Shown in pieces: positions 1 through 64,000 of a DNA stretch of 64,000 bases. Position numbers and translations under genes: made by a program. The notes beneath the pieces were generated by a model, which saw nothing but the letters and a program-made list of their open reading frames with translations, did no database searches and was not told the origin of the DNA. Position 1 is the stretch's first letter. Every line of letters starts with the position of its first letter. The DNA is from Octopus vulgaris (lineage: Eukaryota), in NCBI GenBank assembly GCA_951406725.2, contig OX597828.1, positions 32,736,001 to 32,800,000 on the forward strand, written 5' to 3'.

Positions 1-29
1 TCAGGTATATACTTCTCTTTGCACAGGTT

Positions 30-75
30 CATGGACATGGATTTGGGGGGCACGCGACCAGGTTAGAAACCATTG
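30..75. mobile_element. possible hAT-like DNA transposon terminus (other end not seen)
   Basis: The reverse complement reads CAATGGTTTCTAACCTGGTCGCGTGCCCCCC, resembling CAGTGGTTCYYAACCT-type hAT/Charlie TIRs. Only one end is visible. Confidence 0.3.
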
Positions 76-763
76 CCTAAGTTACCGAAGCACTCGCTGT
101 GAAGCATGTAGTATAATGGTTTCAAGGAAAGAATTCTTAGCCGTAAAGCTTATAGCCTCAGATTACCAAGAACGCATTATCAATGACAGTGAATTCTAAA
201 GATGTTAAGTAAAATGCAATGTAATGAATATAGATTATTTATTTTCATATACAAAATGCAATTAAACCACTTTTATTTTTTCGAATGAAATTGCATATTA
301 ACTACAACGTAATTCCATTCTCAATTTTAGGAGAAATATATTCACGAAATTTCATAACAAAATCTAAATAAATATTTTGTGAGCTTTGTTTTATATTTTA
401 AAACCAGGCTATCCCTGATAGTAGAGCTATAACCACATATATAATAGTCATATATGTCCAAGTTACAGCAGACCTATTTTTTATAATGTTGGATGTCATA
501 CGAGAAAGATCTAACTAGTATTTTAACAGATAAGTAAATAACACAATGAACATAATTCTAATTTAAGACTGCCTTATATAGAAGATCTTGCAACCATTTA
601 ATTAGGAAAAGAGACAGGTCTCCTCTGAGATGCAGTCAATAAACGACTAAAACTCTATCGGGAGATTCCCACTTCTCAACGCATTAGTCATGAAGAATTA
701 GTTTACATTTTTAACTGACAGAGATTCAAATCTTTTATATACATGTGTGTGTGTGTAATGTCT

Positions 764-768
<5 letters not shown>

Positions 769-850
<82 letters not shown>
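769..850. repeat. (GTA)n microsatellite
   Basis: Perfect trinucleotide run seen directly. Confidence 0.98.
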
Positions 851-851
<1 letters not shown>

Positions 852-1438
852 ACGGATACTGTGCAGGCATAAAACAATCTAGCAAAGCAAAGTAGCTGGG
901 AATTTTGTCCTCATGTTTAGTTCAATCTGCGATTGATGTGACTTCACTTCCGTTCATCCATTAACAACTTTGAGAAAAGTGGATTACGTTACAGCTTCGG
1001 TTCCGTCTTTAATAAATTTTACTTTTTGTTATCTGTAAAAATAATCATGTATCTGATAGCAGAAATGTACTCATTGATAGTAGAACTAGCAAGTAGCCTC
1101 ACAATATGCTATATAGCAATTATTTTTGTGCAAGATTTAATCGTAGGCTTTAGCGATAGATATCCGACTTGAACAAGAAATTTTAACTCACTATGGTGGT
1201 TTAAAAATGCAGGCATCTTGGTCTTTCCCTCGAACCAAATGTGTTATTTAAATCAAGCGTTGCTGTATCTGTGTATAATTTCGATTAAAGTGGTATATGC
1301 TATGACGCACTTATTTAAAATTGGATACTGTGGTAGCGATGGAAGGAATAGTTTTCCTTCCCGAATTCTGTAGTCGCGATGTCGCCAATAACACTCACTT
1401 TTATGAGAATACAAATAAAATATGGATGCAGGCATGTA

Positions 1439-1532
<94 letters not shown>

Positions 1533-1560
1533 TTAATAATAATAATGATGATGATGATGT

Positions 1561-1606
<46 letters not shown>

Positions 1607-1607
1607 A
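1439..1607. repeat. compound (AAT)n-(GAT)n microsatellite
   Basis: Seen directly. Confidence 0.98.
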
Positions 1608-1892
1608 ACAACATGTAAAGAAATTAGTCCAAAAATGTTTTCTGTTGATTTTTATAAAAATCTAAATAACTCGCCAGTTTGAAAGATGTAGAACAGCAGC
1701 TTAGCTTATGACGTCTATTGTGGCAGAAATAGCACTTACATATTTGCATTTGTCTCAAGACAGTTAGTCTGCATTTGTTTTTATGTAATATCTATTGTGG
1801 AGAATTACTGATAATTATGATTGTTTTCTATCCTCAATAAGAATTTATCTTAATTCACAAACAGACGATTTTGTCTGCGATTTTGTCATAGT

Positions 1893-2345
1893 ATGTCACA
1901 AAGAGCCATTGTTAAATAGGGTGTTAAACTTGAGAAGTCTGCTACAGAGACGTTGAGCATGCTTCAGCAAGTTTACGGTTACGTTACAATGGCTCATGCG
2001 CAATGTTTCAAGTGGCAGGGGCGCTCTAAAAGTGGAAGAACATCCTTGGAAGATGATGAGTGATCCGGAAGAACTTCCTGGCGCATCACTCCCGGAAATG
2101 TGATATTGTGCATAGAGAATTCGTCGGCCGGTGACAGACGTCAATTGAGATTTCTACTGAGACGTTTTGAAGCATTTAAGGGAGGACATTCGGCGAAAGT
2201 GACCGATTTGTGGATCGCGAACAACTGGATATTGCACCGACCTCTCCTCACTCGTGAGTTTCTCGACAAAAACTCTTCTACAGCCTCCCGATTCGCCAGA
2301 TTAAGCACAGGGCTTCCATCTGTTTTCGAAGATGAAAATGCAGTA
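1893..2345 (+). mobile_element. mariner transposase remnant (deleted, with stops)
   Basis: Translates MSQRAIVK*GVKLEKSATETLSMLQQVYG...CFKWQGRSKSGRTSLEDDE*SGR (mariner N-terminal HTH). Later frames give [14 protein letters not shown] and [17 protein letters not shown] (YSPDLAP-like). Confidence 0.85.
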
Positions 2346-2353
2346 GATTCATG

Positions 2354-2362
2354 TATACATAC

Positions 2363-2453
<91 letters not shown>

Positions 2454-2458
2454 CATAC

Positions 2459-2489
<31 letters not shown>

Positions 2490-2620
2490 CATATATATAT
2501 ATATATATGTATATATATGTACATATATATATAGACATAGCTACGTATATATATATATATATATATACATACATATGTGTATATATATATACACACACAC
2601 ATAGATACATACATACATAC
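2354..2620. repeat. compound (TACA)n/(TA)n/(TG)n microsatellite
   Basis: Seen directly; it explains the overlapping YIYI/CVCV ORFs. Confidence 0.97.
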
Positions 2621-2730
2621 CCGGAATTATATATTTGTCTGCGGAACGGTGGGAAGTCAAGATGCTGCAAATCAAACCTTCTTCTAGAACACATAAGCAT
2701 GCATGTGATGGAAATGGCAGCGATAATGAG

Positions 2731-2760
2731 GGTGGTGGTGGTGGTGGTGGTGGTGGTGGT
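2731..2760. repeat. (GGT)n microsatellite
   Basis: Seen directly. Confidence 0.95.
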
Positions 2761-3772
2761 ACCACCAATTATCATGACAACGATAATATTCTTATTGTTT
2801 ATGACAGAAAAGTGTTTGAGAAGCGTGAGTTTGGAAAGAAAAAAAGGACAACGATCAGATGAATTTGATTGAGAGACGTTAAGTAACATGAAAGAATAAA
2901 TGAAGCTTTTATACCTAATATTTTGACAGTAAACATGACAGCTTAATATGCAGCTGATAAAGTGTACGTATTAAATAAACTTACGTTTCTACACATAGAA
3001 AATGAAAATGTCGAGATAGAAGCTATCTTATATCGAAATTTTGAAAGGAGTTTCAAGATGCTTATATAAACGTCAACATTTAGACAATAGAAATAAATTT
3101 TCGTTAAAGTTTGAAGCTTTATTAAAAGTGACAGTCTTGTTGAATTGTCATTTTTGGTGAAAGAAAGTAGAATATTATCATTGTAATGATGTATTTTTCT
3201 AAGTTATTCTTTCGACGAGTTTAATGTTTCAAACACACCTAGATTAAATGAGTCTGTTGTATCATTGCATCGCTTACTGAAATGCATACGTTTGTATAGA
3301 CATACTCGGAAATACACCAGCATAAACACAAGTAAATGAATGTATATGTATGCCAACGTCTATCCACGAACACGTGACCGCAATAACGTATCCCATTTTA
3401 TCTTAAAACGTTGACCCCACAATGTTGGCTCAACGTAGTCGTTGTCACTGTAAGTGGAAGAGATTTGAACTGTGTTGTTTTATATGCCACATCACGTGGA
3501 AACAATCATAACTGGACAGATTTTCACCTTATAAATGTTACGTCAGGTCTGACATAGCACAGACATTGATTAGCACAACCTAATTACTATGCATATATAC
3601 GTGTTGCATGTGTCTCTGGACTCTCGATTTGGGATTTTTCTAAGCTTAGATTTAATATCGTGTTAAAGTGCTTTTAGAAACCAGTCCCGCTTACTATCTA
3701 ATCGAAATATCCTTCACTAAGTACTAAAATATATCTCCTAAATAACTGAAGGGGTTAACCAAGTATATTTTG

Positions 3773-4046
3773 CCTTTTATCTGTTTCAGACATTAGACTG
3801 CGACCATGATGGAGCACAACCTTGAAAAATTTTTAGTGGCATGTATTGATCTCAGTACTCATTACTTTTAAAGCTTGGTTCTTAGTCTATCGTCTCCCGG
3901 TTCTGAACCGCTAAGTTGCGGAGATGTAAACGCAAAAGCACCGGTTGTCAGGCGTTGCGGGTGTCAGAGACACAAAGACACACACAGACATACATACAAA
4001 TATATAAATACACACACACACACACACACACACTCACACACACACT

Positions 4047-4091
<45 letters not shown>

Positions 4092-4269
4092 GTATATGCG
4101 ACAGGATTCTTTCAGTTTCCCTCAACCAAATCCACAATCCACGTAGAATGATTTGGTCGGCCGGAAGCCATGTTAGAAGACAGTTGCCCAAAGTGCCATG
4201 CAGTGGGACTGAACTCTGGACCATGTATTGGAGAAGCATGCTACTTAGTGCCCAGTCAGGCTTGTGCCT
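3773..4269 (-). mobile_element. tRNA-derived SINE family A, diverged copy
   Basis: Colinear with the young copies at 52052-52447 and 58263-58710 (GAACCGCTAAGT, internal (CA)/(TA) run, CTTTCAGTTTCC, GCAGTGGGACTGAAC). Confidence 0.85.
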
Positions 4270-6643
4270 TTCTTGAAATAATTAAAACTTCATATGAAGT
4301 CAATGAATCCAAAACGTCCCTGTAATAATAGACTCCCTGGGAGAGACTGAAAGGTTCCCTTACAAATGTACAGTGAATACCTTAGGTTTTACTACTATGC
4401 ACAACATAGAAAAGGGAGATGTTAAGCCCTAAATATATATTACAGACATCCGTGAAAATACGATAAAAATATAAAACAAAAACACATCTCTGAAATTATC
4501 GAACGAATGCAGATCTTCATTTGTTTTTTCTTTTTGGCACATTGAAAATACCCAATAAAAAACACAACTTCTAACGAATAATGACTAAAACTAATGGGTC
4601 TACAAACACTTAAGTGATCCAAATAAAAAAAAGAAGCAGTTGAAAAAATTCTATAGTATTTAGAGACACGAGTCTTTATTGCCTTTGAAAAAAACCCACA
4701 CACGTTTTTTTTATTGGATAATGCAAACCGACAACAGAAGGAGATGAAATCTTCAAGAAATAAAAATGTCATTAATATTTGAGACATAGTTATGTCTCAA
4801 TTTTAGAAATTAAGATAAAAATAATAACCGCTGCAAGTATACATAGTAGCTGAAAACCGTCTGCGTTTGTTTACAGCTTTGTTTTAGATCTTTTCAAAAC
4901 TGGGAAGATAATGACCCTGATTAATTTCAGGCCCTCTGGTAGTTGGTCTATACAACACTTCCAGCATCTATCTTCAAACCGCTTTGAAACAATCTGTACA
5001 AAAATCTAGATGGCATTTCGGTTGCAAGGCAGTAATTATCCTCAAGCGAATACCTATGATGTCTCGGTCGAATTCCTGCACGTACAACAGATCAGATTTT
5101 AGCCCAAATTCTGATATTGGTGTTAGTGATATTGCCGTTGGTGTTTCTATAACACGGATATTAGATGTGAAATGATCTAGAATTCAACGATAGCAGTGTT
5201 GATCTTTTTTTTAAGAAAAAGAAAATGTTTTTCGTTTTTGCAGAACAAAAATAATGTATTGATATCTAATATTTATTTGACTGGTGATTTTTTTATTCAA
5301 TTGTGAGTTCTAAAATAACCTCTACCGGAATTTGAACCAGGAATGTAAAAGTATGTAGTTATATACAGCAAGGTATTGTGTTGGCTGCAGTATTAATCGT
5401 TACCATCCACCTGCTCTTTACATTCCTATATTCCTAATAATGATTACTTGCGTTGGTGTAAGGTCAGAAATTAGTACGCCGGATTTTAGTGTTCTTTTGA
5501 ATCTACCCAAGTGCATTCTACGCATTTATTTTATCAAACCCATCGGAATTGAAAAATACAAATTACTGCTGCCTATGACCTTTATCACTATTGAAAACGA
5601 ATGAATGAAAGAGAAGAATTGGAATCAGCAAATGTACACACTTTGTAGAAACCTCATGAATGCACAGTGGAAAGAATACTGACAACTTCTCTAAAGAATC
5701 TGTATGATCAAGTTATAAAAAAAAAATTCTTCGTCACTATCTTAATGCGAATAATTTCTTGGACATCACGAGGGATCATTCTATAACCATTTCGACCATA
5801 AATTTTATGAACCGCGTGAAGAAATATTACTTGCATATTGGCACTACTTTGCATAGACAATTTACTGATAACTAACTACACATGATGTGTAGATATTTTG
5901 AACAATGCTTAAGAGATGATAAAGACAGTGAAAGAAAATCGAACGTGGAACGGAACAATGGATGTGAGCAAAATAAATGGAGTTTTTAGCAATAAAGGAA
6001 GTCGGTGCTGTTTATGGGTCATACAAGCTAAGATTCTCTAACAAAGAGCATTTCATCTCATTCCTTGGAGTAAAAGCAATTAGGCTTTGTTGTTAGTAGA
6101 TCTATGGAAATATGAGTCGAAGAAAAAATTGATCGTTGGGAATATTTAAATATAATATAACGTAATAAGTCAAAGACTTTAGTGAAAAAGCCTTTAAGTC
6201 TCTTGGTGATATAAGAAGGAAGTAGAACGCGATGCACTACAGAACTAAATTTCATTTCTCTGAAAGATGGGATCAAATGCTGTGGTGCGTTTTGTTTTTC
6301 ATTTCTTTATTTTAGTTTTGCTACATATCAGGTCACAGCGAGCAGGTGCAATTATCTAAGTACGTTCCGCAATTGGCCATCGTTCTGATTTCGCTTTTCT
6401 TACGTTCAGTGAATGTATTTACACTATGAAATATTGCTTCTTAAGATTATAATTTTTGTGATTTGAAAGATGTTTGGTTGATAGACGTAACAACTGGACA
6501 GACGACGTGACGATTACCACATTGGTAAGGTAGATGGATTGAAGGAAAGATAAGGTTGACAAAAACATAGAACAAGAGTTGAAAATTAGAAGGACCCAGA
6601 GATGAGGTTGCCCATATACGTACATACACATATACATACATAT

Positions 6644-6914
6644 ATTATTGGGGCCCTGGGGTGCGTAATACACTGCCTAGATACCAATCTTGAGAAGTTA
6701 GGCTTCTGAAAACCAGAGAGGAGAAAGCTAATTCGAAGGCTACAGATCCAGTCCATCACTGGAACTGTAAAAATCTGTAAAAGTTTCCAGACGTTTATCA
6801 TCTAAATATATATGAGCATGTCTAGATATGCAACTATATGCATGAGAAGGGATACATAAAACACAGAAATCTGCACATACATTATACATGCATACATACA
6901 TACAAACATAAATG

Positions 6915-6948
<34 letters not shown>

Positions 6949-7054
6949 TATATATACATACATACATACAAAATTACCCTGTTGATGTTGAAATTCCAAT
7001 GAAGAAGTCTTAGATCTCTATTAGTAAGACATCTTGAAATAAAATTAATAAAGG
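6644..7054 (+). mobile_element. 3' end of an RLE-type (R4/Dong-like) non-LTR retrotransposon
   Basis: 6644-6805 translates IIGALGCVIHCLDTNLEKLGF*KPERRKLIRRLQIQSITGTVKICKSFQTFII*. This matches the C-terminal 'IGALG...LQ....GT..I' signature after the restriction-like endonuclease. A putative 3' UTR follows. Confidence 0.7.
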
Positions 7055-7184
7055 CATACATACATATATACATACATACATAAATATATACATACATACA
7101 TACATACATACATACATACATAAATACATACATACATAATATATACATACATACATATATATATATATTCATACATACATACAT

Positions 7185-7222
7185 ATGACCGCAGTCAAAT
7201 GACTGAAACAAGTAAAAGAATA
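7185..7222 (+). mobile_element. SINE family A 3' tail fragment
   Basis: ATGACCGCAGTCAAATGACTGAAACAAGTAAAAGA matches the tail of the full copy at 54651-55068. Confidence 0.75.
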
Positions 7223-7304
7223 TATATCAACATGTTCCATAAGCTACAAAGGCTATTACTTAATTTTGTGTGCTTCGTTGAATGGAGCAACGGGCAAATT
7301 AGAT

Positions 7305-7399
7305 GTTTTGCTCAAGAACATAACACACTGACGTGTCCTGGAACCGGACCATAGTCTTAAGATCATGAATGTGAGCCCTAACAACTAAACCATGCGCCT
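7305..7399 (-). mobile_element. tRNA-derived SINE head (family C), diverged
   Basis: The reverse complement GGCGCATGGTTTAGTTGTTAGGG...GGTTCCAGG...GTTCTTGAGCAA matches the heads at 55259 and 62327. Confidence 0.7.
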
Positions 7400-7419
7400 G
7401 TATGAAACGAGACATCCTT

Positions 7420-7865
7420 GATCTTATCAATCTCGAGATCGTGTACCATATTTTAACCCTGCGATTGCCACTCCTTTTCGTCCAAAGCATTACTGTTGCA
7501 GCTTCTGTGCACGAATTTGTTGGAAGCGGAGGGCTTGGATTTTCCCTGCATTAAATTGCATGTTGTTTTCCTCAGTCTATTTATTACATATGATATCTAG
7601 GTCTGTCTGCAGAAGATTAGCATCAAAAGGTTTCTTGACTGCTTGTACTACTTCCGTGTCGTCGGTATTGCTAGCAAGGGCAGCTGTTTGTGTAACAGAT
7701 GGCATGTCTGAGAGAGCTCTCAAGAACAGCAGTGGCTCCAGTATAGTTCCCTGAGGACCTCCACTCTCTATTACTGTGTCCTTGGGGAGGGCTCCATTGG
7801 CTGCAGCAGCCTGTCTTCTGTCTTTTAAGAAGTCATACAACCACTCTCCAAATTTCCAAATGTTG
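7420..7865 (-). mobile_element. CR1/Jockey-group LINE reverse transcriptase fragment
   Basis: ORF 7577-7840 contains SGGPQGTILEPLLF (SGVPQGxxLGPLLF), NTDDT (YADDT) and LQTDL, preceded by EWLYDFL. Confidence 0.85.
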
Positions 7866-7963
7866 TACCGTGTAAATAAATGTGTTTGTGCAGTGAGTAC
7901 GGAGTTCTCTTCTCTAAGTAATCAGATGCTTTCTCCTTCTTTCGTGTATATTAAAGTCTTCTA

Positions 7964-8508
7964 TTGGGTTGACCGGAAGGTTTGTGCCGATTTTAAAGGA
8001 ACGAGAAAGCTCAATAAATACTTGCCATTACATTTTTAATCAACCAAATATGAACCGTTTTGTTGCACAATGCGTCTCCATCTTTCCTTTAACTTGAAAA
8101 TACCCTCTTCCCAGAATTCAGGTAGTTTCATAGCAAATAATTCATCAAGTTATCTTTTTACGTCATCCAAGGAATTGAAATTTTTACCATTAAGACTATT
8201 CTACAGAGACCTGAATAGTGGAAATCCGAAGGAACAATATCTGGTGAATATGTAGGGTGGGGTAACACATCCCAGCCGAGCTGCAGCAATTTTTGTTTGC
8301 CGAAAATGAATTTTATTATCTTCCATTTTAAAGGGTTACAGAATTAACACAGGTTATAGGAACATAAACCTTCTTCCACAAAAAGATAGATTAAATTGTG
8401 CTGTAAATAGAGGTGTAGTCAAATCCTATTTTATGAACTCAACCATGATCTAAAATAAGTCGAAATATAAGCTACTATAAATCGGCACGAATTTTCGGGA
8501 CAACCCAA
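7964..8508 (-). mobile_element. internally deleted mariner element with both TIRs and TA target duplication
   Basis: TA|TTGGGTTGACCGGAAGGTTTGTGCCGATTT at 7962 and AAATCGGCACGAATTTTCGGGACAACCCAA|TA ending at 8510. The minus strand encodes QKLLQLGWDVLPHPTYSPDIVPSDFH and FWEEGIFKLKERWRRIVQQNGSY. Confidence 0.92.
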
Positions 8509-8529
8509 TATAACAAACATGCAAAAAAT

Positions 8530-8819
8530 AATCGAGGACACCATGTTTATCATACGGTGAGTCAACAATCGAGGAATCATGTTTATCTTACAGTGAGTCA
8601 ACAATCGCGGAATCATGTCTATCTTACGGTGAGTCAACAATCGAGGAATCATGTTTATCTTACGGTGAGTCAACAATCGAGGAATCATGTTTATCTTACG
8701 GTGAGTCAACAATCGAGGACACCATGTTTATCTTACGGTGAGTCAACCATCGAGGAATCATGTCTATCTTACGGTGAGTCAACAATCGAGGAATCATGTC
8801 TATCTTACGGTGAGTCAAT
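8530..8819. repeat. 36-bp minisatellite, 8 units
   Basis: Unit AATCGAGGAATCATGTTTATCTTACGGTGAGTCAAC. Units 1 and 6 are a 37-bp GACACC variant. Confidence 0.97.
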
Positions 8820-9149
8820 CCGGCATTAGAAGATTCAATGTGAAATCCATGATATTCTTATTAGAGTACTTGAATTCAGTCGTCAAAACTAGCACAAGCC
8901 ACGCAGTGGCTATTAGCAACGGTAACTTATAGCAACAGTAACTTATATTTTTTATAAGTACCTTTCTCTTAATTTCCATGATGGGTACGTCGTCGCAGCG
9001 TGACTCGGAATGCGTTTGTCAATGAATCACAACATAGTATGACTCGTTTGATATAAACAAGTCAAAATGCGGCGAAAACCTGTATGAGCTATAATTTCTT
9101 CAAGATGTGTAATTTCTTTCTTTTTAGCCTGTACGTGTTGTTTTTTGTC

Positions 9150-9158
9150 TATTATTAA

Positions 9159-9192
<34 letters not shown>

Positions 9193-9238
9193 ATTATTAT
9201 TATTATTATTATTAGTATTAGTATTATTATTATTACTA

Positions 9239-9311
<73 letters not shown>

Positions 9312-9326
9312 TATTATTATTATTAC

Positions 9327-9404
<78 letters not shown>

Positions 9405-9434
9405 TACTATTATTATTATTATTATTATTATTGC

Positions 9435-9495
<61 letters not shown>

Positions 9496-9513
9496 GTTAT
9501 TATTATTATTATT
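9150..9513. repeat. long interrupted (ATT)n microsatellite
   Basis: Seen directly; source of the poly-N/I/L ORFs. Confidence 0.98.
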
Positions 9514-9806
9514 TTGATATGACAAATACAATCAAGAATTTATTTCCGATACTATAATAGCAATATTCAACAGGTAAGTGGCTGTACACTCCGAGAAGAC
9601 TATATTTACCAAACCGTTGTGCACGTTGGACAAAACATTATTATTGTCTTTTTGGTCAATTATCCGACTGTCTAGATAGCCATTGATAAATTTTGCATTG
9701 TCTTTTCACATCGTGAAAGTACACGTTGATGAATTTAGTTTTATTGTTCGACACAAATTACTAGCTGCCCTCTGTCTTCTTCTTCTTCTGCTTTTATTTT
9801 TTTTTC

Positions 9807-9825
9807 TACTACTACTAATACTACA

Positions 9826-9902
<77 letters not shown>

Positions 9903-10086
9903 CACCGCCACCACCACCACCACCACCAACAACACTACTACCACTACTACTACTACTACTACCACCACCACCACCGAGGCCGTCGCCGCCACCATCACTA
10001 TCACCACCACCACTACTACTACTACTACAACAACAACAACAACTACTACTGCTACTACTACTACTTCTACTATTAATACTACTACT
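9807..10086. repeat. compound (CTA)n/(CCA)n/(CAA)n microsatellite
   Basis: Seen directly. Confidence 0.96.
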
Positions 10087-10435
10087 TTTTTCTACGATAT
10101 CGTTTTTGCATGGTCTTTCTTCGTGTGCCTCATCCATTCCAGCATCACATACATTCTACTTCCACCTTGTTTCTTTCTTTCATATTGTACTTCAAAATGC
10201 CAGGTTATTCGGTTCATGGCATCATTAAACCTCTTTGTAATTGCGTGAGTTGTCTCCTACCATCACTCGTAGCGAAGATTGCCGTACGTATTCAATATAT
10301 ATATTGTTGTATTTTACATTATACTGGTTCTCATTTTCCACTTTGGAAAATATATTTGTCAGAAGTTGTTCAACTGGCGAATACTATACACACACACACA
10401 CACACACACACAAAACACGCACACATACACACAAT

Positions 10436-10466
<31 letters not shown>

Positions 10467-10481
10467 GGATGTATGGATATA

Positions 10482-10541
<60 letters not shown>

Positions 10542-11601
10542 TATGTGTGTGTGCGTGTATAAGTATATGTATATATGTGTGTGCGTCTGTTCGTGTGTGT
10601 TTGCGTATATATGTATGTATAATATTGTTCATTCTTATTTTGGGATTTATTTCCAATATAGAAAGAATCGGTTTCTAATCTAGATTCAAGCATCTTTCAT
10701 TGAAATTTTAAACAATGTCAGCAAGGTATTTGTGTATATGTGTATGTGTGTGAATATGTGCAATATTTGGAGTGAATCCAACCTCACATGTTTATGTTTT
10801 GTTGTATGTATGCTTATGTATATAATTGCATGTATATACATGCAAATATATATACTTAAATACTAAATATTTCGAAAGTTTTACAAATTACGATTATCAC
10901 ATTTCGGTGTTTTACACGCGCCTCAGTTTCATTTGTGTAGAGGGAATACGGTTGTTATTTCCTTTTCATCCAAATGCATACCTTTTAATATGAGATTTAA
11001 TGATCTCGCTGTTCCTCCACGATTGACTGCCTTGATTATCTATAGTGCTGTCATCCTGGAGGTTTCGGATAACATATACATGCATGTTCTGGTGATACTC
11101 ACTCATCTTTTCATCCGATGATACGCTGCCTCCTCATGTAATTTCCTTGAGCATGTGTTCAATTTCATCTGAGAGGGAATGTCTCTCGTGATACTGCTTC
11201 CGAATTCTAATAATGCTATGTGTACACATATATATATATATCTATTCATGAATGTATGTAAGCAAACGCACACATAAATACATACATTCATACATAGCTG
11301 CTTGCATATATACATATGTTGTGGCGAGAGTCGTGGCATCCCCTGCGAAAACAGACTTGACTGAACGGCTATAAGTAGTACCGGTCTGAGTGAGATACAG
11401 AAAGGCGTTAATCGCAGGAAGTCTTAAGGTGTCATTTTGGTAACTAATTTGTCGGAATATCATTTGTTGGCTCCGGTCTAGTTCGTGGAAAGTTTGTTGG
11501 ACTGTTACGTTGTTGTTACCCTGCTTTGTTAGATATTTTATTGTTATTCACGGTTATAGTGTAAACAAGTATCGACATAAATGGGGGCGATACTACAATA
11601 A

Positions 11602-12205
11602 CACTGGTCAACAGCCAATTTTCCTCAGGGATATTATATGGTGTTTTATATGTGGATTTGTCCGTAGATTTCAAAAAATGTAATCGGTTTCCTTCTATCA
11701 GGCGCAGTTTTTCTGATGAGATAAAGAGGTATATAACTCCCAGCAGCAGTATCGCCACACGTAAACGTCTTATACAGGTAAAATCTGATTTCTGTTTTAT
11801 AACTATTTATATTCATTTTGTAATTTTATGTTTCCATAATCATTTCTTTTCATAAACTTTACATTCTGATTAAAGTGCCAAGTCATCGTCATCATCAAAT
11901 TCTACTCAGGATGTCAAAGCATTGCAAGAACAGTCCTGATATATTTTGTCATGTATGTTGTTCATTTACCAGCAAAGCTCTGCAACGTGCTCTCACATGT
12001 GAAATCAAGAAGATCTACCAGTTATACTTTGGCTGTTCTCTCGGGGATCAAGATAAGAGTTGGGCCCCGCACATCATCTGCTCAGCTTGTTCAAATGAAC
12101 TAAGGGATTAGCTAAATTAGAGGAAGAGAGCAATGCCGTTTGCAATACCTATGATATGGGAGAGCCAAAGGATCATTTCATGGACTGCAAATTCTGCTAT
12201 AAACA
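11602..12205 (+). mobile_element. Chapaev3-like (CMC) DNA transposon, 5' end with N-terminal zinc-finger coding remnant
   Basis: Starts TAA|CACTGGTCAACA. Encodes MSKHCKNSPDIFCHVC...YFGCSLGDQDKSWAPHIICSAC...MPFAIPMIW/EPKDHFMDCKFC. I recognise GDQDKxWAPH plus the Cys-rich domain as Chapaev3-type; the 3' part is truncated. Confidence 0.75.
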
Positions 12206-12293
12206 ACAGCAACATCGCCCCCTATTGGAAAGACACATTCATGTAGCAAATAAACTTCACGATACATATATATATATATATATATATATCACG

Positions 12294-12351
<58 letters not shown>

Positions 12352-12916
12352 ATTTGTATACGACTGGCTTCTTTCAGTTTACGCCTAACAAGACCACTGA
12401 CGACGCTATGGTTGGTCCTGGAAGTCAGCATCTTACCATTCACTTAGTCTGAGTCTCACCACAAGGCGTACTGTGGTTTCAGGTAAGTTATGACAACTTG
12501 CCTTAAGATACCGTGCAACTACTGGCGTAATACAGAATGGCATGTGAGTGACTCGATCAATATAAGATACGTTATCAACCTCCTCCATGGTACCGAGCTA
12601 TCATTCTTTCCGACAACGAACACTATATGTATATATATATGTGCATATGTTTGTGCGAGCGTACACGAATGTGTGTTGCATTAGGTGTGAAGATTATTAA
12701 AACTTGGAATATAAAACTTTATAACAATAAAGTGAAAAATAGGAAAAAGGAACAAATGCAGAAGTCGAAATTTAACATCAAATCACATATCTATCTTGTT
12801 ATTCAATTTTTACCGTTTAATTCTGAATTTTCGTTTATCTTTTATTTGTTTTTGAATATTTTATCGTAATTATAATTTTTTTGCTTCCGAGTTTCCGTCT
12901 CCGATATTTCCATATC

Positions 12917-12920
<4 letters not shown>

Positions 12921-12994
<74 letters not shown>

Positions 12995-13010
12995 AGTGTG
13001 TGTGTGTATT
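12921..13010. repeat. (TA)n-(TG)n microsatellite
   Basis: Seen directly. Confidence 0.95.
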
Positions 13011-14112
13011 TATATATGTAATGCACAAACACACATACACCATATATATGCGTTTGTGTATGTATGTGTGGGTGTGTGAATCTGTACCTAAATGTGATTA
13101 TATGTGAAATTTTATATGATTATGAATATATGAATATTTGTTTGGTCACTAAGAGAGAATTATAAATCGAAAGAGATATGCTCATTGAAAGAGAGAGAGA
13201 GAGAGACAGTCAGACAGACAGACAGACAGGGAAATAAAGAGAAAAAGAGAGACAGAGACAGTGCTAATATGAGAGAGAGAGAGTTAGGCTAATGAGAAGT
13301 TTCTCTTAGCTCTGATATTCTGTGTATCTGTATAGTAAAATTCTTCAGTTATGATCAATATTTTAGTCGTAAACTTTTCCAGAATGTTCTTCTGTGTTTT
13401 CAAGTACTTTTGTTTGTCAAGTAGGAACAAGCTTCAAACGATAATATTACTGAAATCAATGGATATTACAAAAACATCGAAAACCGGCCAAAGATTTAAT
13501 ATGTTTTTGTATGTATGAATCAGTGTAGCTATTCTCTGTGATCATTAAACTCTCTGTACTTCATAAGTCAATATGCTTTTATGAGTGCGTTTGTGTGTGC
13601 GCGTGTGTATGTGTTTGTGTATGTGTGTTTCTATTTATGTTCAAGTGTGACTTTGTGTGTCGAAACAATTAACGTATAAAATATATGTTGATGGATGACT
13701 CTTGTAGTGATTTCAGCACAATTAAGTAAGAATGGAGGAAATCCTGACATCATGTAGTATTTATAAATTCAAAATGGCTTCTGGCCAAAAACCTTTAGCC
13801 GAGCACTACAATAAAAGAAATAATATAATTGCATTTCTTCTCGAATATCAAGCAAAGAATATAACGATTATAGGCTAGAATGTTTTCAACAGACAGCTTT
13901 ATAAATAGAATCATTTTGATATTGCATTGTAAAGATTCTAGTATTTGCTCTATTCTATTTCAGCAATGAGCTGAGGGAACTTGAAGACGTGTTTTGGTCA
14001 TTGAAAGTTATTGCAAGTTGTGATGTTCATGCATTTCCCCAAGAAATTTTTTATATCAATGAACTGAAATTACTCTTACAGTGATTCTGTGAATTACGTA
14101 TTTCAATAGATA

Positions 14113-14507
14113 TCTTTATATATAAAACTAAAGTTGTGTGTCTGTCTCCTACGATTTAGATTCCTAACTACTCCCACATTTTGCGGTGCAGTGTAACCAA
14201 ACGCGGGTATCTTATAGTCATGATTCATATCGAGCCCTTCTAGGTATTAGTGCGTGTCTACGATGAGTCTATGATTTAAAAAAAAAATTACCATCATTTT
14301 TTTCCCATTTTTAATGCAATTTTTGCTATTATATAAGGGAAGTAACTCTCTAAAATGGTATTATTAAATCTCAGAACGTAAAAAGCTACGGTAACACCCC
14401 CCTTTGTGGTTAGCCATATCGAGATGGCTATTATACTTTACATCTCTAAAAATGCTTATATAGTTATTTCCCTTATAAACCCGAGCAACGCCGGGCGATA
14501 CTGCTAG
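14113..14507 (+). mobile_element. non-autonomous Helitron
   Basis: 5' end A|TCTTTATATATAAAA; 3' hairpin CCCGAGCAACGCCGGG followed by CGATACTGCTAG|T. Inserted between A and T with no TSD. Confidence 0.9.
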
Positions 14508-15287
14508 TTTATCTATAAAAGTTTATCTTTGCTATTCACAACTTATGGCAGGTGCATTGTGCTTTAGCAATGTAAAGACTGCGTTTATAGCATCCCTGAA
14601 AACTCGCATTTTAAATTGAATTTCTAGAGGGAATTACACAAAATGATTTTCTCATATTCTTTGAGTACACAGGAAGACTTAGTCTGAAAGAGTTAAGGAA
14701 ATATACAATTATTTCAGTTCTAATTAATGGGCATCATCTTTATTATCCCTTAGGAATAGGTGAATAACGTTAGTAAGAAGTATATAATTTTGTTCACACA
14801 ACAATGTATCAACGGCTTCTTGATCCAGTAGGCCAGCTCTCAACCGCTTTATACTAGATAAATGCCAAGTATCTATATTTGCACAGGGTAGTGCAAAATT
14901 AGGTATGCAATTATGAAAACAGAAAACACATACAATACTCATTTATTTTTATTTAAAATATTAGAAGTTACTCTAAAAGTATTATTATACTTATGATAAA
15001 TATATTATTATTATTAAGGATACTGAATATATCAGAAATGGGTCTTACTAATTTAATGTGCTAAACATTTTAAAGAATCAAGTATTATAAATCTGATATG
15101 TTACTTACTTTATACATAATACAGCATCCCCCTTAATGAATAAAGACAGGGGATAAACATATTTTATTAAAATATAATGCAAGAGAAAGTAATAATACTC
15201 GCAAATTTTGCAAAGAATCACAAGACAGTATATAGGGCAATATTAGTGCAGAGATATGACTAATACAGCTTTACAGTTATTCTACTT

Positions 15288-15512
15288 ATTTCTTTACTGC
15301 TCACAAGGGGCTACACACAGAGGGGACAAACAAGGACAGACAAACGGATTAAGTCGATTATATCGACCCCAGTGCATAACTGGTACTTATTTAATCGACC
15401 CCGAAAGGATGAAAGGCAAAGTCGACCTCGGCGGAATTTGAACTCAGAACGTATCGGCAGACGAAATACGGCTACACATTTCGCCCGGCGTGCTAACGTT
15501 TCTGCCAGCTCG
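15288..15512 (-). mobile_element. tRNA-derived SINE family B
   Basis: The reverse complement starts CGAGCTGGCAGAAACGTTAGCACGCCGGG, then B-box GAGTTCAAATTCC and TTTCATCCTTTCGGGGTCGAT. Matches 53871-54105. Confidence 0.9.
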
Positions 15513-16410
15513 TTGATTACTCTACTGAAATAGTAATCCACTGCAAAAGTACATAGTTATTTTAGAAGAAAATTAACGCGTAAAGTTATTCTGCTGATGA
15601 TGTGTCAATAGAAATACATTTTTTAAAAATTTCTAATGTTAAATACGCTTTTTTAAAAATTTTTAATTATCAAAATTAAATTTAGCTGAGACCACCTGAT
15701 GTGATTGCTTTCAGGTTTAGGCAGCGAAACATTTCTCCTCGATGATGTTTACGCAAGACGTTATTACTATTCGAAATATCATTATTAGCTTTCTTAGGGG
15801 AATTCATTCTGGAGATCTACATTAATTTGAAATGATGTTCTTGTTTGATTTAGTTAATTATAGAGGATAATATACATTACATTATTCTAGAACTGCCTGA
15901 CCTCATTGGAATTCTTCACTTAATCTTCACGGATCAAATTTTTCCTTTTGTGACTTTTCATTGTATGACCGCAAATTATTTCTGTACTCAAGGGATGGTT
16001 TGCTGTTTATCTATCATTTATTCATTCAACTTGTTTTTTTATTATCATTATTATTATCCTGTCTATAACTTTGACATCGAAAGCAATCTATTTCCAATTA
16101 TAACTTTTACTTTCTTTCATTAAATTATAAGTAAACAAAATATACATCCATTAGGAGAAGTTTAGAAATAGCCAAAATGAATTGTCTATGAATACGTAAT
16201 AAAGGGACGTTTATAACGTTTGTACGCTTGTTTTTTTTTATTTATTTATTTTGTCTTACTATTGTGCTATGTTTTTTTTTTTTTTACTTTCCATTCCAAA
16301 TTATATTTGTGTAAATTTCTTGCATTTATTTATGTGATTTGATGGACACAAAAGCCACCTTCGCATGTTAATTTGCTTCACCCTCAGAGTTTCCTTATAT
16401 ACATATATAC

Positions 16411-16482
<72 letters not shown>

Positions 16483-17087
16483 GTGTGTGTCTCTGTGTCT
16501 CTGTGTCTCTGTGTCAGTGTATATGTATGTGTGTGTATGTCTGTGTGCACATGTATGTACATGTTTGTGTGCGTATGTATGTATGTACGTGAGTATTTAA
16601 TATCAGAAGTAACAACTAGGCAGAAGACAGTGGGGGGAAAGTATGAGTTGAATGGGAAATGAAATCAAGAAAAGCAAAAACAAAAATCACGACTGCTGTT
16701 CAATGGACGACATTTCCATGAATTTCTTTCGCCACCGTGAAGCGAAGTCACTACTGACACAATTTCAATGGTAAACAGGTAAAACGAGTTCATTTCACTA
16801 AAAACTTGGCGAATGAAGAAAACTATTAAATACCGAGGGAACAAGAAAATTTAACGTCATCTTTACGATCATCTGCCGTCCACTAATTTCCGGTAAACCT
16901 ATGTCTCGGATATGTCCGTCAAAATATCAGCTATAAAGCTAATCTGCTATGCAAACAGTGTGAAATATAGTAATGCAAGCATTCCTAGTACAGCTCCCTT
17001 AATTTATTATCTTAGGAGTATGAAAAAGAAATTTAAAGGGAGTTATAAATACAACTACACATAAGACAGCTCCTACTATATACACAC

Positions 17088-17120
<33 letters not shown>

Positions 17121-17885
17121 CATGTGCGTCTGTGTGTATATATACACACACACGCACACATTGAACAGGAAGCTGAAATGAATAAGCTTTATTCACAACT
17201 CACAGCGGCTGTTTCTCTGCTTTATTAATATCATTCTTAGTCGTTGAGTTTTCAATACGATACTATTAGATAAATATTAGATAATCACTTTATGAATATG
17301 GTCCTCAAATAAATGTGTACCCACACGTCCTTAAGTGAGTTGCTTCGAAAGCATTGCTGAAGTACACCCGATATACCCTTGTTTTATGCCCATATTATAT
17401 GTGTACCAGCCCCTCGATAAAGAGTAACATGTGGATTGAAATAGATAGAAGTCGTAAATGTATAAAGTAATGTAAATAAAAATCAAAAATATAAATTATA
17501 AAATAAATAGACGAAGATTAGTGAATGTAACTAATGATTAAATATATATAACATATATATAACATACGTTAAATTCTGTCTTTTATTTTTAGCATAAATA
17601 TGCCTCGCTTTCATGAGATAGATTACCACTCAAAGATGCCAAAATATAAAACTAGGATGATTTATTATCACGTTTGTCTGTAAATATTTTACCCCATCCC
17701 TAACACTAACCCCAATATAAAGAGCACGTAGTCACTTTATTACACCAACAGGATTTCAATTTGTTTGCCAGTCGGCACAAAAGGCTTAATTTCAGCTGCT
17801 TTGTTTCTCATCACACTCGCTTAATCTCTGATAGCTGCTATCACACAGAAAGTGATTTATTTAACCGAACCCAACTACACACACA

Positions 17886-18657
<772 letters not shown>

Positions 18658-19278
18658 ACCGATATGCATGCATTTATACATACATATTCACCTATACACA
18701 CACACACACTCATATATACACACTATTGACGATTCCTTTCGTTTCATAGCATTAGGTTAAACCACTCATTCCTTATACTCTTCTACATGTTCATTTAGTT
18801 CACATTAATGTGTATATATCTGAATATACCTAAATATATTATCAATCAAAATATATCTCCGTTTTTATCTCTTAACCATGTGCATCTCTGCGTGTCAATC
18901 TACGAATCATTTTCTATTTATGCAATAATATTTCGTCACAATACATATGTCTAGTCTATTGTCATTTTCCTTTCTTCTAAACTACTGTAACGAACAAACC
19001 GGTTATTATGGGATTATATAATTCAGATTGACAGCTATATAAATAATATAGTTTTAAAATACCAGCAATGACGCTGATATATTATAATAGCATTTTGGAG
19101 TGAATATCGGGTTGATACAACTAAATGATCATAGATAAATACAAATTACTACAATTATCACATAATTCAGGTAAGCAACAATGCAGTCTTTCTATTATAC
19201 GTAATCAACAAATTTTAAGTACATTTTGGTGTAAGTCAAGGATTGACATAATATAAAACGCGCACATGCACTCACACG

Positions 19279-19315
<37 letters not shown>

Positions 19316-19436
19316 GTATATACATACATAAATATTTATATATGTATGTGTGTATGTATACACGAGTATCTGTATATATATATAGAGAGATATATATAGA
19401 TATAGATATATATATGTATATGTACATATATTTATA

Positions 19437-20660
19437 CAGGGCGTTTCAAAAACTTTGATATCATTTAGAAATCTAATGACTTTGCCACTTATTGTTCAAA
19501 TGACTTCAAATTTTAACACCATGTGTATAAACAGGTCAAAATTTTATGTTTATATGTTTGGTGTTTGATATGTTTATCTTTTCATGTATAGAAATGGCAT
19601 TCACTGAAAGAGAAAAGGCGTTTTGTGTGTTGGAGTGTGCAGCGTGCATTTGGGAGAGAGCTTTCTAAAAAGTCACCAATGACCATGCAGATTAGGACAT
19701 GGTACAAAAAATTGAAAAAATGGAGGCTTTTTGTGTAGGGCAAAAGGATGTGGTCGACCACTAACATCGGAAGAAATGGTCGAGCGGGTTCGCCGAATAC
19801 TCTTGCGAAACTCCAAGAAATCCATAAAAGAAACAAATCTGGAAACCCAGATTCCTCCAACGACAGTTTGGCGCGTTCCGAGAAAACGCTTGCTAATGAA
19901 AACCAACAAGCAGCAGCTTGTTCAGGCCATAACGGCATATGATAAGCAAAATCGTAATCAGTTCTCTGTTGATAAGCAACAGAAACTTGAAGAAGCCGAG
20001 TTCAAGGATCGTCATGTTTTCAGTGATGAGGGCACCTTTCATACGAATGGCAAAGTCAATAAGCATAATGTTCGCATTTGGGGCAACGAAAACCCCCATG
20101 CCACAGGTGAGCATGATAGGGACTCACCAAAAGTGAATGTGTTCTACGCCATCTCTAAGAAGCATCTTCATGGCTCGTTTTTCTTTGAGGGAAATGTGAC
20201 CGGTGATGTTTGTCTGTTAATGCTTCAGAACTGGCTAATGGATGAGCTTATTGCAAATGAAGAAGAAGAGTTCATTATTCAACAGGACAGGATGGGGAAT
20301 ATCACTGTGTAGGGTTATCTTAACGACAACCTGCGAGGAAGATGAATCAAGCGTGCTGGTGATGAAAACAATGTGCTGTTGAAATGGCTGCTTTTCACAT
20401 GACCTGACACCTTGCGAGTTTTTGCTCTGGGGCTATGTAAAAGGCCTGGTCTATGTTCACCCTCTTCCTGCAAACCTAGAGGAACTCTAGCAGAGAATCA
20501 CTGGAGACTGTTACACAAGGCATGCTGCAGCGTGTTTGGGACGAGATGGACCACCAACGTGACCTCTACCGTGTCTCAGGCGGCGCGCATATCGAGCGTT
20601 TATGAAATCGTTCAGGGAATCCATATACCTTTGAATTTCTCATTCAAATTTGGAGGAATA
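19437..20660 (+). mobile_element. Tc1/mariner transposon (DUF4817-HTH, DD41D/maT-like), nearly full pseudogene
   Basis: 5' TIR TA|CAGGGCGTTTCAAAA. ORF 19731-20312 has GRP, FSDEGTFHTNGKVNKHNVRIWG, SPKVNV and QQD. Downstream frames give PDLTPC..LWGYVK and GAHIE-like motifs. No 3' TIR found. Confidence 0.9.
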
Positions 20661-20700
20661 AATCCCCTCTTGCTCAACATTAAGCCTTATTAGTTTCATT

Positions 20701-20760
20701 TGCTAACAACAAAGAAGTTGAGGTCAAATATCCGTCAAATGTAAATAACGTAAATAAAGT
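20701..20760 (+). mobile_element. short Penelope-like terminal (pLTR) fragment
   Basis: AACAACAAAGAAGTTGAGGTCAAATATCCGTCAAATGTAAA resembles the inverted PLE terminus at 48100-48171. Confidence 0.5.
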
Positions 20761-20764
20761 AAGT

Positions 20765-21464
20765 AATGAATATTCATATAGATATTTTTATTGTTATTAC
20801 TATCAGCGGCAAATTCTAATATTTGAAAATAATATCAACAAAAATATAGGTGACAGCAAGCAAGAATAGCATTAAATAGCTAGAGAATAAAACTATAACT
20901 GCAATAGACGGCACCTGAGGCACCTACTTGCTAGAAAGTTGAGTTAAGTCCTGGTGCAGGTATTTCTGATTCTTCATACTACATCTTTGAGCTAAAATGC
21001 ATTTGGTTATCTTTACACTCTCGCTCGATTTCTGTTGATGTAATTCGGTTTTTAATAGAGGATTCAATTTTTTTCTAGCAGGTAGGTGCCTCGTGTGCTC
21101 TCTATAGCAACTAAAGCAGCATCCAGAACACGAAATCGTGATCCATGTATATCCGATTCATTATTCACCAACTCTGAGTTGTAATAATTTTGATAATCTT
21201 TACTCGCTTACCCGATTTTTGTTTGATCTGTTGTGTATTTCAATGTAAATCGCTAGTTTAGATGAGGACTTTTAAATCCTCTTTCTAGCAAGTAGGCCCT
21301 TTTGCCATCAATTGTAATTAAAGGTTTATTATAATTATAAATTTTATTCTCTAGTTATTTAACGTTATTATTGCTTGCTACCACCTACAGCTTTGTTATT
21401 ATCAATTATTTGAATTTGCCGCTGATAGTAATAACAAGAATAAATATATATATCCATATTCGTT
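20765..21464. mobile_element. foldback/MITE-like element with ~170-bp imperfect terminal inverted repeats
   Basis: 20765-20940 is the reverse complement of 21280-21464, e.g. TTGTTATTACTATCAGCGGCAAATTC / GAATTTGCCGCTGATAGTAATAACAA and CCTACTTGCTAGAAAG / CTTTCTAGCAAGTAGG. Confidence 0.75.
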
Positions 21465-21476
21465 TGAAGATTTACT

Positions 21477-21691
<215 letters not shown>

Positions 21692-22109
21692 TGCACACAC
21701 ACAAATATATGTAAATATATCAAGAGAGAGTGAGAGAAAGGCAGGATGGATCAAAAGGGAGGTCTACGCATTGACACGTAGATACATGTGTGTATATATG
21801 CCTTCCTTCATTTATGTTTAACTGTCCATAATTTGAATACTGTTAAAAAAATCTGCAAAAAGCAGACCGACATTCTCACGCTGGTTTTGTATCGTTAAAT
21901 TCTGACGCTAACTTCTACCCCATGCGTCTATATGTTATTAACTTGCAATGGACTTAGATCGATAGAATTGACTATATGCCATTCTTAATCCTAAACGCGA
22001 TTATCCAAACTGCTTAAGGATGAGAATTATAGGTGCACAACTAACTTATCTCTGCTATGGCCGCCAGTAAGAATTTTGGCTGATAAAGGCACCAAAGAAT
22101 GAAAAGCTA

Positions 22110-22845
22110 CCACTTGAAAAGTGTTTATCGAATGTCTGGATATGATCTCCAGGGGCACGGACTGGATAGTGGTGTGAACATCAACGGTGACCTATTAATA
22201 TATCCTACTCATCATCAAAACCACAGATCACTTGGAGACATGCTGAGAACGCTGGACGCTCATAGTGCAGGAGTAGGTCTTAATATGAATGTAATCACAA
22301 TATACACGGTCTGAAAATGTAGCACAAGGATGAACAAGGATGAACGGTCTGAAAATGTAGCAAAAGTGATAGAATCGAGAAGGTAAGGAGTACGACATCG
22401 TGAGGCACGCAATGGAAATGCGCAGAGACATGGACTCTAAATTCCCGAGGGTGATAAGAGCAATATAGGAGTATTCTACCGCGATAAACATGTCCTTATG
22501 GTCAAGATGGACCAGACTGTACAACCTACCAGCACCCAGGTTAATAATAACGAAAAACGCCGATTGGCTACCACACAAAGGGTCATGAGAGCTGCATGAT
22601 AAGAATAATAATTGGAGAAAGTATCCGAAAAAATGTAATTCGAGAAATAAGCGGGGTTATAACAGAATACTGAACGCAGAAGTTCCGCTGGGCCGGACAT
22701 GTCTCAAGGTTCGCAGAAAAGAGGGAAGTCTAGTTGTTGCCGAATGATATCGAAGAAATCAGCAACGGCCACTCGGAAGGCTTCCACGACAATGGAAATC
22801 CGATCTACTTAAATGATTTGGGACAAAATGGAAAAGAACGGGGCA
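22110..22845 (+). mobile_element. RTE-clade LINE remnant (RT C-terminal region)
   Basis: Frames give GVNINGD..., DMLRTLDAHSAGVGLNMN, RLATTQR, KFRWAGHVSR and RPLGRLPRQWKSD, which are RTE C-terminal motifs. Confidence 0.8.
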
Positions 22846-23067
22846 ATCAAGAATAAATTGAACGCGCTTGATAAAATTGGGGATATAACAGGATCGAAGA
22901 GTCTGATCGATATAGTGGTTCAATTGTATTATTTTGGAAAATAATTTTATTTGTCGAATAACGGTTGAATATAGAAATTGTTTTACGTAAAATCAGTACT
23001 TCAGAAAGTTGATATTCAATATTCAGTCGCTGGCTGAATTCACGTCTGATAAAAAATGGGGCATACA

Positions 23068-23345
23068 TAGGCGCAGCTGTGAGTGTGTGCTTAAGATTCT
23101 AAAGGCATGGTTTGGTTTCAGTTCTACTGCACGCCAACTCCAATGTCTTAACGCTATGTGAAGTAATTCGGTACGCGGAAACTCTTTGTGTGTGTGTGCG
23201 TAGGGGGGGTCTGCGTGTGCGCACCTTTGTATTTGTCACCATTCCACTTCACCAACAGGGTCGATTTCTCCGTCGCTAGACGCTGACCTGGAATACAGAG
23301 TTCCAGTTTGACTGCAGTCCAATGTTTCAAACAATTAAAAGCGTA
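23068..23345 (+). mobile_element. SINE family A, highly diverged
   Basis: AGGCGCAGCTGTG head, GGTTTCAGTTCTACTGC, internal (TG)n, GGGTCGATTT and a CAGTCCAATG..AAACAATTAAAAG tail. Confidence 0.55.
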
Positions 23346-24570
23346 TAAACATATATTAGTCTACATGTAAGCAATCACATGGTTAGTCGATAGGAAGTTT
23401 CACTCCCGTAGCGAGGTACATTCAGTAAGATTTTTAGCTATAACCACAGTTTGAGCCAATTCTTGTAAGTGAATGAGAAAAAAGAAAATATATATGTGCG
23501 TCCGAAGAATAAAAAATAATAAAACAATATATGTGCGTCCGATGGATTATATTTTTAATTGAGAGAGTCTGCCTTGTTACACCCTGTGACGCTGGTTCCT
23601 AGAGACTGTGTAACAAGACAATCTTAACTAACTTTGATTATGTCACATGTAGGAAAGTCTGCGGAATATTCAGCTGCAAATCCATTTTGATTTACAGCTA
23701 TGTAAATGTACAATGCATTTGCTCCGATATCTGCTTCTGCGCGAGTATTTTCCATGTGCCTGCCAATGTAAGTGTACTTTTAAAATGAATAATTAAGAAT
23801 ATAATAGAATTTCAGAAGCTAAGCGTATTATTGCAGATTAATTGAAATTTAGTGCTTAAGGGAAATTCAAACCAAAATATATTTCTATTTTCCCGAACTC
23901 TATTATTTCTGTGTAAAATGATTTTAATTAATCTTCATTTCACTATGTCCATTACTTTACAAATATTCATATTCCTATTTAATAAAATTCTAAGAATTAT
24001 AAATTGTCATCACGAGAAGTAATTTAGAAAAAAAATTACATGGATTAATTTCCAATCTTAATCTTTGCCGGAAGAATTTGAAAAGAAAAATAGCAATAAA
24101 TTGCTTCTTTCTTTCGACGAAATGTACGTACAGAATCGTTCGTACAGTTGATAAGAAAGCAAAAAGTATTATACAATGATTTCTTACTTGTTTAATAGCA
24201 AGACGTTATGTATAATGTTACATAATAATGAGTTCAACTTCAATTTCCTAGGCTTCCATTCGTTTTTTATATACACAACATAGCGGCTGTGGGTACCACC
24301 TTTCTTCCTTTACCTGGTGTATTCGGTAACGGTTTCAAAATTCCAAAACTAGACTTATACCCACTAATGAAATATAAGATGTTCTCATTCTGCAATCAAA
24401 ATATTTATACTTGTTTTCTTTCAGCATGAACTTGAGTATAAATTCTTTCCTTGAATAGATGCTAAATTTCTGCCTACTTCGAAAACTGCAAAATTTTAAA
24501 TCTCACATTCCATCAGCGCTTATATTCACTGTCATTTATTCAAATTAGATTTTTATGTATTCATTTATTC

Positions 24571-24895
24571 ATAGCTCACTGGTTAGAACGTCGGGTTCAC
24601 AATCACGAAGTAGTGAGTACGATTCTCGTATCGGACAGTGTGCCGTGTTCTTGCACAAGACACTTTATTTTTATGCTGCTCCAGTTCATGGAGCTGTAGA
24701 AATGATTTGCGACGTAACTGATGCCAAGCCGTATCGACCCCTTTGCCTTTCCCTTGGACAACATCGGTGGCTCGAAGAAGGAAGACTGGTAAGCATAGGC
24801 GACTGCTGGTCTTCCATAATCAATTTTGGTTGGACGTGCAGCTCAGAAGATAATATTCTCGGTACAATCACATGGTTATTCGTGACCAAAGCGAG
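24571..24895 (+). mobile_element. tRNA/CORE-like SINE family C2
   Basis: Colinear with the reverse complement of 61999-62330 (CAAGACACTTTATTT, GATGCCAAGCCGTATCGACC, GGCGACTGCTGGTCTTCCATA). Confidence 0.85.
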
Positions 24896-25502
24896 TTTCT
24901 ACTATATATTCGAAAAAGCAGACATACACATACGCACATATATCTGTCTGTATCGTGTGTGTAAGTGTGTGTAATGTATATATACGTATAGGAGTCTGTA
25001 CTGAAGATTAAATTTAAAATTTCCTAACTCCAATATTTAGACTCCCCATCTTGGGACAATATTCAAGGAATAACATAGAAAATCGAATATGTGAATATTA
25101 AAGAGAAAATATTGGTAATTATTTTTCATTAGCTCCCAGTGTAAGAATGTAAATTGAATAAATTAAATTATGATATAAAGGGATTTGGTTATAGCTGTTG
25201 TTTGAGGCTAAGGACATTCATAAAATTCCATTTAATTTCAAATAATAAATTTATTAAACCCTACCAATTTTATTCACAACACAGTGTATGGCAGAAGAAC
25301 TGCAATAATGTTCAATATAACAAATCGTTTCTGCAAGTTAACAACCAGGGAGAAGAATTTTATAAGAAACCGTTTGGATAGCTCCTGAGAGAAGACGTAC
25401 TTTGCTAATATAAAGCACAGAGCAGCTGCTATACAAGGCCGTCACAATCATAAATATACAGCTTAGTCTATCCTCCAATATGGCATTTCCTATTGTTGCA
25501 TA

Positions 25503-25752
25503 AGGCGGTGAGCTGGCAGGAAGGCGGCGACCCGGACGAAACGGTAGTACGCCAGGCGAAATGTTCAATACTCGTCTTGCTACATAATATTTCTGTCTTT
25601 ACGTTCTGAGTTCAAATTCCACCGAGGTCGTTTGTGCCTTTCATTCTTTCGGGGTCGATAAATTAAGTACCAATTGCGTACTGGGGTCGATCTAATCGAC
25701 TACCCCCCACTCTCCCAAGATTTCGGGCCTTGTGCCTAGACTAGAAAAGAAT
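25503..25752 (+). mobile_element. SINE family B
   Basis: AGGCGGTGAGCTGGCAG head, GAGTTCAAATTCC B-box, TTTCGGGGTCGATAAATTAAGTACC. Confidence 0.85.
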
Positions 25753-25780
25753 TTCATGTTGTTGTATATTTCAAGTCGTG

Positions 25781-26048
25781 AAGGCACGTGACTTATGCGT
25801 TGCAGTATTCGGCTCACAATCGAAGGTTATCAGTTGGATTCCTGTCGGTGCGTTTGATTTTCAACAAGATACTTTATTTCACGTTACTCCAGTTTACTCA
25901 GCTAGTAGATATTCAGGAAGATTCCGTGTCACACTGATTTTCCCTCAGAACTACGTTAAGAGTATGCGTGTATGCGTAATGCACCTCAATTTCATGAGCA
26001 GGCTGTTCCTTTGAGAGGATCAGCCGGTAGACTCGTCGCTGTAACCAA
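25781..26048 (+). mobile_element. SINE family C1, diverged
   Basis: Colinear with 55256-55560 (ACTTTATTTCACGTT, CTACGTTAAG, GAGCAGGCTGTTCC). Confidence 0.8.
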
Positions 26049-26249
26049 CAGAATGTCAGCTATAGATTTCAAGGAAATTATGCTAATGGTTGGTGAAGGA
26101 GCGGCTACCGTACCTTATTTACGGCTTTAATCGCATCAAAAAAGTGTACTTACATGTTTATTTAAACGAGAGCGAGTCGTTGTCTTATTTAAATCTATTT
26201 AATATCTTCTTGTATATGTTTTGGTATGCTTGTTATTGATATTGGTTAA

Positions 26250-26436
26250 TTGGTTAGCACGCCGGGCGAAATGCTTAGCAGTATTTCAGCAGTCTTTACG
26301 TTCCTTACTATCATCCCTTTGGGGTCGAGTAAATAAGTACCAGTTACGCACTGAGGTTGATATAATCGACTTATTCCCCTGTCTGTCCTTGTTTCTCCCC
26401 TCTATGTTTAGTCTGCGGTGGGCAATAAAGAAACAG
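26250..26436 (+). mobile_element. SINE family B, internally deleted
   Basis: GTTAGCACGCCGGGCGAAATG ... GGGGTCGA..AAATAAGTACCAG ... GGGCAATAAAGAAA. Confidence 0.8.
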
Positions 26437-26558
26437 ATATTGTTTAATTGATGGCGGGTCATCAAATGCACACATCGTGTAATTTAACATGGTCTAATTA
26501 GTGACTGCTTTGTGTCACAACTTACCTGTAATCTAAATTAGCATTGGAAACCAGGTAC

Positions 26559-26602
<44 letters not shown>

Positions 26603-26642
26603 GAAATGAAGAAAATGCTGACAAAATAATTTAAGTAAGGGA

Positions 26643-26697
<55 letters not shown>

Positions 26698-28361
26698 CTG
26701 AACGATCAGCAAATAATGAAAGCTTCCGTCAAGTATCGCACAGGTTCTTTTCTGCACATCAATAGCTCAGAAATACTGTGTGCATTCATATTTATCTCAC
26801 GGTGAGGCATTGTAATATTTATATGTATTAAATTATTTAAGAGTGTATGAGAAATGAATAAAATAATCAAAATGTCGATAGAGGGAGAAAGAAACAGAGA
26901 AAATATTCTAGACTTTTTAACACTCAGAATACTATTTTTCAATGGAGAAATGTTCATGTGAAATACTCGCCTTGCTATATAATAATACATTGAGAGAAAG
27001 AAAGTGATTGAAAGGCATAAATAACATTAACATTAAGACCGAAAGAAAAATCTCCGAATATAATGGTCTCGAAAATAATAGAGAGAGAAATAATGAAAAA
27101 AGGAACATTTTAAAGTAATATAAAAATAAGAGAGGAATTACATTAGAACTGATGATATACGTTCGAGAATTATCTTGCTGACATGAACTAATATGGCGAA
27201 CATGATGTTATGCATTATACTAGCAAATACTTTAATTCGAGCAAATAGGTACAGACAAATATTCGATCTTGAATTCCAGAAGTCCCTAAATCTCTATAGT
27301 AAAATACTTCCAGCACTACGCTTATTTCCATAATTTCTGTGTATCTTCAGAGTGATCAGTACCAAGGACGTACATTACAGTTTATTAATATCGTTACACT
27401 TTTTGTTAATCTCTACGTATATTTGGATATTCCTGTCGAAAATCATTTGTCGAGATTAACACAAAGGCAATAATATGTTGATTTGCATCGATCTTCTGTC
27501 GCTCATAAGTGGGTTGATAACCATAATTCAGTTTAAATTTGGGGCAGTACAGTAAAACTGTAGGAAAACTAGAGACTTCAATTTGTGTTAAGCCGTCTAC
27601 GGTTTACACAGTCATAAGCAAATGAAGTGCTGTAATTAGCATTGTTTGACAGGCAATTGGCTCTAATAGAATTAACACAGCTAGAAAAAATTGCAAAAGC
27701 AGAATACCTTAATAGAATTTTAATTAAGATGGTTCTGTGTAACCTAGTAAAATGATGTGACTCAGAATATAAATTCTTTTGCTATATTTGATCGGATATT
27801 CAAGCTCGAATGTGTATTATACCATATAATGTTTCTTAGTTATGTTTGGATGGGAGCTAAATATGTTTGCGTATAAACACTATTATATATGGTCACTCAT
27901 ACATATACAAATTTAACTGAAGTTACACGTAGCGGCAATCTTTGTAACCTTCCCATAAAAGCACGCTATATCTGAAGTGAAAAACGAAATGCGCATACTA
28001 AGATTCAAAACTTAGTTATGGAGAACGTGTTGTGCAGAAAACTATTGGAACCCTTGTAAATAATAAATATAAATTGACTATAGAATAGCCTGTCCGCTAA
28101 GTTCACCGTCATCAATTCACAGTTTTTCTGTTTTTGATTGGTGTTATGTTTTTTTAATAAACTAATTTTTAACTACTAATGGTGAGATACTATGGACATG
28201 TTTCCCCGGTAAACTTGACTCGCAGTGAACTCACTGTGTGCTTTCTTCACGGTGAATTCAAGGCGGTGATCTCATAGCTCTAACCATAGTATAGTCTTGT
28301 GATGACGATAATATATATTAGTGTCTATAATTTAAGAGTCAATTGTTGTAATATCATTTTG

Positions 28362-28537
28362 ATTCCAGCCATGCTAGAGTACCGTCTTTAGTCGAGATAA
28401 TCGACCCCAGGTCTTATTCTTTGTAAGCCTAGTATTTTTTTCTATCGGCCTCTTTGCAGAACCCCTAGGTTACGGGTACGTAAACACACAAGCATCAGTA
28501 GTCAAGCGATGGTGGTGGAACAAACACAGACACACAA

Positions 28538-28571
<34 letters not shown>

Positions 28572-28704
28572 GCGACGGCCTTCTTTCAGTTTCCACTCAC
28601 AAGGCTATGGTAGAAGACACTTGCCCAAGGTACCACGCAGTGGGACTAAACCCGGAACCATGTGGTTAGTAAGCAAGCTACTTACCACAGATCCACTCCT
28701 GCGC
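28362..28704 (-). mobile_element. SINE family A, internally deleted
   Basis: TTTAGTCGAG..AATCGACCCC, internal (TA)n, GCAGTGGGACTAAACCCGGAACCATGTGG, CCACTCCTGCGC. Confidence 0.88.
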
Positions 28705-28831
28705 TTTTCCACATTATTTAAAAACTACTTTACAAATCCATGCAGTGACATCCTTCTCAATATATTCATGCATATGAAAAAAATACATACATATACCTAC
28801 GCGCGCATTCACACCTATATACATAACTATT

Positions 28832-29100
28832 ATCTTTTACTTGTCTGTTCCAGTCAATACATTGCGGCCTAGCTGTTGCACCACCTTGACATTTTTTAGT
28901 TGAACGAATTTATGCATGTACGTAATTTCTCTTTATTTTTTTAAACCTGGTGCTTATTCTATCGGTTTGTATCGACGAACAGCTAGGTTACGTGTAAGTA
29001 AACAAACCAAGATGAGTTGTCAGACGGTGGGGGAACAAACCCATTCGCGCAAACACACATACACACACACAAGCACACAAACACATACACAAAAACACAC
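28832..29100 (-). mobile_element. SINE family A 3' half, diverged
   Basis: TCTTTTACTTG tail, CTTATTCTATCGG, GCTAGGTTACG and a (CA)-rich segment. Confidence 0.65.
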
Positions 29101-29122
29101 GCACATACATGCATACATCGGA

Positions 29123-29310
29123 GACCCCCTTCGGTCACGAATGACCATGGGATTGCACCTAGAAAGTTACCTTCCAGGACACAAGTCCAGGCAAGGTTGT
29201 TTGTGGAAGACCAGTAGTCGCCCATGCATAATATCCTCCCCTCCCCACACCACTGATGTTATCCAAGGGAAAGGCAACGGCCGATACAGCTTGGCACCAG
29301 TGACATCACA
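29123..29310 (-). mobile_element. SINE family C2 3' part
   Basis: Close match to 61999-62185 (GACCCCCTTCGGTCA.GAATGACCATGGGATTGCACCTAGAAAGTTACC). Confidence 0.88.
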
Positions 29311-29623
29311 TTAGTAAATAGAAGCATTGGTAAAAATAAGCACCATGGTCTACAAACACATAAAAAAATGTATATATATTTTTTACATTCTGCGATTTTA
29401 TGTATATGTATTATTTTTTATGTGTTTGTTGACCATGGTGTTTTTTTATATGTGATTAAATTTTTGAGGGGTGGTGTTGAGTGTAAAGTCGTTTACCAAA
29501 ATTTAATGTTTGTCGTATAACCAATGCTTCTTTATCTTTGTCTCATTAACATTTGAGCACTTCTTTTGCAGTCTTATAAAACATTTTGTTTCTATAATAA
29601 GAGACAAATATTATTTCTTGTTG

Positions 29624-29662
<39 letters not shown>

Positions 29663-30754
29663 CCACTATTATATTTTTTAATAATTTTGTTACATATTTA
29701 AATAATATAAATTAATCATATGTATTGGCTTAAGTTTTTCATTGTTTGATTTGCCTAATAGTGGTTTTGTCTCTAATTTAATATAATATAATATTTTACT
29801 ATACAATTGGATTCAATCCTAAATCGGATTTTTCCCTGTAAGTTTGGATTTATTCCCTAATATTTAATATTTATATATATACATACAACTCAGTTTCCAC
29901 CCATTGAACCACTTACAAAGCTTTAGTAAGCCCAAAGGTACCATGCAGTCGGACTGAATCCAGGGCCATGGGAATCGAAAACAAATTTCTTATCACGCTC
30001 CTTATATTTAAAAAAGGTACAATCCAGCCAAAGCGGAATGGGTACCGCAATGGAAGAACTGTCGTAATAATTTCACACACTTTTGTCATCCCCAAAACGT
30101 CTTCAGCCATGTGGAAATCGTTGAGAACTGAGGAGGAATAAGAGAATGAGGAAGATTAAGACAATCATAGTAGAGTGATCGTGGTATGAAACCCACGATA
30201 TAAAATTCAAATAACATATATTCTATTTATTATGCGTACAAAGAAATTAATGTTCATATAATGTATAAAGGAATGTACTTTTTCGTTCCATAAATAGGAG
30301 TAAGAGTATCAAGAAATTCTTACTAACTTAACCTCGAATAGGATTTGAGTTGATAAATCAACATTTGTTTGGTGAAAGAAAAACACATTTATGACATTTA
30401 AATTTAATATAAGCTACGCAAAAGAGCATCAGTTTTATTCCACCTTCTATTTTAAGTATGGTAGCAATTTCCTTAGCTTCTAGCATAAGAGCTGTACGTA
30501 AGATTATAGAATTTCTTTTATAGATACCGGTAATGCTGTTGGATAAAATTCAAATGTAAACTTTTCTTTATCAACATACTGGATTTTCATTTTTAATTTT
30601 TTTTATCTTATACTGCAAATAGGGTCGCAATAAAATTTTCAAGATCCGACATGTCAGAATTAGAAATTTTGAAGTTTAATAAATATATCTCGAAATTCTT
30701 CTCTAACATCGAAATCATCTCTTTTTTTCCTTATATCTTCAATGCACTGTTCTT

Positions 30755-30781
30755 TGGAGCGGGGACAAACACAGACACACA

Positions 30782-30821
<40 letters not shown>

Positions 30822-30980
30822 GGGCTTCTTTCAGTTTCCGTCTACCACATCCACTCACAAACTTTTGGTCGGCCCGCGGCTATATTAGAAGACACTTGCC
30901 CAAATTGACACGTAGTGGGAGTGAATCCGGAACCAAGTCGTTGGTTAACAAACTACTTACCACACAACCACTCCTGTGCT
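30755..30980 (-). mobile_element. SINE family A 5' half
   Basis: CTTCTTTCAGTTTCCGTCTACC, GAAGACACTTGCCCAA, CTTACCACACAACCACTCCTG. Confidence 0.85.
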
Positions 30981-31134
30981 TATATGTATATATGCATGTA
31001 TGTATGTACACACACACATGCGCACACATATATACAAATATATGTATGTATATATATATGTATTTATTTATGTATGTCGCTGTGTCTGTCTACATAAGTA
31101 TATATACATGTGTGTTGTTTCTCTTTATATATAT

Positions 31135-31261
31135 CGGATTACCAGGCCCCCAATATTATGGCCGAGACATAAAACGTCTCTGGAGAGGTCTATCCCCCAA
31201 ATGTTCGTCCCCTACGAGCGTACGATAGCGACTCAAGGAGGATTGCTGGCCTGATAATCCG
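31135..31261. mobile_element. 127-bp MITE-like element with 14-bp inverted termini
   Basis: CGGATTACCAGGCC ... GGCCTGATAATCCG (13/14 inverted match). GC-rich relative to flanks; no TSD recognised. Confidence 0.55.
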
Positions 31262-31302
31262 TTACAGCACTTACCTACCGTACCTAGATCGTTTAGATCA
31301 GA

Positions 31303-31336
<34 letters not shown>

Positions 31337-31355
31337 TATATATGTATATACATAT

Positions 31356-31387
<32 letters not shown>

Positions 31388-32054
31388 ATAGAGTTAGTTT
31401 GTATGTGTATATATACATATATGAGATATAGATAGATACATGCATACATAAAGAATACATACATACAATCATCCATCCATCCATCCATCCATAGATACAG
31501 ACATACATACATACGCAGATGTATATATATAGGCGTGTATATCTATGTGTGTGAGTACCTACTGGTTGTCTGAGAATTATATCTGTTAATACAAATCTGA
31601 TAGATTCGTATCAGCAGAACAATTTTCCTAAAACACCAGGTGGCTCTGCGTTCATCTGGAGTTACAGCATAACATTACATGCTCTGATGCAGCGGTTAGT
31701 AGAAAATTAAAAACAGAAAACTCAACAGAAATTTTTCGTTTAAGTGATATAACTGAAAATTCACACAACAGATTGATAAATGAAAAAAAAAAATGTATTT
31801 TTTCCAACTGCCACTGAAACTATTTATAGATTGCTTCATCGACGTTGCTGACATTGACTTTTACTTCTCGCTTTAACACTTTTATCTCCCGTTTCTCTCT
31901 CCTTCTCCCATTGCCATTATATTCAATAAAGTTTCTAAAGTCACGCAGCTTTCTAGTTTTTACGTAGAGTTCTTTTTTAGTATTGTTATTATTGTCACCA
32001 TTTCCAAATTTTAAAGGCAGCCTGGTGTTTGTGAGATAAATGTATGCGTGTTTC

Positions 32055-32200
<146 letters not shown>

Positions 32201-33558
32201 TATGTATTCTTCAATTTTCTCTTCCCTCTCATCCTCTCTTTTGCTGTATCTCTTTCTATTTTTTGTGTATCATTTTGCTTTCTATCTACTTTCCTCTCCA
32301 AATACTTATAAAATGTCTCGCCATCTGTCCAACTTCAGATATTTGATCTCTGTAACATGATGCAATAATGTGTTCCAATGATTATTCATGGTGGTTAAGC
32401 ATCCAATTGCACTTGGAACATCCTTTCAGAGGCACCAAAAACCAAAACAGTACAAAGAGAAAAACCGATATATACTTCTCTTTAACATAAATTCTCATAA
32501 ATATAAATGGGGGCGTACGTGTGTGAGTGTGTGTGTGTGTGAGTGTATGTATATCTCTCTATATATAAAACTGAGAATGTGTGTCTGTCTCTCTGTGTGT
32601 TTCTCTAAAACTTCAGAACTACACAACCAATTTCATTCAAATTTTACACATGCCTTACTTAAGGTCCGAGGAGTGTCATCGGCAAAAAAATCTTAACTTT
32701 TTCCCTAGGGCGACCCCACAGCAATATCATATCTTCTCCACTATTTCAGTAGTACGTGTTAAAAGTGAAACAAAAACATCTCTCTTTTGTAATGCAGATA
32801 CTTTCACTTTAATACTGAAACTATTAAGGTGAAAGTATTATATAACAGGGATGACCCATGAACAATGGTCATCCATTTTGCTAGAAGATCCGCTATGGTC
32901 TTATATGCTGCACCACTGGTTTTCAATTCATATTAATCAAATTGATATTCAATTTTTCACATTTATTATGTGTGTGACTGTATTAGCAATCCGTATAAAA
33001 TTGCATCAATGACTTGAACTTGAATAAGTGGTTTCACATAAATGGGGATAAATTAAAAAAGGTTTGTTGTTAGTATTATTACTGTTTGACAATTGTAATC
33101 ACGTTTGTTGTTTCCTGGTCAGGGAAACGTTGTTGTGTTGCATTTGTTAAATAATTGTAAACAGTAACCCCCCCCCCTTTCGGAGAAGGGGCATTGGTTA
33201 TTGTTTAAAAATTGAATTGTGTCCCTGTTTAGGGAAATTGACATTACTTTCACCGTCTTTATGGAAGCATTTTTGTTAAAATGCCTTCAATAGAAGAAAG
33301 TCGAAAAATGAATTTCGCTGCAGCCGTACACTTCTATACAAGAGGGAGGACAAGATCCAATTGATCGAAATTGCAAGAGACGGGCCTATAATTCCAGTCT
33401 GTTATCACTAGCGATATCAAGATATAACTTTGTATTTCGTATTTCATGTGTAGATGTTTATATATAGATGTACATGTAATATGTACACATATATATACAC
33501 ATATATACATGCATAATATATCTACCCATACACACATACGCACACACACACATACATA

Positions 33559-33691
33559 GGGGCAAGTGTAGCTGTGTGGTAACAAACTACGTTCCAAACA
33601 CATGGTCCTGGGTTCAGACCCATTGTGTGGTGACTTGGCATGTGTCTTCTGCTGTAGCCGCAGACCAACAAAAGCCTTCTCAGTGGATTTT
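33559..33691 (+). mobile_element. SINE family A head inside the Helitron
   Basis: GCTGTGTGGTAA...CACATGGTCCTGGGTTCAG...GTGTCTTCTGCTGTAGCC...AGTGGATTT. Confidence 0.75.
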
Positions 33692-33804
33692 CTACATATA
33701 TACAGGCATACATACATATATATATATATACTTGCATACGTACATATTCGGCATAAACACTCTACCACTACAACTAATAACTGTTGGGGACACTTTCAAA
33801 ACCT

Positions 33805-36435
33805 GACTTACATTCGAACCGGAATCAATTCCAATGACATCGACAAGATAATCTCTGCAGACCTTCCTGATCCAGCTTTAGACAAAGAACTATACGAAAT
33901 AGTTAAAGCAAACATGATACATGGTCCATATGGGCGTGGATTCAACATAAACACACCATGCTTGAATGACAGCATATGTTCAAAATGATTTCAAAGGAGG
34001 TTCCTTCAAGAAACTCAGACAGGTGCTGATAGGTATCCATCATACATACGCAGAAAACCAGAAGACGGAGATTTCACAGCAGCTATCGGACAGCACGATA
34101 TTGATAATAGATGGATTGTTCCATACTCCCCACTCCTGTCAAAGACTTTCAGTGCCCACATCAACGTTGCGTTTTGCAACTCCGTTAAATCCATCAAGTA
34201 CGTTTGCAAATATGTAAACAAGGGTTCTGACGCTGCAATATTTGGTCTTCAACAAGAATACTGCCAGGATGAGGTGACGCATTATCAGGTGGGACGGTAC
34301 ATAAGTAGCAACGAGGCTTTCTGGCGCATCTTTGGCTTTCCAATTCACCAACGACACTCCGCCATTCAAAAGAAAATGGTCAAAGAGTGTACTTCACCGA
34401 TGCTAATGCTTCTCTGTTGGCAAAGGAAACAAGGGATAGTACACTCACTGCATTCTTCAAGCTTTGTCAAGTGGATCCATTCGCTCAAACCTTGCTGTAT
34501 CCACATCCACAGATTCCATCGTACTACACTTGGAATGGAAAAAAATGGGCCCCACGGAAAGCAGGTCAAAATGTTCATGGATACCCTGGCATTAAGTTTC
34601 ACACCTGCCTTGGGCGTGTATACACGGTGCATCCTACTCAACAAGAATGTTTCTACCTTCGTCTACTACTGCATGAGGTCAGAGGGCCAACGTCTTTCCA
34701 TGCACTAAAAACCGTTCATGGACATGTCTGCACAACATACAGAGAAGCCTGCTATCGACAAGGTATGTTAGAAGATGGTGCACAATGGGATGCAGCTTTA
34801 GGAGAGTCTGCTTCATCACAATCACATAAAAGTATCAGGGCACTATTTGCAGTATTACTACAGGCATTCGAACTGTGTGATCCGGCCACTCTATGGCTCA
34901 AATATAGAGACAACATGACTGAAGACTTTCAGCGCCAAGCTCAACTGCTCTATCCTGACATGGAGGGTATTAGCAATGAAATCTATAACAAAACACTCAT
35001 TGACATTGAAGACAGAATTGCTAAACTGGGAGGAAATGAATTGTCGACGTATGGCCTGTCACAAGCATTCAGGTCAGGGTCAAATAGCCTTCCCACTGTT
35101 GTCATTCGTGAAACAACCTACGACACTCAAGCGCTTTCAAAGTACATTCTTGAAAATGAGCCTAAATTACTTCCGGACCAGCTGCAGGCCTACATAACTA
35201 TTCTTAACAGTGTGCGCCAACGCGAGGGACGAATCTTCTTCTTAGAAGTTAGCAGCATCAGGACATTGCAGTAGCTATAGCCTCCTCTGGCATTGCAGTT
35301 ACTTTGTTACCCGGTGGCAGAATAGCACATTCAACATTTAAACTCCTTCTCAATTTAGCAGCATCCGAAATGCCTTCATGCAACATCAACAAAAGTTCAG
35401 ATCAGGGACAGGTACTTAAAATGTGTCATCTAATTGTCTGGGATGAGTGCACTATGGCTCACAAGGGAGCTTTGGAAGCATTAGATAGAGCCCGGAAAGA
35501 CATCCGAGACTGTCAGGCTCCAATGGGAGGTGTGACGCTTCTGTTGTCAGGTGATTTCAGGCAAACTCTTCCTGTCATTCCGAAAGGCACTAGAGCAGAT
35601 GAAGTCCAAGCATGCCTAAAGCATCCTCTACCCCAAGCATCCTCTACCCTGTAGCATCATGTTACAATCCTCAGTTTCACCACTAACATGAGAGCTCAAC
35701 TACACGGGGACAAAATGTCCACAAAGTTTGCACAGGACATTTTGACACTTGGTGAAGGCAAGATGCCTCTCGATGCTGCAAGACAAATGGAAGTGTGGTC
35801 ATTTTCATCAGTTGTTAATACTGTAGATGACCTCAAAAACAAAGTCTTTCCCAACTTCACACAAAACCAAAATCACAATTGGCTGTTAACAAAATTAATC
35901 AACAGCTAATGCATTCAACAAGCCTGTTGATACAATTCCAGATATAAATGAAGTTGTGAAATATCATCCTCAATTTCTCAATTCACTGGAGCCTCCTGGA
36001 CTACCTCCACACATATTAGCACTTAAAGTTTGAACTCCTGTAATGCTACTCCGCAATCTGGAATCACCAAGACTTTGCAATGGAATACGACTGGTGATGA
36101 AGAAAATTATGTCACACTTTATCGAGGTTATCATTCTTTATGGATGTGGAAAAGGTGATGATGTCTTTATTCCAAGATTTCCTCTTACTCCATCAGGAGC
36201 AGAAATTCCATTTACATTCAGAAGACTGCAATTCCTCCTTCGTATCAGCTTTGCCATGTCCATTAACAAATCTCAGGGTCAAACCCTCTCTGTAGCTGCT
36301 CTTCTCTTGGAAGAGCCCTGCTTCTCGCATGGGCAACTGTATGTTGGCTGCTCAAGAGTAGGAACCAAAAGAAACCTTTTTGTATATGCTCCACAAGGAA
36401 AAAGAAGGAACATTGTTTACAACGAAGTGTTATAA
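33805..36435 (+). pseudogene. Helitron RepHel (HUH Rep C-terminal part + PIF1-like helicase), frameshifted
   Basis: Rep region: IDKIISADLPD..MIHGP, NRWIVPYSP, IKYVCKYVNKG (motif 3), GRYISSNEAFWRI, ECFYLRLLL..GPTSF. Helicase: ASSGIA..LLPGGRIAHS, LIVWDECTM, GDFRQTLPV, LRNL..RLCNG, AMSINKSQGQTL, HGQLYVGCSRV. Confidence 0.95.
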
Positions 36436-36614
36436 TCTCAACAGCCAGGAGGTATATACATGATTCCCTTTTTTTAACAAACTTCATGTACTTTCATGTA
36501 TTTATATTAATATACATATGTATGTATGTGTGTGTGTGTGTATCCATGTATATATAACAGAAAAGTCTAATTCTTCAATTGAATGTAACAGGGCAACACC
36601 GGTTATCTCTGCTA

Positions 36615-36615
<1 letters not shown>

Positions 36616-36681
<66 letters not shown>

Positions 36682-36737
36682 CATACATACATACATACAT
36701 ACATACATACATACATACATACATACATACATACATA
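36616..36737. repeat. (TA)n-(TACA)n microsatellite directly after the Helitron 3' end
   Basis: Seen directly. Confidence 0.97.
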
Positions 36738-37512
36738 GAATAACAAAAGATAATAATTCCATTTAAATTTTGTCATAATTCCATTTAAATTTTCTGCGCT
36801 GCAGTATTTAGTAAAACGTTTCTTTAAAAAGTGGTGCCTCTTCAACTTGCCTCTCTCCGCGAGATATCAAAGATTTCGAATTCTAGTTAAAATTCTTTTT
36901 CTTCTGTTCCCCATTTCAGCGAATGAATACGTATTTCCCCACTGATACTCTCCATGATTTCTCGAAAAACCATTAACCCTCTGTCCCCTTCTCTTCCAAT
37001 TTCAATTATCTTCATCGCACTTCAGTCCTCTCCAAAACCACCCCAATGCATACAATGTTTCAGAGGTTTTATTTCCTATACTAAACCAGCTGCTTCAGAA
37101 ACCGAATGTTTTGCAACCACCTATTTCCATATAAGATATTCCCATCATTATTCTGTCGGCTTCTCTCACTAATTGCCACTATCGTAAATATACAGCTGCC
37201 ATCTCACGGCTCTATATCACTCCATGTCAGCTAGATCCTTTGCCAATTGTTACTGGCAGTACATGTGCCTAAGTCCTCATCCACTAGAATCAATTCTGCG
37301 GATGTCTAAAACATTTACCTGAGATAAGTAAAATTTCATCCCATATCGACAAAAATCTGCATCTCACCGTATCTGACAGGATTGAATGGTAGATATGCTT
37401 CAGAACTAAAGGCAAAATTCCGGACTAAAGGGCTTATTAAAATCACTCCTACAAAATGTACGCCTCCTTTTAACAGCAATACAACCTCTACGATAGCATG
37501 ATCTTGAGGCAT

Positions 37513-37930
37513 AACGTGGCTGTGTGGTAAGGAGCTTGCTTCGCAACCACATGGATCCGGGTTCAATGTGTGGCTCCTTGACTAAGTTTCTTCTACTATA
37601 GCCTCGGGTCGACCACAGTCTTTTGACTAGATTTGTCAGGCGGAAAATTAAAGAAGCGTGTTGTTTATATATGTGTGTATTGTGTGTATGTGTGTATGTG
37701 TGTATGCGTGTGTGTATTTGTGTTTGGCAACCCACCCCATCACGGCCTGACTATCGATGCTGGTGTTTGCACCCGCGTAACTATATAGTCCGGCAAAAAG
37801 AAGCGATAGAATAAGTACCAGGCATAAACAAATAAATACGGGGTTTGATCCGTTCGACTAGAATGTCAAGGCGGTGCTCCAGCATGGCTACTGTCCGATG
37901 ACTGAAATAGGTGAGAGATAAAACATAAAA
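37513..37930 (+). mobile_element. SINE family A, diverged full-length
   Basis: GTGGCTGTGTGGTAAG head, CGGCAAAAAGA..GATAGAATAAGTAC, GGCGGTGCTCCAGCATGGC, GACTGAAA tail. Confidence 0.85.
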
Positions 37931-38576
37931 GATAACTGTGTATGAAGGCCACAAGCTATCGAACAGCTTTTATGTTCTTCTTCCAAAGAAACCATCGAAC
38001 ATTTTCATCATTTGACGACGTATAACTTTTAAATTTACGAAGTGCTCCAGCTCGCAAATTTACAGCTATAAAATTGCTTTTTCTGTACGCCCACGCAGGC
38101 AATCTCAACGTTGTCACTTGATTTTCAACCTGCTCCGTAGGCCACACCCTAGATAAAACTTCTGTAATCCCCCAATGTACTCGTGACCGTTAAGGCTATC
38201 TATACCTCCCGCTGCTTCAAACCCCGAAAGCCACGTGCGGAGCATTGTTATTTAGTTTTACTTTAAGACAATGACGAAACTTTAAGCCTTTATCTTAACC
38301 CATTTTACAGATGATTGAAAATAAGTCAAAATGAAAAAAATTAATTATTAAAACTCCTTTACTTCAAGTAGAAATGGAAATACTCGGTGTCCTATAAATA
38401 TGACACTGGGACAATGTGATACAGCTTATATAATATTCTCATTTAGTGTCCTATTTATAGGACAGTGGGACTTAATGTGATAAAAAAATTGCTTACGAAC
38501 ACACCGGTACACACGCACAAACACGCACGTACACCGACAGGTACGTATGTGTGTGCGCGCCTGTGTCTGTCTGTGT

Positions 38577-38636
<60 letters not shown>

Positions 38637-40759
38637 GTGTGTGTGTTTGTTCCGCGTGTAAAAGTCTTTCTCATGCAATGTAATCACTTCTTGCCACAAA
38701 ACTATGATCTCGAAATCGCTTGTACACATTTCGAAAACTTTAGTGCATCTAACTTCATTTGAACATTACTCTTTTAATGCTCCACATCATAAACATTTAG
38801 GACCGCTCATAACGGGGGCACATCGCTAATGTAGTAAGGATTACACCTCAAAAGAAGTACTTTTTTTTTTACCTCACCAATAAAATTAAGAAAGAACCGG
38901 TTGATCCATTCCATGTTTCTTTTCCATCTTTCTTCGTTCATTGATTTCGAAGGCAACTTGTACGGCTTGTGATAAAAAATATCTATGAAGTTTTGATCTT
39001 ACTGATAAAATACATACATACTCATGGATACTCACACACACACATATATGCACACTAACACAGCCATATGAATTCTATTATACATAATATTTCATATAAA
39101 TATATTATATACCATACACATCTATCTATTATAATATATATATGTATATATGTATACATGATTTTATATATGTATGCATATATGTTTATATGTACGTACG
39201 CATTATGTATGTATGTATGCATATATAAAAAGAGAGAGGGGGAAAGATAGAGGGAGAATGAGAGGTGAATTTTTCCCCCGCCATGTTCAATATAAGCTTT
39301 TCACTATTCAGAAATTCAGTATTGTAATTCTACAAAAAATAATAAAATATCTAACATACTGTAGCAATTGCTTTCCAAAGAAATGAGTTGTAAATGAAAT
39401 TTAAATACTTTTACTTTGGTTTTGCTTAGTATATTGAATTATTTTCTTATTCAATTATGTATTTTACTTAAAAACAGTTCACTTCCAGATTTGAACCGTT
39501 ATTATATTCGTTGGGTAGCTCAATAAGTACTCCACATGTTCAAAAGTATACATCTGTGTAAAATTGCTGCATATAAACCTAGCTACATGGTATTCACAAA
39601 ATATTCTAATACATGTTTTTCGTTGAGAGAACACAGTCACATGCTATTCATTTATATACATAATGGATTATACGCAACTTGATTGATTTACATACTAATG
39701 TAACCTGTTTATATAGTGAGGTTACATTTACCAACGTGTTCAAGAGAAAGTTAGTTTTTTTTCTGTTCTTTATAATAAATATTCATGGCTTACTCTTAAG
39801 CAACGCTCTGTGAAGGCACGTGTCTATGAGTTACATTGACTAAAACACTAATACATTTTAACCAATGTAGTTATCTCTTAGAATACATTTCTCCCTAGAT
39901 GTTTCACTGCACAAGAACAAAATATCTTTTAAGTAAAACCGTGGACACAGACGAAATAGCAAATTCTGATAGATGTTGTCTCTGGTGTCTCTTTGATTGC
40001 AGCAACACTTGCCATCATTTCAAGACATGTGTCTGGATGAAAGTTAAACATAATTATCATGAGTTGATTGAGTTTCAAATCACGTACGTTCATTCCAATA
40101 GTTTAGTTTAAGTTTGACACGATTCATTTAAGTTTCCATCAGACATACATTATAAGGAAGGGAAGCACACACTCCTAAGATAAATATATTTCAGAATCGT
40201 TGTACGCAGTCGTACATATATGAAGTCTAATACATATACACCATAATATTTAACGGAAATAATTTTTCTTATTTGTAATATTATCAAATACAAAGAGAAA
40301 GTGTCTGATTGTAACCACTGCAATTCTGAGAACGTGCCTGATTGTAACCACTGCTATTATGATGACATCACATTTCATACTTTGTTTAAGTAAATCTCCC
40401 TTATATCGAAGGTAAAAGTCTCCCCAAAACATAGTAAAATGTAGTACATTATCTTTTTCTGGGATTTATTTTCCAATATATAATATGTGTGTGTGCATGT
40501 AAGTGTGTGTTTTTATAAACATGCATGTGTGTGTGTGTGTGTGTAGGTGTACACATAAGTATAGGGTTCGTGAATGATTGTCTCATATATGATTTTAATC
40601 ACTTTTAAAGCAAAAATAAATGCCAGTTGTAAAAGTATATATTTTTATCTCGTTTTACAGTACTTTTGTGTTAGGACCAATTCTTCGTGAAACTTTAGGG
40701 GAAACCTTATTGTTAGCTCACTACATTGTTTTGTAATGTGCGTGCGTATGTATGAATGG

Positions 40760-41240
40760 TGTGTAGCATTAGTAGTTAAGCAGCAGCTTGCGATTCGTTT
40801 TGTTTCCTTATAACTGGGTTGTACTTCATCATTTTCCCAGTATTTCTTTCAGTAGCTTCATTGAAAACACGGTCTTGGATGTAGCATTTTCATGAACGGT
40901 TTCCTGATGAAAGAAGCATTAGCATAATAGTGTTCTTTAACTGGTTTCTGCAATTGTCCGGTGGTACATCCAATGTAGAATTCGTTATATTTACAACACT
41001 TGTTTTTATACATCACGTAGGGCACCAGACATATATTTTTAAATTCTCATCGTGCATTTGGGCAATATATATATATGTTGGTATCATATCCTGGCCTGCT
41101 TTTTGTTAGGAGCTTCCTTGAGAGAGATACGGTGTGTGCCATTCGTATTTTGAATCCTACCAATACGGATCGTACTGCGGATTGCAACAGTTCTTTTCGA
41201 GTTAATATCTTTGTTGGTCTGGCGAATGTGTGATCCATTA
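40760..41240 (-). mobile_element. Penelope-like element GIY-YIG endonuclease remnant
   Basis: The minus strand gives CLVPYVMYK...FYIGCT...YYANASF..HENATSK, resembling PLE 'CL..VIYK..YIG.T..F..R...H..SF...ENAT.LS'. Heavily decayed. Confidence 0.55.
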
Positions 41241-41244
41241 TAAT

Positions 41245-41732
41245 TTCATTATCAATCACGGCCGAAGGATACCGTGGCCAACTGGACCAAATGATGCAGA
41301 AACGTACAATAAAATAGCCTAGATTAGTTAAAAGGTCCACACCTATTTTATTGCAAGACAACGCCAGAGCACACGTCGCAAAAGCCACATTGGCGAAACT
41401 ACAATATTTGGAGTTGGAAGCTCTCCATCATCCAGAATACTCACCTGATCTTGCCCCCACTGATTACAAAATCTTCCAGAAAATTGGATAATGTTTTGAT
41501 AGGAAGACAATTTAATTCTGATGATGGTGTAAAGCAGGCCTTCCAAGATTTTATTGAATCTATATTGCTAGATATTTCCCCTTCCGGGCTGTACAAGCTA
41601 CCGCTGAAATGGCAAAAGTATATTGACAATGTGTATGTATAGTTTGATAAATAAAATTATTCCTTGTATTTATAAAACATTTGCAAAGTTTTTTTTCTTT
41701 TCCACAAATTTCATATATGACGACATAACATA
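41245..41732 (+). mobile_element. mariner element, 3' portion (DD34D type)
   Basis: PILLQDNARAHVAKATLAKLQYLELEALHHPEYSPDLAPTDY..F..LDN...GLYKLPLKWQKYID, followed by a TIR-like end running into (TACA)n. Confidence 0.9.
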
Positions 41733-41756
41733 TACATACATACATACATACATACA

Positions 41757-41836
<80 letters not shown>
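41731..41836. repeat. (TACA)n-(TA)n microsatellite
   Basis: Seen directly. Confidence 0.97.
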
Positions 41837-41839
<3 letters not shown>

Positions 41840-41919
41840 GGAGAATTCACAAAAATCAAAAGATGAAGACAGGTGGTGTAGAAACAAACAGATGTTTAAC
41901 GCTCAGGAAGTGAAAAAGT

Positions 41920-41955
41920 CTTTAACGTTTTGAGCCTACGCTCTTCAACAGAAAG
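41920..41955 (-). ncRNA. degenerate minimal type I hammerhead-like motif in a probable PLE terminal repeat (41837-41985)
   Basis: Minus strand: CTTT-CTGTTGAA-GAGC gtag GCTC-AAAACGTT-AAAG. Stem I is CTTT/AAAG, stem II GAGC/GCTC, stem III palindromic AACGTT. Two core deviations (A6U, G12A). Confidence 0.45.
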
Positions 41956-43793
41956 GAACTCAGAAAGAAACAGGGAGAGAAAATATGTATGTATGTATTA
42001 ATAACCCTATGCACAATCTAAATCTTCTTCTTAGATTTGATGAATTAGTATTTTCTATTTTTATTACGCCAATAATTATTTTAGCGGTGGCAATCATACC
42101 TGATCTGTATATACCATACATTCATTCTTCTTAATCTAAGAAATACTTAACATCCAATTTGGTTACCCTGATGCACAGAACTAAAGAGTTTAAAATATGA
42201 AGCTGCAAGAAGCGCGATGCATAAAGACATCTATGTTACCGTTGAAATTATACAGTCTTGTGTTTATCAAAATTGATGGCAGCCTGTATTAATATCGATG
42301 CAAACCTACTGGGAGCACATCACTAGCATCACTTTTCTTTAGACCATAAACAACTGATGTCAAATTCATTAATGGAAAATATAATTTGAAATTAACATTA
42401 AAATTAATGGTTGAATTTTGTAGGTGTTTAGCATATTCTGGTATAAAAGAAATATAGAAATCTGTAACATACTGTCGCATATTATTCTTGTAAAAGTTTG
42501 TGAACCCGTGTTTAATAGCGCGTACGTCGCCATGTATAACTTTGTATGCATGCGTTTCTACCCGTCTACGTATTAAATGAAATTCGGTTAAATCAGTTCT
42601 GAAGGAAAGGCAGATTACAATACTAAGACGGGAATGATGAAATGAGGAGTTAGAACATAACTCAGATGGGAACACAAAGAAAAATGATGTATTAAATCAG
42701 TGAACTTGAATTGGACGGGAAAAGAGATTGATTTTTCAGATACTTTGCCATGTTAACAAACACGCATATGAACCATTATTTCATTGCTGGATTTACGGAT
42801 GAACTGTCAGATTTATTCAAGCAAAGATTTTTAATATAATAGGGAAGAAGACTGGGAGGATATAACTGAGTGAGGAACTTCGCAATTAACAATGTAAGAG
42901 ATTTCTGGGCCACGTTCATCTTGTTTTTTTTTTGTTTTTTTTTTGTTTTTACATTTTCTCTATAATGCTTTAATCATGTTTACCTAAGGACTTATATAAA
43001 TGGCCACCTAATAATAAAGCTGTAATTATGTGCGACGACAGGTGTATATGCACAAGCACACAGTTGTATTGCTCATACATTTGCCCTTTAAAAGATACAC
43101 ACACAGTAATAATAATTCCTAATATAGAAGCCGTAATTTTGTACAAAACTAGAAATGCACATAAAAGTATGGAACCAGAGTGGAGACTGAAGTTACTCAG
43201 TTTTCTTTTGTTGTTATCTAACAGAAGACTGAGTCACTGAGTATTAATTTTAATGAATGACATAGTGAAAAGCTGTGCATTGCTGTTTGTTGAATAAATG
43301 AAAGAAACGTCTACAGATACTTTTAATTATGAAATTTACAATACAAAAAATTGACAGTGAAATATGAAGCAATATAATTTACGTCTTTGTATCTGCAATG
43401 CCTTCGTTTTCCAGCAGATGTTGATCACACGTCCATAATTTATTATAACCAAGTTACTATAGTAATAGAAGGAGCACGTTTGATGTACACATTTTCTTTA
43501 GATATTTCTTGACGTTTCCACGTTGGAAGCGACTTGAATATCTCATTCTGATGTTTGACAATCTATTTTAAACCTTTCTTGATTTATTTTCAAATGGAAT
43601 GTAGAAGTAAAACAGGAAGAAAAAAATGGGGATATGAGAGAGATGGCGGCCGGTGAGAAGGAATATACTACTAGTATGAAAGTGAAAGGAAAGAAGCACA
43701 AGATGATTACTTTTGTATTATTATTCTTGTTATTATTACTGTCGTTTTTGCTGTTGGTGGTGGTAGTGGTGGTGTTGTTATTGCGATTATGGA

Positions 43794-43808
43794 GTAGTAG
43801 TAGTAGTA

Positions 43809-43870
<62 letters not shown>

Positions 43871-43874
43871 GCTG

Positions 43875-43925
<51 letters not shown>
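43794..43925. repeat. (AGT)n/(GGT)n microsatellite
   Basis: Seen directly. Confidence 0.97.
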
Positions 43926-46524
43926 AGAGTAATATGTTGAAGAAGCGTCTATGTTATGAAAAATGACAGATGAAAGTGGGCTAATATAATGAGATTTGAC
44001 ATGTGTATAAGAATGGTATAAGCAGCAACTTCGTATTAATTTCCATGCTGCTTAAATATTCAGCTTACAATGGATTTGTCGCAGGATATGTAGTCGACGT
44101 TATTAATAGGAACGTTCTGCATCAGTATTTTTCCCCCGTTATCTCTTTCTACAGAGTTCACGTTACATCGAGGGATGGCTCAGAGTGCTTTATATATTGT
44201 TTTTTTTTTTGTGGGGAAAGGTTTTGGATTTTTTTTCATACCCTGATCATCAAAAGTTTTTACTAGGGAGATAATAAGAGGTGCTAGAATCGATTATAGC
44301 ATAGCTTGTAAAATCGTGTCATTGATCTAGTTGTAGCCTCTGTCGAATTTTAAAATATGACCAGATTTTGTTTCTCGTTTCACGCAATTTCTCTTCATTT
44401 GTACTGATAAGCGTTGTGTGAAGCGGCTTAACGGGGATACTATACTATCCCTTATCGCCAGGCCACTTAAATAGGGATACTTTGTTAAGTGTCGGAATGT
44501 AAAACGAAATCCCATTTGAGGAGGTTTATCGTAGCTTTAGAGAGGATTATTATTTCTATTGACTTGTGTTTATATAACAACACATTATATTCAAGATCAA
44601 ACATCACAATTACGCGGTATGATAAATAAATCAATCAGCGGTTTTAAGAGAGGGCATGATGTAAGCTTCCGGAAAATCGAAGCTACATCGCTATTTCGGT
44701 TTTCTATCTTCAATTAAGCTGCTTATTTCCTTGATAAATGCATGTCTTTGTATTTCTCTATATAGTTCTGATATAATAATGTCATTAACGCTATGTACAT
44801 TTACGTGAAAATGAATTATATTACCATAGTTTACCTTTCAAAATTATATATAATAGTCTTTCGCAACACGATTGCTGCAAAATTCTCTTGTGCATTACAG
44901 GCAGCGATTCTTTCTCAGTCAAGGATCTCTAGAGAAACTAGATTAAAGCAAGAATTTTATGAATCGTCGAGGGCAGAGTGCAAAATGCAAGTATTCCTTA
45001 AATAATTCATTAGATCATAAAAGCTTTGATATTTGTGCATGATTTATCTCACAGGTTCCATGTGTATATATTATCATACTCGGGTCCCCTGTGTATCTAT
45101 TATCATACTCTTCAATTTCCATGATTTAAACAAGTGGTATTTTTTCGTACGTTTTGCAAATTGTTAAGTCAGTGTACAAGACACTGTAACACAAATGGCA
45201 TGGTTTTAAAAAGTATCATTGCGTTTATTTGTCCAGCGACCTAAGAAATTGCAACATTATAATTTTTAGTACACAAACAATGTGTTGAGCTCAGCATGCG
45301 CATTTTCTTGAATGTATCAAAGAAAGCATGCAGATCAAATCTCATCTTTATACCTTCGTTAATTATCTATATGTATTACATTATTTCCACCTAGGATCGT
45401 GCTAGCACTTTGCTCCTTTAGTATCAATAAATACCAGTTAGATATCGAGAGCGATTTTAATTGACTATCAGACTTAACTATAATACCTCGAACTAATAGA
45501 ACGAATGGAAATCTTGAATTGCATGGTGTTAATGTGATTCTTGTAGAACGAATAATAATAGAGTAACATTGTAGTACGGAATAAATGCAAGGTGTGAAGA
45601 GAAAGGTTGGTGGGTGATCTTACAAGGATAATGAAATCTATTGCGCGACTTCGATTCAAAGTTATAGCTTTTGCCTTTCGTTTATGTATTTAATATTAAA
45701 GGTAATGCTTGCTATTCCACGTCTTTCATTGAATTCAATAGAGCTAATTATGCATTTATGTATACAACTTATTATGAGATATTAATCAATAACTGCATAT
45801 AACATATGTGAGTGAGATAAATATATATGGTGAAATCGATTCATAAATACGAGAAATTTTATGTTTCGGCATGTATTCACTTGCATGAATTCGTCGTAGA
45901 ATATTTGTGCCTAGTGTGAACAAGTTTACAATGCATATTTATATTTTTTTAGTTGAACTTAAAGCAGTATGGTTTTTCAATTGTACATATATGTGAGGCA
46001 TAATGCGAATAATTGATGCCTTGGGGTACTTGACTACCTGTTAAATGTGGTTACAACTCTGCGCTGTTGAAAATGTTCCTATCAGATACAAAGTGTAAAA
46101 CAAAACTGGGGAAGACGTTCTACCTCCTAGCGAGAGTGAGTATTTCATTGCAATGGCCACCACCTTTCTTTCAGGAAATAGAAGAGAGAACCAGATACAC
46201 ACACGTCTTGACCAATTCTTCACGATGAGAAACAACAAAGCGCTTCAAAGTTTGCATCCAAAACCTTTTCATTTAAATCCCAGACCTTCAAAGGGATGCT
46301 GATATAGTGGCCGTCTAACAAATTTGAGGAGAGTCATAAACACACACACATATATATATATATTTATGACTCACTTCAAATTTATACATATATATATATA
46401 GAGAGAGAGAGAAACACACACACAAGCATAGGGAGTGACAAACAGAGTGCGTGTGTGCATTTATGCATAGGACACAAGCGTGTTCGTGTTCATATAAGAA
46501 ATATACACCTGGCTGTATGTATGT

Positions 46525-46974
46525 ATATATGTTTGTTCGTTTTGATTGCTAAACTGTTAATATATAATAAAATACAACTTGCTTGAGAAGGTGTCGTCGA
46601 TTAACGTGTTCTGTATACCAGGCAATGAGGCTGTTACGAAAACAATCAGCAAAGAATAAAGTGTGAAAATAATAGATACGCCAAATAGAGAACCCACAAC
46701 CCACTAGTAAATAATGATGTTCATTGATACACGTATTCAATATGGTTGGCTAGCAAGATTTAAAACTGCTTTGGCGCTCACAGATTCATGGTTCAATATG
46801 AGGTTGGAAGATGTCTAATCACAGATGCATCGTGGCTGCTGTTGTCTTCTTTTTCTTATTCTTCCAATCAGTACTCACGCCATATATGTTTGTTCGTTTT
46901 GATTGCTAAACTGTTAATATATAATAAAATACAACTTGCTTGAGAAGGTGTCGTCGATTAACGTGTCCTGTATA
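46525..46974. repeat. two 93-bp direct repeats (46525-46617, 46882-46974) around a 264-bp unique core; TRIM/LTR-like
   Basis: The repeats differ at one position (GTGTTCTG vs GTGTCCTG). On the minus strand, TGGCG lies at the junction of the right-hand repeat and the core. Confidence 0.8.
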
Positions 46975-47019
46975 AGAATAATCTCTAATTCGAACCTACT
47001 CTAAGCTACTAAGAATGCG

Positions 47020-47414
47020 TGCGGCAACTTGAAGATCTACCCACCACATGCGATAGACTGGCGGTTGCACGTTGTTATCCTCATTCCGTGAAAACGGTGG
47101 CTTTTAACGGGTGGAGAGATGAACCAGCCTGGGGTACAGAGGATTCACAATCTACACTAGGGTCTGAAAGTTTACCACACCATAATGGGTTACACAATGG
47201 TTCCTCTGCTATGTGGCAGAAGTGGGAAGAAAGAGTGAGAGAAAGTTGTGGTGAAAGAGTAGAGCGGGGTTCACTACCACCACCACCCCGCCGGAGCCTC
47301 GTGTAGCTAAGGTATATTTGCTCAATAAAAACTCACAATGCCCGGTCTGGGAATCGAAACCACATTCTTACGATAGGGAGTCCGCTTCCCTAACCACTGA
47401 GCCATTGCGCCTCC
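47020..47414 (-). mobile_element. tRNA-derived SINE family D
   Basis: The reverse complement begins GGAGGCGCAATGGCTCAGTGGTTAGGG (A box) ... GGTTTCGATTCCCAGACCGGGC (B box), with a body distinct from families A-C. The 3' boundary is approximate. Confidence 0.75.
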
Positions 47415-48433
47415 ACGCTGCTGTTGTTACGGCATGTCTGTAATATCCTACTGTCTTGTAGGTGAGTCCAGGAAGCCATATGCAGGGGGAAAGGTCGTCA
47501 TCGACGAGACTGAGTGTCTTATGAAAGGAATTCGACTCGTCCAAAAGTCACCCAAAGCAATAGTGCTTCACTTTGCATTAGTTTCCAAAAATCTCTATTT
47601 CCAACACTCTCATCAAACATTCCGATTCCATGTTTCAGTCAACTTCGATTACTTGTTTCTCGATACTAATTTCACTGATTCATAAAAGTATTAGAAGACA
47701 TAGCGCTGGCTCTATGAATCTATATTTTCACATCTCATGTGAAGAATAAATATCAGCCCGTAATATATTTGATCAGGAAACTGATACCATTCTTTGTTGA
47801 ATACGACCTCATAGTAGGCCGTATAGCTATAGATTTATTAAGATCCAGAAAGTACTTTTGCTACCTAGGACAGTGAATGCGTCAGACTGAAAACAAATTT
47901 GTTGTAAAGATTTTCTTAGCGTTAGTGTCCTAACATATTTTGTAGTGACTCCCTAACACCCATTTCAGATAAGTACAGTATGATCTATGAGAACATAATA
48001 AGAACGAATTATTTTCGGAGATATCTCCTGAACATGGGAAGTAATATATTATTAATGTTTGAGTAATGTTTTCCTCAGAGTTTAACAACATCAGAAATTA
48101 TTTAATTCTTTGCATTTGACGAATATCTGTCTTATTTGTTGTTAACACAACGCTTCGGTTGATATACCCTTAAAAGCTGTGACACGAGGAAATATTGATA
48201 AATCGGGTATAGCTGATCATGTATGGAAAAATGGAGGTCACCTCCCCCTGTGGAATGAAGTTAAACACCAATGAAAAATACGAAACCTACAAGAAGCAGC
48301 ACATATGCTAGAACACAGCAATCTCCTAAGCAGACCGAGTGCAGATATGAAAAGCATATAGGAACTGGTATTAAAGAAGGATAGGAAAATATCAGATTTA
48401 TAAGCCCTAAAAAGTCACTCCATAACTGACCAC

Positions 48434-48506
48434 GGATATATGGCGTACTGGTTAAGAGCGCGGGCTACTAACCCCACGATTTCGAGTTCGATTGCGAGCA
48501 GTGACC
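48434..48506 (+). other. tRNA-like (Pol III A/B box) module embedded in the PLE 3' region; not a functional tRNA
   Basis: TGGCGTACTGG (A-box-like), anticodon-like arm GGG-CTACTAA-CCC, GAGTTCGATT (B-box-like). Acceptor and T stems pair poorly. Confidence 0.6.
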
Positions 48507-48601
48507 TGCATATAAATGATAATAATGATATTAATAATAATAATAATAACAACATCGAAACATACCTTAGAAATAAGCACCAAGGTTCGAAATTTCCCCC
48601 A

Positions 48602-48645
48602 AGACACCTGATGAAGGCTGGAGGGTATACCAGCCGAAACCTTCG
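48602..48645 (+). ncRNA. minimal type I hammerhead ribozyme motif (PLE pLTR), 3' part damaged
   Basis: GACAC-CTGATGA-A-GGCTGG agggtata CCAGCC-GAAAC, with a perfect 6-bp stem II. The inverted copy supplies CGTTGTGTT for stem III and stem I'. Confidence 0.7.
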
Positions 48646-50574
48646 GTAACATCAAAAATTATTTATAGTTAGCATTTTATGTGTCATATGTCAGCATTCA
48701 TTTACATTTTTAAGATCATATATGTGAATAATTTATTAAATAAGGAAGCATTGTTAATTTTATTGTTTGGTGGGAAAAGTTATCACTAAAGGATAAACAA
48801 TGAAAACAAACATAATTATGGAACATATAGTAGTAGTTTAACGATGTAAGAAGGATATAGGGCGTAATCCATGTTCCGCATATTACTCTCAGTCTCTATC
48901 AATCGCAGAAGTAAAGGAAAATAAATGTTTTGAGGATGCCATAGAACGGTGTTGGTAAAAGAAATTTCGCAGAATGTTTTCAATTTACATTTCTTTTTTC
49001 TCTGTTTTTTCTCCGATGCAGGGCAATTCTTCAAAATTTGCTCACTTCTTACTTTCTGTTTGATCCTTAGAAGCTTAAGCTAACATCGTATACCAAGAAT
49101 GCCTATGCAGTTGGGGTTTTTTTTCCGTTTTCCTTGATACATGTTCGTGAACGTTTAACTATGCTGACGTAGGGGCATATAGATTTTTGGTTTACTCTTA
49201 ATTCAAAACACACTGGATCTATGATTATCACTTTCTGGTGCTCTTCGTAAATCCTCATAAAAGCAGCCTCAATTGGTTTCATACACACAAAGTGTGAGAT
49301 TTCAAAGATTTTTGACATCACTTGCTCGTAATGTATTCGTATTCGTGTATGAAATCGAATACATTGATTTTATGATATGAAACCTAACTACGATTAACAG
49401 AACAACCAAGAAAAACGTGCTTCTATATAATTGCTACGACGCTTACAGAATACTCAACCTTCAATGATAATATATTGCTAAAAGAAAGAAAAAAAAACGC
49501 TAATAGATTTGGATGGGAAATGAGAGTATGACACAGACACAAATAGGAAACTATTAGGCTACTTCGGAAAACTGATCAAACGTAGATTTATATTTTTGGT
49601 TTGAAAGTCAGCAATGAATATCGATAAGTCAGTATTGTCCTTTGCAATTCAAAGACTGGTATTCAGATCAATGATATTGATTAGGCACTTCGGGCAAAGA
49701 TTCAGATTCGCAAGAGAGTGAGAGTGAAAGAGAGAGAAAGAGAGGGAGGGAGAGAAATAGCTATGAGATTACGTGCCTTTTAAGCTTTTATCGAGAGCAT
49801 TAAGAGCGCAAGGGAAGTATACAACTTTCAACTGGGAATGGAAAGTGTTTGGTCGACACATTTTGCCGCGATAATCAGGGCCTTTACATTCATGTTATTT
49901 CCGTATAAGGTTAGGGGAATTATAGAAGGATATTATCGGCATCAGTGAAGGGAATTGAGGTGGTCAATTTTTCCATTCGAATGGAACTTAACAATGGGAT
50001 AAATGTTCCTCACAAGAGAAACCTGCTGAAATAAAACGTTTCGTGAAATACTGTTAATATAAGCATGATTGAACATTGCCTTAGCTTCAAAGAGTGAAAC
50101 ACCCAAAAGAAATATGTTTGTATACGACCATCAACTATGTTCCCATATAGAAACATGCACACGTATATACTTGCAAACGCACACATATACAAATGTATGC
50201 TTGTAAGTGTGAGGACGAGCGTATATTTGCCTGTATTAATTATCGTGTGATAGCTAGGGATTACATACCACTATCAGAGTCATTCTCTTGCATGCCTTTT
50301 CTATCCTCTGACGTATGCGACGATTGAATGGATAGGGAATCGAATGTAAATTATAGTTTGGTCGTGTAATCTCTGCTTACTTCACACGATTTAACATATA
50401 TCCGGCTCTACACACTTCTAGCAAAATATTGGGTTGAGCACTTTTATATTTATTGCACTCAGCAGGAGATAAATAAAAGGAATATACATATACGTGTCTA
50501 AATGAAGGTGTGTGTGTGTGTGTATGTATGTGTGTGTGTGTGAGAGAGTGCGTGTGTGTGTGAGAGAGGGTGAT

Positions 50575-51465
50575 ACTAGCAGTAGTAGGCATCTGTTGGT
50601 CTCGAGAGAATGCGAATCTGCACCCGAAGACATTGTGTCAGCTGCTGATTGTATTGAAGTGCCTGCTCTGGCCGTGGAGTCCCACAATGGAGTGGCAGTC
50701 GCGCATATAACGACTGCATTTGAACGAGCCCACGACCGATGTTACTGGTGTTTCCTTCTGTTGAGTGCGCTTTTCTTTGGTGGCGAGTTCTTGTTGTTCT
50801 TCCGCTCGCTTCATCCCCTTTCAGTGTGGGCAATCATGTGTGACCTCTTCCCATCTCAGGACGTACAGATCTAGCGACTTCATATCTCTCTTGCACACGT
50901 CCCTGATACGAAGTTGAGATCGTCCTCGTACTCTTGTAGCGGCGACCAATTCTCCGTATAGGAGGTCTTTTGAGATCCTCCCGTCCGGCATGCGGTGCAC
51001 AAGACCAATCCAGCGCAAACGCGACGCTGCTACAGCAGGATGAGTATGCTGGATATCTTGGCTTGGTTGAGGACTCCGGTGTTGGTGATGTGGCCGCTCC
51101 ATTTGATATCCAAGATGCCTCTCATATTACGAAGACTGAATACGTTGAAACGCCACTCCTGTCTGGAGTAGAGGCTCCCAGTCTCACTGCAGTAAATTAC
51201 TGAGGACGCATTTCTTATGGACATCAATCTCAGTGCTTTCGGCCAGTTTTCTGTTTCCCTTGACTCTCTTTGTGAGCCTAGTATATGTGGAGAATGCTTG
51301 TCCAATTCGCCTGCTGATCTCAGGGTCGAGGGAGAGATCGTCAGAAAGGACAGAGCCGAGGTAGGTGAATGCCTCCAGGTTGTAGTTTTTGGTGGTGATG
51401 CTTCTCACATTGGCTCAGTACTTTGGTCTTCTTTAGATTGATAGTTACGTAGAATTCCGAACATG
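50575..51465 (-). mobile_element. RTE-BovB-like LINE, 5'-truncated 3' end
   Basis: TINLKKTKVL, FTYLGSVLSDDLSLDPEISRRIGQA, RLRWIGLVHRMPDGRISKDLLYGEL, RDVCKRDMK, a terminal C..RDCHSIVGLH motif and an (ACT)-repeat tail. Confidence 0.92.
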
Positions 51466-52051
51466 CTCGAGAGTGTAAAAGCAGAAATAGAGACATATAG
51501 ATAGATAGGTAGATAGATAGATAGGAAGATAGATAGAGAGAGAGACAGAGAGGTGGGTATGTATGTATGTATATGTTTATGCAGGTAATGAGGTAGGTTA
51601 GTAGGTATAATATTTCACTTTTTCTGCTGTTTTGTAACCCAGACAGTTTTGTAACATTTAAATACATTTCTTGTCAGTCTTCATAATTTACACTACGCTG
51701 TAAATTAAATATCTGTTTGTGTATGGAATGAGGAGCCAACAAAAGTACAAAGATAGAAATTAGGCAGTCCATTTCTGTGTTAGCTTAATTTATGACTACT
51801 TTATATAGTAGCTGACTTGTAATGAAGCAAAATTATCGTCTCTGAAGGGGCATCAACAAACCGTATAACAGTCTATGAAGGGATAACCACTCCTTTTTTA
51901 TCTACACATCATTACTAGCGTTTACAGTCTTAATTTACTCAAAGTAAGGCAGTTTCATATTCTACCCGATATTAGACTATACATGCAAAAAGTATAAATC
52001 GGTTTGGAGTAAGCATTCCAGTTACAAAATTTACCAAGAATATGTATTACG

Positions 52052-52447
52052 CTTTACTCTTTTACTTGTTTCAGTCATTTGACTGCGGCCATGCTGGAGC
52101 ACCGCCTTTAGTCGAGAAAATCGACCCCGGGACTTATTTTTTGTAAGCCCAGTACTTAATTATCGGTCCCTTTTGCCGAACCGCTAAGTGACGGGGACGT
52201 AAACGCACCAGCATCGGTTGTCAAGCAATGCTAGGGGGACAAACACAGACACACAAACACACACACATATATAAATACATATACGACAGGCTTCTTTCAG
52301 TTTCCGTCTACCAAATCCACTCAGAAGGCATTGGTCGGCCCGGGGCTACAGCAGAAGACACTTGCCCAAGATGCCACGCAGTGGAACTGAGCCCGCAATC
52401 ATGTGGTTGGTTAGCAAGCTACTTACCACACAGTCACACCTGCGCCT
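52052..52447 (-). mobile_element. SINE family A, young full-length
   Basis: Complete head to (GTAAAAGA)n tail; near-identical to the other young copies. Confidence 0.95.
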
Positions 52448-52699
52448 TCACTATGGCGTATGAAATAAAATATCATTTGTTGACCAAACATTTAGTAAAC
52501 ATATTACAAAATCTAAATGCATTAGGCACACATATGCGTCTCTCAGTTTGTGTCACTGCGTTTGTGTGAATAGAAAATTTAAATGTGTATGTAGGCATTT
52601 AGACGGAGTAAACAAACTTTGAAGCTGGCTATAAACAAACTGAATAGCTATAAGACTGAGCCTTTGTCAGTAGTTCTGCTGTCGATACAATATCATACA

Positions 52700-52759
<60 letters not shown>

Positions 52760-52824
52760 GGAGTAAACACATAAATGTGAAACAAGATGGAAAAAAAGAG
52801 TACTCGAATACCAGTGGTAGAATA

Positions 52825-52970
52825 ATATGCTTTATTTAAAGCAGCAGAAAATTCAACAAAATCTGTTACTCTGAGTTTCTCGTTCTAACAAAAACTGTCT
52901 GATGAACGGCAACGAGAAACTCAGAGTAATAGATTTTGTTGAATTTTCTGCTGCTTTAAATAAAGTATAT
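52825..52970. repeat. 60-bp-arm inverted repeat (probable PLE inverted pLTR)
   Basis: 52825-52884 pairs with 52911-52970 with two mismatches, around a 26-nt spacer. Confidence 0.95.
52890..52938 (+). ncRNA. minimal type I hammerhead-like motif
   Basis: AAAAACTGT-CTGATGA-ACG gcaa CGA-GAAACTCAGAGTA-ATAGATTTT. Intact CUGAUGA/GAAA core, short GNRA-capped stem II, quasi-palindromic stem III, GUA cleavage triplet, stem I CTGT/ATAG. Confidence 0.65.
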
Positions 52971-52981
52971 ATATATATATA

Positions 52982-53369
52982 TACTCTTTTACTCTTTTAC
53001 TTGTTTCAGTCATTTGACTGCGACCATGCTGGAGCACCGCCTTTAGTCGAGCAAATCGACCCCGGGACTTATTCTTTATAAGCCCAATACTTATTCTATC
53101 GGTCTCTTTTGCCGAACCGCTAAGTGACGGGGACGTAAACGCACCAGCATCGGTTGTCAAGCAATGCTAGGGAGACAAACACACACATACATATATATAT
53201 ATACATATATACGACAGGCTTCTTTCAGTTTCCGTCTACCAAATCCACTCAGAAGGCATTGGTCGGTCCGGGGATATAGCAGAAGACACTTGCCCAAGAT
53301 GCCACGCAGTGGGACTGAACCCGGAACCATGTGGTTGGTTAGCAAACTACTTACCACACGGCCACTCCT
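52982..53369 (-). mobile_element. SINE family A, young
   Basis: Near-identical to 52052-52447. Confidence 0.95.
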
Positions 53370-53870
53370 ACACACATACACAAACTCACACACAGTATAT
53401 AGTGGTATATTTACATTTGTATACTGTTCTTTTCAAGCCTCTTTGTAAATGTAATTATATGTGTATGCATTTATTTATTTGTGTCATTGTGCATGTGTGT
53501 GCGTGTGTACTTGGATCTGAAGCTGGTGAAAATACATTGTTAGAAATGTAGCCGCAAAAAGCAACGACTTTGTGCTCGGACAGCGCATATACTTAAACTG
53601 TAAAACAACGCAACAGAATAAGGCTTGGCTATAAGTGATTCAGTGCTCTAGCAAGTAATGGAGACAAAAGGCGGAGAATGAACTAGAAATGTAAGGAAAA
53701 CGAAATATCCATATGTCATGTGATTTGATACTAGTATCTCTTCTTTGATGTGTATAATTAATGACACGTGTTATACACCTGTTTACATAATCAATTAGTC
53801 ACCAATTCTTTGAAAATCTGACCATCTCTGTAGACGTTAATCTTTTTAATATTAATATGTAAATTTCGGA

Positions 53871-54640
53871 AGGCGGCGAGCTGGCAGAAACATTAGCACG
53901 TCGGGCAAAATGTTTTGTGGTATTTCGTTTGCCACTACATTCAGAGTTCAAATTCCGCCGAGGTCGACTTTGCCTTTCATCCTTTCAGAGTCGATTAAAT
54001 AAGTATCTGTTACGCACTGACGTCGATATAATCGACTTAATCCGTTTGTCTGTCCTTGTTTATCTTCTCTTTGTTTGGCGTCTTGTGGATAGTAAAGAAA
54101 TAGGTATTTCGTCTGCCGCTACGTTCTGAGGTCAAATTCCGCCGAGGTCAACTTTGCCTTTCATCCTTTCGAGGTCGATAAATTAAGTAGCAGTTACTCA
54201 CTGGGGTCGATATAATCGACTTAATCCGTTTGTCTATCCTTGTTTGTCCCCTCTGTGTGTATCCACTTGTGGGCAGTAAAGAAATAGGTATTTCATCCGT
54301 CGTCACGTGAAGAGCTCAGAGGCCGACGAGGCTGACCTTGCATTTCAGCCTTTGGGAACGATAAAATAATTACCATTTGAGCACTGAGGTCATCAACTTA
54401 AACCCCTGCCTCTAATTTACTGGCCTTGTGCCAAAATTTGAAATCAATATTAATATGTAAATGCATAGCTGCATTTCGTCCGTCTTTACGTTCTGAGTTA
54501 AAATTCCGATGAGGTCAAATTTACCAGTCACTCTTTCAGGGTCTATAAAATAAACACCAGTTGAGAACTAGGATCGATGTAATCGAATTTCCCCCTTTCC
54601 CTGAAATGCTCTCTTCGTACTGAAATTTGAAACAAATATT
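53871..54640 (+). mobile_element. head-to-tail array of four SINE family B units
   Basis: One full unit (53871-54102), then headless units starting at (G)TATTTCGTC-like sites (~54103, ~54288, ~54472), each with a B-box and GGTCGAT/GTACCAG-like core. Confidence 0.85.
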
Positions 54641-54650
54641 AATATAGAAA

Positions 54651-54812
54651 GGCGCAGGAGTGGCTGTGTGGTAAGTAGCTTGCTAACCAACCTCATGGTT
54701 CCGGGTTCAGTCCCACTGCGTGGCACCTTGGGCAAGTGTCTTCTGCTATAGCCCCGGGCCGACCAATGCCTTGTGAGTGGATTTGGTAGACAGAAACTGA
54801 AAGAAGCCTGTC

Positions 54813-54850
<38 letters not shown>

Positions 54851-55068
54851 TTGTGTGTTTGTGTGTTGTCCCCCTAGCATTGCTTGACAACCGATGCTAG
54901 TGTGTTTGCGTCCCCGTCACTTAGCGGTTCGGCAAAAAGAGACCGATAGAATAAGTACTGGGCTTACAAAGAATAAGTCCCGGGGTCGATTTGTTCGACT
55001 AAAGGCGGTGCTCCAGCATGGCCGCAGTCAAATGCCTGAAACAAGTAAAAGAGTAAAAGAGAAAGAGT
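54651..55068 (+). mobile_element. SINE family A, young full-length
   Basis: GGCGCAGGAGTGGCTGTGTGGTAAG (A box) ... GGGTTCAGTCCC (B box) ... internal (TA)n ... AAGTAAAAGAGTAAAAGAG tail. Confidence 0.95.
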
Positions 55069-55141
55069 ATAGAAATGTAACATCATATGCATTAATACGT
55101 CATCTAAATATTTGCACACCATATGTAGATAGCTATATGTT

Positions 55142-55184
<43 letters not shown>

Positions 55185-55255
55185 GCATACATACATACAT
55201 GCATGCATACATACATACACACATACATACATACATACATACATACATAAATAGT

Positions 55256-55560
55256 GAAGGCGCGTGCTTAGTGTTTAGGGTATTTGGCTCACGATCGTAA
55301 TGTCGTGAGTTCAATTCCCGGCGATACGTTGTGTTCTTGAGCAAGACACTTTATTTCACGTTGCTCCAGTCCACTCAGCTAGCAAAAAAATGAGTAGTAC
55401 CTGTATTTCAAAGGGGCCAGCCTTACCATATTCTGTGTCACGCTGAATCTCCCTGGAAACTACATTAAGTGTACACATGTCTATGGAGTGCTCAGCCACT
55501 TGCACGTTAATTTCACGAGCAAGCTGTTCCGTTGATCGTATCAGTTGGGACCCTCGTCGT
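55256..55560 (+). mobile_element. tRNA/CORE-like SINE family C1
   Basis: GGCGCGTGCTTAGTGTTTAGGG ... GAGTTCAATTCCCGG, then CTTGAGCAAGACACTTTATTTCAC...CACTCAGCT. Confidence 0.88.
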
Positions 55561-56409
55561 CTTTCTATTTACATGTGTATGTGTGTGTGTATGTGTGTGT
55601 GTGTGTGTATGTGTGTGTGTGTGTGTGTGTAATGGCTTTCATGCAATTTCTACATGTTCTACCTAACTAATGCCTGCTCATTGGAGAAGCCTGTTTGTGA
55701 TTTGATATCTCACGGCCAATTGAAAGGAAACAACGAAAGAGAGTTTGTGATAGTATTGGGTCTTTGAATTGCTGGTCAAATCCACACAGAAGGCTTGTTT
55801 GCAGTCTTTGTCCACCGGAATTTACTTTCATCGCAAAGATTGGCTGGAGGCTATGGATATTGATTTTCTCCCATGATGTCATGTACAAGCCACAAATCAT
55901 AAACCTGTTTTTTGTATAAAATTCTGCCTGAAATTTTAGTGACAGATTCAAGAGAGCCAAGAGTTCATTGAGTGGAGTACCAAACGATACTAGTTACAGT
56001 AAAAAAAAAAAATCAACGACCTGTCCATACGACCGGTACTGGGTAGATGAGGGGTAGTACCAAAGTGATAAAATGAACGATACTGTCGTAGAAATATCTT
56101 ATTACCTAATGTCAGTTATAGCAAGTTTAATGCTGAACATTATTCAAAGATATGAGATATATTGAGAATACAGTGATAGTAATATTCTTGTGAGACGATA
56201 GACAGCAAACTACAATATAACTGAAAAAAATCAAAGAGAAAAAAATATAAACAAAACGAAAAGGTTTCTTATTCCACCCACACTTTAGAATGTACAGCGT
56301 GAACCTTTTGGGTGTTTATCAAAGAATAACTGCAAAAACAATAGGATAAGGCAATAAAAATATAATTCATTTACAGCAGAATAAAAACTATGGTGACCAT
56401 GATATAGGC

Positions 56410-56622
56410 TTCAAAATTTGGTACAAGTGCAGAAATTTCAAGGGGGGGGGAATTTTAAGTCCATTACAATGACTCCAGTGTTCAATTAGTATTTATTTAC
56501 TTGCTCCCGAAAGGATGAAAAGCAAAGTGAACCCCGACGGCATTTAAACTCAGAAATTAAAGACGGACAAAATGCCGCCAAGTATTTTGCCTGGCACGCT
56601 AATGATTCTACCAAGCTCGCCT
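56410..56622 (-). mobile_element. SINE family B, diverged
   Basis: CCCGAAAGGATGAAA, TTTAAACTCAGAA, GCTAATGATTCTACC.AGCTCGCC. Confidence 0.75.
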
Positions 56623-58262
56623 CCATGACGCTGCAAACCAAAACAATAACGACACACCGAGGAGCAAAATAAAGAAGCTATTTGCGCAGGGATCTAATGA
56701 GAGCAGAGCTACGCAGGTTAAATGGCACTTGCCTAGTAAAAACAAAAAAAAATCGATCCCTTCATTGTTGGCAACTAAAGTTAGTAGTTGCAATAGCTAC
56801 TTAGAGCTCACAAAAATCACAAAATATAATTTAGGGAACTAATCCATGAATCTGTTGAGTTTATTCACATACATAATCCACACACACCCATACACACACA
56901 CACACACACGCATAAATGTCTATATAGTATGGATATATATGCAACCATGCAGGTATCACTTAAAAATAAATTAATAAATATTTTATGAGGTATATTGTGG
57001 CTTCCAATTATGATTCAAATTAAGAAATATGCTGTGTAGTAGAAAAGAAAAATAGATTGGCATTTGTTTCAAGGAAATATTAGTTTTCAAAATTCCCCAC
57101 TTAGGATTAGTACCTCTTTTATCCCCATTACAGCCGAACATTAAATGTTGAAAATGAAGATAATAGAAGTTGCTACGTTAATCTTCATGAAGAAATTTTG
57201 ATTTCATTTTGTTTTCTTTTCGTGATTTTTTTTCCTTTCTGATGTTGTTACTGAGTTTTTCATGTATTTTATAGCGATTTACTCTTGTATGCTTTTCTTT
57301 TCTTTTTCGCCACGAAATCATCGTTTTCTTAACTCGGGGCAACGTCATGCATTAAACGGCATCTTTTCTTTCAGGAGAATATGCACTATTTTTTCCTTTC
57401 TAGCTTGAGGCAACATTTTGCATTAAAGAAAAGACTTTAGCGTCTCAAAATAAGGAAAGAAAATAAACGATCTATTCCGTTCTTGGGATTTTAGTTAATT
57501 GCTTTTTTTATTATTTATTTTTGTCATTAAGCACATAACTATATTGTTATTTTAATTTCTTTGTTTAGTATATCTTTAATACGGGGGCTTCAATTTAATC
57601 TCTTTCTGAACTAAATATCGTTCACAAGTATAATTATAATAAAAAAATGGATACAGCCACAGAGAAATAAACGTATAAAAAATAAAATCAAAAAGAATCC
57701 AATCTAATTTCAATCTACCGTTCTTAAGTAATTCCTACAGACAGGTTTATATGCTGCAATTAGAGCGCCATGAAAGACAGCGAACCATAAAATAAAATAT
57801 ATTTTAACAATATAGAAAAAATGAAATGCACGTTGATATAAAAATAACACGTAAAATTCTAGCTGAAGAGGAACGATGCATCCATCTATCTTACGGTGCA
57901 ACATAACAATTATTTTCTAATGAACTCCGTTTTCAGTAACGGGTTTCATTAGTAAAGAAAATATCACTAAAATACGGACAAACAATTTTCGAATCTTATA
58001 CTTTTAGAGTAAAATATTTCTAAGTCCTGCTGCAAATGGCTTCTCAAAAGAGCTTAAAAGAAGAAAAGTGTGTCCCGAAGCAGAAATAAAAATCAATGCT
58101 CGTTATTGTTCACAATAATCCAGCAATTATTATTTATAATTAAGGTTGTTTTTGCAGTTTGTTATTCTGATATGAAAGTATGGTGAACAGTATAGAAAGC
58201 TGACGAAGTGAGGTATTATTGTCAGTATTTAGATTCTCGTACACAAATCTGAAAATGTGGTA

Positions 58263-58486
58263 TACTCTTTACTCTTTTACTTGTTTCTGTCATTTGACAG
58301 TGGCCATGCTGGAGCACCGCCTTTAGTCGAGCAACTCGACCCCGGGACTTATTCTTTTTTGTAAGCCCAGTACTTATTCTATCGGTCTCTTTTTGCCGAA
58401 CCGCTAAGTGACGGGGACGTAAACACACCAGCATCGGTTGTCAAGCAATGCTAGGGGAACAAACACAGTCACACAATAACACACAC

Positions 58487-58543
<57 letters not shown>

Positions 58544-58710
58544 TACGACAGGCTTCTTTCAGTTTCCGCCTACCAAATCCACTCACAAGGCATTGGTCGG
58601 CCCGTGGCTAAAGCAGAAGACACTTGCCCAAGATGCCACGCAGTGGGACTGAACCCCGGAACCATGTGGCTGGTTAGCAAGCTACTTACCACACAGCCAC
58701 TCCTGCGCCT
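58263..58710 (-). mobile_element. SINE family A, young full-length
   Basis: Complete reverse complement of 54651-55068 with a longer internal (TA)n. Confidence 0.95.
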
Positions 58711-58739
58711 ATATAACCACTCCTGCGCATATATATGCA

Positions 58740-59340
58740 TGAGTGGGGATTCAAACATTCCTCGATTTAAGTATTTCGCGAAAGGCCTGGTTGCAGGCCC
58801 AACATTCAGTTCTTTTACAGTGCTTAGAAAAAGTGAAGGACCAATGTAGTAAGTGTGCGAATCTCAGAGGGGAATATCTCTCTCTATATAAACGGCAGTT
58901 TGTCTGTGCGTGTTTCTGTGTGTCTGTTTGCTTGTACCCTCACCCTGACCACGGCTTTCAACCGATTCTGATGAAACCTGACACACACATAGCCCAATGT
59001 CATAATTCAAAACTAACGCAGTGAAAATTTTGAAAAGTTCCCCCAGTTCTGAAAAAAATCGATAAATTCGACATGGGGTCGAGAATCAAAAAAAACAAAC
59101 CACAGACTGTCTAGGGGACGCAACTCAACCTTTTTTTACTCTCAAAAAAAATTTACCATAATTTTTTTTCCATTTTTTTGCTATTTTTTTGTTATAACTC
59201 TCTAAAAATGCTTTATAGTTATTTCCCTTACAAACCTGAGCAACGCCGGGCGATACTGCTAGTATTGACTAAAACCATAATTAACTGATCTTCCTCTATT
59301 TTATTTTACCCACAGCCAGGACATTTTCAGCACCTTCTCG
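58740..59340 (+). mobile_element. mariner 3' end split by a Helitron
   Basis: QCSKCANLRGEY|ID* rejoins across the Helitron. Ends in TIR-like GCCAGGACATTTTCAGCACCTTCTCG. Confidence 0.75.
58877..59262 (+). mobile_element. non-autonomous Helitron
   Basis: A|TCTCTCTCTATATAAA ... CCTGAGCAACGCCGGGCGATACTGCTAG|T. The 3' end is shared with 14113-14507. Confidence 0.9.
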
Positions 59341-59522
59341 TGTGTATATATATATATGTATATATAAATGTGTATATATGTATATATATGCGTGCGTGTT
59401 TGTGTATGTATACATATATACATATGCATGTATATATTTATATATGTATATATATGTATATATATATATATGTGTGTGTGTGTGCGTGTGTGTGTGTGTG
59501 TGCGTGTATGTGTGTGTATGTG

Positions 59523-59596
<74 letters not shown>

Positions 59597-59600
59597 CATA
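59341..59600. repeat. compound (TA)/(TG) microsatellite
   Basis: Seen directly. Confidence 0.95.
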
Positions 59601-60069
59601 GATATAGAAAAAGAGAGAGAAAAATATACCTCTAAACTGGTATGTTTATGGCTTCTATGTGTAACATATGTTAGTGCGTTGAGATCGAAACGCTTAGCGG
59701 AATTTCTTCTCGCTCAAATTCTTTTAAGTCGAAGTTATACCGATGTCGGCTTTGACCGTCTTTTTTTCAGCACCAATAATATGAATACTCCTTGAATAGT
59801 GGTTTAGCTGAAATTGACTAAACCTCTCTTCCCACAAAGTTGCCTTCCTTGTTCCTAAGTCTAAAATCATTTGTTACAGTTTTCTATTTTGTTAATTGCT
59901 TAGGATCTCTGTTAATCATATTTTCAAAACGTCGAAAAGAGTAGTCAAGTGCTGTAGGAGCTAACAAATCTTTCGGAAATTGTGATATATTCTTGGTTAT
60001 ACCATTAAAAGACATAGCCCTCACATATTTAGAGATAAACAGATCGATCTCTTAACAATTGGGACTCTA

Positions 60070-60430
60070 CAGGGTGATTCAAATATCTCCATATATAGGG
60101 AAATTATTTTTATAAGAAACAGTTTATACGATCCCCTAGATTCCCTGATCTGGCCCTTCTTCATTTCTGTCTTTGGGAGCATTTCAAAGGCATGGTGTAT
60201 CGTGGTAAGAGAAAAGACATAAATCATTTGAAGGAATGCATCTTTTGCACACGTATCTCCAGATGTGCTATTACAATTTCACAATGAGTGGGGTAAACGT
60301 ATTGCAATGTGTATTTAAAACAAAGGTAATCATATTGAGCCCGTTAAATTTAAAACAGAAACTGTTCTTATTTACTGTTTCTTATACAAAATAGATTGCT
60401 CCTATGTATGACGACTTTTGAATCACCCTG
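60070..60430 (+). mobile_element. internally deleted Tc1/mariner (DD41D/maT-like) element with both TIRs and TA duplication
   Basis: TA|CAGGGTGATTCAAATATCTCCATATATAGG and CCTATGTATGACGACTTTTGAATCACCCTG|TA. Internal PRFPDLALLHFCLWEHFKGMVY corresponds to PRSPDLTPLDFxLWG. Confidence 0.88.
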
Positions 60431-61234
60431 TAGAGCATGATTACGTTTCATCTACTGTGTGATGGATTCGAACAAAGGACCATTTCATTTATAGTGCGGT
60501 TATCATCTGTTGATATATTATGCTTCTCAGGAACCAGTAAGGAGGATCCCTCAGAGAGTCTTCAACATGGTCGCCTCGCATAAGAGAAATATCTGCTAAA
60601 TATCCCTCAAATCAGACTGTAAAAAAGGAAAAGGTGAAAACACGAAATGAATAATGTAGCTTTATATACTGCAATAAACATGGCCTTGTCACTCTGTTGA
60701 GCAAACGTTTCCTGGTGTAGAACTGGTCCTTGGTTATGCTGACATGCCACTGTCATAAAGATCTAGAGTGCTCACAGAAAAGTTGCTGTACAGGACCTGT
60801 GCCTATTTTACCAAAATCGCAGGACAAATTGAACACGGTGCCTAGAATCCTTCGTTAATTTCCCACCGTCATCCTACAAAGTTGCTTCTCCATTTAAGCA
60901 TCTCATAAAACAACAAGTAGGCCGAAGTGAAGAAAACAATACTGCCTGCTAGATATTCAATGGTAATCTCTCTCTGCACGTTGTTCATTACCTTATCGAA
61001 TCAGCTCAGTTATCCGCTGTAATTCTTTATTGAGACAGAATATAATAAATCATTCAGGCAAGAAAATATATTTGTTTTTATCTTAATAAAAATGAATATC
61101 ACAACGATGTCCAACTCGAATTTCATAATAGAAAAGGAAAATATACTTGCAGCTATTCTTTCTTCGTTGATAGATTTACTGTTAGCTTCTGCTTGTTTTT
61201 ATATTTGTCTTCGCTTTTGGTTGATTTGTATCCG

Positions 61235-61474
61235 TGTGGTGTGTGTCTGTGTGTGTTTATGTTTGAGTGTGTGTTTGCGTATTTGTCTCTGCGTGTGTAC
61301 GTGTGTGTTTGTCTCTGCATGTGTACGTGTTTGTCTGTGTGTGTCCATATGTGTGTGTGCGTGTGAGTTTATATGTTTGTGCGTGTGTGTGCATGAGTGT
61401 GTGTGTACGTGTGTGTGTGTGTGTTTGTGTGTGTGTTTGTGTGTGGTGTGTGTGATTGTGTGTGTGTGTGTGTA

Positions 61475-61505
<31 letters not shown>

Positions 61506-61515
61506 TTGTGTGTTT
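61235..61515. repeat. degenerate (TG)n tract
   Basis: Seen directly. Confidence 0.93.
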
Positions 61516-61998
61516 AGAAACATTCACGCGTTTCAAAACCAGGTTTTTCGCAATAAATAAAAGAAATTGATCAGTTGTTGTCATTTGATATTTATAGTGA
61601 AAGAGAACAAAAAAAAAATCTTTAAACTGTTTTAGTACAAAATTATTCTTTTAGTCATTGTTTATTTACGTTCTGCGTTGATTTGAGTTTTGCCATTGCG
61701 AAATATGTGCGTGTGGTATTTCGTTTCCATACTTTATGTTCATTGTCTTTGTTGAAACGCTACAGTAGTATTTCTCTGTTACTTTTTGCTTCTTTTCTAT
61801 CATTGTTCCTGAGAATGTTTTTTTTCTTCCGTTTTTCACTTTCCACAGATAATCTACATTCTTTTGAAAATAATAAGAGATGTCGCGAATAAATCTAAAA
61901 GTGTTTCAGTCTAATATAGTAATTCCTAATGAAGGTCACGGGAACATAGACACTTTTCTAAAATATCACCTCGCCTACACAATCTTTAAAGGGATAAG

Positions 61999-62330
61999 GA
62001 CCCCCTTCGGTCATGAATGACCATGGGATTGCACCTAGAAAGTTACCCTCCTAGACCCAAGTCCGGGCAAGGTTGTGTATGGAAGACCAGCAGTCGCCCA
62101 TGCATACCAGCCTCCCCTGTCCACGCTACCGATGTTATCCAAGGGAAAGACAAAGGTCGATACAGCTTGGCACCAGTGACGTCGCAACTCATTTCTACAG
62201 CTGAGTGAACTGGAGCAACGTGAAGTAAAGTGCTTTGCTCAAGAACACAACACGCAGCCCGGTCCGGGATTCGAGCTCACAACCTCACGATCGTAAGCTC
62301 GACGCTCTAACCACTGAGCCATGCGCCTTC
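61999..62330 (-). mobile_element. SINE family C2, full-length
   Basis: The reverse complement reads GGCGCATGGCTCAGTGGTTAGAGCG ... GAGCTCGAATCCCGG, then a CORE-like region and a tail ending GACCGAAGGGGGTC. Confidence 0.9.
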
Positions 62331-62756
62331 ACATCTATAAGAAATGAGAATACAGGTGGGGCCACAACTTTGAGTCAAGTTCATAAAGTGGCATGAACAT
62401 ACTTGCTGTATAAAAACACAGATACAGATGAAATACACACTCACAGACATGCATACACATACACACACAGAGGCACAGGGACACTTATATGTATATGTGG
62501 ATATATTTCGCAAGAAAATAAAGCAGGATTATTCGAAATATGAGTACAATATATTTGGTAAGCTTCTACGTTTATCAGATTTGCACGTCAGTCCTGGGTA
62601 GACATGAAGCTATGTATATGAGTTGCCGCATATCGTGATCGAACTTGGAACGCGAACGATTGCAAAGCGAACTTTTAGATTAAATAATCATTCCTGCGTC
62701 AACTCATATACATACATACACACACACACACACGCACACACACACACACACACACA

Positions 62757-62802
<46 letters not shown>

Positions 62803-62814
62803 TATATGTATATT

Positions 62815-62852
<38 letters not shown>

Positions 62853-62871
62853 TATATATATATATATATAT

Positions 62872-63270
62872 CTTTTACTCTTTTAATTATTTTAGCCATT
62901 TGACTATGGCGATGCTGAAGCACCACCTTCAGTCGAGCAAATCGATCCCAGGTCTTATTCTTTGTAAGCCTAGTACTTATCTTATCGGTCTTTTTTGCCG
63001 AACTGCTAGGTTACGGGGACCTAAACACACAAGCGTCGGTTGTCAAGCGATGTTAGTGGGACAAACACAGACACACAAACATATGCCCATATACATATAT
63101 ATATATACACATGTATACGACGGGCTTCTTCTCAGTTTCCGTCTGCCAAATCCCCTCACAAAGCTTTGGTCGGCCTCCTGAGGCTATAGTAGAAGCACTT
63201 GCCCAAGTTGCCACGCAGTGAACCATGTGGTTTATAAGCAAGTTACTTACCACACAACCACTCCTACTCC
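62872..63270 (-). mobile_element. SINE family A, moderately diverged
   Basis: Colinear with the young copies. Confidence 0.88.
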
Positions 63271-63749
63271 TATATATATATGCGCTTGCATATCTACATG
63301 AACAGGTATATGCAGAAATATATATACGTACATAGTTTCTGATGTTGTATAATATATATTACTGTAGAGTAGTTATTAGAATGCGCCTTTTAAGCTTGCA
63401 ACGGATCCCTGCCTGGGCGCTAGAGAAAGCAAGTAAGCAGATATAAAAGATACATTTAACGGATGTTTCCTTGTTTTTTTTCACTTCTGCATCTATCGCG
63501 TTAAATGATACGTGGCTATCCTTGACGACGTCTTTTTTAATGGCAACTACCTCATTTATAAAGCTGATATCTTAGGAAAAATCACGGGAATCAAACACTG
63601 TATGTTCTTTATATATCTTTCATTCACAGATTGTTCATAGAAAACTTTTGACGCTTCTGTAACTTGCACATAAATGTATTCTTTACGCATGTAAAATTGC
63701 GTGTATTTATTCATGTGTATATTTAAGTATGCATGTATAAACTACTCTC

Positions 63750-63769
63750 ATACCACACACACACATATA

Positions 63770-63805
<36 letters not shown>

Positions 63806-63902
63806 TGTATGTATATATGTAAATGTGTATATATATATATATATGTATATATATGTATGTATGTATATGTATATATATATATTTATTTGTGTGTGTGTAT
63901 GA

Positions 63903-63938
<36 letters not shown>

Positions 63939-64000
63939 GTGTTATTTATCTGCCTGTGTGTGTGTGTGTGTGTGTGTCCATATACATGTATATATGTATG
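63750..64000. repeat. compound (CA)/(TA)/(TATG)/(TG) microsatellite
   Basis: Seen directly. Confidence 0.95.

Follow-up and report, generated by a model that had tools for sequence, protein, structure and literature searches.

The window insertion and its parts

In the 64-kb window of Octopus vulgaris DNA (the whole stretch analysed, in which the window coordinates below are given), the initial annotation had described a remnant of a Penelope-like element (PLE) endonuclease, a tRNA-like head, an (AAT)n spacer and a hammerhead ribozyme in series. All of these were found on the plus strand, about where it had placed them. Its inventory thus stood for the parts it listed, and it had overlooked an inverted piece of the 3' end and an 18-bp direct repeat (Table 1).

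Table 1. Parts of the insertion, in coordinates of the 64-kb Octopus vulgaris window
Feature	Position	Strand	Remarks
Left copy of the 18-bp direct repeat	48087..48104	.	17 of 18 bases shared with 48648-48665
Inverted arm: family 3' end, hammerhead loop II through tail (~head+185 to +265)	48105..48170	-	Inverted repeat and alignment to family majority
PLE GIY-YIG endonuclease C-terminus, 5'-truncated, broken	48173..48403	+	Ends at family stop codon, 48401-48403
Inverted, decayed repeat of the initial ~16 bases of the head	48417..48433	+	Pairs with head start as a hairpin in the family (-10.8 kcal/mol)
tRNA-derived head	48434..48506	+	A box 48441-48451; anticodon-like loop 48465-48471; B box 48486-48495
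(AAT)n spacer, length highly variable across the family	about 48510..48553	+	
Linker with family start codon (head+136; mutated in the window copy)	48554..48602	+	835-codon frame starts there
Minimal type I hammerhead	48603..48647	+	Stem I 5' strand 48603-48607; core CTGATGA 48608-48614; extra A 48615; stem II 48616-48620/48631-48635; GAAA 48636-48639; family cleavage site after 48643
Right copy of the 18-bp direct repeat	48648..48665	.	Partner of 48087-48104

The direct repeat flanking the insertion is likely a target-site duplication, judging from its sequence; the reverse complement of its left copy also resembles the family tail when aligned to the family majority, which makes this boundary ambiguous. 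The natural 3' end of the insertion is carried by the inverted arm and the long arm terminates near the cleavage site, so that priming appears to have taken place on both strands. The anole PLE PAc is described as nicking and extending both strands (PMC11167929). The short inverted copy ahead of the head may be a fossil of a fold-back formed when the head was captured.

The endonuclease remnant, identical at 16 of 30 residues to a full-length PLE protein, is damaged by one deletion, one frameshift and stops. At conserved positions both the A box and the B box carry bases other than those of the family majority. Downstream of GAAAC the hammerhead has lost the palindromic G together with the 3' strand of stem I, so that stems I and III are broken and the motif falls short of the minimal type in feature 16.2 and in stem I. 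Given this damage to the boxes, the start codon and two hammerhead stems, the window copy is a dead, ordinary insertion, and a functional role for it is not supported. The reported lack of a TTTT run between head and ribozyme was confirmed, the first TTTT downstream of the head being at 48675.

A search with tRNA and hammerhead models, recommended with the initial annotation, called neither element. At default settings ARAGORN found no tRNA at the window locus or in a well-kept copy, and Rfam found neither a tRNA nor a hammerhead in the window, at the locus or in the well-kept copy L034. Identification of the head therefore rests on its box motifs and on its identity with host tRNA-Arg genes (below), and that of the hammerhead on its motif and stems.

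The family, its protein and its fixed head

The 2.8-Gb genome (227 contigs) was searched for further copies. A 491-nt region of the window was matched in the same order at 39 other places, nearly full length and with 81-85% identity, among the top 40 of 4,504 candidates, and the exact stem II 22-mer occurred 7,569 times as against 0 for a reversed control. The ordered series is thus not a product of chance. Exact 22-mers of the head and of the ORF end occurred 1,807 and 932 times, respectively; these raw counts were rejected as a copy profile before correction for decay. Corrected numbers, which are rough and based on small samples, were about 28,000 arms for the hammerhead, 12,000-22,000 for the head and 1,600-2,200 for the ORF end, so that end copies of the family number roughly 10,000-30,000. 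Mean identity of the copies to the family majority was 93.5%, and none of the long copies inspected was intact.

Upstream walking gave a family unit of 2,673 nt, consisting of head, (AAT)n, minimal hammerhead, tail, an ORF for reverse transcriptase and GIY-YIG endonuclease, and the next head. In the family majority a frame of 835 codons opens at head+136, crosses the hammerhead and, in tandem copies, continues into the ORF; the head itself contains one short upstream AUG. The residues encoded at the hammerhead align with the N-terminus of a relative. A relative with just 55% identity in the reverse transcriptase region has conserved the amino acids that hammerhead and tail encode (P0001, residues 18-60), and in-frame reading of the ribozyme therefore appears to extend beyond the family. 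Of the local hairpins in the unit, the strongest (-16.1 kcal/mol in 30 nt) lies in the ORF start region, about 2,200 nt upstream of the head and about 180 nt past the tail-to-ORF junction; it is a candidate protein-binding or translation signal.

RVT_1 scored above cut-off in two real family copies, the endonuclease region aligned with the anole PLE protein P0014, and Pfam returned no GIY-YIG match for the family protein. Among 2,771 candidates there were 51 relatives, the best being 55% identical and one, the Anolis protein P0014, 35%. The family has the single ORF with reverse transcriptase and C-terminal GIY-YIG of endonuclease-bearing (EN+) PLEs, and a partial-tandem pseudo-LTR (pLTR) precedes the ORF, with 126 matches to the tail-to-ORF junction and upstream repeats in L166, L365, L382 and others. 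From its sequence the family appears to be an EN+ PLE of the Penelope/Poseidon type, the likeness to Anolis being one of 35% pairwise identity. Two scans of viral contigs revealed no relatives. A profile search for other PLE families in the same genome gave only this family in the 30 loci fetched, and hence provided no same-genome PLE control.

The tRNA-like head belongs to the PLE end repeat as a fixed component. When ORF ends were picked without regard to head or hammerhead, the head followed the stop codon at the same distance in 24 of 27; the remaining three have internal deletions, with the sequence resuming further along the unit. This settles a check proposed with the initial annotation, namely whether the module belongs to the PLE consensus. 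The A and B boxes that it had noted, mutated in the window copy, are intact in the family majority, where they match the Pol III type-2 pattern, and both are intact in 41 of 122 heads. Comparison of the head with host tRNA-Arg genes revealed 49-50 identical bases out of 74 (z 6.9 against shuffles). As tRNA-Arg was the closest among 35 host tRNAs covering few isotypes, the match does not fix the source isotype. The family thus has at the 5' end of its repeat the tRNA-related head with A and B boxes that marks tRNA-derived SINEs. The suggestion that the head serves as an internal promoter of a downstream tandem copy held as to placement, since the head does stand in an upstream repeat before the ORF; within the window there is no downstream tandem copy.

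No pair of A and B boxes was found downstream of 80 related PLE loci, of which 26 have less than 300 nt of downstream DNA, with a pattern that caught only 6 of 30 family loci. One candidate for a second headed PLE was rejected: in L256 a tRNA (2593-2660, RF00005, 38.6 bits), the sole tRNA from an Rfam scan of 17 of these 80 loci, lies upstream of a truncated ORF and is not repeated after it. This segment is probably a separate SINE or tRNA.

Where the copies begin and end

To determine the 5' ends, hammerhead-word sites of contig C1 were taken in chromosome order; 99 of the initial 100 listed were recovered and, after merging, gave 88 insertions. Thirty-eight of the 48 insertions that reach head+15 stop at -25 to +14, that is, within 40 nt of the 5' end of the head. 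Neighbouring windows of the same sample gave 8/56, 20/76 (a 60-nt window with the microsatellite masked), 12/88, 1/10, 0/9 and 1/9, or 0-26%. Since most copies that reach the head begin right there, the head is likely the element's own Pol III promoter. Flanking direct repeats of at least 12 bases were present in 13 of the 38 head-start insertions as compared to 0.7% of mismatched flank pairs.

The same pile-up would also arise if the head were a passive fossil, a captured piece of tRNA or SINE in the 3' UTR of a PLE transcribed by Pol II, whose palindrome stalls reverse transcription or folds the cDNA back. Fold-back is a real rival because an inverted arm is present in 30 of the 38 head-start insertions and the sequence at the head start is palindromic, its hairpin (-10.8 kcal/mol) being the second strongest in the unit; smaller clusters of 5' ends at other short palindromes of the end repeat, at about +150 and +244, agree with it too. 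However, among insertions without an inverted arm 8 of 15 begin at the head as well (P 6e-4 against 15%), and the one ORF hairpin stronger than that of the head stops just 1 of 37 copies. In this control, which used score-selected long copies, the eight strongest ORF fold-back sites stop 0-4 of 37-75 copies each, against a background of 3.3%. A passive head also sits poorly with a family majority that keeps both boxes while its cloverleaf goes unrecognised, and with the absence of TTTT from the sense strand described below. We therefore regard it as unlikely.

Direct template jumps were seen at head -6 and -11 in two loci (L405, L445), and three loci extend from the head into the unit by +467, +632 and +1,199 nt (L382, L365 and L166, respectively). 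Most of the 91 tail-to-ORF junction sites start further down; where they reach head+15, they stop at the head in 10 of 12 short and 3 of 6 long sites. Among 39 copies that run at least 150 nt into the ORF from an upstream repeat, only three start at the head and three further upstream, the remaining 33 starting further down or having no detected upstream repeat.

Units with head and hammerhead and no ORF, whose occurrence it had been proposed to check, are the commonest head-bearing form (38 of 48). Octopus tRNA-derived SINEs, namely OK, OR1 and OR2, were described in the 1990s. The short units could be an independent, PLE-dependent SINE with masters of its own, the ORF-linked heads then being SINE/PLE chimeras. 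Head-bearing ends are, on rough estimates, about 5- to 14-fold commoner than ORF ends, short copies have target-site duplications of their own, and they are slightly less diverged (3.9% as compared to 5.0% outside CpG), all of which would suit such a SINE. Against it, 60 head-start and 59 ORF-linked heads cannot be told apart at any position, and among 41 matched copies each of the two main three-site haplotypes was present both with the ORF (4 and 3 copies) and without it (12 and 9). Together with the head at 24 of 27 ORF ends, this argues against a non-autonomous lineage distinct from its partner, and a separate SINE of this kind is quite improbable, although some short copies may have been amplified secondarily. 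The initial annotation's proposal of a separate SINE or retrozyme lineage thus found no diagnostic positions to rest on. Since their subfamily variants are common to short and ORF-linked copies, the short copies look like repeated by-products of coding masters, as far as the sequences tell.

The features of the hammerhead were judged against the list given for minimal hammerheads in PMC4209133. In the family majority every one is present: the core CUGANGA and GAAA, the extra base before stem II, the G10.1-C11.1 pair, the palindromic 15.2-16.2 and a short stem I. The strict core is intact in 51 of 201 copies, and the core varies frequently at a single site, the free position 7 (T in 143 and A in 54 of 202). 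Insertions nevertheless seldom end at the cleavage site: 86 of 88 end at least 27 nt past it, and the 3' ends form two clusters at +252 to +272 and +285 to +301, 50-95 nt beyond it. The templates of insertion thus appear to have been mostly uncut. For PAc, reverse transcription is reported to start at two sites inside the ORF start, with uncut RNA as the main substrate (PMC11167929).

The intact motif would allow a retrozyme-like alternative, in which the mobile intermediate is a self-cleaving RNA of about 206 nt that spans head to cleavage site and may become circular. Besides the described minimal hammerhead features, with the one frequent core variant at position 7, a further point in its favour is that in 8 of the 91 copies entering the ORF the 5' end lies 1-8 nt beyond the cleavage site. 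This small pile-up was not accepted as proof of cleavage; it coincides with a palindrome. The positions of the 3' ends speak against the self-cleaved RNA of about 200 nt that had been put forward as a mobile unit, as do the failure of single minimal hammerheads to cleave in vitro (PMC4209133) and the insertion of uncut RNA by PAc (PMC11167929), both as described in those sources. Moreover, a circular RNA would give no 5' pile-up at the head, and each of the 88 insertions sampled stands alone or as an inverted pair, unlike the tandem hammerhead arrays of retrozymes. We consider this alternative very unlikely.

Possible Pol III transcription and related systems

If the whole unit were read by Pol III, its sense strand would be expected to be free of TTTT. 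The sense strand of the 2,673-nt unit indeed holds none, where 4.8 would be expected by base shuffle (P 0.006), 4.6 by synonymous recoding (P 0.006) and 2.7 by codon shuffle (P 0.036); GGGG is likewise absent (P 0.04). Set against 31 composition-matched relatives, the gap has P 0.017, or 0.064 allowing for runs made by decay, and 3 of the 31 are as poor in TTTT as the family copies. Across 220 real copies there were 92 TTTT runs, which is the number expected from decay alone (89 ± 9). Observed against expected runs were 19 vs 106 in 30 family copies and 721 vs 473 in 80 related PLE loci, where zero TTTT was found in three loci, all shorter than 1.5 kb. Eight ORFs of four other reverse transcriptase families of the same genome have 2-13 TTTT each, near or above expectation. 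The TTTT-free strand thus hints at Pol III reading of the entire coding element; as a sign of such reading it is suggestive, not decisive. Among the related PLE loci, L264, L265 and L268 have 1 TTTT in 2,361 nt, 0 in 1,041 nt and 0 in 1,488 nt, respectively. Weak tests detected no head in these three, which are possible parallel cases.

We read about 6% of each of three raw RNA-seq runs from one study. The 3' unit drew 5,500-8,400 reads per run, with equal depth on both strands and a profile that follows the DNA copy profile, and the three runs had neither sharp read ends nor a head-specific start, the latter being in keeping with a passive head as well. Depth at the ORF start was below 15, and with this ORF-side depth no GT..AG joint, which would denote an intron in the pseudo-LTR, was among the joints listed. 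The pattern fits passive transcription of scattered copies and is uninformative on Pol III.

Taking the evidence together, we consider it likely that the Pol III head drives the short by-product RNAs of the family. Pol III would start a few bases before the head, and from a terminal or solo repeat would make an RNA of about 300 nt running to the next T-run of the host. Holding one minimal hammerhead, this RNA would stay uncut; it would carry the tail recognised by the element's protein, by analogy with the anole PAc, and would be copied in trans to give SINE-like by-products. In a tandem master, a start at the same head could read into the ORF, the sense strand being free of TTTT. Hammerhead cleavage, either dimeric or helped by protein, may be a later step.

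More tentatively, the whole protein-coding retrotransposon may be a Pol III unit, which would have replaced its usual promoter by a captured tRNA promoter, purged TTTT from 2.7 kb of coding strand, made a protein of 835 residues from an uncapped RNA and shed tens of thousands of SINE-like end copies; we put this at somewhat less than an even chance. R2 elements are a precedent for cap-less translation. For the two PLEs with mapped promoters, the pLTR is described as containing both a start site and an intron (PMC8557442), which suggests Pol II and counts against a Pol III head.

The family is most readily compared with Penelope/Poseidon PLEs such as PAc of Anolis carolinensis (PMC11167929, PMC4209133). 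As described there, these are alike in the single ORF with reverse transcriptase and C-terminal GIY-YIG, in the partial-tandem end repeats, in the minimal hammerhead overlapping the ORF start and in the inverted insertions; the two clusters of 3' ends that make the tail likewise resemble the two internal start sites of PAc. Unlike these elements, the octopus end repeat opens with a head bearing A and B boxes, where most copies begin, and its sense strand is free of TTTT. The PLE promoters of PMC8557442 are described as overlapping a spliceosomal intron in the pLTR, whereas the octopus family had none among the RNA-seq joints listed.

In Sm-alpha and Sj-alpha of Schistosoma (PMC6765202, PMC2770079) a tRNA-related Pol III promoter is likewise followed by a hammerhead, and the promoter of one unit can drive the next tandem unit, as proposed here. 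Those elements are described as non-coding, with canonical hammerheads, whereas in octopus this arrangement forms the end repeat of an element that is autonomous and coding and has a minimal hammerhead in its ORF start. The TRIMp3 elements Cassandra, Helenus and Ajax (PMC10886601) share a Pol III promoter derived from a small RNA inside the terminal repeat. They are described as non-autonomous LTR elements of at most about 1.3 kb, while the octopus head sits in the coding PLE itself, and their autonomous partners are argued to require Pol II (PMC10886601). Among the layouts as described in these sources, Sm-alpha (non-coding, Pol III promoter with hammerhead) and TRIMp3 (non-coding, Pol III promoter in a terminal repeat) are the nearest. 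Non-LTR retrozymes (10.64898/2026.07.22.740005) are presented as non-coding hammerhead units derived from PLE end repeats, as are the octopus short units; they differ in forming tandem arrays with a hammerhead per unit, the octopus units being dispersed single or head-to-head insertions. The words 'tRNA', 'pol III', 'promoter' and 'octopus' do not occur in the main text of that work. Going by titles and the openings of abstracts, none of the papers retrieved describes a PLE with a tRNA or Pol III head; the consensus files of PMC13282606 or PMC8557442 may hold the family.

A coding PLE with a built-in tRNA promoter would link the autonomous element and the SINE, with the SINE arising inside its partner. 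Pol III promoters are generally taken as a mark of parasites without coding capacity, SINEs among them. Should the full element indeed be made by Pol III, it would be a test case for long Pol III transcripts, for cap-independent translation and for the role of the PLE hammerhead. PLE ends may also account for many of the annotations given as 'SINE' or 'tRNA' in this genome.

Other repeats were observed beside the family. Family copies in L036 and L048 (both about 1700-1830) and in L050 (about 1680-1830) have unrelated, coding-like sequence behind their (AAT)n tract or linker, probably other retroelements inserted into or beside the microsatellite. Among the top 30 RVT_1 loci (L217-L246), 24 belong to one family with frames of up to about 950 codons and many near-equal scores, which is a young, probably active LINE. 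Elsewhere in the window, three overlapping open frames lie on the plus strand at 33989-35654, the last matching a PIF1-like helicase (PF05970, E 8e-37), and likely represent a broken Helitron-type element. A 36-bp unit is repeated eight times with 93% identity at 8530-8818, and a 184-bp unit at 53919-54294, in two tandem copies of 86% identity, looks like a common SINE body of this animal group.
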